A DNA stretch of 63,896 nt, counting the filler, from Dugesia japonica (Eukaryota), in the NCBI GenBank assembly GCA_001938525.1. It is 6 parts of 6 records of this genome, joined end to end, with 100 filler letters (N's around TTAATTAATTAA, not from the genome) between each part and the next. Parts side by side here need not be neighbours in the genome. Positions count along the whole stretch, not along the records: positions 23,281 to 33,734 come from MQRL01635365.1; positions 33,835 to 42,371 come from MQRL01578304.1; 4 more parts are not named here. One strand, given 5' to 3'. Numbering within the stretch: the stretch's first letter is position 1; each line of letters opens with the position of its first letter. The translations under genes and the position numbers were made by a program. Under the pieces are notes generated by a model. That model had not been told where the DNA came from. It made no database searches and saw nothing but the letters and a program-made list of their open reading frames with translations. This document shows, in pieces, positions 1 to 63,896 of the stretch.

Positions 1-1149
1 GTGGATTTTCGAGTTTGTATTACTGTGGATAAAGATTTTTTCAAAGTTGGGTAATCGATTATTTACATCTATTCCGTAGACGCTCTTAAATTTAACTTTG
101 TGGAGTCAGCGAACCCAACAATATATAATTATGTATTCGGTCTCATTTCAATTGATTTCAGCAACTTATTTATAATTTTAATTTCATTATAAGTTTGTAT
201 TTATTAATTACTTATTAATTTACATTTACGCTTATAAATATATAAACATATATAGTATAATGTGAATAAATATAATAAATGTAATTCATTTTATAAAAAG
301 TAAGTTAATTAAATGATTGAAATAAATAATTAATAAAATATTGATCTGGGAATTATCAAAAAAGTTTAGGATATCTTAGATCAAATTTTCCAAATGTTAT
401 ATCTTAGTCTGTTCTGATTTCCAATTCCGTATCTTTAAATTTCTAAATAGTAACCTATAAAGGATTAATTTGATTCAAATTGATTTTTAATATAACATTA
501 AATAAATTGAAAATAAAGGAAATAAATCTAAAAGAAAAATGTTTATGATGTAAAACAAATAATTTATTGGGATGAACATAAGTTCGTAGATATTTTGCAA
601 TATTGTGTTTCAATATCTAAAAAGATAATATTATTACGTGAATATTTAACATATATGTTAGATGAGTTTGGAGTACTCATAGAAGAATTGAATTCACAAC
701 TTGATTCCATAAAAGATTTATTCACAAATACAAAAACAATGGCCATCATTATTTGTTTATTCTAACAATTCAAAACTCTTTGTTTAATGAGAAATCTCTT
801 TCTTAAATTAAAACATTTTTGCAATAATACAATAAATAGTCATTTTGTATTTTAAATTTCTAAATTAAAATATTTTTGCCATTGTAAAATAAATAGCCAT
901 TTTCTAAAATGGTCTACAATAAATTATAAATATTTAATCTATTCCTTAAACTAAATAAAATTTGATATTCCTTATTCACATTTTCAATAATTTAATTTCT
1001 TAAAATTTCAACTCTTAATTTTAAAAAAGATTTTAGGAAAAAGATTTTCAACCAAAGCATAAAATTTCAATCCGCTTTTCAAATCATATTCACAATAAAT
1101 ATTTGCTGAAAGACCTTGTTTTATTGCATTATTTCAAATTACTCAAAAT

Positions 1150-1800
1150 TCTTGAATAATCCCCCACCCTTTCATTTATTGAAAATTTTTCAAAAAATAA
1201 ATAATTCTTCATCCCTTGAATAATCCCCCACCCTATTTAGATTATAAATGTAAACATTATGGATCCGCATATTGATTCAGTTTTGTCCAAAAATGAAACA
1301 TGTGAAATTTTCTAAAAAATTTAAACTAGATGCTATTGAAAAGTTTAAAATGTCAAAGAACTACCAAAAAACTGTCAAAGAATTCAGAATCGATAAGAAA
1401 TGTTTAAGAGATTAGGTTAAAAATGAGGATTCCATTTTAAAAAGGAGAAAAGATGCATTTTCGTGGTTTTGGTGGTGGTAGAAAACCCACATCTGAAATT
1501 ATTGAGTCAATCTTAAAGGAAAAACTGCTTCAGAAGGAAACTATAACTCGAAATAAAATTGTTAATTGGGCTCTAGGAAAGTAAAGCCACCCACGAATGG
1601 TATTATCTCTCAATGGTTTCTGGACAATTGGAAAATTCTTGATGAGGGTTACAACAAAAAGGCTTTCAAATCAGCTGGTTAAGGTACAGAAATGGACAAA
1701 TAATTTCAAAAAATTCCATTTTTGGTCCAAAATACAATGCAATCACAATTACAGATGGCAATATTCAAAATAGTGTATCATTTGAAAATGAGGAGTCTTA
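1150..1800 (+). mobile_element. Internally deleted pogo/Tigger-like DNA transposon relic
   Basis: Degenerate translation KKFKLDAIEKFKMSKNYQKTVKEFRIDKKCLRD*V...GGGRKP (Brinker/CENP-B-like HTH) joined to KPPT...SQWFLDNWKIL...KKAFKSAG (end of pogo DDE region); repeated GAATAATCCCCCACCC subterminal motif. Confidence 0.55.
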
Positions 1801-2686
1801 TTTTCCGCAAAGTACTGCTCTAAATTGAGTTTATTAAAAGCTTACATCGTTGTAAAGCGACCTATATTGACTAATCGAAAAAATATTATTTTCAACCCGG
1901 AATGATAATGCCAGACTTTACGTGTCTTCAATGATTCAACAGAAAATTGTTGAGTTTGGTTGGTAACATATAAGTCACCCACCATATTCATATGACATAG
2001 TGCCTTTCAATTTTAGTTTATTTAGATCTCTGCAGAATTAATTAAGTCGGAAAACTTTCAAAACCCCGGGGCGGCAAAAACCACTTTAACCAAAAAGATT
2101 TTTTAAAAAAATTTCTGGGAGGGTTGGTTTATAAAGCTTCCTCAATATCATGACAAAATGGTGTATTAAATATATGTATATTGGTTTAAATTTTGTATTT
2201 GACTTTCAGGTAAAATTTCTAGAAAACATGAAAACTTTATTTTCCTTTCTGAAACAATAATCAAAGTTTTAAATCAAATTATTTATCACTGACAAGTAAC
2301 ACAACTTTCATAAATTTTTAATTATTGTATATNNNNNNNNNNNNNNNNNNNNNNNNNNNNNNNNNNNNNNNNNNNNNNNNNNNNNNNNNNNNNNNTGAAT
2401 ATTGATTACTGCGGATTGAATATTCATTACTAACTTTCTATTAATTTTTTGTCTTTTCAATTATTTGCTTTAATTAAAAAATTTCTTCTTGTTTATTGAC
2501 TCTTAAACATATTTTAGGTTAATTTTTTATCATCTATTAAAATTTATTTTTCAATTTAAATCTTTCAATGCAAATTTCATAGTTTAATGATTTTACTATT
2601 TAATTTGTGTCTTCATATTTCTCGTAAATTTAAAAACTTTAAACCAATTGCTTTTGACTTTAATATTCTTATAATATTTAATAAAG

Positions 2687-3116
2687 GTTATTTATCTTTC
2701 AATGGAACTGCTTCTCGAATAATGTTACGAGAATGTCGAAAGAATTTCACAATATTTAATAAATTTATCAACGAAGTCACAAAAATGGATTCAAAAGTTT
2801 CTGGTGAATTGGTTGAAGCNTATCAGAGAGCAGAAAAAATTGGATTACCTTATAAATAGTAAATTTATACAAATATTGTAATTAATACTCAAAATATTGA
2901 TTAGTTTGGAGTGCAATGGGGGATATCCAATTATCCCGAAATCATCGCGTTTAAGAAGTAATATTTTTTATTTTCTCACATCTAATATTAGTTTAATGTA
3001 AATTATTAGTAAAATCATCGGTATCTCACCCAGGAGGATCTAATTCAAAATCTAAAATTAATTCATCTAAACGACCTGTGACAGCAAACGTAACCGGTGG
3101 ATACATGGCACTATGA
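2687..3116 (+). CDS. 3' exons of an unidentified host gene (2687-2858, 2905-2957, 3010-3116)
   Basis: GT-AG introns of about 46 and 52 nt keep one frame: YLSFNGTASRIMLRECRKNF...GLPYK|YLECNGGYPIIPKSSRLR|IKSSVSHPGG...KRPVTANVTGGYMAL*. Confidence 0.6.
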
Positions 3117-3899
3117 AACTAGAAGAATTATTTTGTCACAAATTATATATTTTGCTAACTAAAGCTTTTTATGCAATATCGCTATTCTTTATATGTTACC
3201 CAGGCGATATTTTTAATTGAGAATTTATATTTTAGATAATATATTTTTTGGTAAATTTGTGTCTTCTTTTTAATAATTTCAAATGTCAATTTCAAATATT
3301 TTTTCAATCTTTATATTTTTTAATCTGTGATAAGAATTTATATATTAAAATTCTATTGTTAAATCAATTATGTAATCTCTTTAACAAATCAAACAAACTA
3401 CATATTTTATGAGCGGCAAGCCACCCCGGGATTGAAGAATGCGCATAGAATAAAAATCATTTGCAGAAAATTTTTTGAATTAAAGTGGTTAATGCATCAT
3501 TATATTGTTACAAAAGAAACGATCAAAAATATACATGCTTATCGTCGATGTGCATGCAAAGAGGTCTACTGAAAAAGTTCCCCCGCTTTTTAGGCGCCTC
3601 ATTTTTGTCTTCTTTGTTTGTTTACTTGGTACTTTCTCAAGAGATCTTATTTTGCTCGACATCAGTGCATTCCGCCTATTCTCTTTTTTTTCTGTTTTTA
3701 AGCGGACCTCTTGTTCGCTTGGATTTTCCCACCAACCACCCGCCTTATTTGGCACATCAATTACTTTAAGAAGTAGCCTGATTATGTTCTCCTGCATGTT
3801 TTCGTCTTTTAGTTTTAGTTTAAAATTTTTAGCATTACTCACAAACAAAAGAACAAACATACACCACAGGGTTTTTAATATATTCAGTGAAATTTTAAA

Positions 3900-4620
3900 A
3901 TTTCCAAATGTCAGCATTTGCATTAAGTAATTTTTATGCTTTGCAGTATGACTAGCATTACCAATACGATTGTTCTCTTTTATCCTTTTCCAGAGATGAC
4001 GAACAGTCAATATAATATATGTAGTAACACACCCATTAGTACATAAACCAATAGTTGTATGGGATTTATTAACAAAGCTATTAACAATTTTTTGTGATGT
4101 AGAACAATTTTCAATAAAGAAAGATCCTTAGCAGTTTACAGAATCGAATACTTAAATTTTTTTAAATTTTAAGAATAAGGAATCTATAAAATAAACGACC
4201 CAGAACAGTTTGACAAAGTATAATTATATTTGTAATTTTTCAACACAGTTTCGACTTTTTATTGAAATCAATATTATTACCAATTGAAATTTTCTCAATT
4301 GTCTGCGAAGTCAATGAATTTTAAATTTGTTTACTACATCTATTTGCAGTAATTTTAATAAATTTTCGATAATTTTAATGGATTTCGAATAAGTTGAGAA
4401 CAAGAGCCAAAAACCAAATCTAATCTTTTCATCATGTTCCTCTTGTAAGCCTGATCACAAAAGCTATATAGGGTAACATATAAACCATTATCACTTTTCT
4501 TTCTGTAGATTTCAGTCTCATTATGTGATGATTTCCTTTCAATTAAAATATCCAAAAAAAATAGCAGAATACTAATACTTTCCTTCTCTACAGTAAAAAT
4601 AATATTGGAATGTAACGAAT
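3900..4620 (-). mobile_element. Penelope-like retroelement fragment (RT thumb + GIY-YIG)
   Basis: FLDILIERK...ETEIYRK (RT C-terminus) and TVRHLWKRIKE (GIY-YIG); nucleotide similarity to the element at 45985-47175. Confidence 0.75.
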
Positions 4621-7581
4621 AATAATTTCTTTTAAAACTTAACTTAATCTCTTTCTTTATAAAGGCTGTGCTCTGGTTTCAAAATTTTGACATTTTTGTT
4701 CCTGTCAGATTTGACAGTTTTTTAACTAAATATATTTCCTTTTAACCCGTGTCGTCAATTTAATGTTTATTTTGATCTCCCAGGTTTTCTTCTTATTTCA
4801 ATTATAGCTCTTACTCCAATTTAAGTCTTGAATTTTTATTGCTTCCTCTATTTCTTTTTTCAATATTTCATTTTTTCAACTTTCCACCTAATACTTTTTA
4901 ATTACTTAATTAAGTTATTTTATATTTTATGTTTTTAGGAATGGCTCATCATTCAGAAGCATTGGAATAATTATAAATACTAACATGTATATCACATAAA
5001 TATCTTTATTTACAATATATTTATATTTCGCATTTAATTTTTTAATTTTAATTTTTAATTAATTACTATTTTTAATTTATTTTAAAATTTAATAAAAATC
5101 TTAATTTTACTCCACACTAACAAAATCAATTTTTTTTGTTTAAGAAACGAGATCTATTCAAATAATATCCATATAAAGATTAATACTAAACTGACTTTGA
5201 AACTTGTCAAACTTTCTTTTAATGCTATGCTTGAGTCCAAATTTTAACAAATTGAGTTCATTCTCACTTAACTTAACATCGATTAAATTTAAAATTGTAC
5301 TTTTAACATGAAACTAATAAATATCAAATAATTTTCTAAGATTGAAAAGTTTCTGTTCTGTGAGACAACTTTATTATGAATTGAATTATTAGAGAAGAAA
5401 ATATCTGTCTTAATGCAAATATAAAATCAAAATTCATTGGTTACCTCAAACAGAGCTGATTTCACCAATGTCAAATTATTGATAATATCATTAAGTCTTC
5501 TTATCTCCAACTCAATCGCTCTTCTTAATATTTTTCCATGAATCAATCTCCATTCTTAATTTAATAAATATTCCGGAAGTTTTGATTTCAATAACGCGTC
5601 ATGAAATTCTCTTTGATGTCACTAGAGATAAAATTATTTTAACCCTGTTATTGGTAACTTTCGTTTGGGCGTGATTGTTAAGACCTCTAGCGGAAGTGGG
5701 ATTTCAAGTTAATCAGTCAGACATGCAGTAAGTAAGGCATTAATCAATGTAACACCAATTTTTTTTACACACTGGTCTACTTTCTCTTTACCTGTCTACT
5801 ATCACATAAGTGTGTTGGTGTGTATTCAGTCAGTGAGATGAGAGATGCAGTCATAGTATTATAAGTGTAACTAGGCAATCGCTAGGCGCGGTAAATCAAA
5901 ACCCAAAATTAGCATTAAAATAATAGTTAATCGCAAACAAATTAAACAGTAAGATTCGCCCTTATATGTTTCTCGTCAGAACCATATTNNNNNNNNNNNN
6001 NNNNNNNNNNNNNNNNNNNNNNNNNNNNNNNNNNNNNNTCCATTCTTAATTTAATAAATATTCCGGAAGTTTTGATTTCAATAACGCGTCATGAAATTCT
6101 CTTTGATGTCACCAGAGATAAAATTATTTTAATCCTGTTATTGGTAACTTTCGTTTGGCCGTGATTGTTAAGACCTCTATCGGAAGTGGGATTTCAAGTT
6201 AATCAGTCAGACATGCAGTAAGTAAGGCATTAATCGATGTAACACCAATTTTTTTTTACACACTGGTCTACTTTCTCTTTACGTGTCTACTATCACATAA
6301 GTGTGTTGGTGTGTATTCAGTCAGTGAGATGAGAGATGCAGTCATAGTATTATAAGTGTAACTAGGCAATCGCTAGGCGCGGTAAATCAAAACCCAAAAT
6401 TAGCATTAAAATAATAGTTAATCGCAAACAAATTAAACAGTAAGATTCGCCCTTATATGTTTCTCGTCAGAACCATATTATAATACTATTCCTCGTGATA
6501 GCGACTTTTACGATGATCTTAATATCCCAGCAGCCTGATTATTAATAGCTTCAAGAGCAAATTAATTACAAAAAATAGTTGCACTTTGATTAGTATAAGG
6601 TTACAAACATAGAATTTGATTATGCGCTTAGCGTGTAATAATTTACATTCTTGTTACGATTATTATTATTAATGCTCTTCTCCTTATTATTACGATTATT
6701 GCTAACAGTGATATTATTTATCCTCGGGTATAAGATTATTATTAATATTATTAGTATTAATATTATTATTATCGTTATTATTATTATTATTGTTATTATT
6801 ATTATTAATAAACCCATATAATCGCGACGCCGGAGTTCTAGTAGACCGCTCCAACATCTCTACTGAACAAATAATAGACGAAAGGCGCTGGGATGCTACT
6901 GAGAGGAGTGCATATTACAGCTGGTGTGGCCCTAGACGGGAAAGAGTGGCTTTTTTCCCAGCTCCACTTTCTTTTGAGAGATCGTCCGAGGTGCCTCAAG
7001 TCGAGNNNNNNNNNNNNNNNNNNNNNNNNNNNNNNNNNNNNNNNNNNNNNNNNNNATTACAAAAAATAGTTGCACTTTGATTAGTATAAGGTTACAAACA
7101 TAGAATTTGATTATGCGCTTAGCGTGTAACAATTTACATTCTTGTTAAGATTATTATTATTAATGCTCTTCTCCTTATTATTACGATTATTGCTAACAGT
7201 GATATTATTTATTCTCGGGTATATGATTATTATTAATATTATTAGTATTAATATTATTATTATTATCGTTATTATTGTTATTATTATTATTATTATTATT
7301 AATAGTATTATTATTACTTGATCATTATAATTAATTCGACTATTAATTTTAATGTCATTATCATTATGATCATTAGTATTATTATCGTTATTATCTTCAT
7401 TGGTATTATTATTATCATTATTACTATCATTGTTAGTATTATCGGAGTTATTCAAATTGTTGTTGTCGTGTTGTTATTACTGAAATTCTTCAAATTATTA
7501 TTATCAGTATTTTTCACTAGGAGGGTGACTATCGTTATAATCGTTATTATCGATATTGTTAAGTTCATAAATATTTGAGTT

Positions 7582-7764
7582 ATGGCCGGGGAATTAAAGA
7601 CGACCTTACGTTATATTCGGAAGCAAAGGATGGACGCACGCCTAAAGCAGTTGATAGCCCACCGATTGTCGAATGGTAAAATCGAACATCCCAACGAAAC
7701 CAATCTCCAGTGTTTCGTTGAGATGTTCCCACTAGATTGTAAAGTGGATATGGATGAGGAATAA
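7582..7764 (+). CDS. LTR cassette A, 60-aa protein of unknown function
   Basis: AG 2 nt before ATG, AATAAA at the stop; homolog at 31242-31424 shares IAH.L..G.IEHP.ETNL.CFVEMFPL. Confidence 0.7.
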   Translation: MAGELKTTLRYIRKQRMDARLKQLIAHRLSNGKIEHPNETNLQCFVEMFPLDCKVDMDEE

Positions 7765-7978
7765 ACACCCGCTCTAATTTATGGGCCAACAGTTCTTATG
7801 AAATAACCAAAAAAAAGAATATATTGTTTTTATTTGTGTTTAATTCTTATGAAATAAACTCTAAATATTGTTTTTAATCGTGAATAATTCTTAGGAGATA
7901 AATCCTAAATATTATTATTTTATACATTTTGGTCTTTAAATAAAACCTTNCTAGTTATTATTCTAGAATCAGCATCGA

Positions 7979-8406
7979 ATGGAATATAAGTGGGAAGTAA
8001 GCATTGACGTCNACTCGGGTAGAACGGTGTTTAAAAGTATCAAAACCCGTATAATCGCGACACTGGAGTTCTAGTAGAGCGCTCCAACATCTCTACTGAA
8101 CAAATAATAGACGAAAGGCGCTGGGATGCTACTGATAGGAGTGCATATTACAGTTGGTGTGGCCCTAGACGAGAAAGAGTGGCTTTTTCCCCAGCTCCAC
8201 TTTCTTTTGAGAGATCATCCGAGGTGCCTCAAGTCGAGCGCATATGGCATGATGGGCCTTCTTTAATCGACATCATCACAAACCGTCTACCCTCCACTAA
8301 CCAACTGACTTCGTTTATCCAGGATTATTTGTGGAGTACTCGTAATGGGGGGTCTAGCAGTAATATTGAAAATGCAGAAGAAGAAACCACAGTAGTTTCT
8401 ATGTAA
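7979..8406 (+). CDS. LTR cassette B, ~140-aa protein of unknown function
   Basis: Acceptor TTCTAG at 7961-7966, MEYKWEVSIDV...NPYNRDTGVLVERSN...SFIQDYLW; homolog at 31544-31945. Confidence 0.6.
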
Positions 8407-8565
8407 TGGGTTTAAGTAAAATAAATGTTTAACTGGGTGTTCGTGTCATCTGCCTTGCTGTTTTGTTGTCTATGAGACCATACTGTCTTCATTTATTAAA
8501 CTAAAAATATTCTAATACACANNNNNNNTGAGATCCTATTATTTTTTATTGTATTTGTATTTTAG

Positions 8566-8924
8566 TGCATTCATCCTTGAATAGATCGCAGGCCCCGAAT
8601 AAAAAACTACGCAAAACCAGTGAGGATATAGAGCTCACGTTGGATTTATATAGGCTCGCTAAACGGCGATGGGAGGCTGAGACGGCCGCAACTGAGGCCA
8701 AAATAAGGCACTATAAACGGAAATGTCTATCCTTTAAATCAGAAGTAGAAGCGACCCAGAATCAAGAGCGGGTGTGGAAATCCCAATTCGAATCCTTTAC
8801 TGACATCATCAAGTCTTATCAAGAACGTGAAAATAAATTAATAGAGAATATATTGAAATTGAAGACTGATATACCATTGGCCCTACTTTTGATTGATAAA
8901 GGTACCCAGATTAACCGTTCCTGA
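8566..8924 (+). CDS. LTR cassette C, ~119-aa coiled-coil protein with C-terminal LC8-type motif; no genomic ATG (AG|TG)
   Basis: Open frame from TTTTAG|TG CAT TCA to stop, AATAAA at 8955; homologs at 23281-23480 and 32091-32449. Confidence 0.7.
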
Positions 8925-9043
8925 GTTTTCGTGTTTCAATTTTTGATTGAATTGAATAAATTTGTTATTATTTGTATCTTCTCTAATCTACTTCTTCGAT
9001 TTTATTTATGGAGGTGCCTACTTAAACTGTAATTTTTCTTTAG

Positions 9044-9224
9044 TGCCACGAATTGTTAGATTTGTTAGGTAGATTTCCCAAAGCAGTATATAGCCGACCT
9101 GTCAAGCCAAATGGGAAACCCTGCTTGGGTACAGTGGGACGACAACGACGACATAGCCTCGTTCAATTTTTTGGAGTCCGACACAAACCAGTGGTTAGAT
9201 CCTGATGTATTGGAAGACCTATAA
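9044..9224 (+). pseudogene. LTR cassette D, internally deleted
   Basis: TTTAG|TG CCA CGA ATT start joined directly to KQYIADLSSQMGNPAWVQW...LEDL*; about 200 bp missing relative to 23595-23956. Confidence 0.7.
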
Positions 9225-9500
9225 TTTGTAATGTTAATAGATGTTTTTGATAACTTTTGGTTACTTTTTGATCTATGTCTATAAGGGAAATTAATGAACC
9301 CAAAGTAAAGGTGTACGAGTGTGAACCCCCCGTAAAGGTTGAAGGTCAACCGCTCTGCACTGAATATCCAACTGAGGGGCATTGGATTTAAATTCTTGAA
9401 CGGGTCTCCCTGAGAGCTGTTTTTCCCCAGCCTTTGTTTTCATTACCAACTCAGGTGGGACCTCAACAGAATTATCATTATAATCATATAATATTCAGTA

Positions 9501-10968
9501 TGTTGAGGTGAAACACTTGAGAATGGAAAATAAACCAGCGATTAGGTACACCTGGAATTTGAAAAGATGTCACAAGAAAAAAAACAAAGAACACAGACAA
9601 AAGAAGGAGTTAGACCAGTTACCGAAAGGAATAATAGTAAGAAAAAACCGAAATAAAGGAACTAAATATTGGAAAAGATCCGTAACCTATTGAGTTACAA
9701 AGGAAGAAAAGAAATGTTGGAAGAAAAAAATGTACTGAGAGAACAAAGAAAAAGAAAATAACGGAAGAAAATAATTCATTAAATAAAAGAAAGAAAGTCA
9801 AAGGAAATAATCTACTTACAGAAAATAAATTTAATGAATTAATTAGTGAAAGAAAACAGCAGAATTAAATTAATTTCGGATCAGAAAACAAAGAAATGAA
9901 TATTGAATTAATATTTTGGAAGAAAATAAAATAAATNATTTATTTATTTAAATAAAATAAATCGAACAAATTAAAACAATTTAATTTTAAAAGAAAATTA
10001 AATATTTTGTGAAATATGGGGGGAAAAAACAACTTCCCATGGTGGAAATATCAGCAAATAAGAGGATTATGGTCCAGAAAGAATCGGAAAATTCAAAAAT
10101 GTCAGTTAGAAAATCATAAAAAGATCCAGAAAGAAGTTATAAGGGTTTGAAGACTGACAAATAATTTTGGAATCTTAAAATAACCACCAATAAAAAGAAC
10201 TCATGTGACGTTCAAGCCAATGTAAACGTCTGAAAAATCGTACGATTCCAAATAACCAATGAAAGAAATGGGAGTGCGAAGAAAAACCGGTATAAATACC
10301 GGTGCAATTTTCACAAAAATAAACACTTTTTATCAAAGAAATACGGAAATTAAAACGAAATTAACACAAAAAGTGATTATTTATGCGATTTGATTGATGA
10401 TGCAATGATTTCCGACTGGATTGCTATGACTTATTATTATGAAGGACATCTGGAGTCACTATTGGACACGAATGAAATGGATGCTATGCTCTTGTGCTTG
10501 CTCCGGATCGGGATCCAGATCACGTTAGTTTTCTTAGTTATGTTAATTGTTAGGTTATTGTGCCCCAAGTAAAATTTAAAGCTAATAATATATTTTTCTC
10601 TTATAAATTCTTTTATTTTTCTGAATTGATAATATAGCTATTAAAATTATAATCAAATATAGTGATCAAATTAAAGAACACTCCACAAAGCGGAAAATTA
10701 TAGGTGGATAATTGAAAAGTCTAATTGTACTTAGTAAATCAGGTGAGTATCATGTATAAAGAACCCGAACCAAAGGGGAGCGAGTCTGTACTCGAGTTAC
10801 GAGTCAACGTCTTCATTCCGAAGATCTGGCTTTTTTGGAGGACGCCAGATTCAAACTCATCGCGGGGTTTTACCAGGTCAATTACCCTAGATTTAATTTT
10901 ACATAAAGTTCGAAACCCCTAGATTTAATATTTTAAGGAATTAACCCCCCTAGGGTAAAACCCCAACA
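9501..10968 (+). mobile_element. Short solo-LTR-like relative of the family (1468 bp)
   Basis: Termini TGTTGAGGTGAAACAC...AAAACCCCAACA, GTA on both flanks, CCAAT boxes, TATAAATA at 10291, subterminal GAACCC..AAAGG..CGAGT.TG..GTCAAC motif shared with the long copies. Confidence 0.7.
10405..10572 (+). CDS. 55-aa ORF with C-terminal hydrophobic helix inside the short LTR
   Basis: ATG about 110 nt downstream of the TATA box; ...IGIQITLVFLVMLIVRLLCPK*. Confidence 0.35.
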   Translation: MISDWIAMTYYYEGHLESLLDTNEMDAMLLCLLRIGIQITLVFLVMLIVRLLCPK

Positions 10969-10989
10969 GTATAATTGATAAAGAAAATT

Positions 10990-11820
10990 TAGAAAAGGAA
11001 GTTGGTGACCAAAAAAAAGCTTATATTTCCATAGCCAGAATTTATACCATTTTATAAGTTGAGATATCCCAAGTAAATTGACCATCTCTTTAAAAGCACC
11101 ATCTTGTTTTATTTGATCACATTGTCTGGAAATGGCATTTTACCACGATTTATTCTAAGTAAAAGAATCTATTAATACAAGAATTTATCGTATAGAACTT
11201 CAAATATAAGCTAAGGATTATAGACTTTCTTCAAGAATGAGGGATAAAATTATAAAATGATGCAAATAAAACAGGGATTTTGTAATTGAATCGGGGTAGA
11301 GGAAAAAATGGTTTCACATATAATTGGGTAGTTAATATTTATTCGTATAGTGAACACAAACTAAATCTTTTCTTTCTATTTTTCTTTTTGTGCGAAATTT
11401 GGTTTATAGCGATATAGCAACAACTTTGTATTCTGAAACACGATCTATTCTCTATCCACGTGTGTCTTCAGCACGTCTATCAATTTCCAATTGTTATGCT
11501 GAGAATTGTTATGCCCGATTTCAATTTATCAAGTTCTTTCTTGGGATGAAATGTTATCAAAATCCGTCAATAACGATCGTTTCCAAGTTGACCTAGCGTG
11601 TTCTGAGTTTTTCAATGATAAGCTTCTCATAATTTTAACAGTCACACTTCATTTTGAGGTTCTGCTAATTCGTCATTTACCGGATCTATAATTGAGTTCT
11701 TGTTAGTTTCAGGTTCATCGTGTTTATACTCTGCCACTTGATGTAGGAGGTACTCTAAAATTTATTGGTATATTTAAATATCTTTTACTTTATTCACCTG
11801 CTTCGTTCATAATTACTTGT
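10990..11820 (-). mobile_element. Degenerate DNA-transposase fragment, possibly Sola-like
   Basis: Broken frames resembling IC..FF.ST, NRGK.P..N and YL...L.I.KMY motifs. Confidence 0.3.
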
Positions 11821-12532
11821 CAATTTTGTCCACTAAATGATTATGTAAATAAATTAACATCATATTCAAAAAGTAAATGTAATTTTAACTATTATTAAAA
11901 TAAGTTTACCAGGAAACCTGCTAGCAAAGAGTTAAATCACATCCAGTTGATCATTACTTTCAAAAAGGATCTCGGTTCTCCTTTTCCATAAGGGTGGTAT
12001 TTAACACAAGGACGGATCTACAAGGGGGCAATGTGGGATATGATTTATTTATTATTATATCAATTTAGACTTATTAAATGAAATTATTGATATTTAAAAA
12101 TAGTCATTAATAAAACTTATTAAATAAACTTATTAAATAAACTTATTAAATAAAATATTATTTAATAAAAATTTGTTCCTTACAAATAAAACCAAAAAAT
12201 AAAATTTTAATTTATGGTTTATTGAAACTTTAAAATTTATTAATTTATTTAAGTTAATTTAATAATTCCATTATATTTTACATTTGAAAACTAATTTTTA
12301 ACAAAAAGAAATTAATTGAATCAAATTTACTTTTCACAGATAATTTACTAGATTTTTAATTAATAATTTCAAAATAGTCGTAGTAAATTTCAATTTTTAT
12401 TGCTGATTAATTTTAAAACGAAAATTTTTAAACAAAATAAGATAATTAAAAATTTCTGTATTTTACTTGTTTAAATAAACAAAAAATAATTATAATTTTA
12501 AATTCTCTAACGTTTTAATTTTGTATTCAGGT

Positions 12533-14305
12533 ATGGATATTTCATCATTAGTTTATGAACAGGTAATAATTATTTGATAAATATAATTTCATAATTTATT
12601 ACAAGTTGAAAAAAGTTGAAGAATTGGAAACTTTATATTATAACCTTTTAAATACTAAAAAAGATATTTCTAAAGAGGATCTTGAAGACGAAAATTTAAA
12701 ATTAAAGTATCGGTTAACTTGTCTCGAGAGATCTGTTAAGTTAGCAAAAGAAAATTTATCAAATCATTCAATTAGTGTGCTAGGATGTCTTACTGCATTG
12801 TTTGACAAAGCAATTAAAACCGCATATCCTACCATTAAAAATCCAGAAGTATTACTTAATCCATGTGTGAATCCTAAATTTGGTGACTATCAATGTAATA
12901 GTGCNNNNNNNNNNNNNNNNNNNNNNNNNNNNNNNNNNNNNNNNNNNNNNNNNNNNNNNNNNNNNNNNNNNNNNNNNNNNNNNNNNNNNNNNNNNNNNNN
13001 NNNNNNNNNNNNNNNNNNNNNNNNNNNNNNNNNNNNNNNNNNNNNNNNNNNNNNNNNNNNNNNNNNNNNNNNNNNNNNNNNNNNNNNNNNNNNNNNNNNN
13101 NNNNNNNNNCGATTCTATTTGGCATTTATTAAATTGAAATGAACATTTAATTTCAGTGTGAAGTTGCTCCTGCTGGTTTTATTAATATTTTCCTGGAAAG
13201 AGAATTCATTGCTGGAGAGATATCAAAAATTATCAATTGTGGAGTTTTACCTCCAAAAGTCAACTCGACACGAGTTATAGTCGATTACTCATCTCCGAAT
13301 ATCGCAAAAGAAATGCACGTTGGACATTTGCGATCGACAATTATCGGTGATTGTCTAGCGAGGTTGTTACGATTCCTGAATAACGACGTGCTCGCCGTTA
13401 ATCATATCGGAGATTGGGGAACCCAATTCGGTATGCTCATCGCTCATTTACAAGATAATTTCCCGAATTATCAAACCGAATCTCCGCCGATTTCCGATTT
13501 AGCAACCTTCTATAAAGCTGCTAAAGTGAGATTTGATTCCGACGAAGAATTTCAGAAAAGAGCGTACGAATCTGTAGTTCGTTTACAGAGCCATAACGAA
13601 GATTCTATCAAAGCTTGGAAATTGATTTGTGATGTGTCACGTTTGGAATTCGAGAAGATCTACAGCAGACTCGGAGTTGAAGGATTGGTGGAGAAAGGAG
13701 AATCGTTCTATCAGAAACATATGGAGGAGATCGTTGCGGAACTCGACGAGAGAGGATTAATGGAATTCAGTGAAGGCAGGAAAATTCTCAAATCCGAAGC
13801 GTGTGAAACTCATTTACTGATGGTGAAGAGCGATGGAGGATTCACTTACGACACTTCGGATTTGGCCGCTTTAAAATATCGATTGGTTGAGGAGAGAGCC
13901 GAATCGATTTTGTACGTGGTCGACAACGGGCAAGCCAAACATTTCGAGGGTTTGTTCGCTGTCGGCGAGAAGGTCGGTATTGTTAATCCACTGAAACACA
14001 GATTGGAACATGTCGGGTTCGGAGTGGTTTTGGGAGCAGACAGAAAGAAATTCAAATCTCGAGCGAACGAAACTGTGAGACTTGCTGATTTATTGGATGA
14101 AGGANNNNNNNNNNNNTTGGCTAAATTGAAGGAAAAAGGAAGAGATCAAGTAAACAAGATCAATCGATTTACTTTATTAGTGTGAATTCAGGAACTCTCG
14201 ACTGTGGAACTTGAGAAGGCGCAAACTGCTGTGGCTTACGGGTGCATAAAATACGCAGATTTATCTCACCATCGTACTAAGGATTACATTTTCTCTTTCG
14301 ATAAA
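12533..14305 (+). CDS. RARS1: Cytoplasmic arginyl-tRNA synthetase, 5' part (exons 12533-12562, 12606-gap, 13157-14149, 14192-14305; remainder not found in this window)
   Basis: [30 protein letters not shown] (HIGH motif), [42 protein letters not shown]; N-terminal leucine-zipper extension; GT-AG introns. Confidence 0.97.
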
Positions 14306-14332
14306 GTGAGACTTCATATTTGCTTGATTTCG

Positions 14333-14427
14333 ATAATTATTTTAATATATTTTTAATTATTTTAATATTTTTATAATTATTTTAATATTTTTATAATTAT
14401 TTTAATATTTTTATAATTATTTTAATA
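14333..14427. repeat. 20-bp AT-rich tandem repeat
   Basis: ATAATTATTTTAATATTTTT repeated about 5 times into the gap. Confidence 0.85.
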
Positions 14428-14471
14428 NNNNNNNNNNNNNNNNNNNNNNNNNNNNNNNNNNNNNNNNNNNN

Positions 14472-14483
14472 TTAATTAATTAA
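14472..14483. other. Artificial contig linker TTAATTAATTAA (also 23225, 33779, 42416, 55457)
   Basis: Identical 12-mer with stops in all six frames, always embedded in N runs. Confidence 0.95.
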
Positions 14484-16149
14484 NNNNNNNNNNNNNNNNN
14501 NNNNNNNNNNNNNNNNNNNNNNNNNNNTGGATTTCATGAAGTTTCTTTTATCGCTTAACTAAGAATATGCTTATATCAATCATTTACTTTCTCACTTGAT
14601 TTTCCTTCATCAATCAACTAAGAATAGATTTTCCGTTTATCAAGTCAATGAGAATCTACCTTTATTAACCGTAAACTGCATTTCTAGCGTTTTGTTCGAT
14701 AAAATTAAAGAATAATCCGCTTTCGCCATTCATTTACTCTATTGCTAATCAACTAATCAAACATGAATCTCTTTTGGTTTTCTAATAATCAATTCTGAAA
14801 CCATTTTCAAAACATGATCTTGGTTACTTTAACTTCATATCATTCCTATTTAAATATTTCATTAAAATGGAAATAAAAATACTCAAATTTCTTTTGTGTC
14901 TTGACTTGCTCCTTGAAATGACAAATGCACAAAATGGTTTAGTAATAATAACTGTATACTTAGCAAAAAAGAATTAATAAACTAGATTTATGCTCGCTTA
15001 TAAAGTTTTTTGATACAAACATTAAACTCAATGTCACATATTCTATGTACAAAGATTTTCATTTAGTATTAGTTCCGGTTCGGAACAAACTCAACAAAGT
15101 ACATGTAATGACATGCTATAAATTTAATACATTCAATTTTCATTGCGGGCTCAGCTGCACAAACTGTAAAAAGACTTGTTCAGTTAGGTAAATTTCAATG
15201 ACTGTTTGGTTGCTATTTATTTTTATTCAGTTCATTAATGTCGGCCTCTCACGTCTGGATGCACAAATTCAATGTGATACCGATAGGCTAAGCTAGTTGC
15301 ATTTTGTTCTAGATCATACTTTCAATGATTAAATAAAAATGTAAGTTAAATTTTATTGAAAAAACGTTAAAAAAGAAATTAACTTATAAATCTTACATGG
15401 GAAAAACAAAATTTAATTCAATTTGAATTCTTTCTATTTGTAAATCCTTAATTACATCTATAATTACACGAAAAATCGTTTCCTTAGAAAACTATATAAA
15501 ATGAAATTTTCTTAAGCAAAACCGTGTAAATCTAAAAGAAATGTGCATAATTAAGTTTTCTATTTTATTTTTTATATATAATTCAATATTGCTTATTATA
15601 CACGAAAACTTTATAAAGCTAAAATTAAAATCAAACTGGAGCTGCTTCCCGTAGAGGTCAGAGTCCAGATGACAATTTTTGACTGAAAATTCAACTAAAA
15701 CAGATCAGTATTTATTCTGATCTAAATCTGTAGACCATTATACATATATATTGAAAAACCAAACACTCCATACAAAAACAACTACATACTCTATTTTTTA
15801 CAAAAAATTTATTATTTCTACAAAATTATTTTATTATGAACTTTTCTATTTATAACATTAACTAAATCATTCAAAATTAACCAATTAGTCAATATTTTTT
15901 TTATAGAAATAGGAGTCCAAAAATATATCGAATATAATAATAATATTTATAATAATAATAATTGTAATAATAATAATGATATTAGAATAGTAGTAATAAT
16001 AATAATATTAATAATAACAATATCCTAATTGTCTCTATTAATAATTTACTGATAATAATAATGATGATATTAACACCATAACCACAATCAGACAATAAAA
16101 TAAAAAAAGCAAAACACTGAAAAATATTCATGCAAAATAAAAGTTAAAA

Positions 16150-17071
16150 TCAATGATCAATTCGATAAAAGTTTGAGTCCACATTTGAGTCCCAACACAT
16201 TAGTCTACTAGATAACTTTTTAAATTCTTAGCTTTTCACTTAATGAACAGTTGTAAATTCTGATGAAATGAAATTATAATTCTACTGCAATTTTCATTTG
16301 CTTTTATACATGTTTGAATTGCTCTTTTCTACGTCTCTCTTTTCCGATTGGCTACGTAAAGTCATGTGGTTGGTTATTTTTGGTATCTGCTTTAACTTTT
16401 TTCTATTGATGTGCTACTACTCACGTTAAAATTGCTCATCATAACTCCAATTATTTACATGCAAAACTTATTTGCACTTAGAATATGATTTTGATTCTAA
16501 AATCACAAAATCCTATACTAAATTTCATTGGTCAACTAATGATTTTTAGAATTTAATTATCGTTAGCTTATATATTTTTTTGCTAATTATTCTGGATGTT
16601 CTTTCTGCTTGATAATGATTAATTTTCCTTTTCAAACATCATTTTGATTTTTTTGCTAAATTATTTAATCACTAATGATAAATTATTATTATCTTCTATA
16701 CTGTGGTTGCTTCCTTACGATCCTGTTTTATTTTTCATAGATTCTTCTTTAATCTTTTCATTCGTTTACTTTTTTATTTTCTTCTTTTTTCCCTGATGCT
16801 ATTCATTTAATTCTTGCATTTCTGCTTAATTTAGCATCTTTAGCTGTTTCTGTTCGAATTTAATTAAAATATTTCTTCAAGCTTAGTAATTCCCGCTGGT
16901 AAATAGTTTATTTATTTAAATAAATTACTATCCTTTCTTATGATTTTTATTTCTCATATTTTAATGTTTTTTTATGTTTGTTCTTAATCTCGATATTTTC
17001 CATCCTTTGACATTTTTTTGTTCTTTCTTTCTTTGTTAACTTTTTGTCTTTCTATTTTTGCTGTAACTACA
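16150..17071 (-). mobile_element. Probable LTR fragment of another family
   Basis: Minus strand begins TGTAGTTACAGC, is A-rich, then CCAAT and TATAAAA near 16305; 3' end not located. Confidence 0.35.
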
Positions 17072-18659
17072 ATTATTAAATGCATTCTACTCCAACACTA
17101 ATATACAAGTTGAAAATGTGTGTTGGTCAGTCCGGAATAATAAGTTTTATTTAATAATTTTCTATCAATTTCAAATTTTTTAATTTTTAAATAAAGATTT
17201 TAAGAAAAAGATTTCTAACCAAAACACAAAAATATCAATGCGCTTTCAAAACATGCTCACTTTTTGCCTTTTAAGATTTTTAAAATCTTTTTTAAATACA
17301 TATTTTGTTTTGGCCAGTAGTATATATTTCCAAATTTAAACTTTGTATTAATTAGATTTTTTTGGAAAACAAATATTCGTGATTAAAAATTCAAATTAAA
17401 ATAATAGTTCTTAAGAAAAGAAATTTGTTTTTAACAAAATTTTTATTTGATATTTTATTGATTAAATTGTTTAATGTTTTGTAATTTTATAATTACAATT
17501 ATTGTGAGAATAATTGTTGGACTTAACCATTGATCGGATTTGAGATTTCATTAAAATAAGATAAGGCTTCGATCAAAACAAGTTTTGTAATTTGTTTGTT
17601 TTTATGAAAAATATATTTTCTTTAATTTAATACTTAAATACTTACTTTTTTATTTTTAAAATAAAAACATTTTAGTCTACTAATTTTATGAATAGGCATT
17701 GTACTAGTATTATATAATTATACAATTTTTTGTTTATTTTATTATTACAATATTGCATATGTAAATAAATGTTTTTAAAAAATATATTTAAAGAGATATC
17801 TCACGAGCCTCAGATTTTAATAAATGATGAAACTAAACCCGTTTAACAAAGCTCAATTGAAAAAAAATTAATCTTAGTCTTTAAAGACAATATCATACTT
17901 ACTTTCAATGTCCTCTTCTAGGGATGTAATTTTTAAATCTTTACTTTCCAGTTCTTTATCTTTTTCCATTATACCTTCTTTAAGTAATTTTTCTGAATAG
18001 TTTACTAAACTAACTTTAAACTATTCATTTAATCTAAAATATTTAACATTTCTCTTGAAGATCCTCAATATTTTGTTTCATTTCATTCATTGTTTTATCT
18101 ATCAATAAAATTCGTTAATAATGAAATCTAATTAAATAATTTACTGTTTTCTGTTAATGTATTTTCTTTTGTTATTAATTTCTTTCTTAATTCTAAAATG
18201 ATGAATAATTATTATTGAAATATTAAAGAGTCTGCAATTTACAAATAAACTTGTAACAATCAGAATATTAATTATTTTATTAAACATTAATTACGAAGAA
18301 TTATTTTATTATTTTATAAATAAATGTGAATAAATACATAGTAAAAAAAATAATTTTCAAAACCATTGAATTAAAGTAATAAAACAAATAAAATTTGATT
18401 TATAACTATTATTAGTTTTGGAATTTTACTTTCATAGAAAATTGTTGTTTTAATATTTAATTTTAAAATCAATTGTAAAAAATATTTGAATTTAAAAATA
18501 TAAAGTTTGTAAAATATGAATTTAGTAGTAAAAGATAAATTCCAGTTAATAAAGCGGTGTGCCGCAAAAACTTATGGAATTGTTTAAAATTGCTAACGTT
18601 TTAAAGCTTTCCAATAAATATTTCCGACTTCAAAAAATTTAAAATCAATGAAAAAATCT

Positions 18660-18900
18660 TACAATTACAATTATTACGAGAGGAATTGGTGGACCATTGT
18701 TCGCATTCCAGATTTCATTTAAATAATAGCTTCGATGAAAATGTTTTTTTATTTCTATTTTGGTAAATATTTAAATTTTCGACTATTGTCTTCTTTAGGT
18801 TTATATCTTCTGAAGAAGACAATAGTAAAAAATTCGAATATCTACCAAAAAAGAAATAAAACAACATTTTGGTCGAAGCTATTTTTTTAATGAAAAAAAT
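18660..18900. repeat. Palindromic dispersed repeat with degenerate hammerhead cores (related pieces at ~17495, 19695, 44635, 53690, 56840, 62930)
   Basis: Shared AATAATTGTTGGAC..ACCATTGATCG...GCTTCGATCAAAA block; inverted arms around GTCTTC...GAAGAC. Confidence 0.75.
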
Positions 18901-19804
18901 ATCAAAATATTATTTAAAGGTTTTAGATAAGGAATTTTAATTAATTCAAAAGAAATATGTAATGTTTTTTTATGAATAAAATTTAAAGGTTGAGCACGGT
19001 TTTCTTAACAGTAAGCTTAATTAATAATAATTTCAATATAAATGAATATAAAAATCCACACACTGAATGAAAAGATTTCTGATTCGATAATATACGAGTG
19101 ATAAAATTGATCAGCAAAATGAGAATAATGAAAACAAGAATATTGCTTCATCATTAAAAGGAAAAAAGTGAAAGTAGCAAGATGAGATTCATAGTATTAG
19201 AAAACGATATGGATTCATAGCATTAGAAAACGATCCCTTCCTTCCGTTTTGTTTGATATCTCTCAAAACTCTAAGCTACGAAACCATGACACATGTTAAT
19301 AAAATTTCTTTATCTTTAACGAAATTTCAATAAAATAATTTTAAGAGCGATGTTGAATCCGTCAACTGAACATTAATTTTAGTATTTAATGATAAGGGCA
19401 TTAAATCCTAAAATTAATGTTCAGTTGACGGATTCAACATCGCTCTTTAAATTATTTTATTGAAATTTTTATTGAGATTGCACAATTGAAGTTATTTAAC
19501 GAAATTAACAGTTTTTTATTGAGGTGCACTGCGAAAAGAAAATTTTAGGCTCGGTGTGCCGCGATATGAAAAAAATTGCCCGATACTGTAATATAGTGTG
19601 GCATAAAATATGATTCCTTTAATTATCCTACTTAGAAATAATTAATTTTATTGATTTACTTTTACTTAATAAATAAACAACATGATGTAGTTTTATAATT
19701 ACAATTATTGTGAGAATAATTGTTGAACTTAACCATTGATCGGATTTGATATTCCAAAAAACAAAGAGAAAGCTTCGATCAAAATAAAATGTATTTTTAT
19801 AGAT

Positions 19805-19841
19805 ATTCAAATTTTCGACACACTTGTCTTCGTCAGGAATG
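19805..19841 (-). ncRNA. Minimal hammerhead ribozyme-like motif
   Basis: Minus strand ATTC-CTGACGA-A-GAC AAGTGT GTC-GAAA-ATTT-GAAT. Confidence 0.55.
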
Positions 19842-19961
19842 ACAGATTCAATTGGATGTAAGACGGGATTAAGAATAATGTGTAAGAATAATGATATTTT
19901 TATTTTTACAAATGAAAATCAATTCAAATGATTTCTAAACATTAAAATGTACAACGAGCAA

Positions 19962-21386
19962 AGTAGATGGTTTAGAGCGCATGGGGCCACCCTATCCCAC
20001 GGAGAAAATTTTTACTGGCCCTGATTTTTAGCGTTTTATTGGTTGCACACACGTTTTTAGGGTTTTTGATTGACCTAAATTTTAAGGTCAAGTGGCCCCG
20101 ATTTTAAACGTTTCGATTGCTTAAAATTTTTAAGGTCAAGGTTAACTGGCCTCAATTTTTGATGAATGTTCAGATGAAGTCATCTTAGAGTTTTAAGGTC
20201 AAGGTAATATTTTTTTTGTTTAAATTAAGTGAAATTAATGATTTTTGTTTGTTTAAATTAATTAATTTTTACGATTGGTTTAAATGTACGGATTTTTTGA
20301 GGTTTTAATTTAAATTAAGTTATATAATGATTTTTATGGATTTTTCATAGAAAATCGATGGTAAAACTTATTTTGTTTAAAATTTAAAATTTTGAAGTAT
20401 AAATTTTAATCGCTCTGGTCAATATTAACATTAGAGGTTTCTCAGACAATATTAATAATAATATATTTATTTATTTAATTGTATCGCTATTAAATCTTTA
20501 TCAATCTTAATGGTTCTCCTAAGCCCTGGTTTTGAGGTATAGGTCACTAACTTCTTTGCTGAATTACATATTCTCAAGTTAATTCGTTTCTTCAAATTTT
20601 CAACTGATTTGCCATACAAGCTGTTTTTCATCAGCTTATAGTAATTTTTATTCAATTCATTCACACTTTCAGCCTTTAATTTGGTGTTTTCATCGATGTA
20701 TTGCTTGAAAATATGATCTTGTGGAAATTTAACTGTCTTATGAACATTTGTAACTTGCACACCTAATTGCAAGTACATCTGCAGTAATCCCCAGTGAACT
20801 ACGTAATTGAACTTTGAATAATGAGTCAACATTAATTTCTTGACCGTGCATCCTGGAGCATATTGATATTCGGCTGCAATGGGTAAGTCACTAAGATAAT
20901 CATGAAGTTCATTAGAAATCTCAATGTCAACTTCTAGTGTGTATCCATATTGTAACGACTCGAGATCTGCATATTTACATTTTTCTAAAACTTCTTCTAA
21001 TCCACAATATACTCATTCAAAATCTTTGTATGGTAACTTCTGGCTCAAAGCCCAACCCTACAGATTATTTGTATCGATGTATAACAACTCTCTGTTTTCA
21101 TCTGAAATAACATGATGTTTGTTGACAAAGGTGAGCCCACCTCTAATCACACCTTCGAAAAAAGTGTACATGTCGTTATCAGTTAAAAGCTCGATGGGTT
21201 CATTTAAAGTCATCAAAGCAGATGCCCAGCTCATACCTGGAATGCCAAAGAAATTTAAGGGTTCAAGACGGTTGTGAGCTAATGACTTGGCTCGGAATTG
21301 CTGCAAAAAGTCAGCTTGGAGAAAGACGTCCAACTTCATGTACACTATGACGTAGTGCACTATCCATCTACTACTATCCATCTACT
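19962..21386 (-). mobile_element. Internally deleted Polinton/Maverick
   Basis: Termini AGTAGATGG...CCATCTACT, flanks GAGCAA/GAGCGA (6-bp TSD, 1 mismatch), pPolB fragment inside. Confidence 0.85.
20467..21345 (-). pseudogene. Protein-primed family B DNA polymerase fragment
   Basis: GVIRGGLT, LLYIDTNNL*GWALSQKLPY, YTLEVDIE, YYKLMKNSLYGKSVEN motifs with stops. Confidence 0.9.
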
Positions 21387-21929
21387 GAGCGACGCCGGTC
21401 AAATTCGATGTTAGCACAGAAAATCTTGACGGTCATTCAACTCAAGGAGTTAAGAAATATATTTATTATGAGCAGTTTTTATTGTTGGTTTATTATTGTT
21501 TNNNNGTTTATTATTGTTTATTATTCAAATTTTAAATAACATTTGTTAATTTTTGATTTTTAATTAAAGTTCTGTAATGTATAAATTAATATTTAACTAC
21601 CACGAAATCTTTCAATATTTCGAATTTCAGGAATTTTGGTAAATTCCTCTTATATAAAGTCTATATTATAACATCTATATTATAACATATACATTATAAC
21701 GTCTAGAACACATTAAACAGTTTTTTTATAAATTTATTAAACTTTTTTACCTCTCACAGTTGTTACAAAAACAACTATTAGCCAAAACTCTTTTTGCCAA
21801 CAATATTGTTTATTATCATAACCTAACCTAGAGAAAATTAGAAAAAAAGAAATAAAAGAAAAATAACAAAAATGTCAACAAAATAAATTTTCCCGTTGGA
21901 TGGGGGCTGGGAATGTCTTTGTTACAATG

Positions 21930-22200
21930 CGTCACTATCTACTTACTCAAGTGGTCTTCTGTTTTGTAGCATTCAAGGTCAATTCTATCTCCTTTTTATA
22001 ATATCTCCTTTATTTAAGTGTCACATGTACCATATCTCACAATGTTCTAAACTACCTCTTGATTTTTTCATTTGTGTTATAGTGAAATGGACTCAAAAAC
22101 TTGAGGGAGATTCCATGTTCAGTTGCAAAATCTTTCATTGGTCTAGACTCAAATTCTCTTCCACAATCAACTCTAATTTCTCTCGGACACCAGAACTTCT
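21930..22200 (-). pseudogene. Gypsy-type integrase core fragment
   Basis: CPREIRVDCGREFES..MKDFATEHGISLKFLSPFH..TNEKIKR*FRTL. Confidence 0.75.
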
Positions 22201-22290
22201 GTAATTTATAAACTAACATTTAATTACCGCGAAATTTTTCAATATCTCAAATTTCAAGAATTTTGGTAAAATCCACTATTATAATGTTTA

Positions 22291-22410
22291 TATTATAACA
22301 TCTATATTATAACATCTATATTATAGCATCTATATTATAACATCTATATTATAACATCTATATTATAACATCTATATTATAACATCTATATTATAACATC
22401 TATATTATAA
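22291..22410. repeat. 14-bp minisatellite within a duplicated block (21590-21820 / 22220-22520)
   Basis: TATTATAACATCTA about 8-9 copies here and about 3 in the upstream duplicate. Confidence 0.85.
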
Positions 22411-23280
22411 CTCCTAAAACACAATAAACAGTTTTTTTTATTAATTTATTAAACTTTCTTACATCTCAAGTTGTTAGAAAAAACTCTATTAGCCAACAAT
22501 ATCCTCGTTTATTATCATCCCAGTTTAGTTTTCAATATTCAATATTATTTTTCCACTAAGAAATGACTTCTTCTATAGTGTTAAGTTGTGAACTATTTGA
22601 TGAATGTGAAGAAATCTGTGATTTTATTATAGGTAATTTGTGAAATGGCGCGAAGACTGTTGTAAAAACCACGCTTTAAAAAACCAAAATAAAATTTAGA
22701 AATAAATACGGAAAAAGAATTGGAATTATTTTCATTTTCTTTGAATAGTAAAATTCTTTCATTTGATTTTGCAGCATAATCAGAAAAATTATTTTCTTAT
22801 TCAGTTGCAACAAATTTATTTATTTTTAACAGCAAATATGTAAAAAATTTAATTAATTTCAAAATTGGTAAAATATTTGAACGTTTTTGAAAAAATTATT
22901 AAAAAAATAGAAAACATTGAAAAATCATAAGAAATAATAATTTTCAAATAGAAGGATTTACATACTTGTGCACCTTTATAACATACTACAGAGATTTATT
23001 AATAATAATTATTACCTTTTTAATACAAATTTCAAACAAAAATATGTACACATATATTTACAATTTATTTCACAACATAGAAATGTTATAAATATACACT
23101 TACTTTGAATTTCTTCTGAATATTTTTCATTTTCATCTTCGTCTTTAATTTTCGTTTTTAAATCTAAACAGTATTTTAATNNNNNNNNNNNNNNNNNNNN
23201 NNNNNNNNNNNNNNNNNNNNNNNNTTAATTAATTAANNNNNNNNNNNNNNNNNNNNNNNNNNNNNNNNNNNNNNNNNNNN

Positions 23281-24203
23281 CGCACGACCAAGAAAGAATT
23301 TGGAAATCGCAGGTAGAGTCGTTCGCCAAGATCATCCGGTCCAGCCATGACCGTGAAAAAAAACTGGTCAAAGGTATCCTGCATCTTAAGGAAAGATCCT
23401 ACTTCGAACCTTTCATGGTTGATAAGAGCACACAGACAAAATCTATATCGCGTGACTCAACTTTCTGTTTCTGGAAATAAAAAATCGAGTGTTGTAATCT
23501 TTGCNTTAGCGTGTATNACCTAAATTTTGATTAGACGAGTTCGATATCGATAATATTAATTATTTCTTCCCTATTATTAATCTTAATTATTTAGTGCCAC
23601 GAATTGTATTTCCAACAAGTTTACGGAGGTGTCACCGAATTATGCGTCGCTAGTTGTTAGAAGGACATTTAAAACGTAAGACCAAACGGGCCCTTCTAAG
23701 ACATCTCACCCAGCGGGATCGATTAATAAAAAAATTAGATTTATTGGTTAAAAAACAGAATGATTTGGCTGCACAAACCAAACAAATGTTACAACGAAAG
23801 GTAGATTTCTTAAAGCAATATATAGCAGACCTGTCAAGCCAATTGGGAAACCCTGTCTGGGTACAGTGGAATGACAGTGATGACATAGCTGCGTTTGACT
23901 TTTTGGAGACTGACACAAACCAGTGGTTAGATCCTGGTGTGTTGGAAGACCTATAATTTGTAATGTTAATAGATATTTTTTGATAACTTTTGGCTAATTT
24001 TTTATCAATGTCTATAAGGGCAAATAATGAACCCAAATTAAAGGTGTACGAGTGTGAACCTCCCGTAAAGGTTAAAGGTCAACCACTCTGTACTGAATAT
24101 CCTACTGAGGGGAGTTGGATTTAAATTCTTGAACGGATCTCCCCGAGGGCTGTTTTTTCACAGCCCCTTGTTTTCTTTTACCAACTCAGGTGTGGCCCCA
24201 ACA
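23281..24203 (+). mobile_element. Gene-bearing giant LTR, copy 2 (3' part; cassette C end, cassette D with nonsense codon, terminal region)
   Basis: ...MVDKSTQTK..., ATTTAG|TG CCA CGA ATT at 23595, terminus GGCCCCAACA. Confidence 0.8.
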
Positions 24204-25248
24204 CAATGAAGCATTTATATATTTTGACGAAATTTATACAATAATTACTGAAATTGATGTATGATTTAATGAAGTTTGCTAGTATTTCATTGTAGTTGGT
24301 ATAAATTAATACATCTAAATTGGATCTATCATTTTATGATTACATTGATCAGTGTTTGGTAAAGTTTCTTTGGTAAACATAAATACCTATTACATTTTCT
24401 TTGTTGAACTTGTAATAAAAATTGAAATTAATCATACATACCCTTCTCAACCAGTTCTATGTAAATTTTTAAAGTCTTATATGATGTAATTATTGAATAA
24501 ATTGAATATATAGTAGTTGGTTGTATGAACGGTTTCATTTAGTGAATGGGTTTATTATGTATACTGATCATTGCTTTGTTATACTTGCATTTGCATTGCA
24601 GATATATTGCACATTGACTTATATTTTATGTAAATCTTTAGAAATTTTTATAGGTTTTTTCAATCAATATTTGTGGTCATAAAGAAGATCGATGTTAGTT
24701 CTCATTATTTTATTAGTGTCCGAAATATTTTCTTTCATCTTTGAACGAATAAGCATATTCTGCATTTCTATTTCTTCTTCCGTATTCACTTCTTCCTCTT
24801 CCATTTCAGTAATATTTAAGTGTTTGAGATCATAAATATCATTTTTTTATTAAAAGTACAAAGTTTTATAATTAATTAATGATTAAATGCGATTAAATGA
24901 TTAAATTTTATTGGACACAATCCATAATTTTATAGAATTTGATATATCTATCAATGAAATTTGTATGCATTTATGTTTTAATGAAATTGCTAGATCCATA
25001 TTTTAATCTAATTATGTATACTTGAATGAAATTGATGTATCTCCAAATGAAATTAAAGTATATTGATATAAAATTATTCATATTGTAATATCATTGTTGT
25101 ATATATGTGTAGAAAATTTTATATAAAAAATACTATTGGTAATGTCAACCAAAGACATTAAAAATAAATTTTAAATTAACAACATTTATTAAATTTAAAG
25201 ATTTATTCTTCTTCACTATAACCTTCAACAGGTTTTAATTAATAACTA

Positions 25249-26156
25249 TGTTGGGGTGAAACAACCAGTTATCTAAAAGGAAAAAGAAGACAGAAAATGA
25301 AATTTACAAAATAACACAAAAAGAGCCAAAAATAGAAACATCTGAAGAATAATTAAATCAAACGCAATCATGTTAATTAAAGAAAAAATCAAATTTATAT
25401 TATAAAAACAAACAAATTTGTTATTTCAAAATAATTAATTAGGAAAGAAATAGTAATTAATTTCATTGAAAAATAAAGGAAAATTAGACCAAAATCAGTT
25501 GTTCATGAACAATACCACTCTGGTTAATCCCAGAATGTTGAGGTAAGAAAAATTGAAAAAAAGTGTTATCTGGTCAATGGGATTTTGTAATTGGAAAACT
25601 TTATTATCATCAGAGGAACTATCACATGGGTTGGAAAATTGGGCCAATGAGGGTCCTAAAAACAAAAAAAAGAAAGCACCAAATCTCACCTGATGGTCTA
25701 AAAATAACGGCGGGTGGTGAAACTCTGCAAAAAATCTAAAAATTGGCACCAACGCCAATGAGAATCAAGGATTTCAAAAATATATATCCAATAGTAATGA
25801 TGCCGGGTTTCATCGGAAAACCATATAAAAGGCACAATGATTTAGTAGAAAAATAATAAAAAATTTAATTTTTCACCACAGCTCAAGTATTGTAGAACTA
25901 CCACTTGTGAGCAAATTACTTGAAGTAACCACGTATTAATTTTCAAGAAACTTGTTGGATTATTGGAATTAGGCCAAGTAACACTATCATTAGTTTGACC
26001 AGACTTAATTTTATAAAAAAGGAAATTAGAAAAGGAGTATCATCGATCAATTGTTGGGAATTCGTCTTCACCAAAAGAAATAGTCAAGCCGTTGCAGAAA
26101 TCCTATAGATTTTGATAAATTTAAAAAGTAATTTTGTTGTTATAATTTATATCATA
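25249..26156 (+). mobile_element. 5' part (U3-like) of a diverged LTR of the same family
   Basis: Starts TGTTGGGGTGAAACAACCAGT; patchy similarity to 28589-29150 (GGGCCAAT..TCCTAAAAA); TATAAAA near 25824. Confidence 0.65.
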
Positions 26157-26495
26157 CACGCTACTCCATTCCATTACCAACCTCCAGCTCCCCCACCAGT
26201 AGTTCAGGCCTTTATATATATATAATATATACCCATAATAAAATATATTATTACCGTAAATGAACTCTTTATTCTTTTCTATTTAAAAATGTTTTATTAA
26301 ATACCGATGATGAATGAGTAAAATGAGTGAATTTATTCATATTAGAGATGTCAATCCATGATAGATTATTATTAATTACCATTCCGCTTATTATTAAGGT
26401 TGAATATAAATGGTGAAAATTGAAGCCAAATAACAAGAAATTTATTTTTTCAACAAATATATTACCTACTTCGGGAATCCAATAATNTCTCAGCA

Positions 26496-27043
26496 ATGGA
26501 TGGATTGTATCTCGTCCAACAAACCAGAGATAAAGTTATCAAATGCACCACTTGCAAACAAGAAGCTCTATTACTGCAAGGAATAGAGAAATTACCAAGG
26601 AAAATATTCCATCACCCAAATTGCTCAAACCAATCAACGAGGAAGAAATACAAACAACAGCATGCAGAATCGAATGGAATATGTCACGTATCCGAATAGA
26701 AATGGCAGCTGAATTACAAATCAATAGACTGCATAATATCCTAAAGACAAGTCAGGAAAATATCAAGCAACTGATAAAACAAACAGTCGCTGAGAAAGGT
26801 ACTGAGTTAATCACGTCATACGAATTATACCAAAGATCATGTAAACTAGTAGAACCTCAAGTGAAATATGAGCAAGAATGGGCATTAATCGATAATAATT
26901 GTGTTATCTGCTTAGAAGGAATCATCGAGGTTGTATTCCTGCCATGCGGACATTTTAAGACCTGCTATAAGTGCGCTGTAAATCTAAATGAATGCCTTGT
27001 GTGCCGGAAGGTAATCGAACGTAGGGTATTGGGAATAAAATAA
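26496..27043 (+). pseudogene. IAP-like gene (degenerate BIR-like Zn motif + C-terminal C3HC4 RING), one frameshift near 26625; true start probably upstream
   Basis: AMDGLYL...DKVIKCTTC-x18-HHPNC then, in the shifted frame, CVICLEGIIEVVFLPCGHFKTCYKCAVNLNECLVCRKVI. Confidence 0.75.
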
Positions 27044-27156
27044 ACTTAAAATAAACTTTTAGTAAATAAACTTAAAATGTAAATAATGTATAATTATCTA
27101 TATATAACTGTCAAAATAATGGTATAACAAAATAACCACTTTCTCTAATTTTAGAA

Positions 27157-28328
27157 ATGAACAACGAAAACTTAATCACCCATCTCCGCAACGAGATTCA
27201 AATATTGCAAATTCAAACTCGAACCCTTACCACTATATCTGAAGTCCTAAAATGGAAACTGGAGTCCAAAATAGATGCACTGTCCAACTTTCAATTACAA
27301 AAATACAACAGTGANNNNNNNNNNNNNNNNNNNNNNNNNNNNNNNNNNNNNNNNNNNNNNNNNNNNNNNNNNNNNNNNNNNNNNNNNNNNNNNNNATAAA
27401 AAGCAACATCGATGCCAACAGAGCAAAAATCAACGCCATTAAACAGGCTCGGATTTGGAAAAGTAAATACGAGGAAGTTGAACCCAAAAGAAAAGAGGTA
27501 GAGAACCAATTATCCATCGAACAAAAAAATAGTCAAATCCTTAGGATGGAATTGTTCAACATGCAGTTTGAGAAAAGTCATCTCGCTACTGAAAATCAAC
27601 TTCTGATAAGTTTGGCAAATCGAGAGGGGGTGAAGGCTGGCATCGATAAACTATCTCTGGAATTCGAGAGCATAATTCAGGATTATCAACAAAAAAATGA
27701 GTTTTTACAACAATACATAGAAGCCTTGGAACAGGAGATTCTTGAACTAAGTACACTCTGCCGAGAAAAAGAAAATGAGATCGCAGAAAAACAACAACAC
27801 TTAATTGAAACATTCTCCGAAATTAAGAAACTTCTGAAATCTTATACAATTCGCCAACCTATCTCCCACCCAATAATGTTAGCAACTCCTCTCCAGCCAA
27901 GTGGTCTAACCACCTTCAATTCTCCCAAATCAACCTTAAACCATGCTGCTCCTGAATGGCAACCAACAATCTCAGGCCTATCAAGACAATCCACCCCATT
28001 AATATTTCAAGATCTCATAGTAGCTCCAGTTAAAACTAGGATACCCGAGTGGATAAATAAAATAATCGATTAGGCTTCCTACATAACTCCAACATCCTCC
28101 ACAATTCCCACCCAACATAGAAAACCGGTCCCATTGGTAATTCAAGAACCTCAAAGCATTTGTCTCAGTTCTGTAAAACTCAGTCAGATACCCAGTAAAA
28201 CCTCAGTAATCGACAACAATCAATTTAAAAGAAACCTATCCCAATCAATAGTAACCGAAATGCTACGGAAATATGGCTCTGATATACAACCGAACAACCA
28301 GAACAACCTAGTAGATGAAGTCGACTAG
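27157..28328 (+). pseudogene. Long coiled-coil protein with P/S/T-rich tail (gap inside; one in-frame TAG at 28071-28073)
   Basis: CTAAT..TTTTAG|AA ATG; ORFs 27546-28073 and 28134-28328 are in one frame; AATAAA at 28349. Confidence 0.6.
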
Positions 28329-28549
28329 AACGATCTAGGACCGATGTAAATAAACTGTAAATAATAACTAAATGATTCAATGAATTAACAAACTCTGAAT
28401 GTATCAACGTACACTGTATTTAAATGTATATCGTAGAACAAGTTTTATGTATGCGTCATGGGATAACATGTAATGACCTTAAAATTTTGCCTTGTCTGTT
28501 AATTTTCATTAGGGTTGAGGGGTTTTCTGCAACAGGGNGGAATTACGGC

Positions 28550-28588
28550 AAATTCCGGGACGGAATTTAAACAAGACGGAGAGCGATT
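28550..28588 (+). promoter_or_regulatory. Gypsy-type 3' hairpin and polypurine tract upstream of a 3' LTR
   Basis: AAATTCCG-GGA-CGGAATTT perfect hairpin, then AAGACGGAGAG, then TGTTGGGG. Confidence 0.65.
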
Positions 28589-31241
28589 TGTTGGGGTGAA
28601 ACACCCAGTAGAATGAGAAATCAAAGGGAGTCAATAAACATTCACCATCAAAACAAAAATAGTGTCACGGGGAGGAAGTAGAAAATAAAACAAGAAGAAT
28701 CGGGATCACATTGATAAACGAGAATAGAAAGACTCAAAGGATTAATGGTATTAATTATATAATCGGAAGAATTAATAAAATTAATAAAGAAAATGGCTAA
28801 CGAAAAAGAAAATAATTACAAAAAATAACAATTAATTTAAACGAAAAAAATTAATTAAAATTGAGACAAAATCCGTTTTAACCGAATAACTTCGCTCAAG
28901 GAAATCGGAAAGAATTCGGACAAAAAAATATGAAAAGAAAACAACAAGATGCATTGAAAATGCTAAAAGACGAAAACTTACCACCATTCCGAGGGTTGCT
29001 GCAGGGTCCTGAAGATCGGGCCAATAAGAATCCTAAAAATAAAAATAAAACAAAGACACAATTTTCAGGTGTCTCTCTAAAAATAGCTGCCAATTGTGGC
29101 ACCAAAACTTGAAGAAAATTGTAAAAATAGTTGTTTTTTCTGCTAAAAACAAGGGTCCTTTTATAGGATTTGACTTACACTCCGACTTCTTCTAGATTTG
29201 CTGATTATTTTTAGAGCAGCTTTTTTTTTGATTTCATTGGTTCCATCGTCAATTTTCTACAACTCACGAAAACAAATTTTACACCGATCCTCAACATACA
29301 ACTCAAAAGAATTTACTAATCAATTACCAGACTCGCATTAAGTTACAAGAAAATATTATCTGTCAAGAAGGATTCACTTTCAGGAGGAAACTTTTTAGTA
29401 ATTTCTAAATAATTGAATATCAATTAATCTTATTTCAAGGATAAGTGAAGTAATCAGCAGAACCTAGACAAGAAAAATTAGTTCTCCGAGGAAACCGTTC
29501 TTATCAGTTACTACCGATTGCCAGCACTGTTGCAGAGACCCTCTAACTAATATTGAAAAGTAAAATATTATTTTTATTTATGTTAAAAGTTGTAATATTA
29601 TCAAATATGGAATATTATGTAGCTTAATAAATGATGTCATGATAAAAAATCTTAATTTGTTATATTTTCTCCTTTAAGATTGTTGATCTATAATAGATAA
29701 ATGATTAATCATTTTGTATGCAAATTAATTAAATAGAAAATTCCTTGAAAAATCAGTCTTAATTAATTAATTGATTTTGGAGTTAAAGTAGCTAATAGAA
29801 ATGTCATGAATTTACCTTACTTAAAAATAAAATTTTATTTTGCCCAAAGTGAAAGAACAGAAAATATGCACTATGAATAAGTGCAATACTTTTTCGATAA
29901 TCTTATAACAACCACCGATTAGAAATTTCATGAAAAGAAGAAGTTTTCAATGTTATTTATTTCTTATGTTAAAATCCCATATTCATTAGTTAACTGATTA
30001 ACTGCATCAATTAGATAGGCTACTGTTAACTTGGAGTGGGAATAGAATGACGAATAAACATCTCTGACTGTTAAATGATATTATACAGTAGATTCCGTGT
30101 TAGTTTTCATTAAATTAAAGGAAAAAGAGTTAATATTTAAATATGTTAAAGCTTAGTTAAACTGAGATCGGAACACACATATATATATATTAAAAAAATA
30201 CATGAACTAACCGATTCATCCATCCTGTTTTCATATTAATAATTTTTATAACAACACAAAATATAATATCCAAAATTGTAACTCAAGATAAATAAAACTC
30301 CAACAATTTATTTAGCAAAATTTATTGAACGATATTTACCTATTTCGATATTTAGCCATGATCATAAATCCGCAGGTTGTGATGATAGATGGCGGCGAAC
30401 GTGCTTAACTCAGGTTCTGACCGACTGTGTTTTCTGACATGGAATGGCCACAAGTAGTGCAGTAGAATGAGAATCCCTATCGCATTTTCCAATTTTCTAA
30501 AAGACAGTAAGCCATCACCTAAAATTATGACTGAAAAGTGATACTATTAGACAATGCTTGTGTTAATGCTTACTCTAACCAGACATACACACTCGAGAAT
30601 AATGACACACAACCCGACACTATTGCAAATCAAATCAATCCGTTAGTAAGGGGGATAATCACCAAGCAACGGTGATGCGTAAAAGTTTAAAAGTAAAAAG
30701 ATATATAAAAATACAAATTTTATAATTATTATAATTAATGCGATTTATAACCTTTAATGGTTCAAATCATCATTATTACAACTAGCAGTAACGGCCTTAA
30801 TTTTTTTATATGCAATAAACACCATATAACCCACATTACTATTAGTAATTTATCTAGAGCAACGCCACTCCCCTGACATAATATTCTATTAAATAGCGCT
30901 TTAAGATTATGATATTTATTTACCACAATGGTGCCATTCCTAGTGTCAAAATTAATATTTTTGGTTGTTACACACTTCGGTAATTAATTTTTCTCTAAGA
31001 TATTATTATGGCCAGAATAATTCGGTTTCTGTTGATTAATGTCGTGGTATTACTTAGTAGAATTTTTGCCAGTTATGCCATCCCAATTGATTTTAGTACA
31101 ATCAAAATTAATATCCTTCCCTTAAGAGTTATCCTGTTAATACTGTATACCCCGCAGGGTTATCAAGAGTCAGTGTCTATTATTCAGCTTAGGGGATTAA
31201 GTTATCAATTTAAGATGGTGGTTAATGATTTCATCTTTAGC

Positions 31242-31424
31242 ATGCCAGACAAATTATATCATACCCTGCGTTGGATTGACAAGCAGCGACGCCTCAGTCG
31301 GACGAAGCAGCCAATAGCTCACCTACTGATCAAAGGGGAAATAGAGCATCCAGACGAAACGAACCTGAGTTGCTTTGTAGAAATGTTTCCCTTAATGACA
31401 GAAACCGGTTTAGACGCAGAATGA
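31242..31424 (+). CDS. LTR cassette A, 60 aa
   Basis: CTTTAG|C ATG; MPDKLYHTLRWIDKQR...GEIEHPDETNLSCFVEMFPL; AATAAA at 31453. Confidence 0.7.
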   Translation: MPDKLYHTLRWIDKQRRLSRTKQPIAHLLIKGEIEHPDETNLSCFVEMFPLMTETGLDAE

Positions 31425-31543
31425 TTCGCGTTGTTAGTAGTGTTGTCATGAAAATAAATTATATGCGCTATCTTGTCGACGTTTTATAATTGTTTATGGA
31501 AATTTTGGTTTTATTCTAATCATTCTCATACTTTAATTAGGAG

Positions 31544-31945
31544 ATGGAATCTATTTGGGAATGCATAGTGGATTGACGCACCCGTAGAATAATTTTCCGG
31601 CGGCACCACAATCCCTACAATCGAGATGCCGGGATCTTAGTAGATAGATCAAATCTACCCCCCATTGAAGCAGCCGTTGCTCGTATCCAGAGCTTTGGAG
31701 AACGACTTAACTATCGCCAGTGGAATGGTCCTGAGCGTAACCACGCTACTCCATTCCATTACCAATCTCCAGCTCCCCCACCAGTAGTTCAGGCCTTCAT
31801 AGCTAATCTGCTCTGGGGCGTTAGGGAACCTTCCGGGGTGGAGGATGCGGAAAATACAGCTCCCCTGATACTACAAATCCCGACTCTTGATGTTATCCTG
31901 ATTTCAAATTTTGTGTTTCTTTTAATAAATAAGTGTCTTAAGTAA
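31544..31945 (+). pseudogene. LTR cassette B (one in-frame TGA)
   Basis: CTAAT...TTAATTAG|GAG ATG; MESIWECIVD*RTRRIIFRRHHNPYNRDAGILVDRSN...AFIANLLW. Confidence 0.65.
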
Positions 31946-32090
31946 TATTAACATACTCTTTAATCCATTGAGAAAATTGTCTTTAATAGTGTTATTCCAT
32001 GTTTTATGTTTTAAGTAAAATTGAGTAGATATTAGTAAATCAGTCATCAAGTCGATGAAGGGAAATGATTTTTATGATATTTTCTTTTAG

Positions 32091-32449
32091 TGCATTCTTC
32101 GTTAAATCGCCCCCCAGCTCCAACCAAGAAAATCAGAGACACCAGTGAGGACCGCGAAATGACGTGGGACCTCTACTGACTGGCCAAACGACGTTGGGAG
32201 GCGGAAGTGGCTAATGCGAATAGTAAAGTCCTCCGTTATAAGAAAAAGTGTATTCTTTTTAAAAAGGAAGCGGAGGCCTCCCATTTACAGGAGCGCACTT
32301 GGAAAAAACAAGTGAAATCTTTCTCAGAGATTATCCGGTCCGGCCATGACCGAGAAAATAAACTGGTTAACGATATTTTGATTCTCTGGGAGAAAATCCC
32401 ACTCGAGCCGCTAATGGTCGACAAAAGTACTCAGACGAGCCGCTCTTAA
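32091..32449 (+). pseudogene. LTR cassette C (frameshift + TGA), ends MVDKSTQTSRS
   Basis: TTTTAG|TG CAT TCT TCG TTA AAT CGC; aligns to 8566-8924. Confidence 0.7.
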
Positions 32450-32568
32450 CTTGATATTTCATTATTGTTTGAATTAATAAAATATTCATTTGTATGAGAT
32501 TCTTCTGTTACTTGTTTTCTCGAGGCATAGATGAGGTATTCATTAATTTAATTGTACTTTTCCTTTAG

Positions 32569-32945
32569 TGTCTCGTATCGTGTTTCCGACTAGTTTGAGG
32601 AGGTGCCACCGTATTCTGCGCCGTCTATTATTAGAGCGACACTTAAAACGCAAATCAGAACAAGCTCTTCTTAAGCACCTTGACCAGAGAAATCAGCTCA
32701 TAAAAAAATTGGATTTGGTAGTCNNNNNNNNNNNNNNNNNNNNNNNNNNNNNNAAAGCCCTAGAGGCAGAGAACAGGAAGTTGCTGTTAAGAAAAATAGA
32801 CTTCCTAAAACAATACATCTCTGATCTTTCCCGGCAGATTGGGAACTCCGCTTGGATTCATTGGGGCGATGATGAAGATATCACCGCCTTCAATTTTACA
32901 GTAGATGACCCAGATCAATGTGCTAGTGTGCTAAACGATCTATAA
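32569..32945 (+). CDS. LTR cassette D, ~125-aa basic/coiled-coil protein; no genomic ATG (AG|TG)
   Basis: CTTTAG|TG TCT CGT ATC; RIVFPTSLRRCHRI...KIDFLKQYISDLS.Q.GN..W..W.D; AATAAA after the stop. Confidence 0.7.
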
Positions 32946-35336
32946 ATGTTATAATAATAAATGTTCCGAGGAGTATTGGTTTAATTTTTGTGTAATTAAG
33001 GGAAGTTTTTGAACCAAAATACAAAGGTTTATGGGTGTGCACCTCCCATTAAGAGTGAGGTCAACCACCATGAACTGAATACCTACCCTAGGGGCGGTAG
33101 GGTAAATTCTTGAAAGAGTTCCCCTGCGGGCTGTTTTTCCCCAGCCGCATTAATTTTTCATTCAGCTCAGGTGGGACACCAACACTACTATTAATTGGAT
33201 CGGAAGTTTTGATTGGGTTACTCGCGCTTCTGAGACTATCACACTACAGACATTCCCAGAATATCCAAAATATATATTTTGGTGGCAAATACCCACAGAG
33301 ATAAGCACAATTAAACCTACTACTAACATAATAACATCAACCCCCATAAAGTTAAATATAACGATTAACTCGAGTTTAAACGACAATCATAAGATAAAAA
33401 TTAATACAGAAAGTACATATTTAAAATACATTATAAGAAATCGAAATTCAGACCTAAATAAATATTATAAAAATTATCAATACTATAAGAATAAGATTCT
33501 ACAACTTTGGGGCACTACAAAAAATCCAGAACCTGAAAGCAAAATAATAAAAAGAATTTCCTTATAATTTTGGGAACAGGTGTAATACTCTTCCTCGTAG
33601 CGTTTATAGTATCAATTTATCAAATTCACAAACGCTATAATTGGAAGAGACAGCGTTATCGGAGTCGCAATACCCCAAACTCACCGGACTATGTTCAATG
33701 GACACAAGTATAAACACTTTCCAAAATGTATATTNNNNNNNNNNNNNNNNNNNNNNNNNNNNNNNNNNNNNNNNNNNNTTAATTAATTAANNNNNNNNNN
33801 NNNNNNNNNNNNNNNNNNNNNNNNNNNNNNNNNNTTAGTGAATCGGTTATTAAGTTCTTATTGGTGTAAATGTTTGAAATATTTATATAAAGTTTAATTT
33901 GATAAAAACAATTCAATGTTAAATTGTTATAAGCAGATTTTCATATATTTTCTGGAAATATATATAAATTGAGAAAATTTGGATATTAATAAAATAGACA
34001 AACGAAAATTAAATATTATTTTTTTTTAAAAATAGCTTTTGCTGTTTTTTATGAAATATCTCCATCTTATGTCATTTGCGGATTTACAAGTAAATTTTCA
34101 GAAGTTTCGAAAGTGTTTGTCTGTTGAACCAATAGAAATCAGTTTATTTCACAATTATATTATCAGTCGAAATATTTTGTAATTACATTAGTATTCATCT
34201 TTTGGAAAACAAGTTAGCTATTTAAATTTTTATCTATATATTTATATTTATTATATTAAATTTAAGTACTTCGCTTACTTTTTAAGTCGCTATTTATTTT
34301 TCTTAATAATTTTTATTTTATATTATTTATTATAATTTATTAATTTTCAAGTTTTGCATTTATCGTTCAACTATTGGAAAAATAAAAATAAATTGCATAA
34401 CTAAAAAAATTTCTAAATTTTATTTTTTTAATATTATTTAATTATCTTTTTAAAAGAAATGTTTAAAAAATAAAAATTATTTTTAAAATTTCTAAAAGTA
34501 TATATAAATTTTGATTTTCAGAAATTATAGAAATTCTTTTTAAGAAAATTTAATATTAATAAGATTTAGTTATTAATAATAAACAATAAATAACCGAAAA
34601 TTAAAACGTAAAAACTTTTTTCCAAAATTAAATAAATGAATTAAATGACATATAACAAAAAAATCAGAAAAAAATTTTTTCTGTTATTGTAATACATTGG
34701 GAATATAAATCAAAATTTTATTTCTTTGATATATTCAATTAACAGGCAATTATCTCAGCATTATTTAAATAAAGCGTCTAATATGAAATTTGGCTGTACT
34801 TGAAATTCTGAGCAGAATTTTTAATAAATTATCAATTATCTTTTGGTATCAAAAGGAAAAATTAATAAAATTCTAAAATTTACATTTTATAAAATTTATT
34901 GGATTTCAATTGTCTTTAATTTTAAAAAATAATTAAATTAACTAAATGATTTNNNNNNNNNNNNNNNNNNNNNNNNNNNNNNNNNNNNNNNNNNNNNNNN
35001 NNNNNNNNNNNNNNNNNNNNNNNNNNNNNNNNNNNNNNNNNNNNNNNNNNNNNNNNNNNNNNNNNNNNNNNNNNNNNNNNNNNNNNNNNNNNNNNNNNNN
35101 NNNNNNNNNNNNNNNNNNNNNNNNNNNNNNNNNNNNNNNNNNNNNNNNNNNNNNNNNNNNNNNNNNNNNNNNNNNNNNNNNNNNNNNNNNNNNNNNNNNN
35201 NNNNNNNNNNNNNNNNNNNNNNNNNNNNNNNNNNNATCATTCTGTTATTTATATTCACCATATTTAAAAATGCAATTCGTGTGTAATTTATTAGAATACA
35301 ATTTTATTGAATTATTTTTAGTTCTGGATACTAATT

Positions 35337-35605
35337 TGGCGACCACATTAAATACAAGTGAACTGAATCGATTAATTTCGCAACCGAAGATGTTCTCCGC
35401 AAATATGGATGTAGAAGATTTCATTGTGGAAATAAGAAATTAATTTGATTTAATCCAAATTAATCCAAAACAAAGAAATATCTTAATTCGAGATTTTATG
35501 GACGAATAATCTAGAATGTAATTAGAGAAGCTCAATGATTCCGATAATTATGAAGAAAATCTACGAAAATTATACAGTAAATCCGGTAACCTTGTAGAAG
35601 ACTAG
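35337..35605 (+). mobile_element. Gypsy-like PBS + gag start, degenerate
   Basis: TGGCGACC then QPKMFSANMDVEDFIVEIRN*F. Confidence 0.5.
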
Positions 35606-36520
35606 CAAAATGCAGTAGGTAGATTTAAGTGCACTGGCTCAAAGTGAGTTACTATTTGAGTTACGTTTGATTGGTTGATGAAGATCAAAGTGATTTACGT
35701 TTGATTTATCAGTTGCGGGGAGAGCAAGTTTGGTTTTAATTGGCCTGGAAATTTAAAACAAAGATTTTTTCAGTGCGGTCACATCAACCGTATACGTTAC
35801 TAGTATTCGTGTAAATTTTTGATTTGACCCGTATGTATGTTGTGATTGATGCGACCCATATGAACATTACGAATGAATGATCTAATATATTTCTCTAATC
35901 ATTCTGTTATTTATTCATTTTAAATAAAAAATATAATTAATTTACAAAGTCGTTCGACATCTTGAGTATATTTTCTTTCAAGATGTTATATGGAAGTCTG
36001 TTTTTTGCACGGGAAATAGAATTGAAGTTTTAAAATAAAATCTTCCATTATTAGATCAATGTTTATACATGTTTTGGCTAAAACACAATCCCAATAATCT
36101 TCAAAATTCATATCTCTGGTTTCTTCTACGAAATCTAGAAATTTGTCGTTGACTATCTGGTTTGCTGATTCTAAAATAAAAATTTAAACAAATATACATT
36201 AAATAAATTTCTTACGTTTAAAGCTTACTATAACTTCTTCATTAAACTCTTTTTCTTATTCACTATCTTCATTTAGTTTTAGATGATCACAAGTCACTTC
36301 CATCTTTTGTTATTCATTAATTGTATTTTCTTCTTTATTCTTCTTCTTTATTATTTCTTTATTCATGTCTTCAATCAAATTTGCAATATCTTGATTTCGA
36401 AAAATAAGTGTAGTTGGGACACCAGTCTCAAAGCAATCTTCAAAGTTAGACATTGTTTAAAGGAGTAAATTTAATTTGAAAAGCATGTTCTATCCAATCA
36501 TATCAAATAAAATAAATAAT

Positions 36521-36621
36521 AACCAATCATAAAACCCATAACCAATCATATCTTTTAAAAGTGGTAACGACCAATAGAAATTAACAAATAATGAGAAAGT
36601 ATGTATCACATCAGTATATAA
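36521..36621 (+). promoter_or_regulatory. CCAAT-box cluster + TATA box
   Basis: ACCAATC at ~36522 and 36541, ACCAATAG at ~36570, TATATAA at 36615. Confidence 0.4.
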
Positions 36622-36955
36622 GCAGTGGTTTTCATAAAATTAATCACATGTACGATTCAAAAAATGCAAGAAACATCAAAGAATTCAAAAGATATGACAA
36701 TATAATTAACCCTATTTGGAAGATTAAAACTGTTCAAGATTTTTATTAATAAATGTTTTAAACCCTATTTTATTTATTTGTTTTCATTTAGTTATATACT
36801 ACTTTGTTAATTTTTATTAATGATATAAATAAAAACACAATTCAATTAACAAGATTTATTAAATATCACATTATTTGTTGTTTTCATGCATTTTTATGGC
36901 ACTAGTTTTGTATTTTTTCGAATGAAGGGTTCAAATCTGACATTATTTTATAAAC

Positions 36956-37370
36956 TTAATTTTGATAATATAAACTCTTGACATCAAGTATTACAAATTT
37001 TCCACTAGCAAATACATTAACACATGTAGGATTGTACTTAGTAAGTCTCAATGCTGGAAAAAATCGGGTTCATACATACACTTGGTTATTCTTGCTAATA
37101 TATACAAATTAACTGATAGTTTCAAAGTGACTACAACAGTTAACGATTGTAACTGAATGTTTTTAATGTCATTCTGTAAATGCTTCATTTCTATTGGTTT
37201 CTTGCATTCCATGATTCTACAATTTCCTTACTTAAAGAAAATAATCGTATACTTTCCACTTTATCAACAATTTGTGATGGTTTACCTATAGGAAAATTCA
37301 TTTTACAGGTTATTTCTCAAGTGATTTGTCCTTTATAATTAATATTAGCAATCACTAGTATTATTGATAT
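36956..37370 (-). pseudogene. Compact TATA-binding-protein-like gene in a Polinton relic
   Basis: VIANINYKG...YTIIFFK*GNCRIMECK...IQLQSLTVVVTLKLSVNLYILA...MYEPDF/FPALRLTKYNPTCVNVFASGKFVILDVK, matching both TBP repeats; 2 frameshifts and 2 stops. Confidence 0.75.
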
Positions 37371-37433
37371 CTTTCAAATATGTGGTTTGATAAAAATAAT
37401 TCGTTTAAACAATATAAATAATAAATTTTAAAA

Positions 37434-37700
37434 ATGAATAAATTAAGAAATGATGCTGCATATCAAATTGTTGGTCCCAGTGGTAGTGGAAAAACACTAT
37501 TTGTGTGCAAATTATTGATATCCAATTGATTTTAATCAAGGTTCATTAAGATTAACTGGTATAGAGGTGCAGATGAAGAGCATGGATTGACTCCATCTGA
37601 GTTTTCTATTATAAAAATGACAATTATAAATTGATTTGATGATAATTGTAGCAAGAGATGGAAACTAGGTGAGCGCAATTGTTGTTGATGACCTATATTA
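37434..37700 (+). pseudogene. Polinton/adintovirus-type packaging ATPase, N-terminal part
   Basis: YQIVGPSGSGKTLFVCKLL (Walker A), I.W.R, then IVVDDLY (Walker B) after a frameshift; truncated by a hAT element. Confidence 0.8.
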
Positions 37701-39560
37701 GGGCGGCTAACTTTGGTTTACATAAAATCTACTTATTCGTTCAAATGCGTCACGATTGATTTAGGACCTTTTGTTTAGTTCATCGAACACTGCAGTTCAG
37801 AAAATAGACAATAAACATACTGTCAAATCCAAGGGTTTTTGAACAACATGCGTAATTATTAACCATATTTATTAATATAAGTCCGCAGACTACAGAAGAT
37901 AAAACAGATAACATAAATGAGAAGCCTGTGTTTGCATCTTTCTGACCAAGGAATCATAATTAAGGGTATAATTGGGAAAAGATAATAACAAAGAATCATC
38001 AATATGAGTATCGGTGAGAAAAGAACGTTGTTTGATCTTTGTTAACTTTAAATACAAAAATGCTGATTCATAAAGGTATGTTGATCCAAAACAAAAATAA
38101 ATATATTCGCTACATTTGGTGATATTAGGATATTTCTCGCGGTTAACGTATTTCCAAAAATCCTCTTCAAATTTTCTGGCTTGTTAGATTAAACCAGTTT
38201 GTTAAATTATAATTCCACTTTTAAATGCCTTTTGCTCCATATGAAATATGTTTGAAAGTTTTTGTCTAATGCGTTTCACACTTAAATCTGTTGTAAAAAG
38301 AAAATATATATATTTCACAATTTCTTTAATTTCTTCAAAATCTTGAAATCGTTTCTCAAAATCTTCATTTACTTTTTGGATTTCTGCGAGGTATTTGTGA
38401 ATATTATAATTAATATTTTTATGTTTTTGTAAATGGTCTGACATATTTGGAAAATGATTCAGATTATTTTATTGCAGATGTTCTATTAGTAAAATAAATT
38501 TTATTTTATATGCATCTGTGCAAGTGATTATTTTAATTGCTGTTTAATTTTTACCTTGTAATTCTAACTTTAAATAACTTAACATTGAAGTCAAATCGCT
38601 AATAAAAGCTAAGTCACTAAGTCAAGTTTCATCATATAAATTTTCATATTTTCTATCTTGCTCGTGGACATAATCTATTATTTCAGGCAATAAATCACGA
38701 AAACGTTACAGAAATTTACCTCTACTTAGCCATCTTACATCACTATGTAGTAATAATTTAGGTTGGCACACATCGAACTGCATTTGGAAGAGACACCGTT
38801 TAAGTGAACTTCCTCTAATTGAATAAACAATTTTAAATGCTATGTCCATAACTTATTTTGTGTTAAAACTCTTGCTGGTGAATTATGCAATGGTAACTCT
38901 AAGAAACTGGGAAGTCGTCTTCATTTTGACATAGGGCTATATATTCATTTATGCGACCTATCATTGCAGCGGCGCCAACCGTTGTTATTGAAATTAATTT
39001 AAAAAGTGGTACTTTTAAATCATTGAGTAAGTTTTTAAAAGCTTTGAATATATTTACGCTAACTTTGAATGATGCAGTAGTTACTGCTAGTGACTTCAAC
39101 ATTGACTTTTGAAAACATTTCTTTGATTTGTTAATTGCGTTTTAAGATCATTAACTATATGTTTTTTTAATTCGGTATTTTGTGAATAATCTGTTTGATA
39201 CTTGTTATATAAAGTTAAAAATGTAGCTTCATATTACCCTTTTTAGCAATGGCTATCAAGCTAAGACATTAACAACAACATTTATTATTTACCACTGTAA
39301 AAAAAGTAATAAAATGCCGATTCTTTATTGAAATGATAATTTTTCGATTTTTTTGGTTTACTACTCATGTTCATGGGTATACTAAAATGCAAAATAAATA
39401 CTTTTGACAATTTTTTTTCCTTACTTATCTGAAATGAATTAAATATTGAAAATAAATAATGAATATTGAATTAAATACTTTCCAAGAAAATTAAAAACTA
39501 ATAAACTGCTGTCATTAACTTCGTTAACGGCTTCAGCTTAGACGCCTGTGCCACAATTTA
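37700..39560 (-). mobile_element. Degenerate hAT transposon (GTF2IRD2/SPIN-like transposase)
   Basis: LISITTVGAAAMIG, HSDVRWLSRGKFL, FEKRFQDF, FGSTYLYESAF. Confidence 0.85.
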
Positions 39561-39887
39561 ATTTAAAGCATAAAAAAAGGTACTTACAATTTAACCAGAA
39601 AAAGAATTGAAATTTAACGTAGTCACCGTTGATAGATAATATTGATTAATAATAACAATATTGTTAATACTCCAGAAAAAAGGCTACACTATGACACTAC
39701 CAGATATTGACGTATTCATATTTATCTCAACACACCACTGGCTGTCTTTCTATGAGTCATAACTACATGCATACTGTTGACGGATTGCGAGTTACTAGCG
39801 AATAATATTGTGCAATATTATTTTTAATAAATATAAGACTTAGGGATTTTACCTATTTCACTCGTAACTTGGAAATCTCTCTATTAT

Positions 39888-40306
39888 TTATTTATTTTTA
39901 TTTGTAAATAATCTTTTTACTAAATCTTTTACATTTTTAAAATATTCTTGAATCTCTTTATTTCCACGCCTGTAGTTAATCAAATTTTGAAAGTCTTTGA
40001 TAACATCTTTCTCTTTCTCAAATGCCATGCGTAAATGAGCCTGAAAACGTTCAACTTTTTCCAACGTGTTTGTATATTCTTTCAACAAGTCTTCATCTAA
40101 CAAACAAGAGACTAATCTCTACTGTTTTTGGCTTCAAAATAAAATTTAAAACGCTTGATGATTTTCTCAAAATCATCATTTCTGCAGACCACATTAGGCA
40201 ATAGCCTCTCTGTAATAGAATTGGTTTTTACCGCTACCACCATGTTAGGTATATATTCAATTGGTAATTCATTTTGCAAATCACTACTAATATTTTGAGA
40301 CATCAT
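39888..40306 (-). mobile_element. Retrotransposon gag-like fragment
   Basis: LPNVVCRNDDFEKIIKRFKFYF...LINYRRGNKEIQEYF. Confidence 0.45.
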
Positions 40307-41289
40307 TTATTTTACTTCTACAAACCATGTTTCATTATATAAATAATATCGAAATACAAGCATTTCAATATTAATTATTTATATAACTCAATTTCTATTG
40401 GGTGAAATTATTAATTAATAATTATTTCCTCATAGGGTAATTTTCTATCTTTTGAACAAAGCATATTTTTACAAAAACCCGTATACAAAGTATGTTCAGA
40501 ATTTTATTTTTAATCGAATGCTATCATTATCACTATTATTTGTCCAACAAACAAAGTGAAATATGTTCAGTTTTTAATTCTAAGACGAATGGTATCGAAA
40601 CCATACAATCAATATTGATTGAGAAATCCTTGAAATAAAGTTCAAGTGTTCCGATGCACTACTACTCTTGTAGCGAGGAACCAAACCGGTTTTTAGAAAA
40701 GTAAATTTATATTCTTATACAGAATTTAGTTCCGAGTTAAGCCTTATGAAATGTGAAATTATACCATAAGAATTCGTCGAAAAATTAAATTCCGAAAATT
40801 TAAATTTTCATACTTTCCGACCAAAAATTCGACAAACCAAAATAGAAAACGAAAAAATTAATTTTTATAGACCAATAAAAACGCTCAAATTTTCAGAACA
40901 CTTGAAATTTTTCATGTATTGTTATTAGCCAATCCAAATGCTCAACTTTTGAGAACACTTTTTTCAGAACACTTGATGGATGGGGGTGTTCTTATGCCCT
41001 ACTATCTATCTACTGGAAATAAAACTCACTTAAAATCGAAATAAATAATAAATAATAATTGATTGTAAAATAATGCATTATTACTTATTAAATATTTGAA
41101 TTTTAAAATTCAAATTAAATAATAATAACAATAAATTGAAACTTTTAAATTTCTCAAGTATTATTAATTTGAATATATTTATTTAATTGAATCTTGTTGA
41201 AGATGTTTGTATTATTAACATGGTGTTGCACAAATTACACGTATACCCTCTCTTATAATACAACAGAATAAATACTTTAATATGTTTAT

Positions 41290-42071
41290 TGTAGAATTGC
41301 AATCTCGGGATCCCTTATAATTTTCCCCCGTTCTAAAATCCCAGGGATATGTAAAAATTAACCATGAAATGAAAAGAAAGTAATAAAAAAAAGTCATAAA
41401 GAGTTTATATGCTTTAAAGTACCCCAACTAAAAACGACAATTATTTGCAAAAATATGTAAAAATTTATTTTGGAAGATCATTCATTTGAAAGAAAGATTG
41501 CAAAACACGATGTAGTAGCTTGCTGTGTATGCTGGAAAGATTTCATTTGTTAAAGATTTGTATAAAATGTCACTGGTTTATTTCAATATTGAAGATTCGT
41601 TAAAAATGGATGAATATAAGGATAAAATTGTTTCAGATTTAATTTGTGTGTTAAGTCCAATTAAATCAACGGTTTGTGCAATTTATAGACTTGATGCTTA
41701 TTTAATAACTGCAGATATTGCATTAGAATTTATAATGAAAAATATGGAACAACAGAATTTGAACATCAGTCGCAAAACTATTGCAGCTTTAATTCTTCAA
41801 ATTATGTGAATGTTTTTGTTCACATGTTTTGTATTATGTATTTGTTTATGTTTTATAGCCCAATTATTGCACTTCAATATATATATAAATAATATATATA
41901 ATTTATTTTTAAATAACCTACACCAAGATATATTAATTTTGTTGATTAAAAACCAATAACCCACAATTTATGTCACGATTTTGCATTGATAAAAAAACAC
42001 TTAAAAAATCGCGGGAATTCCCCGAGATGAAAATTTAAATCCTGAATTTTTCGGGATTTTTGCATATCCTA
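41290..42071 (+). mobile_element. Deleted hAT-like transposon
   Basis: TGCAATCTCGGGATCCC left and CGGGATTTTTGCATATCCTA right ends; LSPIKSTVCAIYRLDAYLITADIALEF transposase remnant. Confidence 0.55.
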
Positions 42072-42310
42072 GTTTACTGTTAAATGTGTAAATTTACTGC
42101 TAAGTATCAAAATAATGTTATGGTAATCCTTTGCTAAAAATATTTTAAGAATGTTAGAAAATTGAATCTTGATAATTTGATTCTTATTTTTCTTTAAAAA
42201 ATTTTAATAATTAATAAAATTTTTGTTTCTGGAAAAAACCATACTACAATATGCGTTGCTTATACAACTGTTGATGCTGCTGATAATCATGACTATGATT
42301 ATTATTGTTA

Positions 42311-42371
<61 letters not shown>

Positions 42372-43915
42372 NNNNNNNNNNNNNNNNNNNNNNNNNNNNN
42401 NNNNNNNNNNNNNNNTTAATTAATTAANNNNNNNNNNNNNNNNNNNNNNNNNNNNNNNNNNNNNNNNNNNNTAATAATAATATTATCATTATTATTTAAT
42501 TTTTAAATAATTACTAAATTTTTAAAATATTTTTAAGAAATAAAATTAATTACCAAAATTAGAATCTAAAGGAATACATATTTTGTGTTACTATGATGAA
42601 TTTCTTCTGTACTGTCAAACAAGTATTTGACGAAACAGGTGAAATTGATCTAAGATCTCAATTCTGTTCTTATTTATCAGGACTAGGGCATCGCGGTGTA
42701 GAATCCTTTCCATTGTTATTTTGTGGTACTCTTTCATCCTTTTCATGTTTCTACTCACTGTTATTTCTAATACTTCTAGAAATCTCTCAGTTGGGTCAGA
42801 TGTGGTGTCATAAATCAGTATTTTATCATTTTGATTTATTGAAGGAGATTTTGATAATTTTATTTCTATCTGCTTTGAAATATTTTTTTTGCACAGTCAA
42901 ATTTTTTTAAAATATCATAATCAGACTAAATGGTGTTTCAGACAAAGTATGAATTTCTGTACGTTGAGGAGATTGTTTAATATTATCACGTGGCGAGTAT
43001 TTATTTAAAGTGAATGTTTCACTCAGTATTTCAAACAAATCGAGTTTGTTTAATGCTTCATCATTATTCTGAGTCAAATAAACGGTTTTATATCTGCCAT
43101 GCCTATCTTTAGATATTTGGAATCTAACTTAAAGTGCATAAATTAGATATATTATATTATTAATATATTATATTATATTTATTATTATTATATTATTATT
43201 AGTTATATTTGCGTCGGATGATATCATAAAGATGACACAAGATCTGTTGATTAGTATTGTTAATATGAATCTATGCATGATTCCTTACTTAGGAAGATTT
43301 AAATTCTTTTCCAGATTGAAAGTCATTTGTTGATACAAATTTTTTCAAAAATATTTTTTTCTGATCTTATTTTTTTTTTCAAATATTTTTGTTTTTATTT
43401 CAAGTCTTTTAATACGTATTCTCTCTTTATCTATGACGGGTATGGAATTATCATGAGTTTAAATAAGTGACTCAAGTTTTTGAAAGTATTTCGGTATCCC
43501 ACATTTTGATAGTTTTTTTTAAAATTCTTTTTAACAATTAACTGAAATTTGTAAAATTATTAATACACTCTGTGGAAACCCCTGCTAAAGGGATAAAAAA
43601 TTTCACGTATTTCGAGAAATGTTTATCACATTCTGTGATATTCCCTTCAAATGGCAGTTTAGAGTTCGAACTATGATCAAGCTCTGTGGTTTTCGACTAA
43701 TTTGAAAATTTTCTTTTTCCGCGCTTCGTGGTATTTGTATCAATCGAAGAGTTCAAAATTACAATTTTGACTACTAAAATTGGTATCTCCTGTCAAAGAC
43801 AAGCCGAAAATGTTTTTTTTGGTATCCTAATTAATTAAAAATCTTAAATGTTATAAAATCTTTGATTAAAACTCCTATTATTTTAATTATTATATTATTT
43901 TTTTTATATTTTTAG

Positions 43916-46900
43916 TTTTCGTACTTCGTATTTCTCATGTTTTTTATGTATTGTAATTTGGTGGAATTGAAACCAATACAAGAAATCAAAACAGCTAAGG
44001 AAATGTTTGCAGAGATCTATGTGTACATATATGTTCTCACATTTACTATTGAAGAAATTCGACAAGTTAGATGTTTTCATTTTTCTAAATTATTATGGAT
44101 ATTGTTTAATATAAATAACATTACTTTAAATATTTTTTAATTTTCATAAGTAGACTTTTTGAAATTTCTAACACAAATAAGATAGGAACGTTGAAAATTA
44201 TTTTCTTTCGTCTTTATTAAATAGTATATATTGTATAGTGTATCAGAAATTACAAATTCTACACTGGATTTTCGTTTCTAAGTTAAATGACAATGTTTTA
44301 AATGATTTCTAAAATATCTTTTGGAAATATAATTCATTTAATTATTCTTTCTAATATTATCAAATGTTATAATTATAAATATACTAATGGCTAGGTTGAT
44401 TTTGTTGTTTATGAAGGAATATGTGATTATTAAAATAAATATAACTCTAAATATGTGTAACTGTAAAAGGAAATATTTTTTTTGATATTTTGTAATTAAT
44501 TCTAACTAGAAAGGTGAAATAATTTTGGTAGAATAATTTTCTCCCAATATCTAATGAAAATTCATTTCTTCCAATTTCTGTATATCACATTATATAAATT
44601 AATTTATTGTGATATATCCTTTTATAATTGCAATCATTGAGAGAATAATTGTTGGACATAACCATTGATCGTTTTTCAGATTTCATTAAAATAAAATCTT
44701 CAATTAAAATTTGTTTTTTTGGTTTTTGATAACATTTCTATATGAAGACATATATCCTATTAAAGCATGTTTTACATGACTTTTAAATATTTTTAATTTT
44801 ATTTTTATACGCTTATTGGTTTACCATATAAATTTTTCAATTTTACAAAAATTTTTGGATTGTCCGACTTGGTCAAATTAGTATTTTTTTAATATAATTT
44901 TCTATTTTTTATATATTATTGATATAGTTGATGTGAATTTTCTCTTCATGTTTTTATTTTTACTGCTTTTCTTCTACTTTCTGATTTTTAAATTTCTTAT
45001 TAATTTATATATTCGATGTGTTTTGCTTTAATTTTTGTATCGGCATATTTATATATTTGTTCCGATTTTATTTGTACATCTGTTATTTGTGCAATAATAA
45101 TTTTTTTATTTAATAATATTTACTGTTAAATAATCTTATTTGTACATATCTTTATGTATATTTTCATGTGATTACAAAATTTCGATGTCGATTTTATTTT
45201 TTCATTTAAATTTTCTCAATCGAGGTAAATAAATATATGTATATATAAAGTTGCTTTTTTCTTATAAAAATGAAACTGAACCACGTTATACACAAGCAGC
45301 AAATGCTAAGTTTATTTTTAGCTTATTTTATCTTATTTTAATTAAATTCAAATTTTTTCATATTTTTTGTTTTGTTATTAGATACTTGATCAAGAGCTAA
45401 CTAGTATAAAATATAAATTCCAAGAATACTTTTCTCGAATCTGGAACAAATTGGACATAGTTATTATCGCTTTTTTTATTTCAAGTACCGTTACGAGATT
45501 TACAATTCCTAGTGAAAATTTCATGTTATGTCGCTGTTTATTTGCAATGACATTGAGCATGTTCTTTCTCAGATCAATGCAGTTTTATTTTGTAAACAAA
45601 TCTATTGGACCTAAAGTTATCATGATTCGAGATATGGTTGAGTTATAATTTTTCTCAAAAATTTATTTAGATTATTCTTTTTTATAGCTTCGAGATATTT
45701 TGTTTTTTTTAAGCATATTTGTGATTTTTATTTTGGCATATGGAACTTTATCTCATTCTTTGAGATTTCCCAATAGCAAATTGGACTTAGCACTTTTTAA
45801 GGATATTGCCTACATTCCGTATTTTCAGACATATGGAGAATTAATGCTGGACCAATTTGAAAGTATTTATCTTAAATAAATTTTTTATATTTAAATAATT
45901 TCTGATATTGAATTTGTTATTGAATTTGTTATTGAATTTGTTATTGAATTTGTTATTGAATTTTTTATTGAATTGAATTTGTAAAGGACCGTTTTGAGTT
46001 TGTAAATTTTATCTCAAATTCTGTTGTAAGTAATAATGACGACTTTATGGTGTCCTTTGATATTTCTAGCTTATTCACTATTGTTCCTTTGCTGGAAACA
46101 ATAGATCTTTGTTGTGATATATAGGAAGTAATGTGAGTGATCAATCTAAAATGAATATATCTGCTTTCGTTAATTTTTCACTTTTCCAACGACTAATGTT
46201 TCGTTTCTTTTAACAATGAATTATATTAACAGATTGATGGAGTAGCTATGGGTTCTCTTTTAGCTCCGAAATTAGCGTGGATTTTCTTGAATAAGCATGA
46301 AGAACGAATGAACTTACTTACCAAAAATTTGTTGACGATGTTTTTCTTATTTTTGTTAATCCTGAACATGTTCTGCTTTCCCAGAGTTTTATGAATTCGT
46401 TATATCCTAATATTCGGTTTACTGTAGAGGAAGAAAGAAATGGTATTTTGCCTTTTTTGGATCAACGCATTATGAGACTGAAATCTACAGAAAGAAAAGT
46501 GATACTGGCTTGTATGTTACCCCAAATAATTTTTGTAATCCTGCTTATAAAAAGAACATGATAAAGTATTTAATGCTTTGTTCATGGTCATTGTTCTCAA
46601 TTTATTCCAAATCCATTAAAAGTATTGAACATTTATTTAAGTTACTGCAAGCAAATGGATATAGTAAACAATTTTTAAGTTCATTGACTTCGTTGACAAT
46701 TGACAAAATATTGGTTGGTAATAATATTGGTTTTGATAAAAAGATTGAAACTGTGTTGAATAATCCTAAACCCTATAGCACTTTATCTAATTGGATTGGG
46801 CCATTTGTTTTATCGATCGCTGAAGGTTTTAAAAAGTTAAAGAATTCGATTTTGAAAGCTGCTAAGGATTTTCTTTTATTGAAAATTGTTTCTAATATTG

Positions 46901-48456
46901 TTAAACGCTTTGTTAATAAATCCCATACACCAATTGGTTTGTGTTCTAACCTTGTTCATCAAATTATATGTAATGTATGTGAGGCCACATACATCAAAGA
47001 GACTGCCCGTCATCTCTGTACAAGGGTTCAAGAGCATAATAGTTTTGGTGGTGGTAGTAATATTGCTGAGCATAAAAATAAAAATATAAGTAATTGTAAT
47101 GCGAATGCCGAAATTTTAAAAGTTTGTCTAAGTAATTTTAAAATGATTGGGAGAGAGTTTTGTGGGAGGGGTTAATGATTAATTTAGGATTAATTAAGCA
47201 TTAATTAATTACGCATTAATTTATAGACAGCTCTTTCGACTAAATTGATTAAATTTTTTTAGATACAAAAATATTTTTTAATTTTTAAAATTTTAATATA
47301 TTTTCATGTTTTTATAAGTTCTGTATTTTATTTTTCAAAATAATTTTCAATTTTATTATTTCATAGGCTTTGAAAATTTTTTAATACACTTTAAAATTAA
47401 AAAATTTTAAATATTTTCGAAAAACGTTCTTTTTTTAGTCTCCTTGATTTTTATAGGTTTAAAATAGGAATTTTAATAAAATATTATTATAGAAGATATT
47501 TTTTTAGAAAATAAATAAATTTTTTAATTGAAAAATTGTTTAAATTTATAAAATTAGGAATTATAGCAAATCTTATATTCAGTATAATTGCTTGAATCTT
47601 TGTTTAAATAATACAGACTGAGTAAACTCATCTCTTCTATTTTTCTGATGAAAAATTCGTCAAAATAGATAATAATAAAATTTTATTTTAAATGGCGTTA
47701 CTTATTTTATGTTAAACATTTNNNNNNNNNNNNNNNNNNNNNNNNNNNNNNNNNNNNNNNNNNNNNNNNNNNNNNNNNNNNNNNNNNNNNNNNNNNNNNN
47801 NNNNNNNNNNNNNNNNNNNNNNNNNNNNNNNNNNNNNNNNNNNNNNNNNNNNNNNNNNNNNNNNNNNNNNATTATTATTAATATTATTATTANNNNNNNN
47901 NNNNNNNNNNNNNNNNNNNNNNNNNNNNNNNNNNNNNNNNNNNNNNNNNNNNNNNNNNNNNNNNNNNNNNNNNNNNNNNNNNNNNNNNNNNNNNNNNNNN
48001 NNNNNNNNNNNNNNNNNNNNNNNNNNNNNNNNNNNNNNNNNNNNNNNNNNNNNNNNNNNNNNNNGCAGTATTTCTGTTATTGACAAATGTGTTGTTGATT
48101 AATTTGTTAATTGCAATGTTTGGGTGAGTGAAAAGTTTTCAGTGTTTATGTACTATGATGAATTTTACTAAAATAATATTACCTTATTANNNNNNNNNNN
48201 NNNNNNNNNNNNNNNNNNNNNNNNNNNNNNNNNNNNNNNNNNNNNNNNNNNNNNNNNNNNNNNNNNNNNNNNNNNNNNNNNNNNNNNNNNNNNNNNNNNN
48301 NNNNNNNNNNNNNNNNNNNNNNNNNNNNNNNNNNNNNNNNNNNNNNNNNNNNNNNNNNNNNNNNNNNNNNNNNNNNNNNNNNNNNNNNNNNNNNNNNNNN
48401 NNNNNNNNNNNNNNNNNNNNNNNNNNNNNNNNNNNNNNNNNNNNNNNNNNNNNNNN

Positions 48457-48500
<44 letters not shown>

Positions 48501-51500
48501 ATAATAATAATAAAATTTTCATTATNNNNNNNNNNNNNNNNNNNNNNNNNNNNNNNNNNNNNNNNNNNNNNNNNNNNNNNNNNNNNNNNNNNNNNNNNNN
48601 NNNNNNNNNNNNNNNNNNNNNNNNNNNNNNNNNNNNNNNNNNNNNNNNNNNNNNNNNNNNNNNNNNNNNNNNNNNNNNNNNNNNNNNNNNNNNNNNNNNN
48701 NNNNNNNGCAAAATTGATTTTATTTTCAAAAATATATATTACCGGCTCATAAATTGATTGGAATTGTTATTATTACAACGTGTAATATTAATCAATAAAT
48801 AATTACCAGAAAATAATTGTAGTTATTAATAGAATTCCTTTAGACTGGTATTATTTTGTGAGTGTTTCGAGTTCCTTTTTATTTAATTAATTATTAAGTA
48901 ACCTATAAGCTCATATATTTGGAAAATTTATCGATTTATTGTTTAAAAAATTTTTAAAAAAATTTAAAAAATGAAAATAATTAAAGTTGAAAAGCTTCTG
49001 TAATACAAATACAATTAATTTTGATATATTGTTGTGGAATTAAACAATATAAATATCAATGTTTTATTGATTATATTTTTTATAGTAAGTTGCGGTATAG
49101 GATTTTCATTATATTTAATTTGTATTTAGTGATTTAATATTAGAAATATCGCAATAATTATTTACTCCTTCTTCGCACTACTCTGTAAACATTTTGTTTA
49201 GAAAAATTTTATATATTTTAAAGTACCTACATATTTTTCATTAATTGAAGAAATGGTTCTAATTAATCAATTAATTATTTTTTAAAATTACATTAAATTG
49301 AAATATCTGTATCAGAAAGAATTTTTTTTTAATTTTTGGTTAGAGATTCGAATTTGGGAAAATAGTTTTCATTTAGTCAAACGTAAAGCATTTTCAAGTT
49401 TTATCATAATTTTATTCAAGAAAACTAAAATGTTCTTTTTAATTTGTATTATTTAAGCAAATAATACTTCTTCAAAACTTCTATCTAAAATAGAGTAAAT
49501 TTTAATTTAAAAAAATCTAGCTCTTAATCATATAAATTTATTCAATAATCTTCAATACACTATACTTTACTGTCACTATACTCAACTTTCACTATACTTT
49601 TCTCACGCTAAAGCCTGTTCTCACTGTATTTAACTCTTATTATACTCTGAATATTACACTCATTACACTCTGTATATTACTTAAGTTATACCATTAACCA
49701 TAAGAATTCTAATAATAATATTAATTTTGACCAAGAGCATCTAATTTTAACATTAATATAGTTNNNNNNNNNNNNNNNNNNNNNNNNNNNNNNNNNNNNN
49801 NNNNNNNNNNNNNNNNNNNNNNNNNNNNNNNNNNNNNNNNNNNNNNNNNNNNNNNNNNNNNNNNNNNNNNNNNNNNNNNNNNNNNNNNNNNNNNNNNNNN
49901 NNNNNNNNNNNNNNNNNNNNNNNNNNNNNNNNNNNNNNNNGATTAAAAGTTTTTCGAAAACCCAGTTTTAGGTTCAAATCTATTGATTAATCATTTATTT
50001 TACACTTGTTTTTCAATTTATTACATTGATGATAAAGATTGATGATTTTTATTCATATTTATATTGATCATTGAAAATTTTTTATAGAATAGATTGTTCA
50101 GTGGTTAGAACCTTTCTTTTACAGCTAGAATTTATTTCTAGCTGTAAAAGAAAGGTTCTAACCACTGAACAATCTATTCTATAAAAAATTTTCAATGATC
50201 AATATTGACGATTTTTAACCATGTTTTTCTGTCTCATCGTAGAATTATCTAATAGGTATTTTGATGGTAATAATTGTGTTATAAAAACCTTTTCAATACT
50301 CAGAATGTAACTAATATCATTATTCATCGGTAAAGCAACCGATATTAAGCACATTTTTTATTGATTTAACTTTTTATCTATAAGGTTTAATGAGTTTAGG
50401 TGATATTTCTCTTGAATCGCGTGAAATTGGCTATCGAATAGTTACTTTGTTGCTTCAATTTGAGTTTCTTTGTATTTTTTCGAAAAAGGTTACCCATCCG
50501 GGAAGATGGCTGTATGAAGTATTTTTCGTTATGAAGTATTTTTCCCGAGACGAGATGTTAACTTTGTTTAGTCAATTTTTACTTCTGAGTTAAATGATAC
50601 CAAATTTGAAACCATGTGTTATGTACGCAGAGGAAATAAAGCCCAAAATGCAAAATTTAAGATTTTTCGAGACATAACCTCATTTATTTCATCCCAGATA
50701 AACTTAAGTGTATTTTATCTAATTACCTAATTGTCTGAAAATCCATTAAAAGTTAATTAAATTATTAAATTTCAAATTAATTACATAATAAATATAAGTA
50801 AAGGATTAAATTTCTGATTATGTTATTAAATAATTGATTAAAATGTCAAATTTCAGATAATCTAATTACGCAACATGATTAAGTTATGTCAGCGGGGATA
50901 GTATACACCTTCATGTATCTACCATATTTGATTTTAATATTTGAAAATAAGTTATTCCGGCTTCGATATCAATTTAAATGTTAAACCCAACTGAGCTTTA
51001 ATATTTAAACTATATGAATTTAAGTAGTAATTCTTGCCCTTTAATTATAAATATTTTGAAATGCAATATAAAACTAATTTTGACTTCAATATCCATTTAT
51101 TTATAAGGTGTGTGAATAAGTTTCCGGATTCAAATTAAAGACGCCACAATTGAAATATGCAATTAAAATACATTACTGATATATATGCTATTTGTAACTG
51201 TCAATAAATATCTATTAATTTCATTATGAAAATGTCTTGTATAAATATTCATAATTTTATAATCCAACATGGAAATATTTGAAAATTGGCGGAAAAAACA
51301 GCACTTGCGAGAAGTTTTGTTAGGTTAACAAAACAGCTGATGAAAGTCATAATTTGTTATTACAAACATATGGGAAATATGCTTTGTCAAGAACGCAGTG
51401 TTTTAAGATTATTTTTTAACTGAATCACTCATTTTTAAATTTTTTAAACCACACTAATTTATTTACTTAAATTTTAAGCATAACGTAATAAACATGCAAT

Positions 51501-63896: not shown

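What the first reader, a model, noticed from the sequence alone, without database searches (positions are those of the whole stretch)
26496..27043. IAP-like (BIR-like + RING) cargo gene in the 3' internal region of the retroelement
Seen: two overlapping ORFs join across one frameshift into GLYL...D.VIKCxxC-x18-H-x3-C plus a terminal RING of the CxxC...VFLPCGH..C..CA..L..C.VCR type, about 1.5 kb upstream of the PPT. Known: BIR+RING is the inhibitor-of-apoptosis architecture captured by baculoviruses; canonical BIR spacing is C-x2-C-x16-H-x6-C, so this one is atypical. I recall IAP-like cargo being reported for planarian Burro elements, so novelty needs checking. Inference: the element modulates host cell death or ubiquitination.
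Basis: partly seen in the sequence, partly recalled or inferred. Interest (0 to 1): 0.7.

Follow-up and report, generated by a model that had tools for sequence, protein, structure and literature searches.

The report
Decayed IAP cargo of giant retroelement
This is a broken copy of an anti-cell-death (IAP-like) gene carried in many copies by a large LTR-type repeat, a kind of cargo already described for planarian Burro retrotransposons; the small extra is that its odd zinc module is a conserved, disguised BIR domain that standard profiles miss.

Summary
Two frames (26424-26630 and 26627-27043) line up with five intact, unnamed IAP-like proteins. The RING is IAP-type. The atypical C-x2-C-x18-H-x3-C spacing is not decay: 5 of 5 relatives keep it. 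Pfam and a PDB profile search miss it as BIR, but it aligns with BIRs and an intact relative models as BIR + helical bundle + RING (partly circular). Four of the five relatives have a second, upstream BIR that this copy lacks. The gene is high-copy and lies 1.5 kb before a purine-rich tract and an LTR-type start, so it is not single-copy host DNA. This copy is frameshifted, and two RNA runs lay almost nothing on it. BIR cargo in Burro elements, and a BIR+RING 'B-IAP' that protects stem cells, are in print. Burro membership is likely but untested: no gag-pol adjoins it and I had no reference sequence. Verdict: known kind, dead copy, modest new detail.

The parts
26424..26630 (+). Cryptic BIR-like module (R-x3-F ... 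G-L-Y ... C-x2-C-x18-H-x3-C); the frame is closed by a stop just upstream; one N at 26488
   Evidence: model of relative P0004 residues 37-110 matches BIRs at Z 6.2-6.8
26622..26663 (+). Interval that holds the frame break between the module and the linker
   Evidence: a contig of run X8 spans 26541-26786 with 14 mismatches and no gap, so it shares the break
26627..26890 (+). Helical linker, possibly UBA/CUE-like as in cellular IAPs (weak)
   Evidence: linker alone finds P0155 (E 1.5e-4) and P0004 (1.1e-3) first among 163 proteins; modelled as a helical bundle, residues 126-177; CUE-like match only Z 4.5
26891..27043 (+). C-terminal IAP-type C3HC4 RING and stop codon; all zinc ligands present; two positions invariant in the relatives are substituted
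27034..27070 (+). Three AATAAA hexamers (27034, 27050, 27065), possible polyadenylation signals; weak in AT-rich DNA
27136..28328 (+). Second cargo ORF region: coiled-coil-like, then Pro/Ser/Thr-rich; interrupted by an N gap (27315-27395) and a stop at 28073; no family found
   Evidence: high-copy
28550..28588 (+). Very conserved hairpin plus purine-rich tract (15 of 20 purines) abutting the LTR-type start; probable polypurine tract
   Evidence: (bin depth 53068; RNA reads of other families match only 28550-28605)
28589..29550 (+). LTR-type repeat B, starting TGTTG; high-copy to about 29350-29550. Whether it runs on to the CAACA end at 33184 is unresolved
25249..26110 (+). LTR-type fragment A, only 60% like B (332 of 556 columns), so probably not the partner LTR of the same insertion
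26157..26237 (+). 60-bp piece 97% identical to 31742-31801, plus a TA run; absent from another copy, so a local insertion
   Evidence: joint 26156-26238

Best explanation
A pseudogenised accessory IAP-like gene from the 3' internal region of a high-copy, Burro-type giant LTR retroelement of an AT-rich animal (most likely a planarian; inferred). Intact members encode [BIR1]-[cryptic BIR2]-[helical, perhaps ubiquitin-binding linker]-[RING]. Likely mechanism in intact members (inferred from IAP biology and from the published account of Burro1 B-IAP): the protein is made from its own intronless accessory ORF when the element is expressed. It acts as a RING E3 ligase that restrains caspases and keeps the host cell alive, which favours the element. 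The cryptic BIR2 keeps four zinc ligands but lacks the Trp of the peptide-binding groove (alignment; groove numbering recalled), so it is probably a structural or protein-docking BIR rather than a caspase/Smac peptide binder. Shown here: architecture, conserved spacing, multicopy state, position before an LTR-type start, frame break, near-absence of RNA. Inferred: Burro identity, orientation, E3 and anti-apoptotic activity. This copy most likely makes nothing functional.
For: RING: the 10 best PDB sequence hits of 18 are cIAP1, cIAP2, XIAP and BIRC7 RINGs. Five intact relatives cover module, linker and RING collinearly and form one clade with the window copy, 97/86. P0016 carries a Pfam BIR (E 6e-20) and P0036 a weaker one (6.5e-6) upstream of the module. 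Run X1 lays 4278 contigs on 25000-29800, most under 95% alike, with summed depth 756-17771 over the gene against 6-18 for single listed contigs; run X8 of a second organism label shows the same profile. Several contigs join the downstream ORF region to the tract and LTR start through different deletions (table 5). LTR-type TG...CA termini recur in the window. Literature: BIR, BCL2-like and ankyrin motifs in Burro 1-4, and decayed Burro fragments in Dugesia japonica (PMC6431247 section 7); B-IAP = BIR + RING (PMC13465017 passages).
Against: No gag, protease, RT or integrase next to the gene: the 87 ORFs scanned gave no such Pfam hit. The only RT-like remnant, seen by eye, is about 33 kb away. 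No Burro reference sequence was available, so identity with Burro or B-IAP is untested. A and B are only 60% alike and I saw no target-site duplication. The genomic context of the five relatives is unknown. BIR assignment of the module is weak by sequence alone. No listed contig bridges the RING and the downstream ORF. The species is not shown by any search; the neighbouring ArgRS only says animal-like.
Confidence: 0.75

Rival explanations
1. Same cargo gene, but the element runs on the minus strand: 28589 is the end of a 5' LTR, the 'PPT' is a primer-binding site read backwards, and the IAP-like and coiled-coil ORFs are antisense accessory genes.
For: The purine tract is imperfect (15 of 20) and ends in pyrimidines before the TG. 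The 55-nt block is unusually conserved across families, as primer-binding sites are. The termini are inverted repeats, so they give no direction. A likeness to a tRNA 3' end is from recall only.
Against: Read on the minus strand the site does not begin with TGG. All conserved ORFs nearby are on +. First mates in the bin fall mostly on minus (9.2 against 2.6; 1.4 against 1.0), which would mean + RNA in a stranded library, but neighbouring bins are mixed, so this is weak.
Confidence: 0.12
2. Cargo of another mobile element (a Maverick/Polinton or a TG...CA DNA transposon), or an amplified host IAP retro-pseudogene family, that only lies next to an LTR here.
For: pPolB fragments at 20470-21381; Mavericks are expanded in Dugesia (10.64898/2025.12.11.693146 passages); depth over the RING is far higher than over the module; no pol adjoins.
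Against: High depth runs on from the gene to the tract and the LTR start, and other copies join the downstream ORF region to the tract. The pPolB pieces are 5 kb away, on the other strand, beyond a gap. BIR cargo is documented for Burro.
Confidence: 0.08
3. The split is functional: a sub-lineage that lost BIR1 makes either a recoded full product or a short linker+RING protein from an internal Met (26678), acting as a RING-only ligase or a dominant-negative IAP.
For: A contig 6% diverged shares the break, while near-unique DNA in the same run differs by 2 of 169 letters, so the break sits in more than one copy. No indel at that place is among the 12 best-supported of 48 indel rows. Both frames stay open over a 163-nt overlap. 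All RING zinc ligands are kept.
Against: No X XXY YYZ slippery heptamer by eye between 26622 and 26663; no stable downstream structure (z -1.1 and +1.4). No RNA reads over 26610-27736 in either run. Two invariant RING positions are substituted. 36 indel rows were not shown, and short contigs may break at the site.
Confidence: 0.05

Closest known systems
Burro1 / GYPSM1 giant Gypsy-like LTR elements of planarians and their B-IAP (Jurka 2007, Grohme 2018 and a 2026 Dev Cell paper, all seen only second-hand through PMC6431247 section 7 and PMC13465017 passages)
   Same: BIR + RING cargo in a high-copy LTR-type repeat of an AT-rich animal genome; accessory ORFs; decayed copies with frameshifts are described for Dugesia japonica.
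   Different: This copy is broken and gives next to no RNA reads, whereas BURRO1 is called highly abundant and active (PMC8532177 passages). No polyprotein is attached. The second-hand text names one BIR and one RING, while the relatives here have a canonical or near-canonical BIR plus a cryptic second one. I could not see whether the 2026 paper already describes that.
Cellular IAPs (cIAP1/BIRC2, cIAP2, XIAP, BIRC7, DIAP1)
   Same: BIR(s), helical linker, C-terminal RING of the same subtype (E 8e-10 to cIAP1 RING); the best Foldseek hit of the relative's model is cIAP1 3t6p.
   Different: Module spacing is C-x2-C-x18-H-x3-C instead of C-x2-C-x16-H-x6-C; the groove Trp is missing; no CARD; intronless; multicopy.
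Baculovirus, nudivirus and other large-DNA-virus IAPs (IAP-2, IAP-3)
   Same: Compact BIR(s)+RING protein captured by a mobile genome; top hits in the viral structure library, E 2e-8 and weaker for named ones.
   Different: Carried by a retroelement; only 14-21% identity; no sign of a shared capture event.

Membership tests
IAP-type RING (zf-C3HC4_3) | C3HC4 ligands at the C-terminus, above the Pfam cut-off, closest to IAP RINGs | tested here: met
   52.9 bits against cut-off 27; top 10 of 18 PDB hits are IAP RINGs
BIR domain (PF00653) | Pfam BIR score above the gathering cut-off | tested here: not met
   0 hits for 4 window pieces over this module and for 5 of 5 module rows; PDB profile search gave no BIR among 7 hits at E<=10
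BIR domain (PF00653) | Canonical C-x2-C-x16-H-x6-C spacing | tested here: not met
   x18-H-x3-C in the window and in 5 of 5 relatives
BIR domain (PF00653) | R..F, G-aromatic, C, C, P, H, C in BIR order | tested here: met
   these residues share columns with canonical BIRs in a 32-row global alignment; custom BIR HMM gives 6.5 bits, 2 of 1000 shuffles as high; hhalign E 0.004 but probability only 8.7%
BIR domain (PF00653) | BIR fold (two helices, three-stranded sheet, C-terminal helices) | tested here: inconclusive
   model of relative P0004: pLDDT 73-90 over residues 41-100, Z 6.2-6.8 and rmsd about 3 A to several BIRs. The alignment fed in held canonical BIRs, Z is under 8, and a family-only alignment gave no usable model
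Type II (peptide-binding) BIR | Groove Trp and acidic residue after the second Cys (recalled) | tested here: not met
   Trp absent in the module of the window and of P0004, P0036, P0151, P0155; present in BIR1 of P0016
Burro / GYPSM1 elements | High copy number | tested here: met
   4278 contigs laid, summed depth 756-17771 over the gene against 6-18 for single contigs; not a true copy count
Burro / GYPSM1 elements | BIR-type accessory cargo inside LTR-type termini | tested here: met
   gene 1.5 kb before a tract and a TG start; other copies join the downstream ORF region to that start
Burro / GYPSM1 elements | Giant gag-MATH-BCL2-env-PR-RT-RH-IN polyprotein in the same element | tested here: inconclusive
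   none next to this fragment; the fragment looks 5'-truncated and no genome is held
Burro / GYPSM1 elements | Multi-kilobase paired LTRs with target-site duplication | tested here: inconclusive
   28589 to 33184 would give 4.6 kb, but depth falls after about 29350 and no link was found; A and B 60% alike, no duplication seen
Burro / GYPSM1 elements | Sequence identity or RT phylogeny with Burro 1-4; identity with published B-IAP | not testable with these tools
   no repeat library; the two primary papers are not held
Functional IAP | Intact, expressed ORF | tested here: not met
   frame break; RNA depth 0 in X14 and at most 0.25 in X17 over 26288-27736, about a quarter of each run read
Functional IAP | E3 ligase activity and caspase restraint | not testable with these tools
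   needs biochemistry on intact natural members

The most novel reading that the evidence does not exclude
These retroelement IAPs carry a BIR subtype invisible to Pfam (C-x2-C-x18-H-x3-C, no peptide groove). One sub-lineage dropped the canonical BIR1 and spread with module and RING in different frames, so it may supply a recoded or RING-only, possibly dominant-negative regulator rather than an inhibitor of apoptosis. That would be diversification of cell-death cargo among giant retroelements.
Probability: 0.1. Interest if true: 0.6.

Novelty: new member of a known kind. Interest (0 to 1): 0.27.

Why it matters
IAP capture by giant planarian retroelements is already in print, with a reported benefit to stem cells and regeneration. 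This locus adds a decayed, apparently silent subfamily. It also shows that relatives have two BIR-derived modules, one of which standard profiles miss, so domain counts for this cargo may be too low. If the cryptic module proves to be a non-groove BIR, it gives a natural series (canonical BIR1, degenerate BIR1, no BIR1) for asking which part of the protein protects cells.

Tried and rejected
No whole genome is held. Word-indexed protein searches with the C-terminal piece found nothing; the exhaustive search did. Pfam, PDB sequence, Atlas and phage tblastn searches with the module found no BIR. Folding P0016 on a 5-row alignment failed (mean pLDDT 34). Genomic context for relatives: viral contigs gave 0 of 41 candidates; metagenome contigs gave 9 loci (L001-L009) that look like generic RING/IAP matches by coverage and were not followed. 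No RNA holder was listed by the run index; this blank is not used as evidence. Intron at the break: rejected, the interval is shorter than in relatives. Programmed frameshift: no slippery heptamer by eye, no stimulatory structure. A and B as the LTR pair of one insertion: unlikely at 60% identity with ORFs this well preserved between them. BIR1 remnant upstream of 26448: none by tblastn. No Rfam or tRNA hits. The coiled-coil ORF has no convincing family. Earlier scan findings: none. Paper searches: searches returned 0 papers, one search returned only PMC13465017; some searches were listings. None of these shows that the atypical spacing is unpublished, because the two primary papers and their supplements could not be read.

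Full report
1. Observation. The window is AT-rich animal-like DNA (GC mostly 20-35%; nearest ArgRS is the human cytoplasmic enzyme, E 1e-121). At the stated place two + frames overlap: 26424-26699 holds G-L-Y...K-C-x2-C-x18-H-x3-C, and 26534-27043 ends in a RING. The RING passes Pfam zf-C3HC4_3 (E 3e-14), and its 10 best of 18 PDB hits are cIAP1, cIAP2, XIAP and BIRC7. Each motif occurs once in the window and never in 60 shuffles.

2. The two halves are one gene. An exhaustive search with 26624-27040 gave 2506 proteins at E<=0.001, most of the 150 listed matching the RING only. P0004 and P0016 matched across the linker, and P0036, P0151 and P0155 joined them. The N-terminal frame, never used to find them, matches them at the collinear position (E 1e-10, 3e-6, 2e-7) and ranks these five first among 163 stored proteins. 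The break lies between 26622 and 26663, a stretch shorter than in the relatives, so it is not an intron. In a linker+RING tree of 48 rows (46 of the 47 BIR-bearing hits, P0004 and the window; the one hit without a matching RING was dropped) the window copy and the five relatives form a clade at 97/86, nearest to P0016 at 93/59. No annotated flatworm host IAP was in the tree, so the donor is not named.

3. The odd module. C-x2-C-x18-H-x3-C is present in 5 of 5 relatives, so it is maintained rather than decayed. Against BIR status: no Pfam hit for the window pieces or the five module rows, no BIR among 7 PDB profile hits, hhalign probability 8.7%. For it: a custom HMM of canonical BIRs, family members left out, scores the window piece at 6.5 bits with 2 of 1000 shuffles as high, and the relatives with 0-10 of 1000. 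In a 32-row global alignment its R, G, C, C, P, H, C share columns with canonical BIRs. A model of P0004 (mean pLDDT 75.8) shows BIR topology, and residues 37-110 match BIRC6, cIAP1, DIAP1, NAIP, XIAP and survivin BIRs at Z 6.2-6.8, rmsd 2.8-4.3 A. That test is partly circular, since canonical BIRs were in the input alignment, and the family-only attempt failed. P0016, P0036, P0151 and P0155 have another BIR upstream, strong in P0016 and weak in the others; P0004 and the window do not. So the window's module is the second, cryptic BIR of a two-BIR protein. It lacks the groove Trp, which BIR1 of P0016 has (significance recalled).

4. Context. LTR-type starts occur at 9501, 25249, 28589 and 63320 and CAACA ends at 9468, 24203 and 33184, all in the same orientation. 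Only the start at 28589 is preceded by a purine-rich tract (15 of 20, against 8-10 for the others) and a hairpin. Between the gene and that start lies a coiled-coil ORF of no known family. Laying four runs on 25000-29800 at 80% likeness: X1 gave 4278 contigs, 3204 of them under 95% alike, with summed depth 756-17771 over the gene and 53068 at the tract, against 6-18 for single listed contigs; X8, another organism label, shows the same profile at lower depth. Summed depth is not a copy number, but single-copy host DNA is excluded. Several contigs join the downstream ORF region to the tract through different deletions. Depth is lowest near 26000-26120 and falls after about 29350. Fragment A (25249) is only 60% like B, so it is probably a neighbouring fragment and not the 5' LTR. 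No gag or pol was found next to the gene (87 ORFs). The LTR length (about 1 kb or 4.6 kb) and the orientation stay open; + is favoured.

5. State of this copy. It is frameshifted, has no BIR1, differs at 13 of 45 columns invariant in four relatives (two of them in the RING, whose zinc ligands are intact), and two poly(A) RNA runs, a quarter of each read, give depth 0 (X14) and at most 0.25 (X17) over 26288-27736. One X8 contig spans the break with 14 mismatches and no gap, while near-unique DNA in that run differs by 2 of 169 letters. So the break is not an assembly error and is probably shared by another copy. How widely is unknown. I found no recoding signal (and inspection).

6. Mechanism. 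Shown: architecture, conservation, amplification, position, decay. Inferred: intact members are RING E3 ligases that restrain caspases in cells expressing the element, with BIR1 doing any peptide binding and the cryptic BIR serving as a docking or structural unit. This copy is most likely dead (about 0.75 for the whole reading). Rivals: minus-strand element with antisense cargo (0.12), another carrier (0.08), functional split gene (0.05).

7. What is known. PMC6431247 (section 7 read whole; passages) reports BIR, BCL2-like, MATH and ankyrin motifs in Burro elements, env homology, and decayed fragments in Dugesia japonica. PMC13465017 (passages) says Burro1 acquired a B-IAP region of RING and BIR that protects stem cells from caspase-mediated death, citing a 2026 Dev Cell paper that I could not read. 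Grohme 2018 was also not held. PMC8532177 (passages) calls BURRO1 highly abundant and active. Passages of PMC11410931, PMC13238120 and two preprints added nothing on the IAP. Text and supplements that I could not see may already describe the atypical module. It works like an IAP cargo of the Burro kind; membership in Burro is probable but untested, and the planarian host is an inference.

8. Verdict. A real feature and a new member of a known kind; this copy is a pseudogene. The cryptic conserved BIR variant is the one point of some interest. Interest 0.27; most novel reading 0.10 likely, 0.6 if true.

Noticed in passing
window 7580-9468, 23281-24203, 31000-33184 (+): Three copies of a repeat that ends in an LTR-like CAACA and carries several small ORFs of no known family. 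Differences pile up at third codon positions (59 of 112, 29 of 52, 37 of 77), so these ORFs were under selection. They may be genes inside a long LTR.
   Followed up: partly
window 28550-28605: A 55-nt block (hairpin, purine tract, LTR start) is far more conserved than its flanks; RNA reads of other families match only this block.
   Followed up: partly
window 26157-26237: A 60-bp piece of the small-ORF repeat (97% to 31742-31801) plus a TA run sits just upstream of the gene and is absent from another copy.
   Followed up: partly
window 13151-14185 (+): Uninterrupted 344-codon arginyl-tRNA synthetase catalytic region, closest to the human cytoplasmic enzyme; a large exon or a retrocopy.
   Followed up: partly
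window 20470-21381 (-): Fragments of a protein-primed family B DNA polymerase (PF03175, E 1e-9), probably a decayed Maverick/Polinton.
   Followed up: no
window 61900-62900 (+): Decayed Gypsy-like reverse transcriptase remnant with a YLDD motif, seen by eye in several frames; no link to the finding shown.
   Followed up: no
window 9501-10966 and 63320 onward: A second LTR-type family sharing the terminal motif (the two are 64% alike); the first copy ends in CCCCAACA at about 10966, 1.47 kb from its start, and begins 32 bp after the end of the small-ORF repeat.
   Followed up: no
window 3930-4620 and 46395-47079: Inverted pair, 72% alike over about 700 bp, overlapping ORFs without Pfam hits.
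   Followed up: no
window 45382-45645 (+): Weak ion-channel (Ion_trans, PKD) hits below cut-off, possibly a host exon.
   Followed up: no
protein P0148, first BIR: An unrelated IAP hit also matches the C-x2-C-x18-H-x3-C pattern inside a BIR, so the longer Cys-His spacing occurs elsewhere among BIRs.
   Followed up: no

Follow-up and report, generated by a model that had tools for sequence, protein, structure and literature searches.

A putative giant long terminal repeat of Dugesia japonica containing four small conserved genes

Introduction

Long terminal repeats (LTRs) are usually regarded as non-coding control regions. Accessory genes that overlap an LTR include nef, bet, and MMTV sag, and retroviral accessory genes sit before or in U3 and share the single LTR poly(A) site. 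Unlike these, the four small open reading frames (ORFs A-D) described here stand downstream of the likely transcription start site and have one poly(A) signal each. Complex retroviruses and fish foamy-like ERVs combine an internal promoter with a number of accessory genes under selection in or close to the 3' LTR (PMC5210030), and our locus is similar in this respect.

Burro/GYPSM1 elements are described as giant Gypsy-like planarian elements with apoptosis and ubiquitin cargo (PMC6431247). Six GAG-ENV-POL errantiviruses from S. mediterranea are listed without an LTR or primer site (PMC13524379). The locus resembles these elements in its AT-rich animal host and its putative very large terminal repeat. 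The descriptions consulted report additional polyprotein domains and an accessory ORF lying upstream (PMC6431247; PMC13524379), whereas here the genes would lie inside the LTR.

The MDG1 group (412, Mdg1, Blood, and Stalker) has sORF1 and sORF2 between the LTR and gag and a premature poly(A) site (PMC11952523). Our locus likewise has small ORFs downstream of a putative LTR promoter with premature poly(A) signals, and MDG1 sORF1, a predicted helix-turn-helix nuclear protein, can be likened by description to A, a predicted three-helix protein with a weak helix-turn-helix lead. MDG1 elements have two unspliced ORFs ahead of gag, whereas here four ORFs stand inside the repeat, each with an acceptor and a poly(A) signal (PMC11952523). 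In the Drosophila springer subclade, the start codon of env is completed by splicing, as we propose for C and D; there the codon of one env gene is split between AU and G, whereas here that of two small genes is likely split between A and TG (10.1101/2023.08.03.551782).

Termini and Identity of the 4.6-kb Unit

The window analysed here is a stretch of 63,896 nucleotides, filler included, joined from six parts of the D. japonica assembly GCA_001938525.1. The unit and its control elements are as follows:

28589..33184, plus strand: LTR-like unit, TGTTGG...CCAACA, 4.6 kb, termini compared with other copies
28539..28588, plus strand: hairpin(s) and purine-rich tract, likely a polypurine tract (PPT), abutting the unit, read in sequence
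29135..29245, minus strand: CCAAT-TATA promoter segment, inverted relative to sister LTR starts, from motif score against shuffles

The original prediction of a 4.6-kb TG...CA unit with a hairpin and PPT in front was borne out: TGTTGG at 28589 and CCAACA at 33184 form the two ends, and both other elements lie upstream, the tract being purine-rich but not pure. The ends carry the short inverted repeat of an LTR, and TGTTG...CAACA is common to four 3' ends and three 5' starts in the window. A polypurine tract, if impure, directly 5' of the unit is the arrangement of a 3' LTR. RNA reads from relatives match 28550-28605 and diverge on either side (16-22 reads per run in three runs of one study); the hairpin/purine junction at the unit start is kept in relatives. 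Both unit ends and ORF C are also contained in very deep DNA contigs, with high repeat depth.

A Pol II promoter lies within the repeat at the motif level, inverted in 28589-33184: segment 29135-29245 scores z 4.6 on the minus strand (0 of 300 shuffles) and z -1.0 on the plus strand. CCAAT-TATA occurs in all three LTR-like starts at a similar distance inside each, and here it stands ~575 bp from the 5' end, with A-D all downstream. One X17 contig has an opposite-strand joint (29133/29396) at the promoter inversion.

These sequence features indicate that the unit is quite probably the LTR of an LTR retroelement. We also favour, with less confidence, its earlier assignment to a Burro-type Gypsy element; the twin LTR, primer site, and gag-pol that would complete it were not seen. 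No twin LTR occurs in the window, and only one further start precedes the unit on its piece, with 61% identity. Neither the ORF lists nor inspection by eye revealed gag-pol in the window, and none of four 3' ends showed a primer-binding site by eye, none being expected after solo or 3' LTRs. The piece carrying the unit stops 550 bp past the unit end. Rfam (24-34 kb) and a tRNA scan gave no match.

LTR elements usually make target duplications of 4-6 bp, and those found here are shorter, 3 bp in both testable insertions (4 bp counting the last A). The 28589-33184 unit has no duplication of its own on either side; the 3-bp match is between its end at 33184 and an LTR-like start at 25249, so that it flanks the entire 7.9 kb of 25249-33184, whose two starts are not identical. 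Together with the unseen gag-pol, such duplications would suit a unit that is the gene-bearing end of some other kind of element, one whose termini form a short inverted repeat and whose movement depends on a transposase or integrase supplied from another locus. We consider this unlikely, because the inverted match of the termini extends over 6-8 bases only, the conserved purine tract abuts the unit start, the promoter lies at a similar distance in three starts, and units of 1.5 and 4.6 kb have common termini, as in LTR families.

Four Gene Cassettes

The 3' half of the putative LTR contains the following features:

31242..31424, plus strand: ORF A, 60 residues, intact, ATG at 31242, predicted three-helix protein (model pLDDT 73)
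31544..31945, plus strand: ORF B, ~110-130 residues, ATG at 31544, one in-frame stop, 3' end uncertain
32091..32449, plus strand: ORF C, basic coiled coil, exon from 32091, no ATG, one in-frame stop
32417..32437, plus strand: VDKSTQT, a motif of LC8/DYNLL type in the tail of ORF C, from motif match
32569..32945, plus strand: ORF D, basic helix/coiled coil with an aromatic-acidic tail, exon from 32569, no ATG

Each ORF is preceded by a T-rich AG acceptor, and AATAAA stands at 31453 (A), 31924 (B), 32476 (C), and 32956 (D). A series of four acceptor-ORF-stop-AATAAA cassettes had been proposed; the cassettes are real, but in-frame stops interrupt B (31574-31576) and C (32177-32179), and the AATAAA of B precedes the stop of its frame. 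Gaps from one signal to the next acceptor measure 87, 166, and 92 nt, in agreement with the ~80-160 nt stated originally. AATAAA lies within -8 to +40 nt of the stop in 9 of the 12 cassettes examined in the window, compared with 14% of random positions; that of D is not kept in the copies ending at 9468 and 24203. Neither C nor D begins with an ATG, and in all five C/D copies TG directly follows the acceptor, against a background of 23% third-position G. In the 9468 copy, the 118 codons of C do not include a single Met.

Proposed Expression of the Four Genes

The reading we prefer, and hold with some reservation, is a giant Gypsy/errantivirus-type LTR with four selected small genes, each expressed singly by leader splicing. 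A transcript would start at the CCAAT-TATA promoter, its short leader exon would be joined to any one of the four acceptors, and the RNA would be cut at the poly(A) signal of the chosen gene, so that four small mRNAs result. In the case of C and D, the first base of the start codon would come from the leader (A before TG). The splicing step itself, the joining of a leader to the A-D acceptors, appears somewhat likelier than its alternatives taken together. Genomic RNA would need to read through all four signals, so some A-D proteins may regulate that switch or the host cell.

Spliced, polyadenylated expression of A-D, as originally envisaged, is not supported so far. RNA reads at the unit derive only from diverged relatives; five raw RNA runs contain no splice joint among those listed, with almost no reads covering the acceptors, and no poly(A) end falls at any of the four genes in the RNA reads examined. 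The acceptors of C and D are traversed without splicing in three X17 contigs, although X17 may be DNA. No donor for the leader was located: a 42-nt GT..AG skip (29398-29439, two X4 contigs) was considered and rejected, being one of 15 listed joints and lying at the inversion edge.

The unspliced contigs would also suit an LTR whose genes are made from read-through RNA or small internal promoters, with non-ATG starts or short local exons for C and D and weak poly(A) signals. The small ORFs of MDG1 elements are expressed without splicing (PMC11952523), and an acceptor followed by TG also gives an in-frame GTG. T-rich acceptors and AATAAA nevertheless recur around every gene across lineages with saturated silent sites, and we regard this possibility as improbable.

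Still less probable is an operon resolved by spliced-leader trans-splicing, as in flatworms and nematodes, for which the 87-166 nt gaps are suitably short, flatworm operon candidates being defined at 300 bp or less (PMC12582326). Flatworm spliced leaders end in AUG (PMC12582326). Translation from such an AUG would miss the frame of both genes, meeting a stop after 4 codons at each of the two C acceptors and running in a different frame from D. Neither gene has an ATG of its own, and one C copy lacks Met altogether. TG after the acceptor in C and D therefore favours cis-splicing from a leader, and the "operon-like" label first given to the array is so far not supported in the spliced-leader sense. 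No leader-like loose end was found at any acceptor among those listed, in reads that almost never cover them. For A or B, spliced-leader trans-splicing could still hold.

Conservation of A-D

Between copies, amino-acid identity of A, C, and D is 50-67% despite saturated synonymous sites, with pS 0.83-0.97 and pN 0.19-0.49 in seven saturated copy pairs. A is 58% identical to its counterpart in the copy at 7582; pN/pS is 0.59 for B (36% identity), 0.24-0.34 for C (50-67% identity), and 0.20-0.24 for D. The one unsaturated pair, of D, gives dN 0.08 and dS 0.54 (dN/dS ~0.15), and identity by codon position is, e.g., 0.66/0.79/0.32 in C and 0.68/0.87/0.37 in D. As judged from these comparisons, A-D are almost certainly genes kept by purifying selection across diverged lineages, in accordance with the original expectation of coding sequence rather than a dN/dS of about 1. 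That they are chance frames or passively carried host fragments is scarcely credible: the 28589-33184 copy is broken and without expression in the runs examined, but the codon-position pattern in C and D refutes chance, and A-D are intron-less, with no host homologue found in the protein searches with A and C.

No recognised family had been assigned to the four proteins, which Pfam (all below cut-off) and homology searches confirmed. A word-index protein search with A and C found no homologue, PDB sequences gave no match for A or D, and no viral contig matched A or C. A search of 1.84 billion proteins returned a single unnamed homologue of A, P0119 (47% identity), an intact, gap-free protein of 60 residues from a public run. 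Foldseek with the A model returned nothing at E 0.001 in PDB or viral models. An atlas search gave a weak HTH_36 lead for A (0.86) and likened C to generic coiled coils with low recognition. The only metagenome match to D, L001, was rejected as a bacterial coiled coil.

ORF C has a motif of the [D/S]KxTQT type bound by LC8/DYNLL (PMC3078936) adjoining its coiled coil, as in LC8 clients. The D, K, T, and Q are invariant in all three C copies, and C tails account for three of the four six-frame motif matches in the window. The predicted form of C is a coiled-coil dimer that host LC8 would clamp.

Upstream Block and Other Copies

Upstream of the unit and elsewhere in the window we identified:

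25249..25870, plus strand: sister LTR-like start with plus-strand CCAAT-TATA (TATA ~25824), from alignment and motif
26496..27043, plus strand: acceptor-ORF-AATAAA gene for an IAP-type RING finger, frameshifted (PF13920, E 3e-14)
27157..28328, plus strand: acceptor-ORF-AATAAA gene for a long coiled-coil protein, with an N gap and one stop, from sequence
7582..9468, plus strand: diverged copy sharing the 3' end and containing A, B, C, and a portion of D, from sequence comparison
23281..24203, plus strand: diverged copy sharing the 3' end and containing D and the last part of C, from sequence comparison
9501..10968, plus strand: short unit of 1.47 kb that shares the termini and promoter motifs, with a 3-bp target duplication, and one 55-residue membrane ORF, from sequence comparison

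The sister start is 61.5% identical to 28679-29128 over 460 nt (E 1e-22). The RING matches that of cIAP/XIAP (E 1e-9), which fits the apoptosis and ubiquitin accessory genes reported for Burro (PMC6431247); Pfam gave no family for the coiled-coil gene. Tentatively, 25249-33184 could be a 7.9-kb, two-promoter, six-gene LTR. Such LTRs might be self-contained multi-gene units resembling adenovirus late genes, with one promoter, a leader joined to alternative terminal exons, splice-built start codons, and a separate poly(A) site for each gene, and might grow by adding promoter-plus-genes blocks.

The same gene order had been claimed for the copies ending at 9468 and 24203. It holds for A-D in the former, although ~190 nt of D are missing, B carries a frameshift, and some parts occur twice on either side of N gaps. 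Of the latter, only D and the 3' half of C are present, since the piece that carries it starts at 23281, behind a spacer. D of the 28589-33184 unit contains an N gap. With stops in B and C and an inverted promoter, this damaged copy cannot show that solo LTRs stay expressible.

Implications

In the literature searched, the original Burro paper and its supplements, which may show these ORFs, being outside its scope, we found no earlier description of a gene-bearing LTR. An LTR with four selected genes raises the question of whether genomic RNA passes four stop signals in a regulated manner, as in complex retroviruses. Gene content inside the repeat would account for the great length of these LTRs, and annotation could have overlooked solo LTRs as protein-coding loci. 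If so, they might scatter a cassette that encodes, among others, an LC8 client and an IAP-type RING protein across the host genome in very many copies. The LC8 motif offers a first testable function for one of the proteins, C.

As minor observations, the 42-nt skip at 29398-29439 resembles an intron of host size, with an upstream exon that ends in A. The ArgRS of the host is of animal type on a long branch, outside the parasitic flatworms in a quick tree without resolution.

Selected Gene Cassettes in a Likely Giant LTR

The selected four-gene cassette is real and resides in a likely giant LTR. It falls on the stretch 23,281–33,734, one of six pieces that make up the window, with N-flanked spacers between them. 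As the original prediction of a TG...CA unit stated, the repeat opens with TGTTGG at 28,589 and closes with CCAACA at 33,184, and both a hairpin and a purine tract precede its start. The four small genes in its 3′ half (A at 31,242, B at 31,544, C at 32,091 and D at 32,569) lie at the predicted coordinates. Similar 3′ ends are found at 9,468 and 24,203 (z scores of 20 and 16 for the last 200 nt against shuffles), and similar 5′ ends at 9,501 and 25,249. AATAAA closely follows the stop codon in nine of the 12 cassettes examined, compared with 14% of random positions, the exceptions being B of the 28,589–33,184 copy and D of the copies ending at 9,468 and 24,203.

Genes A–D are real. In seven of the eight copy-to-copy comparisons, silent sites are saturated (pS 0.83–0.97) with pN well below (0.19–0.49), and the eighth, unsaturated pair gave a dN of 0.08 against a dS of 0.54, bearing out selection by the dN/dS check proposed earlier. 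The alignments were protein-guided, and B is the least favoured (36% identity, pN/pS 0.59).

Identity of the Unit

The junction of purine tract and start is kept in diverged relatives (16–22 reads per run in three runs of one study), and a CCAAT-TATA promoter is present in all three starts. Read depth, which is not a copy number, reaches 22,000–44,000 at both unit ends and in C versus 36–75 mid-unit. Because of the termini, the conserved junction, the promoters and this depth, the unit is likely a giant LTR, as originally proposed. Within the window, in ORF lists and by eye, we saw neither a twin of the unit nor gag-pol near it, and inspection by eye showed no primer site after any of the four 3′ ends.

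The short unit at 9,501–10,968 and the span 25,249–33,184 each have a 3-bp flanking duplication, the apparent length of target duplications here. For the second of these, chance may account for the match, at up to about one in four, because all four 3′ flanks (at 9,468, 10,968, 24,203 and 33,184) open with G/C, A/T, A, a triplet possibly reflecting target preference. The short unit sits 32 bp past the end of the 9,468 copy, with termini and promoter motifs as in the large unit, a different 3′ part and an ORF at ~10,405–10,572 (55 residues, one membrane helix).

The block upstream of the unit contains, in order:
25,249–25,870: sister LTR-like start, 61% like the unit's 5′ part, promoter in forward orientation
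next: IAP-type RING gene, built like the A–D cassettes
next: coiled-coil gene, also built like A–D
before 28,589: hairpin and purine tract

In other copies, contig joints connect portions of this block, none of them end to end. The span 25,249–33,184 is either an integrated 7.9-kb unit that comprises six genes and has two promoters, or two nested elements fused by deletion; the right flank, a broken, repeated membrane-protein gene, fits the latter. A 60-bp piece at 26,157–26,216 is 97% identical to 31,742–31,801 in B and is likely a local templated insertion, because it is missing from the contigs of other copies.

Damage in the 28,589–33,184 Copy

In this copy, which is damaged, in-frame stops interrupt both B and C; contigs of sequencing run X4 over these sites mostly or wholly lack them. 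About 575 bp from the unit start, a CCAAT-TATA block matches the sister promoters solely as the reverse complement (0 of 300 shuffles when the target is 160 nt, but no significance when it is widened). One contig from run X17, which may be DNA, has an opposite-strand joint at this block, and two X4 contigs show the orientation near 29,397 as in this copy. Two X4 contigs skip a 42-nt GT..AG segment at 29,398–29,439, which resembles a 43-nt host intron in length.

Proteins A–D

As in the original prediction, no family was recognised for A–D by Pfam, PDB, word-index, Atlas or fold searches (for B, Pfam alone). The profile of A had one match among 1.84 billion proteins, a gap-free 60-residue homologue on a 1-kb contig from a public run, whose source organism may be the same as the host. 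Modeling of A gave three helices, with a best pLDDT of 73 and 50–56 in the four other models. C and D, both basic, resemble coiled coils. Two copies share the C tail VDKSTQT, and the remaining one has IDKGTQI; PMC3078936 gives a consensus for LC8 and a value of 0.07 µM for a peptide with the sequence VDKSTQT. By motif match, the tail is a candidate LC8-binding motif: three of the four LC8-type matches in six frames of the window are C tails, and 54,321 residues of ArgRS proteins contain none.

Expression and Splicing

Because A–D lie downstream of the likely transcription start site, they would occupy the genomic RNA leader and both LTRs of a full element. TG directly follows the acceptor in all five C and D copies, and neither gene has a Met start. 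A cis-spliced leader ending in A would be compatible with all four genes; its putative donor was not found. A flatworm spliced leader ending in AUG, as described in PMC12582326, would be out of frame at C and D.

Relatives of the unit are transcribed at a low level. At 88% likeness, 10, 84 and 11 reads from three runs matched, each only partly; at 80%, 322, 272 and 349 did, nearly all less than 95% alike, in the core of C, at the ends of the unit and in its flanks. The RNA check suggested earlier thus found transcription and did not confirm leader splicing: for the part of each run that was read, about a quarter or less, neither a joint within raw reads nor a poly(A) end at A–D was listed. Three contigs run across the acceptors without splicing, but the run they come from may be DNA.

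Comparison with Known Systems

As far as the consulted parts of these sources go, some features are shared with Burro (PMC6431247) and its planarian expression (PMC8532177, PMC11410931), planarian errantiviruses (PMC13524379), MDG1 small ORFs (PMC11952523), springer env (bioRxiv 2023.08.03.551782), fish foamy-like ERVs (PMC5210030) and plant extra ORFs (PMC7264820). Those parts describe no array of genes within an LTR. Supplements to the first description of Burro may bear on novelty.

Other Features of the Window

5,549–7,304 and 8,043–8,238: near-identical duplications across N gaps, both likely artefacts of assembly in the 9,468 copy
12,534–14,300: host arginyl-tRNA synthetase gene, ~60% to many animals, long branch; the host is an animal, and the tree of this protein does not show it to be a planarian
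20,467–21,381 (−): Polinton-like DNA polymerase B fragments (PF03175)
24,204–24,830 (−): decayed ORF with cysteines, matched by relatives' RNA reads
33,185–33,710: broken membrane-protein gene (ectodomain, hydrophobic helix, basic tail), a genome repeat found in relatives' RNA reads
~45,000–52,000 (+): exons, recognised by eye, of what we take to be a TRPM-like ion channel gene
~60,600–63,000 (+): on another piece, decayed ordinary Gypsy-like element, protease and RT motifs by eye

Follow-up and report, generated by a model that had tools for sequence, protein, structure and literature searches.

Start codons possibly completed by splicing in two small genes of a repeated element from Dugesia japonica

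Two small genes in a 4.6-kb element of Dugesia japonica, here termed cassettes C and D, begin at a TG that directly follows an acceptor-like AG. Our main reading, to which we assign a probability of about 0.6, is that an upstream exon ending in A would be cis-spliced to this TG, supplying the missing base of an AUG, and that the AUG formed at the junction would initiate translation of C or D. Unspliced RNA would yield neither protein. Together with cassettes A and B, the two genes form an array in which a separate poly(A) site is proposed for each cassette, such that the choice of acceptor and poly(A) site would decide which of A–D is made. From the DNA we infer the use of these AGs as acceptors, the formation of the AUG and initiation at it, and the assignment of poly(A) sites to individual cassettes.

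Window counts refer to the whole stretch of DNA that was analyzed (63,896 nt in six joined parts). Its three copies of the element have the following features, in which the bar marks a putative splice junction.

28589..33184, +: 4.6-kb copy 3 of the element, bounded by TGTTG...CAACA; left end placed by its motif, extent assuming continuity across 29130-30300
30467..30506, +: in-frame ATG with 13 codons that lead up to the candidate donor; potentially coding
30501..30512, +: candidate donor ACA|GTAAGC of copy 3, a sequence motif
31242..31424, +: cassette A of copy 3, 60 aa, TTTAG|C ATG; no Pfam match
31544..31945, +: cassette B of copy 3, TTAG|GAG ATG; frame interrupted by the stop codon 31574-31576
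32086..32449, +: cassette C of copy 3, TTTAG|TG at 32091; stop at 32177-32179, AATAAA at 32476
32564..32945, +: cassette D of copy 3, TTTAG|TG at 32569; 124 open phase-1 codons, N gap at 32724-32753, AATAAA at 32956
32946..33184, +: conserved non-coding tail of copy 3, ending in CAACA
5860..5954, +: TATAAG (5860) and candidate donor ACA|GTAAGA (5948; duplicate at 6439) of copy 1
7582..8406, +: cassettes A (7582-7764, open) and B (7979-8406, frameshift near the 5' end) of copy 1
8561..8924, +: cassette C of copy 1, TTTAG|TG at 8566, 118 open codons
9039..9468, +: cassette D of copy 1 (TTTAG|TG at 9044, internal deletion) and conserved tail
23281..24203, +: copy 2, comprising the 3' half of C (stop at 23478-23480), D (TTTAG|TG at 23595, stop at 23651-23653) and tail

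The first-pass annotation placed the beginning of the conserved frame at TTAG|TG. Its coordinates are correct at all five C/D sites (8566, 9044, 23595, 32091 and 32569), each of which reads TTTAG|TG. TTTAGTG occurs eight times on the plus strand of the window and once on the minus strand, and the C/D sites make up five of these nine; likewise, TTTA stands before only 8 of the window's 910 GTG triplets, five of which are the C/D sites. Upstream of every junction lies an AG-free zone of 28–53 nt, with 10–13 T at positions −20 to −3. The minima of both features are reached by 101 of the 2402 YAG in the window, which corresponds to a chance probability of ∼0.002 for two independent cassettes, and TG follows 155 of the 2402, giving ∼0.004 for two unrelated cassettes both starting with TG; like all statistics here, these values are post hoc, the sample being three copies of the element. 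The weight of the motif is reduced by the host ArgRS gene, which likewise has an ordinary AG|TG junction.

C and D are protein-coding frames under purifying selection from the first codon after the TG. Across the first 15 codons, synonymous and non-synonymous differences number 12 versus 6 in C and 10 versus 1 in D. Synonymous sites are saturated between lineages (pS 0.86–0.99, with only 15 of 77 four-fold sites identical), and TTTAG|TG is unchanged across this divergence; acceptor and first codons form the longest identical run (13 nt) between the two C copies. Sequence identity is 20/30 and 21/30 downstream of the junction and 10/24 and 8/24 upstream of −6. The conserved frame is open only in phase 1 after the AG, phase 0 closing after 4, 4, 9, and 21 codons and, in the deleted D copy, after 53. 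The previous claim that C and D have no ATG is borne out in that none is conserved: none of the five sites has an in-frame ATG in the 4–29 codons that separate the junction from the first stop upstream, C of copy 1 has no in-frame Met anywhere, D of copy 3 shows none outside the N gap, which takes up 10 codons, and the Mets present in other copies are not common to copies. Both C and D retain the third-position G of the TG codon (p ∼0.04 under free variation). Met is the sole NTG residue without a synonymous codon, so the kept G at saturated divergence favors a Met codon at the junction. The two encoded proteins, of ∼120 aa each, are unrelated, as profile comparison of C with D detected no similarity; a structure model of C from copy 1 is a single long helix (residues 19–102, pTM 0.41).

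The onset of selection at the first codon after the TG, the fall in identity upstream of −6 and the early closure of the upstream frame all argue against a chance AG|TG match in front of decayed pieces of longer ORFs. The copies do carry stops, a frameshift and a deletion (four of the five B–D frames checked besides C of copy 1 and D of copy 3 are broken or partial), and C and D are without a family match, but we consider fortuitous matching highly improbable. If C and D were translated from RNA that is unspliced or starts internally, with GTG itself serving as a near-cognate start codon, the kept G would be accounted for without any donor. The in-frame genomic triplet is GTG in five of five cases, and GUG starts exist (PMC9851317). 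Such a start nevertheless leaves unexplained why TTTA is invariant and why a T-rich tract and an AG-free zone lie upstream. Cistrons downstream of AATAAA sites are also poorly reached by scanning, and we regard a GTG start as improbable. Separately, the reading of TTAGT as an initiator element, with transcription starting at the A, was dropped because it would leave a one-base leader.

On the donor side, the motifs described earlier are present, with the last exon base at 30506, 5948, and 6439, and TATAAG at 5860 is indeed without an ATG before the donor at 5948. The donors at 5948 and 6439 sit in a 441-nt duplicate, 98% identical, that flanks an N gap; as this is probably an assembly overlap, they count once. 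Six ATGs lie within 200 nt upstream of the copy-3 donor, a point absent from the earlier description, and the same interval has no TATA[AT]A. The ATG at 30467 is in frame, 13 codons upstream, and open to the junction at 30506, so the candidate leader exon need not be non-coding. In the scanned upstream stretches, all six GTRAG have A at −1 (four in copy 1, and in copy 3 the only two within 28589-31240). Across the window A precedes 52 of 121 GTRAG and 34 of 67 GTAAG, and is hence common; the motif ACAGTAAG is present once outside the element, at 19008. No alignment of the copy-1 and copy-3 candidate leaders was better than shuffles, local scores being equalled by 76, 266, and 96 of 300 shuffles at saturating divergence. 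A single shared non-coding leader running from these donors, as originally proposed, is therefore not upheld, given flanks that cannot be aligned beyond shuffles, the frequency of A|GTAAG and the in-frame ATG of copy 3. What stands of the proposed splice-assembled A|TG is the acceptor side, the phase-1 frame, the selection, and the lack of a conserved ATG.

We give about half of the donor weight to the GTAAG sites upstream of A (30506 and 5948) as candidates, and the rest to a parent-element leader outside the window or, for D, to a donor-like phase-1 site inside C. The latter, CCA|GTGAGG at 32141-32151, is identical in copy 1 (8616-8626) and constitutes one of the two longest identical runs between C copies; it might provide D with the A as an alternative donor, and is a lead only. 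Inspection of the element tail by eye gave no conserved A|GT donor.

The same donors bear on a different arrangement, in which C and D would be 3' exons joined to a short ATG-bearing phase-1 coding exon, making N|TG an internal codon; D might be joined in this way to 18 codons from the start of C, up to CCA|GTGAGG. The in-frame ATG of copy 3 and the identity of the phase-1 site in both C copies are in its favor, as are four ATG ORFs (A of copy 1, the long A of copy 3, and the RING and coiled-coil ORFs of a sister element) that are offset 2 mod 3 from their AG and would be in frame with such an exon. However, a stop lies in frame 8 codons before the copy-1 donor, which has no ATG upstream, and such an exon would not be in frame with B of either copy or with the short A of copy 3. 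At saturated divergence, the third base of an internal codon for Val or Leu would not have been retained, and with 28 of 117 codons identical between C copies, a three-codon identical run is expected by chance. We consider an upstream coding exon unlikely, though with an appreciable chance of being correct.

Returning to splicing onto an exon that ends in A, the distance from AG to start is 0–12 nt in A, B, C, D and the RING and coiled-coil ORFs, with A, B and the two sister-element ORFs starting 1–12 nt after an AG. The AG before A of copy 1 (GAG) is a weak acceptor match, and in copy 3 the frame of A extends upstream through 78 hydrophobic codons, as far as an ATG at 31008. Adenovirus late transcripts form poly(A) families. 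Here, AATAAA follows the stop at 5 of 10 ORF ends, compared with a background of 15.6% (p ∼0.01), and overlaps the stop in two more; both D copies of the other lineage carry AATAGA. A putative signal for separate poly(A) sites is present at these five ends; the other five have no AATAAA after the stop.

The spacers from stop to acceptor measure 114–202 nt in seven of seven cases. This spacing falls within the 300-nt threshold for flatworm operons (PMC12582326) and the host is an animal, its ArgRS being 60–64% identical to those of many animals, as would suit an operon resolved at each AG by spliced-leader trans-splicing. The flatworm spliced leader ends in AUG (PMC9851317), and the frame would then close early at AG|TG. 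The spacing of an operon is therefore present but a translatable ORF from an AUG-ending leader is not, and such an operon, which survives only with a host leader ending in A, is quite improbable. Of the alternatives listed in the first-pass annotation, trans-splicing of a leader, if this ends in AUG (out of frame), and unspliced GUG initiation are disfavored.

The 4.6-kb TG...CA repeated unit is a mobile element and likely a long LTR. As in LTRs, it has TG...CA termini with short inverted ends, the left ends reading TGTTG(A/G)GGTGAAACA at 9501, 25249, and 28589 and the right ends CAACA at 9468, 24203, and 33184. No 4–5 bp target-site duplication is present at 28589-33184, where the flanks match at three of five positions, nor is one present at two sister units; it could be masked by old age or by ends that are nested or mis-joined. 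A sister unit in the window encodes a C3HC4 RING, its other ORF being a coiled coil, and gag-pol adjoins none of the element copies within the window. The tail carries a TATA-like site ∼190 nt before its end and is a candidate for the true LTR promoter and R/U5. Conserved RNA structure in the tail was dropped as evidence: among three sequences, both partners differ in 5 of the 51 predicted pairs, a count that 5 of 500 shuffles also reach, and single-sequence z-scores are weak (0.1 to −2.3), with no preference for the plus strand.

Searches for relatives of the cassettes returned no match for C among 17 candidates from a 90% protein set, none for the D profile among 1.84 billion protein representatives, and no confirmed D in viral contigs (172 stretches) or metagenome contigs (231 stretches). 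Patterns from the tail gave no hits in either set of contigs, Pfam gave nothing above cut-off for A–D, and Rfam gave no match over 5000-34000 at E 0.1. Genes such as C and D escape ORF callers that require an ATG, which may be why the 1.84 billion representatives hold no relative.

Taken further, the terminal repeat of a retrotransposon may have become a four-gene unit run like the late unit of a DNA virus, with a leader ending in A, alternative acceptors, separate poly(A) sites, and two unrelated genes behind A|TG that are barred to unspliced RNA and to an AUG-ending spliced leader. This fuller scheme is tentative, and we think it rather more likely to fail in some part than to hold as a whole. 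If true, one splice event would gate two accessory proteins of a mobile element, a tighter switch than a uORF, within an array architecture otherwise known from DNA-virus late units, and would offer a direct handle on the use of very long flatworm retroelement LTRs. A splice-made AUG is known in principle; the gain is in architecture and new protein families, with no new chemistry, and two A|TG cassettes within one array would be a new form of split start codon.

Adenovirus and adomavirus late units resemble the array in having co-oriented ORFs with an acceptor just before each start. They are served by a common upstream leader; for the adomavirus genes LO4–LO7, reads show that leader and the ORFs keep a whole ATG (bioRxiv 10.1101/341131). 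The likeness drawn initially to an adenovirus late unit holds for the acceptor immediately before each ORF; a common leader is neither demonstrated nor excluded by candidates that do not align between copies at saturating divergence. Those late genes encode virion proteins, whereas here the carrier is an integrated repeat and two ORFs are without their A. The flatworm spliced leader likewise supplies a start codon at an RNA joining step, but it gives a whole AUG in phase 0 (PMC9851317) and C and D are open only in phase 1. Burro and GYPSM1 are giant Ty3/gypsy elements found in planarians. They have very long LTRs, which the 4.6-kb TG...CA unit fits by description, as well as accessory ORFs and domains of the RING type; no gag-pol is attached to the copies here within the window. 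Knockdown of the piRNA pathway de-represses LTR elements in planarians (PMC8532177). For Burro and GYPSM1, the part of their description available to us (PMC6431247) makes no mention of ORFs within the LTR or of their splicing. C and D do not resemble F- or gB-type envelope glycoproteins, having no Pfam match above cut-off and, for C, a helical model. A precedent for such start-codon assembly is the env of the springer subclade of Drosophila errantiviruses, an ORF of an LTR element in which splicing joins an upstream piece, an AU dinucleotide, to complete the Met codon (bioRxiv 10.1101/2023.08.03.551782). That junction is AU|G, serves a single ORF downstream of gag-pol and was mapped experimentally, whereas the arrangement proposed here from DNA is A|TG and would serve two unrelated ∼120-aa ORFs within an array of four in a TG...CA unit.

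Self-comparison of the window, which is AT-rich animal DNA, identifies one repeat in three partial copies, bearing four small ORFs (cassettes A–D) that are all co-oriented. All results on the repeat element are drawn from these three copies:

~5549-9468, repeat copy 1
23281-24203, repeat copy 2
28589-33184, repeat copy 3

Over the 3′ half of D together with the tail beyond it, copy 2 (23283–24203) is 88% identical to copy 1 (8566–9468), yet the two are synonymously saturated in C (pS 0.90), so one of them looks recombinant. The host arginyl-tRNA synthetase gene (~12530–14310) has 60%–64% identity to the ArgRS of many animals. On the plus strand at 12533–14310, it has short introns, an ATG 2 nt past an acceptor-like CAG, and two predicted donors ending in A (CAA/GTAAAC, AAA/GTGAGA; slashes mark splice boundaries).

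C and D start at TTTAG/TG. The first-pass annotation placed this junction correctly at 8566, 9044, 23595, 32091, and 32569, and the motif is present in 5/5. Each junction is preceded by an AG-free zone of 28–53 nt, and 10–13 of the 18 nt ahead of the AG are T; 101 of the 2402 YAG in the window reach these minima, and 155 of the 2402 are followed by TG. The cassettes lack a conserved ATG: upstream, the conserved frame holds none in all five cases and closes within 4–29 codons, and downstream C of copy 1 runs open for 118 codons with zero Met and D of copy 3 for 124 with zero readable Met. Mets present in other copies are not common between copies. The conserved frame at the junctions is phase 1 only. 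No similarity was found between C and D, so the TG originated, or was retained, on two occasions.

Synonymous sites have reached saturation between lineages (pS 0.86–0.99; four-fold sites identical at 15/77), with pN of 0.19–0.33 for A, C, and D. Over the first 15 codons past the TG, synonymous and non-synonymous differences number 12 and 6 for C, versus 10 and 1 for D. Ungapped identity (C and D, respectively) is 10/24 and 8/24 at −30 to −7, 6/6 and 5/6 at −6 to −1, and 20/30 and 21/30 directly downstream of the junction. These difference counts and this profile indicate that protein-level selection on both cassettes begins at the junction, and that a short non-coding motif directly before it is conserved.

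Any phase-1 exon joined to TG completes a codon N/TG. A Val or Leu codon here would be free to drift at its third base, as neighboring codons do, but this base is conserved in both C and D (p ∼0.04). Met has no synonymous codon; conserved as the first residue of two unrelated frames under selection, it would most simply be an initiator. Initiation at the genomic GTG would likewise conserve the G but leaves the acceptor-like features unexplained; GTG follows TTTA in 8 of 910 GTG counted, and the C/D junctions are five of these eight. Joining of a flatworm-type spliced leader, whose 3′ end is AUG according to PMC9851317, would set phase 0; this frame closes after 4, 4, 9, and 21 codons, and after 53 in the deleted D copy. 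Considered together, the sequence data favor, at a probability of roughly 0.6, a C and D start codon that is an AUG made by splicing.

The donor is the weak half of this splice-made AUG model. A shared leader had been proposed from ACA/GTAAG donors at 30506 (copy 3) and at 5948 and 6439 (copy 1). These motifs are present and share the top crude score within their own stretches, and all six GTRAG upstream of A, two of them overlapping, have A at −1, versus 52/121 in the window. However, the copy 1 and copy 3 leaders do not align (scores reached by 76, 266, and 96 of 300 shuffles). Donors 5948 and 6439 belong to a single stretch that is duplicated next to a gap. In the 200 nt upstream of the copy 3 donor lie six ATGs, of which one is in frame and followed by 13 open codons up to the donor, so that this exon would be coding if transcription begins upstream of 30467. 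We consider the full shared-leader model with these donors unlikely. The A could alternatively come from within C:

8616-8626 and 32141-32151, plus strand, donor-like site ending in A within cassette C, phase 1

This site, CCA/GTGAGG (8620, 32145), is identical in both full copies, lies 424 nt upstream of the D acceptor in both, and could be spliced to D; such an identical run is not rare alone, 28/117 codons being identical in C.

Past D lies a further conserved region:

9225-9468, 23957-24203, and 32946-33184, plus strand, conserved 240-nt non-coding tail, three copies

Its conservation greatly exceeds that of all other non-coding parts (171/285 columns invariant across three copies; alignment score reached by 0/300 shuffles). 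A TATA-like site 188–191 nt from its end reads TATAAG in two copies and TAATTAAG in the third. If this candidate is a true LTR promoter, it would place A–D in U3, with a donor that could be located in the 5′ leader of the parent element, outside the window. Folding of the tail is within shuffles and does not fix its orientation. Variants of the poly(A) signal (AGTAAA, ATTAAA, AATACA) share one aligned position in the tail, and an acceptor-like CTCAG/GT lies 14 nt before the tail ends.

The carrier is likeliest the long LTR of a Ty3/gypsy element. The start TGTTG(A/G)GGTGAAACA (9501, 25249, 28589) is common to TG...CA units of 1.5, 3.3, and 4.6 kb with CAACA ends and short inverted ends; the units have no target-site duplication and, in the window, no attached gag-pol. 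Two are sister units:

25249-28534, plus strand, sister TG...CA unit, 5′ end common with copy 3 (61% over 460 nt)
9501-10968, plus strand, 1.5-kb TG...CA unit, same start motif, 32 nt beyond the copy 1 end

The first contains a frameshifted C3HC4 RING ORF (CAG/CA ATG at 26496), a coiled-coil ORF (TTTAG/AA ATG at 27157), and a 60-nt piece (26157–26216) 97% identical to copy 3 cassette B, which hints at recent exchange between families. The second has two small ORFs, 10354–10572 (hydrophobic end) and 10752–10889, and a perfect CAG/GTGAGT at 10743. Pfam gave no match above cut-off for the A–D proteins, and protein-set searches with C and D gave none. The structure predicted for C is a single helix of 84 residues, from which we guess that it may act as a coiled-coil regulator.

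A and B, like the RING and coiled-coil ORFs of the sister unit 25249–28534, retain an ATG 1–12 nt past an AG. AATAAA lies ≤48 nt past the stop in 5/10 ORF ends (background 1385/8894 windows; p ∼0.01); elsewhere it overlaps the stop (two ends) or precedes it (one), or AATAGA is present (two). Between each stop and the acceptor that follows lie 114–202 nt. The array thus fits acceptor-ORF-poly(A) modules, in line with the suggestion of one poly(A) site per ORF, the signals themselves being candidates only.

Other elements in the window are:

20467-21381, minus strand, protein-primed type-B DNA polymerase (PF03175) fragments, probably a decayed Polinton-like element
62200-63320, plus strand, decayed gypsy-type reverse transcriptase region (motifs recognized by eye), broken at 63320 by a TGTTG-family-like start
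17458-17603, 18655-18799, 19686-19837, 44590-44907, 53657-54213, 56833-57007, and 62931-63044, both orientations, dispersed 100-130-nt repeat, MITE-like, with inverted arrangements near 53.7-54.2 kb

The long-LTR reading agrees with what PMC6431247 describes for the giant Burro elements of planarians, the unit being a candidate member. Completion of a Met codon by splicing is already known in principle, from env of springer-subclade errantiviruses (bioRxiv 10.1101/2023.08.03.551782); there the split is AU/G, whereas the C/D split, deduced from DNA, is A/TG. A literature search found no multi-gene LTR array with split A/TG starts, which is weak evidence of absence, as most subscription journals lie outside its coverage. 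For adomaviruses, bioRxiv 10.1101/341131 describes an acceptor directly before each late ORF and a shared leader.

What the first reader, a model, noticed from the sequence alone, without database searches (positions are those of the whole stretch)
32420..32437. Dynein light chain (LC8) motif DKSTQT at the C-terminus of cassette C
Seen: DKSTQT at 32420 and 23421 with different codons, and DKGTQI at 8895, always just after a coiled coil. Known: K-x-T-Q-T is the canonical DYNLL/LC8-binding motif, and DKSTQT occurs in rabies virus P protein and in Bim. Inference: a retroelement accessory protein recruits LC8 for dimerisation, transport or apoptosis control, as viral proteins do.
Basis: partly seen in the sequence, partly recalled or inferred. 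Interest (0 to 1): 0.7.

Follow-up and report, generated by a model that had tools for sequence, protein, structure and literature searches.

The report
Retrotransposon LTR protein with LC8-binding tail
A giant jumping gene in this animal carries four small protein genes inside its terminal repeat, and one of them ends in a near-ideal docking site for the host hub protein LC8, as several virus proteins do, although the copy flagged here is broken.

Summary
The motif is real: DKSTQT at 32420 and 23421, DKGTQI at 8895, in three paralogous copies of one small gene (C). C lies inside a 4,596-bp long terminal repeat (28589-33184, TGTTG...CAACA) of a high-copy, Burro-like giant LTR retroelement, with three other small genes (A, B, D). 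Between LTR copies silent sites are saturated while the proteins stay 44-82% identical (C pN/pS 0.27-0.37), so these are selected protein genes. The motif is a conserved island (4 of 6 columns invariant; flanks 0 of 14) after a predicted ~90-residue coiled coil. Two copies read VDKSTQT, matching seven residues of a published 70 nM LC8 peptide. A folded complex with an LC8 dimer scored 0.84 against a best control of 0.17, possibly by likeness to solved complexes. Most likely LC8 clamps C into a parallel dimer; transport or apoptosis roles are unsupported. Caveats: the 32420 copy has an in-frame stop upstream of the motif; the three copies are not independent; RNA evidence is thin; the host (probably a planarian) is not established; the primary Burro paper was unavailable. 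No homologues were found, and our searches found no report of such LTR genes.

The parts
28589..33184 (+). 4,596-bp LTR (copy 3), TGTTG...CAACA termini; probably a 3' LTR
   Evidence: the same start motif occurs at 9501 and 25249, the same end motif at 9468 and 24203; similarity between copies stops at the end motif. No target-site duplication.
32417..32437 (+). LC8-type motif VDKSTQT (positions -5 to +1), copy 3
   Evidence: contacts LC8 residues 59-73 in the model.
32091..32449 (+). Gene C exon, copy 3: basic coiled-coil protein, interrupted by an in-frame stop at 32177-32179; starts at a splice-acceptor-like site; AATAAA at 32476
31242..31424 (+). Gene A, copy 3 (60 aa, own ATG, no family match)
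   Evidence: 58% identical to copy 1, pN/pS 0.36; no match in Pfam, PHROGs or the Atlas.
31544..31945 (+). Gene B, copy 3 (own ATG, in-frame stop at 31574, divergent)
   Evidence: Core 44-50% identical to copy 1, pN/pS 0.51-0.56.
32569..32945 (+). Gene D exon, copy 3 (helical N-part, acidic C-part; 30 N inside)
   Evidence: 63% identical to copy 2, pN/pS 0.20.
29398..29439 (+). 42-nt GT..AG intron-like stretch in the LTR's 5' part, absent from some related contigs
   Evidence: Joint 29397/29440 in 2 contigs of run X2, depth 86; the kind of run is not on record.
28550..28588 (+). Family-conserved stretch just upstream of the LTR, with a purine-rich part (13 of 18 at 28567-28584): possible polypurine-tract region
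   Evidence: Reads of related copies match 28550-28605 and then diverge (loose ends).
26543..27043 (+). RING (C3HC4, IAP-type) ORF upstream of the LTR; probable 3' accessory gene of the internal region
   Evidence: PF13920, E 3e-14; no relatives found. Link to this LTR inferred from position.
27157..28073 (+). Long coiled-coil-like ORF (N gap inside); probable 3' accessory gene
   Evidence: no Pfam family above cut-off.
8566..8924 (+). Gene C exon, copy 1: open frame, no Met, motif IDKGTQI at 8892-8912
   Evidence: 59% identical to copy 3, pS 0.87, pN/pS 0.32.
7582..9468 (+). LTR copy 1, 3' part: A, B, C, internally deleted D, conserved non-coding tail, LTR end
   Evidence: No LTR start motif was found upstream of it.
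23281..24203 (+). LTR copy 2, 3' part: tail of C with VDKSTQT (23418-23438), D (stop at 23651-23653), LTR end

Best explanation
Gene C is one of four small accessory genes carried inside the LTR of a giant Gypsy-type (Burro-like) retroelement. It encodes a basic protein of about 120 aa: a long coiled coil, a proline-broken linker and a C-terminal LC8-binding motif. One host LC8 dimer binds the motifs of two C chains as beta-strands, clamping the end of a parallel coiled-coil dimer and stabilising it for a function useful to the element. Shown here: the motif, the LTR context, selection on the proteins and local conservation of the motif. Predicted: helix, flexible tail, LC8 complex. Inferred: expression by splicing from an upstream leader exon (C and D exons begin at ag|TG in 5 of 5 cases and C copy 1 has no Met), dimer clamping in vivo, Burro identity. 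The copy at 32420 is a decayed copy that preserves the motif.
For: LTR termini shared by several copies. High copy number: 5,291 contig pieces laid, summed depth about 3,900-94,500 over C against 40-90 in much of 29659-31198. Purifying selection: pS 0.85-0.88 against pN 0.23-0.33 for C. Motif 4 of 6 columns invariant against 0 of 11 in the linker and 0 of 3 in the tail. Positions fit published rules: D at -4, K at -3, TQT anchor (PMC6607443). Ac-VDKSTQTD binds at 0.07 uM against 5.6 uM without the Val (PMC3078936 Table 1); copies 2 and 3 have Val and copy 1 Ile at -5. Binders with a GTQI anchor (ICE1) and with Ser at +2 (SLC9A2, VP4) are listed in PMC6607443. [quoted passage not shown] Complex model: 0.84, best of 3 controls 0.17; the mark was reached by 51 of 78 solved complexes and 2 of 108 mismatched pairs; runs agree in at least 93% of contacts; partner pLDDT at least 68; interface is residues 43-54 of the 55-aa tail, the motif itself.
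Against: No binding was measured. The model pass may come from memory of solved LC8-peptide complexes, used a stand-in LC8 (87 of 89 residues as Drosophila LC8), and lies outside the tool's calibration (peptides, host with element). Good-looking motifs often fail: 7 of 19 PSSM-predicted peptides bound. No copy has the preferred P/D/E at +2. Only three copies were compared. The single-sequence model of copy 1 runs the helix through the motif. The family-depth peak lies at about 32333-32379, in the coiled coil, not on the motif, and motif columns did not appear in the truncated variant table (40 shown, 642 not). RNA is thin: 132, 13 and 12 reads in three runs, nearly all partial and mostly under 90% alike, on both strands, with no splice joint. 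No gag-pol is linked to the LTR in the window. The ArgRS tree placed the host gene with ladybird beetles (95/89) on a long branch, against a planarian host.
Confidence: 0.62

Rival explanations
1. C binds LC8 as a decoy or competitor, draining it from host complexes that restrain the element (piRNA-guided silencing or apoptosis control); thousands of LTR copies would give the dose.
For: LC8/Cut-up, bound through TQT motifs, is required for piRNA-guided transposon silencing in Drosophila (PMC7861614). Planarian LTR elements are PIWI targets (PMC8532177). Burro elements carry BIR, BCL2-like and RING domains (PMC6431247). The motif looks high-affinity.
Against: RNA levels are very low, and LC8 is abundant (recalled). 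The Panoramix complex was studied in Drosophila; no equivalent was shown for this host. Most of C's conservation lies in the coiled coil (18 of 35 columns), which a pure sink would not need.
Confidence: 0.13
2. C uses LC8 to link the element's particle or RNA to the dynein motor for transport to the nucleus.
For: LC8 was first described as a cargo adaptor; C is basic (net +7/+8) and could bind nucleic acid.
Against: The papers read treat LC8 as a dimerisation hub for partners unrelated to motors. Clients and dynein intermediate chain use the same groove (recalled). Nothing here links C to particles.
Confidence: 0.1
3. C is a real LTR protein but the motif is not an LC8 site in vivo; it is conserved for another partner, for structure or for an RNA signal.
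For: Three copies only; copy 1 deviates at -2 and +1; TQT-type false positives are common; copy-1 model is helical there.
Against: Codons vary freely under the motif (5 of 6 differ between copies 2 and 3), which argues against an RNA signal. The substitutions stay within residues seen in binders. Flanks are not conserved across all three copies.
Confidence: 0.12
4. The cassette is not an LTR but part of a Polinton or another DNA virus-like element.
For: A protein-primed PolB fragment (PF03175, E 1e-9) and an rve fragment lie at 20470-22219; arrays of small genes with their own poly(A) signals resemble DNA viruses.
Against: Those fragments are on the opposite strand and outside the repeat unit. 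The unit has TG...CA ends in direct orientation and a conserved upstream flank. No relative in viral contigs, PHROGs or BFVD.
Confidence: 0.06

Closest known systems
LC8/DYNLL clients with a K-x-T-Q-T motif beside a coiled coil (Bim, EML3, myosin Va; viral rabies P, Ebola VP35, HPIV3 P)
   Same: D-K-S-T-Q-T identical to Bim's site; Val at -5 as in the tightest tested peptide; motif next to an oligomerisation helix, as in VP35 and HPIV3 P.
   Different: Encoded by a retroelement LTR; about 120 aa, essentially coil plus motif; no sequence or fold relationship to these proteins; binding unmeasured.
Burro / GYPSM1 giant Gypsy LTR retrotransposons of planarians
   Same: Very long LTR, high copy number, AT-rich animal host, RING and Smc-like accessory coding next to the LTR, decayed copies (PMC6431247 section 7).
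   Different: The section read describes accessory domains in the internal region and says nothing of protein genes inside the LTR. No Burro sequence was available for comparison, and no gag-pol-env is linked in this window.
Retroviral accessory genes in or overlapping the LTR (MMTV sag, HIV nef, foamy virus tas/bet; recalled, no call)
   Same: Small regulatory genes at the 3' end, expressed by splicing, acting through host-binding short motifs.
   Different: Those are one or two genes in U3. Here four tandem genes fill the 3' 2 kb of a 4.6-kb LTR, each with its own acceptor-like site and, mostly, a poly(A)-like signal.

Membership tests
LC8-binding client (TQT motif) | Anchor T-Q-T or tolerated variant at -1..+1 | tested here: met
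   TQT in copies 2 and 3, TQI in copy 1; a TQI binder is listed in PMC6607443.
LC8-binding client (TQT motif) | Favourable flanks: polar -4, large basic -3, non-bulky -2, no internal Pro | tested here: met
   D, K, S/G in 3 of 3 copies; V/V/I at -5. +2 is S, K or N, not the preferred P/D/E.
LC8-binding client (TQT motif) | Motif in a disordered or extended segment | tested here: inconclusive
   Copy 3 tail pLDDT 53-63, outside the main helix; copy 1 single-sequence model helical through it.
LC8-binding client (TQT motif) | Motif conserved among homologues | tested here: met
   4 of 6 columns invariant in 3 copies against 0 of 14 flanking columns; only three copies, window chosen after seeing the data.
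LC8-binding client (TQT motif) | Measured binding to LC8 | not testable with these tools
   Only a model: 0.84 against best control 0.17.
LTR retrotransposon LTR | TG...CA termini with short inverted repeats, shared among copies | tested here: met
   TGTTG/CAACA at 28589 and 33184; 3 starts and 3 ends of this type.
LTR retrotransposon LTR | Paired direct LTRs with target-site duplication, PBS and PPT | tested here: inconclusive
   No near-identical partner LTR or TSD for 28589-33184; purine-rich conserved upstream flank present; no PBS-like start seen after the three ends.
Burro / GYPSM1 | Giant gag-env-pol polyprotein with MATH, BIR, BCL2-like, ankyrin domains | tested here: inconclusive
   Not present in the window; only a RING ORF and a coiled-coil ORF adjoin the LTR. 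No whole genome was held.
Burro / GYPSM1 | Sequence similarity to described Burro elements | not testable with these tools
   No Burro sequence was available; primary paper not held.
Burro / GYPSM1 | Planarian (Dugesiidae) host | tested here: inconclusive
   For: GC 13-36% per 2 kb; TRPM exon of TRPM2/8 type (E 3e-10, against 7e-3 for TRPM3), while insect channels are TRPM1/3-like (PMC7306681); ArgRS only 61-67% to most animal hits listed. Against: tree placement with ladybirds on a long branch, no triclad in the tree.

The most novel reading that the evidence does not exclude
The LTR of this giant retroelement is itself an undescribed four-gene expression unit, spread by every LTR copy. Its C protein is the first retrotransposon-encoded LC8 client, and it uses LC8 to blunt a host defence (piRNA-guided silencing or apoptosis). 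The LTR gene array alone is much more likely to be real and undescribed (about 0.6) than the counter-defence role.
Probability: 0.15. Interest if true: 0.85.

Novelty: new variant of a known kind. Interest (0 to 1): 0.6.

Why it matters
LTRs are normally annotated as non-coding regulatory DNA. Here a 4.6-kb LTR holds four protein genes kept under purifying selection while silent sites saturated, with no relatives in the databases searched. If C binds LC8, host-hub mimicry known from RNA viruses extends to a retrotransposon, and a hypothesis in print, that Burro-type elements meddle with host regulation (PMC6431247), gains a small, cheap, testable handle: a peptide, a known partner and a high-copy RNA target.

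Tried and rejected
Homologue searches for C found nothing usable: 8 candidates and none significant (lengths 64-207 only); phmmer on 1.84 billion representatives gave 1 hit, an 11-fold repeat protein judged a chance match; viral contigs 0 of 5 and 0 of 131 candidate stretches; the Atlas gave generic coiled coils for C and nothing for A; Pfam nothing above cut-off for A-D; PHROGs 1 weak match among 9 proteins; BFVD no match at E<=0.001; PDB sequences none for the 23-aa tail. The RING ORF had 16 candidates, none significant. The one metagenome scan went to finding an LC8, so metagenomes were not searched for C. No whole genome was held. No RNA holder was listed for 29000-32700; that is no evidence either way. 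No tRNA gene in the window. Earlier findings: 3 look-ups, all empty. A leader donor homologous between the LTR starts at 28589 and 25249 could not be fixed by alignment; 8 donor-like sites ending in A lie upstream of C. Completion of the start codon by the flatworm spliced leader's terminal AUG (recalled) was rejected, because it would be out of frame at the C acceptors. A paper search for a splice-made start codon in gypsy env gave no relevant listing. Treating 25249-33184 as one insertion was rejected: its two LTR starts are only about 62% alike.

Full report
Observation. Six-frame translation finds DKSTQT at 32420 and 23421 and DKGTQI at 8895, all on the + strand. The two DKSTQT copies differ in 5 of 6 codons. 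In 150 Markov simulations of the window DKSTQT never arose and DK.TQ[TIV] arose in 7; K.TQT alone averaged 0.57 per window. The three sites are equivalent positions of one paralogous gene, C, so they are one motif kept three times. The copy named in the finding has an in-frame stop at 32177-32179. Copy 2 is cut by an assembly gap. Copy 1 is open over 118 codons.

What C belongs to. The gene sits in a 4,596-bp unit, 28589-33184, that starts TGTTG and ends CAACA. The same start occurs at 9501 and 25249 and the same end at 9468 and 24203, and similarity between copies stops at the end motif. Copies are 61-68% alike in DNA, except the tails of copies 1 and 2 (88%). Laying one contig run (X2, kind not on record) on 28539-32723 at 80% likeness gave 5,291 pieces. 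Summed depth was 45,400 at the left end, about 3,900-94,500 over C and 40-90 in most bins of 29659-31198; this shows a large, diverged family but is no copy number. Reads of related copies match 28550-28605 and then diverge, so the flank left of the unit is element-internal, as expected of a 3' LTR; it has a purine-rich part. Further left lie a RING ORF (PF13920, E 3e-14) and a long coiled-coil-like ORF. There is no target-site duplication, partner LTR or linked gag-pol in the window. The PolB and rve fragments at 20470-22219 lie on the other strand and outside the unit. I read the unit as the LTR of a giant Gypsy-type element (about 0.85).

The LTR carries four genes. A, B, C and D follow one another in its last 2 kb. 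Between copies silent sites are saturated (pS 0.79-0.96 in the 7 distant pairs) while amino-acid identity stays 44-67%. pN/pS is 0.27-0.37 for C (3 pairs, bootstrap upper bounds 0.40-0.56), 0.20-0.24 for D (3 pairs), 0.36 for A (1 pair) and 0.51-0.56 for the B core (2 distant pairs; a third, near-identical pair was uninformative). A and B have their own ATG. C and D exons begin after a pyrimidine tract at ag|TG in 5 of 5 visible cases, and copy-1 C has no Met, so the start must come from an upstream exon; this is inferred and no such splice was seen. Of 11 ORF ends tested, 8 have AATAAA within 31 nt, 2 have AATAGA and 1 neither; AATAAA is common here (16 in the LTR), so this is weak. Each copy is damaged somewhere, as in old insertions.

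Expression. Three RNA runs (6-25% of each read) gave 12, 132 and 13 reads, nearly all partial and mostly under 90% alike. Run X10 covered C at 1-6x on both strands, with no splice joints. Related copies are transcribed a little; nothing shows that this copy is, or that C is translated.

The motif. In the 55-column three-way alignment 18 of 35 helix columns, 0 of 11 linker columns, 4 of 6 motif columns and 0 of 3 tail columns are invariant. AlphaFold with the three-row alignment gives a helix to residue 72 of 89 and a tail at pLDDT 53-63. The single-sequence model of copy 1 is helical throughout, which counts against a flexible tail there. The motif fits published rules at -4, -3, -2 and the anchor, but not at +2 (PMC6607443, passages). 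The same paper's table lists Bim's DKSTQT site (0.16 uM) and binders with GTQI and with Ser at +2, and reports that only 7 of 19 predicted peptides bound. PMC3078936 (passages with Table 1) measured 0.07 uM for Ac-VDKSTQTD against 5.6 uM without Val; copies 2 and 3 read VDKSTQT and copy 1 has Ile at -5. With an LC8 from a public metagenome contig (87 of 89 residues as Drosophila LC8), two LC8 chains and two 35-residue tails scored 0.84, best of 3 controls 0.17. The mark was reached by 51 of 78 solved complexes and 2 of 108 mismatched pairs; runs agree in at least 93% of contacts; partner pLDDT is at least 68; the interface is the motif in LC8's 59-73 groove. LC8-peptide complexes are solved, so the pass may reflect memory, and peptides lie outside the calibration. 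PMC12057147 (abstract, outline, passages) found that AlphaFold separates LC8 binders usefully but that two-client runs also score many non-binders well; it used another program.

Mechanism. The most likely role is the common one for LC8 clients with a motif beside a coiled coil: one LC8 dimer holds two tails in parallel and stabilises the dimer (viral cases in PMC8615749, passages). What the dimer does is not shown. A decoy role against silencing or apoptosis has context (PMC7861614 and PMC8532177, passages; Burro's BIR and BCL2-like domains) but low RNA speaks against a sink. Nothing supports dynein transport.

Host and family. The window is AT-rich. Its TRPM exon is of TRPM2/8 type, whereas insect channels are TRPM1/3-like (PMC7306681, passages, flatworms not sampled). 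Its ArgRS is at most 67% identical to the 120 hits listed of 1,436. A tree of 45 rows (44 of those 120 hits, chosen for named or top-ranking entries) put it with ladybirds at 95/89 on a 0.72 branch, with no triclad present. A planarian host with Burro-type elements is my inference (about 0.75), resting partly on recall. Membership of Burro could not be tested by sequence.

Novelty. No homologue of C was found. Searches for Burro, for ORFs within LTRs, for LC8 with retrotransposon or planarian and for DKSTQT listed no paper on LTR-encoded proteins of such elements or on a retrotransposon LC8 client; I judged these from listings. I read section 7 of PMC6431247 whole and passages of PMC11410931 and PMC13238120. 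The primary Burro paper was not held and no supplements were read; its extended data or Repbase may already draw these ORFs. Verdict: a real, selected, probably LC8-binding accessory protein in an unusual coding LTR; new variant of a known kind; interest 0.6.

Noticed in passing
window 12535-14300 (+): Host cytoplasmic arginyl-tRNA synthetase gene with short introns, on a very long branch.
   Followed up: partly
window 20470-21381 (-): Broken protein-primed DNA polymerase B (PF03175), Polinton/Maverick-like; rve integrase fragment at 22055-22219 (-).
   Followed up: partly
window 9501-10968 (+): Probable 1,468-bp solo LTR of a related family (TGTTGAGG...CCCCAACA), 64% alike to 63320-63643; only 3 flanking bases match on both sides, and the same 3-base match is seen for 25249/33184.
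   Followed up: partly
window 33185-33730 (+): Right of the LTR end, broken frames resemble a membrane glycoprotein (Thr/Ile-rich stretch, hydrophobic segment, basic tail); perhaps another element's gene into which the LTR inserted.
   Followed up: no
window 43916-45645 (+): Exons of a TRPM channel of TRPM2/8 type.
   Followed up: partly
window 3492-4678 (-) and 46301-47172 (+): Two Penelope-like (GIY-YIG-type, recalled) fragments, 72% alike in opposite orientation.
   Followed up: no
window 26157-26216: 60-bp piece 97% identical to gene B of the LTR (31742-31801), behind a different LTR start at 25249.
   Followed up: no
window 5549-6479 and 6565-8238: Near-identical duplications beside N gaps (95-98%), probably assembly artefacts.
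   Followed up: no
window 37893-39141 (-), 59254-59986 (-), 63616-63894 (-): Decayed DNA-transposase-like frames (hAT-like and Tc1-like by recall); several palindromic AT-rich repeats near 18713, 19322, 50061 and 53662.
   Followed up: no

What the first reader, a model, noticed from the sequence alone, without database searches (positions are those of the whole stretch)
36956..37700. Polinton-like relic with a TBP-like gene head-to-head with the packaging ATPase
Seen: an intronless ~135-codon minus-strand frame, missed by the ORF track, with both TBP half-repeats (IIFFK*GNCRIM versus LIFSSGKMVCT; YEPD.FPALRL...CVNVFASGKFVI versus YEPELFPGLIYR...LLIFVSGKVVL), starting about 65 bp from the ATG of a Walker A/B ATPase of Polinton type. 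Known: Polinton core genes are pPolB, integrase, ATPase, protease and capsids, and TBP homologs are known from some large DNA viruses; I do not know TBP as standard Polinton cargo. Inference: a divergent element-encoded TBP that could redirect or antagonise host transcription.
Basis: partly seen in the sequence, partly recalled or inferred. Interest (0 to 1): 0.75.

Follow-up and report, generated by a model that had tools for sequence, protein, structure and literature searches.

The report
Dead Maverick fragment with mini-TBP gene
This is a broken fragment of a virus-like Maverick/Polinton element whose intact relatives carry a shortened TATA-binding protein and a shared DNA word ahead of their packaging and capsid genes, so these elements likely bring their own switch, predicted to use the host's polymerase machinery, for turning those genes on.

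The parts
36902..37355 (-). Pseudogene of a compact (151-codon) two-lobed TBP homolog; two frameshifts (near 37260, 37063), stops at 37319, 37230, 36958, non-ATG first codon
37356..37433 (.). 78-bp divergent spacer; TATA-like word at 37413 on the + strand; no exact YATAAAC word
37434..37700 (+). 5' third of a Polinton A32/FtsK-type packaging ATPase pseudogene (Walker A 37473; Walker B-type motif 37678-37698 in another frame), truncated
36440..36901 (.). Further high-copy element DNA downstream of the TBP gene, with three CCAAT words (36523, 36542, 36571) and a TATA word (36615); no gene assigned
20470..21408 (-). Separate fragment of a protein-primed DNA polymerase B, 51% identical over 326 aa to the pPolB of TBP-carrying locus L013; same kind of element, but not shown to be the same insertion

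Best explanation
The locus is a decayed fragment of a high-copy Maverick/Polinton element whose lineage encodes a compact TATA-binding protein that likely reads the element's own promoter word, YATAAAC, and is predicted to recruit host TFIIB and RNA polymerase II to switch on the packaging, capsid and integrase genes. Shown: the pseudogene, the family, its Polinton neighbourhood, the TBP fold of the model, purifying selection, and the word ahead of core genes but not ahead of the TBP gene. Inferred: the TBP gene is an early gene read by host factors from an ordinary TATA/initiator promoter. Its protein binds YATAAAC through a remodelled, more polar concave face that keeps three of the four phenylalanines, and uses the two conserved C-lobe glutamates for TFIIB. 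Loss of helix H2 would free it from TFIIA, Mot1/BTAF1, TAF1 and Brf contacts. The head-to-head layout here is one subfamily's gene order, not part of the mechanism.
Against: No binding, transcription start or timing was measured. The control is four incomplete contigs, three with similar ATPases and 51-56% GC, so TBP and word may simply be co-inherited, and a missing TBP on a partial contig is not proof of absence. TATAAAC is one base from a canonical TATA box, so host TBP may read it. Only 13 of 61 TBP upstream windows show TATA plus initiator, and 28 of 61 a TATA word. The H2 deletion is not universal: the spacer is 20-21 residues in 137 of 266 members but 28-32 in 40, against 33 in a canonical TBP. 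158 of 300 word sites lie inside coding sequence, where protein conservation could inflate counts, although 17 of 24 ATPase sites lie outside family coding sequence. Many element ORFs have no Pfam match and could be cofactors. The window's spacer lacks the exact word.
Confidence: 0.62

Rival explanations
1. The word is a promoter read by host TBP or another factor, and the mini-TBP only modulates it, for example as a helper, a repressor or an autoregulator.
For: TATAAAC is close to a canonical TATA box; the elements also encode C2H2 and KilA-N proteins that could bind DNA; the TBP-word link rests on four control loci.
Against: The C at position 7 defines the enriched word, and 32% of sites begin with C; canonical TATA boxes disfavour both (own knowledge). 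The word is absent from 14 of 14 control windows. The family fixes non-canonical residues on its DNA face, as expected for a changed specificity.
Confidence: 0.2
2. The mini-TBP mainly antagonises the host: it soaks up TFIIB or occupies host promoters and so dampens or redirects host transcription.
For: It keeps the TFIIB glutamates and lacks the surface for Mot1 and TFIIA, as a dominant-negative would. PMC7221094 (passage) says viral TBPs may regulate their own genes and possibly the host's.
Against: It does not explain a strand-specific word before the element's own core genes and not before the TBP gene. An integrating element needs host Pol II for its own genes (inference).
Confidence: 0.1
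3. YATAAAC is a 3'-end (polyadenylation-like) signal of the preceding gene, unrelated to the TBP, which is then cargo of unknown target.
For: It resembles AATAAA; 43 of 187 sites lie within 10 nt before a stop codon, and 29 of 130 gene ends with no family gene following carry it.
Against: Gene ends followed by the TBP gene carry it in 3 of 35 cases, against 85 of 147 when another family gene follows; spacing to the next ATG is tighter than to the stop.
Confidence: 0.06
4. A processed pseudogene of host TBP or TRF that happens to lie beside a Polinton ATPase relic.
For: No introns; broken reading frame.
Against: 69-85% identity to intact compact proteins, while the model of the closest one shares 20-27% identity with cellular TBPs; the family lies inside Polintons; 40 compact rows separate from 10 canonical rows, SH-aLRT 99; thousands of host contigs align to the stretch.
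Confidence: 0.02

Closest known systems
Cellular and archaeal TBP (Pfam PF00352; PDB 7o4i_O, 5fur_A, 1mp9_B)
   Same: Two-lobed saddle fold, the L5.1 phenylalanine in both lobes, and the C-lobe stirrup with both TFIIB-contact glutamates (PMC7221094 passages).
   Different: About 150 aa against about 180; N-lobe stirrup 10 residues shorter, without its phenylalanine; helix H2 mostly deleted; hydrophobic DNA-face positions replaced by fixed N, R, M, S/T and N; encoded by a mobile element.
Beta/gammaherpesvirus late-gene TBP mimics (KSHV ORF24; PMC12529657, abstract and introduction read)
   Same: Works-like: a virus-encoded TBP fold with a polar-rich DNA face, a non-canonical minimal TATA-like word on late genes, early genes on ordinary promoters, host Pol II.
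   Different: ORF24 is multidomain, binds Pol II directly, needs five more viral activators, and a section heading says its model is incompatible with TFIIB binding. The Polinton protein is the TBP fold alone and keeps the TFIIB residues.
Nucleocytoviricota TBP-TFIIB pairs (PMC7221094, passages)
   Same: A divergent virus-encoded TBP lacking the eukaryotic N-lobe regulatory signature.
   Different: Those viruses mostly diverge at the TFIIB glutamates and carry their own TFIIB. No TFIIB was found here, and the one giant-virus-type contig recovered has a 182-aa canonical-type TBP outside the compact group.
Mavericks/Polintons/adintoviruses (PMC8502044; PMC8097293)
   Same: pPolB, rve integrase, packaging ATPase, protease, capsid-like genes and PLA2 in the relatives.
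   Different: TBP is not among the eight vertebrate core genes. [quoted passage not shown]

Membership tests
Maverick/Polinton | A32/FtsK-type packaging ATPase | tested here: met
   Window relic 50% identical over 82 aa to a locus ATPase; relatives hit Pox_A32 and Adeno_IVa2
Maverick/Polinton | Protein-primed DNA polymerase B | tested here: inconclusive
   Met in relatives (8 of 81 loci); in the window only a fragment 15.5 kb away
Maverick/Polinton | Retroviral-type integrase | tested here: inconclusive
   Met in 17 of 81 loci; none beside the relic, only a weak E 0.013 piece at 22192-22040
Maverick/Polinton | Double jelly-roll major capsid protein | tested here: inconclusive
   Relatives' family F9: Atlas score 0.97 to clusters with PF21738 in 15-65% of members, Capsid_N E 0.007, no PDB sequence hit; absent from the window
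Maverick/Polinton | Adenovirus-type cysteine protease | tested here: inconclusive
   Met in 7 of 81 loci; absent from the window
Maverick/Polinton | Terminal inverted repeats and target-site duplication | tested here: inconclusive
   None of the 25 longest inverted repeats shown brackets the relic; the ends of the loci were not examined
TBP (PF00352) | Two-lobed TBP fold | tested here: met
TBP (PF00352) | L5.1 phenylalanine in both lobes | tested here: met
   F41 and F116 at 1.00 of 266 members
TBP (PF00352) | TFIIB-contact glutamates C.L3.2 and C.L3.4 | tested here: met
   E96 0.93, E98 0.99; roles from PMC7221094
Canonical eukaryotic TBP | All four intercalating phenylalanines | tested here: not met
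   Three are kept; the N-lobe stirrup is shortened and shows no conserved phenylalanine at that place (mapping by motif, not by superposition)
Canonical eukaryotic TBP | N-lobe helix H2 with basic regulatory patch | tested here: not met
   No long helix in the model; spacer mode 20-21 against 33 residues, though 40 of 266 members keep 28-32
TBP (PF00352) | Binds and bends promoter DNA; binds TFIIB | not testable with these tools
   No protein-DNA tool; the complex predictor was not available
Host TBP/TRF processed pseudogene | Closest relative is a cellular TBP or TRF | tested here: not met
   Closest are compact element proteins; no TRF2/TBPL1 or host TBP row was in the tree
Herpesvirus ORF24/BcRF1/UL87 | Extra N- and C-terminal domains around the TBP fold | tested here: not met
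   The TBP fold spans residues 1-150 of 151

The most novel reading that the evidence does not exclude
A widespread Maverick lineage runs a true early-to-late transcription cascade with a one-protein orthogonal switch: a 150-residue TBP that reads a private YATAAAC promoter, plugs straight into host TFIIB and Pol II, and escapes TFIIA, Mot1 and TAF control.
Probability: 0.5. Interest if true: 0.85.

Novelty: new variant of a known kind. Interest (0 to 1): 0.7.

Why it matters
How Polintons time their genes is open; a coral study saw gene-class expression clusters and no mechanism in the passages read (PMC11131425). A dedicated TBP with its own promoter word would give them a virus-type early/late programme, which bears on whether they are viruses or transposons. 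It makes the question testable with one small protein and one 7-base word. It would also be a natural minimal TBP that separates TFIIB binding from TFIIA, Mot1 and TAF control, and a candidate orthogonal promoter system. This copy itself is a dead relic.

Full report
Observation. The window is AT-rich eukaryote-type DNA with ion-channel-like exons and many transposon remnants; an animal host is inferred, not determined. The TBP-like stretch is real but broken. The intact relative P0001 aligns over all 151 residues in three frames from 37355 to 36905 at 78-85% identity. There are frameshifts near 37260 and 37063, stops at 37319, 37230 and 36958, and a non-ATG first codon. The ATPase relic starts 78 bp away at 37434, holds Walker A at 37473 and a Walker B-type motif at 37678-37698 in another frame, and ends near 37700. 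Profiles of the other element gene families found nothing next to the relic; the only strong further hit is a pPolB fragment at 21408-20470.

Copy number. In three DNA runs of the same organism label, 2537, 2645 and 2741 contigs laid on 35900-38200. Summed depth was about 10,000-34,000 over the TBP, up to 211,000 over the ATPase start, about 5,000 over the spacer, and under 100 in bins on either side. The tool warns that this is no copy number; it does show a large repeat family. One contig from a second organism label spans 37245-37597 and bridges both gene starts (run X8). RNA reads from related copies are few, in both directions, and almost none match this copy closely.

The family. The 70-residue middle piece found 3 intact proteins among 25 candidates. 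P0001 found 771 representatives at E<=0.001 and 118 at E<=1e-10; of the best 150 listed, most are compact proteins with a shared signature and nine are canonical two-lobe TBPs. A 53-sequence alignment found 177 relatives among 432 metagenome stretches, of which the best 80 were kept, and one giant-virus-type contig with a canonical-length TBP. In a quick tree of 40 chosen compact rows and 10 canonical rows, the compact rows form one side of a branch (SH-aLRT 99). Only one eukaryote-type nuclear TBP and no TRF2 were included. Median dN/dS is 0.255 over 128 pairs (ATPase 0.109 over 13 pairs).

Neighbourhood. Across 81 loci, ORF families recur: ATPase 27, integrase 17, PLA2-like 16, putative minor capsid 14, putative major capsid 11, pPolB 8, protease 7 (the minor-capsid label is recalled from gene order and comes from no call). 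38 of 80 loci hold a core gene; most of the others are short, but 11 of 37 loci of 3 kb or more hold none. Of 27 loci with the ATPase, 24 have it downstream in tandem, 1 upstream and 2 divergent. The TBP is thus regular cargo of this lineage, and the head-to-head order is local. No TFIIB family appeared among 86 proteins scanned, a selection of the 614 ORFs called plus P0001 and one L082 ORF.

Promoter word. I ran this test after seeing earlier scan notes that reported a shared TATA-like word. In 282 de-duplicated 100-nt upstream windows, ATAAAC occurred in 141 against 19.9 expected. YATAAAC lies upstream of 131 of 221 non-TBP genes and 1 of 61 TBP genes, and on the antisense strand of 0 of 221. 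TATA plus initiator is seen for 13 of 61 TBP genes and 15 of 221 others. The word peaks 30-49 nt before the ATG, and gene ends followed by TBP seldom have it (3 of 35 against 85 of 147), which argues against a 3'-end signal. Five loci chosen by ATPase alone gave a small control: L082 has the TBP and the word before 3 of 5 other recognised genes, and the four without a TBP hit have it in 0 of 14 windows. These four are partial and partly related.

Mechanism. Inferred: host factors transcribe the TBP gene early; the protein then binds YATAAAC and recruits host TFIIB and Pol II for the packaging, capsid and integrase genes, free of Mot1 and TFIIA control (confidence 0.62). It would work like herpesvirus ORF24 (PMC12529657, abstract and introduction) without being a member of that family. 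Rivals are a host-read word (0.2), host antagonism (0.1), a 3'-end signal (0.06) and a host retrocopy (0.02).

Literature. Eight searches found TBP tied to Polinton-like elements only in figure legends of Starrett et al. (PMC8502044 and preprint 10.1101/697771; passages and section 3.4 read). Its supplement, cut in storage and with slide files unreadable, had no TBP or TATA text and may still bear on novelty. Term searches found no TBP or TATA in 10.64898/2026.06.19.733378, PMC10748475, PMC8097293, PMC10120064, 10.64898/2026.10.13.758929 and PMC11131425. In PMC10675990 the TBP belongs to mirusvirus-like elements. None of the Polinton papers among the 20 listed of 132 held TATAAAC. Subscription journals and Repbase reports were not searched.

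Verdict. A dead fragment, but a valid pointer to a barely described Maverick lineage with its own minimal TBP and a matching candidate late promoter. New variant of a known kind; interest 0.7.

Noticed in passing
window 20470-22450: pPolB fragment (minus strand) beside a 14-bp tandem array (22266-22450) and a 139-bp duplication (21567-21705, 22194-22332); possibly another decayed Polinton piece.
   Followed up: partly
window about 6600-9500, 23200-24200, 31000-33300: Three decayed copies of a multi-ORF repeat with no convincing Pfam match; upstream of the third lie a RING (C3HC4) ORF at 26534-27043 and coiled-coil-like ORFs at 27136-28073. No match to the Polinton gene families.
   Followed up: partly
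window 12570-14185: Arginyl-tRNA synthetase coding sequence in very long open frames, apparently intron-poor.
   Followed up: no
window 45382-48127: Exons of a TRP-like cation channel gene (Ion_trans E 0.002; the TRP label is recalled).
   Followed up: no
window 37890-39141 and 59251-59986: hAT-like transposase remnants; the first lies just right of the truncated ATPase (weak hAT dimerisation hit E 0.047; the label for the second is recalled).
   Followed up: partly
window 46301-47175 and 3489-4678: Two related retroelement-like remnants in inverted orientation (I18 and I21); Penelope-like by recall.
   Followed up: no
L013:3286-3921 and other ATPases in alignment A3: The ATPase C-terminus ends in a conserved YKQ/HKR peptide that can be encoded by the YATAAAC word of the next gene: the promoter word may shape the protein end.
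   Followed up: partly
L084, L085 (QGON01 contigs), L082, L083, L086: Maverick elements sit inside bacterial genome bins, probably eukaryote-derived contamination.
   Followed up: partly
L029:1918-3327, L012:4008-4316, L013:225-719, L045:1710-2168: Other cargo of TBP-carrying elements: leucine-rich repeat protein, dual-specificity phosphatase, ubiquitin-conjugating enzyme, RING finger.
   Followed up: no
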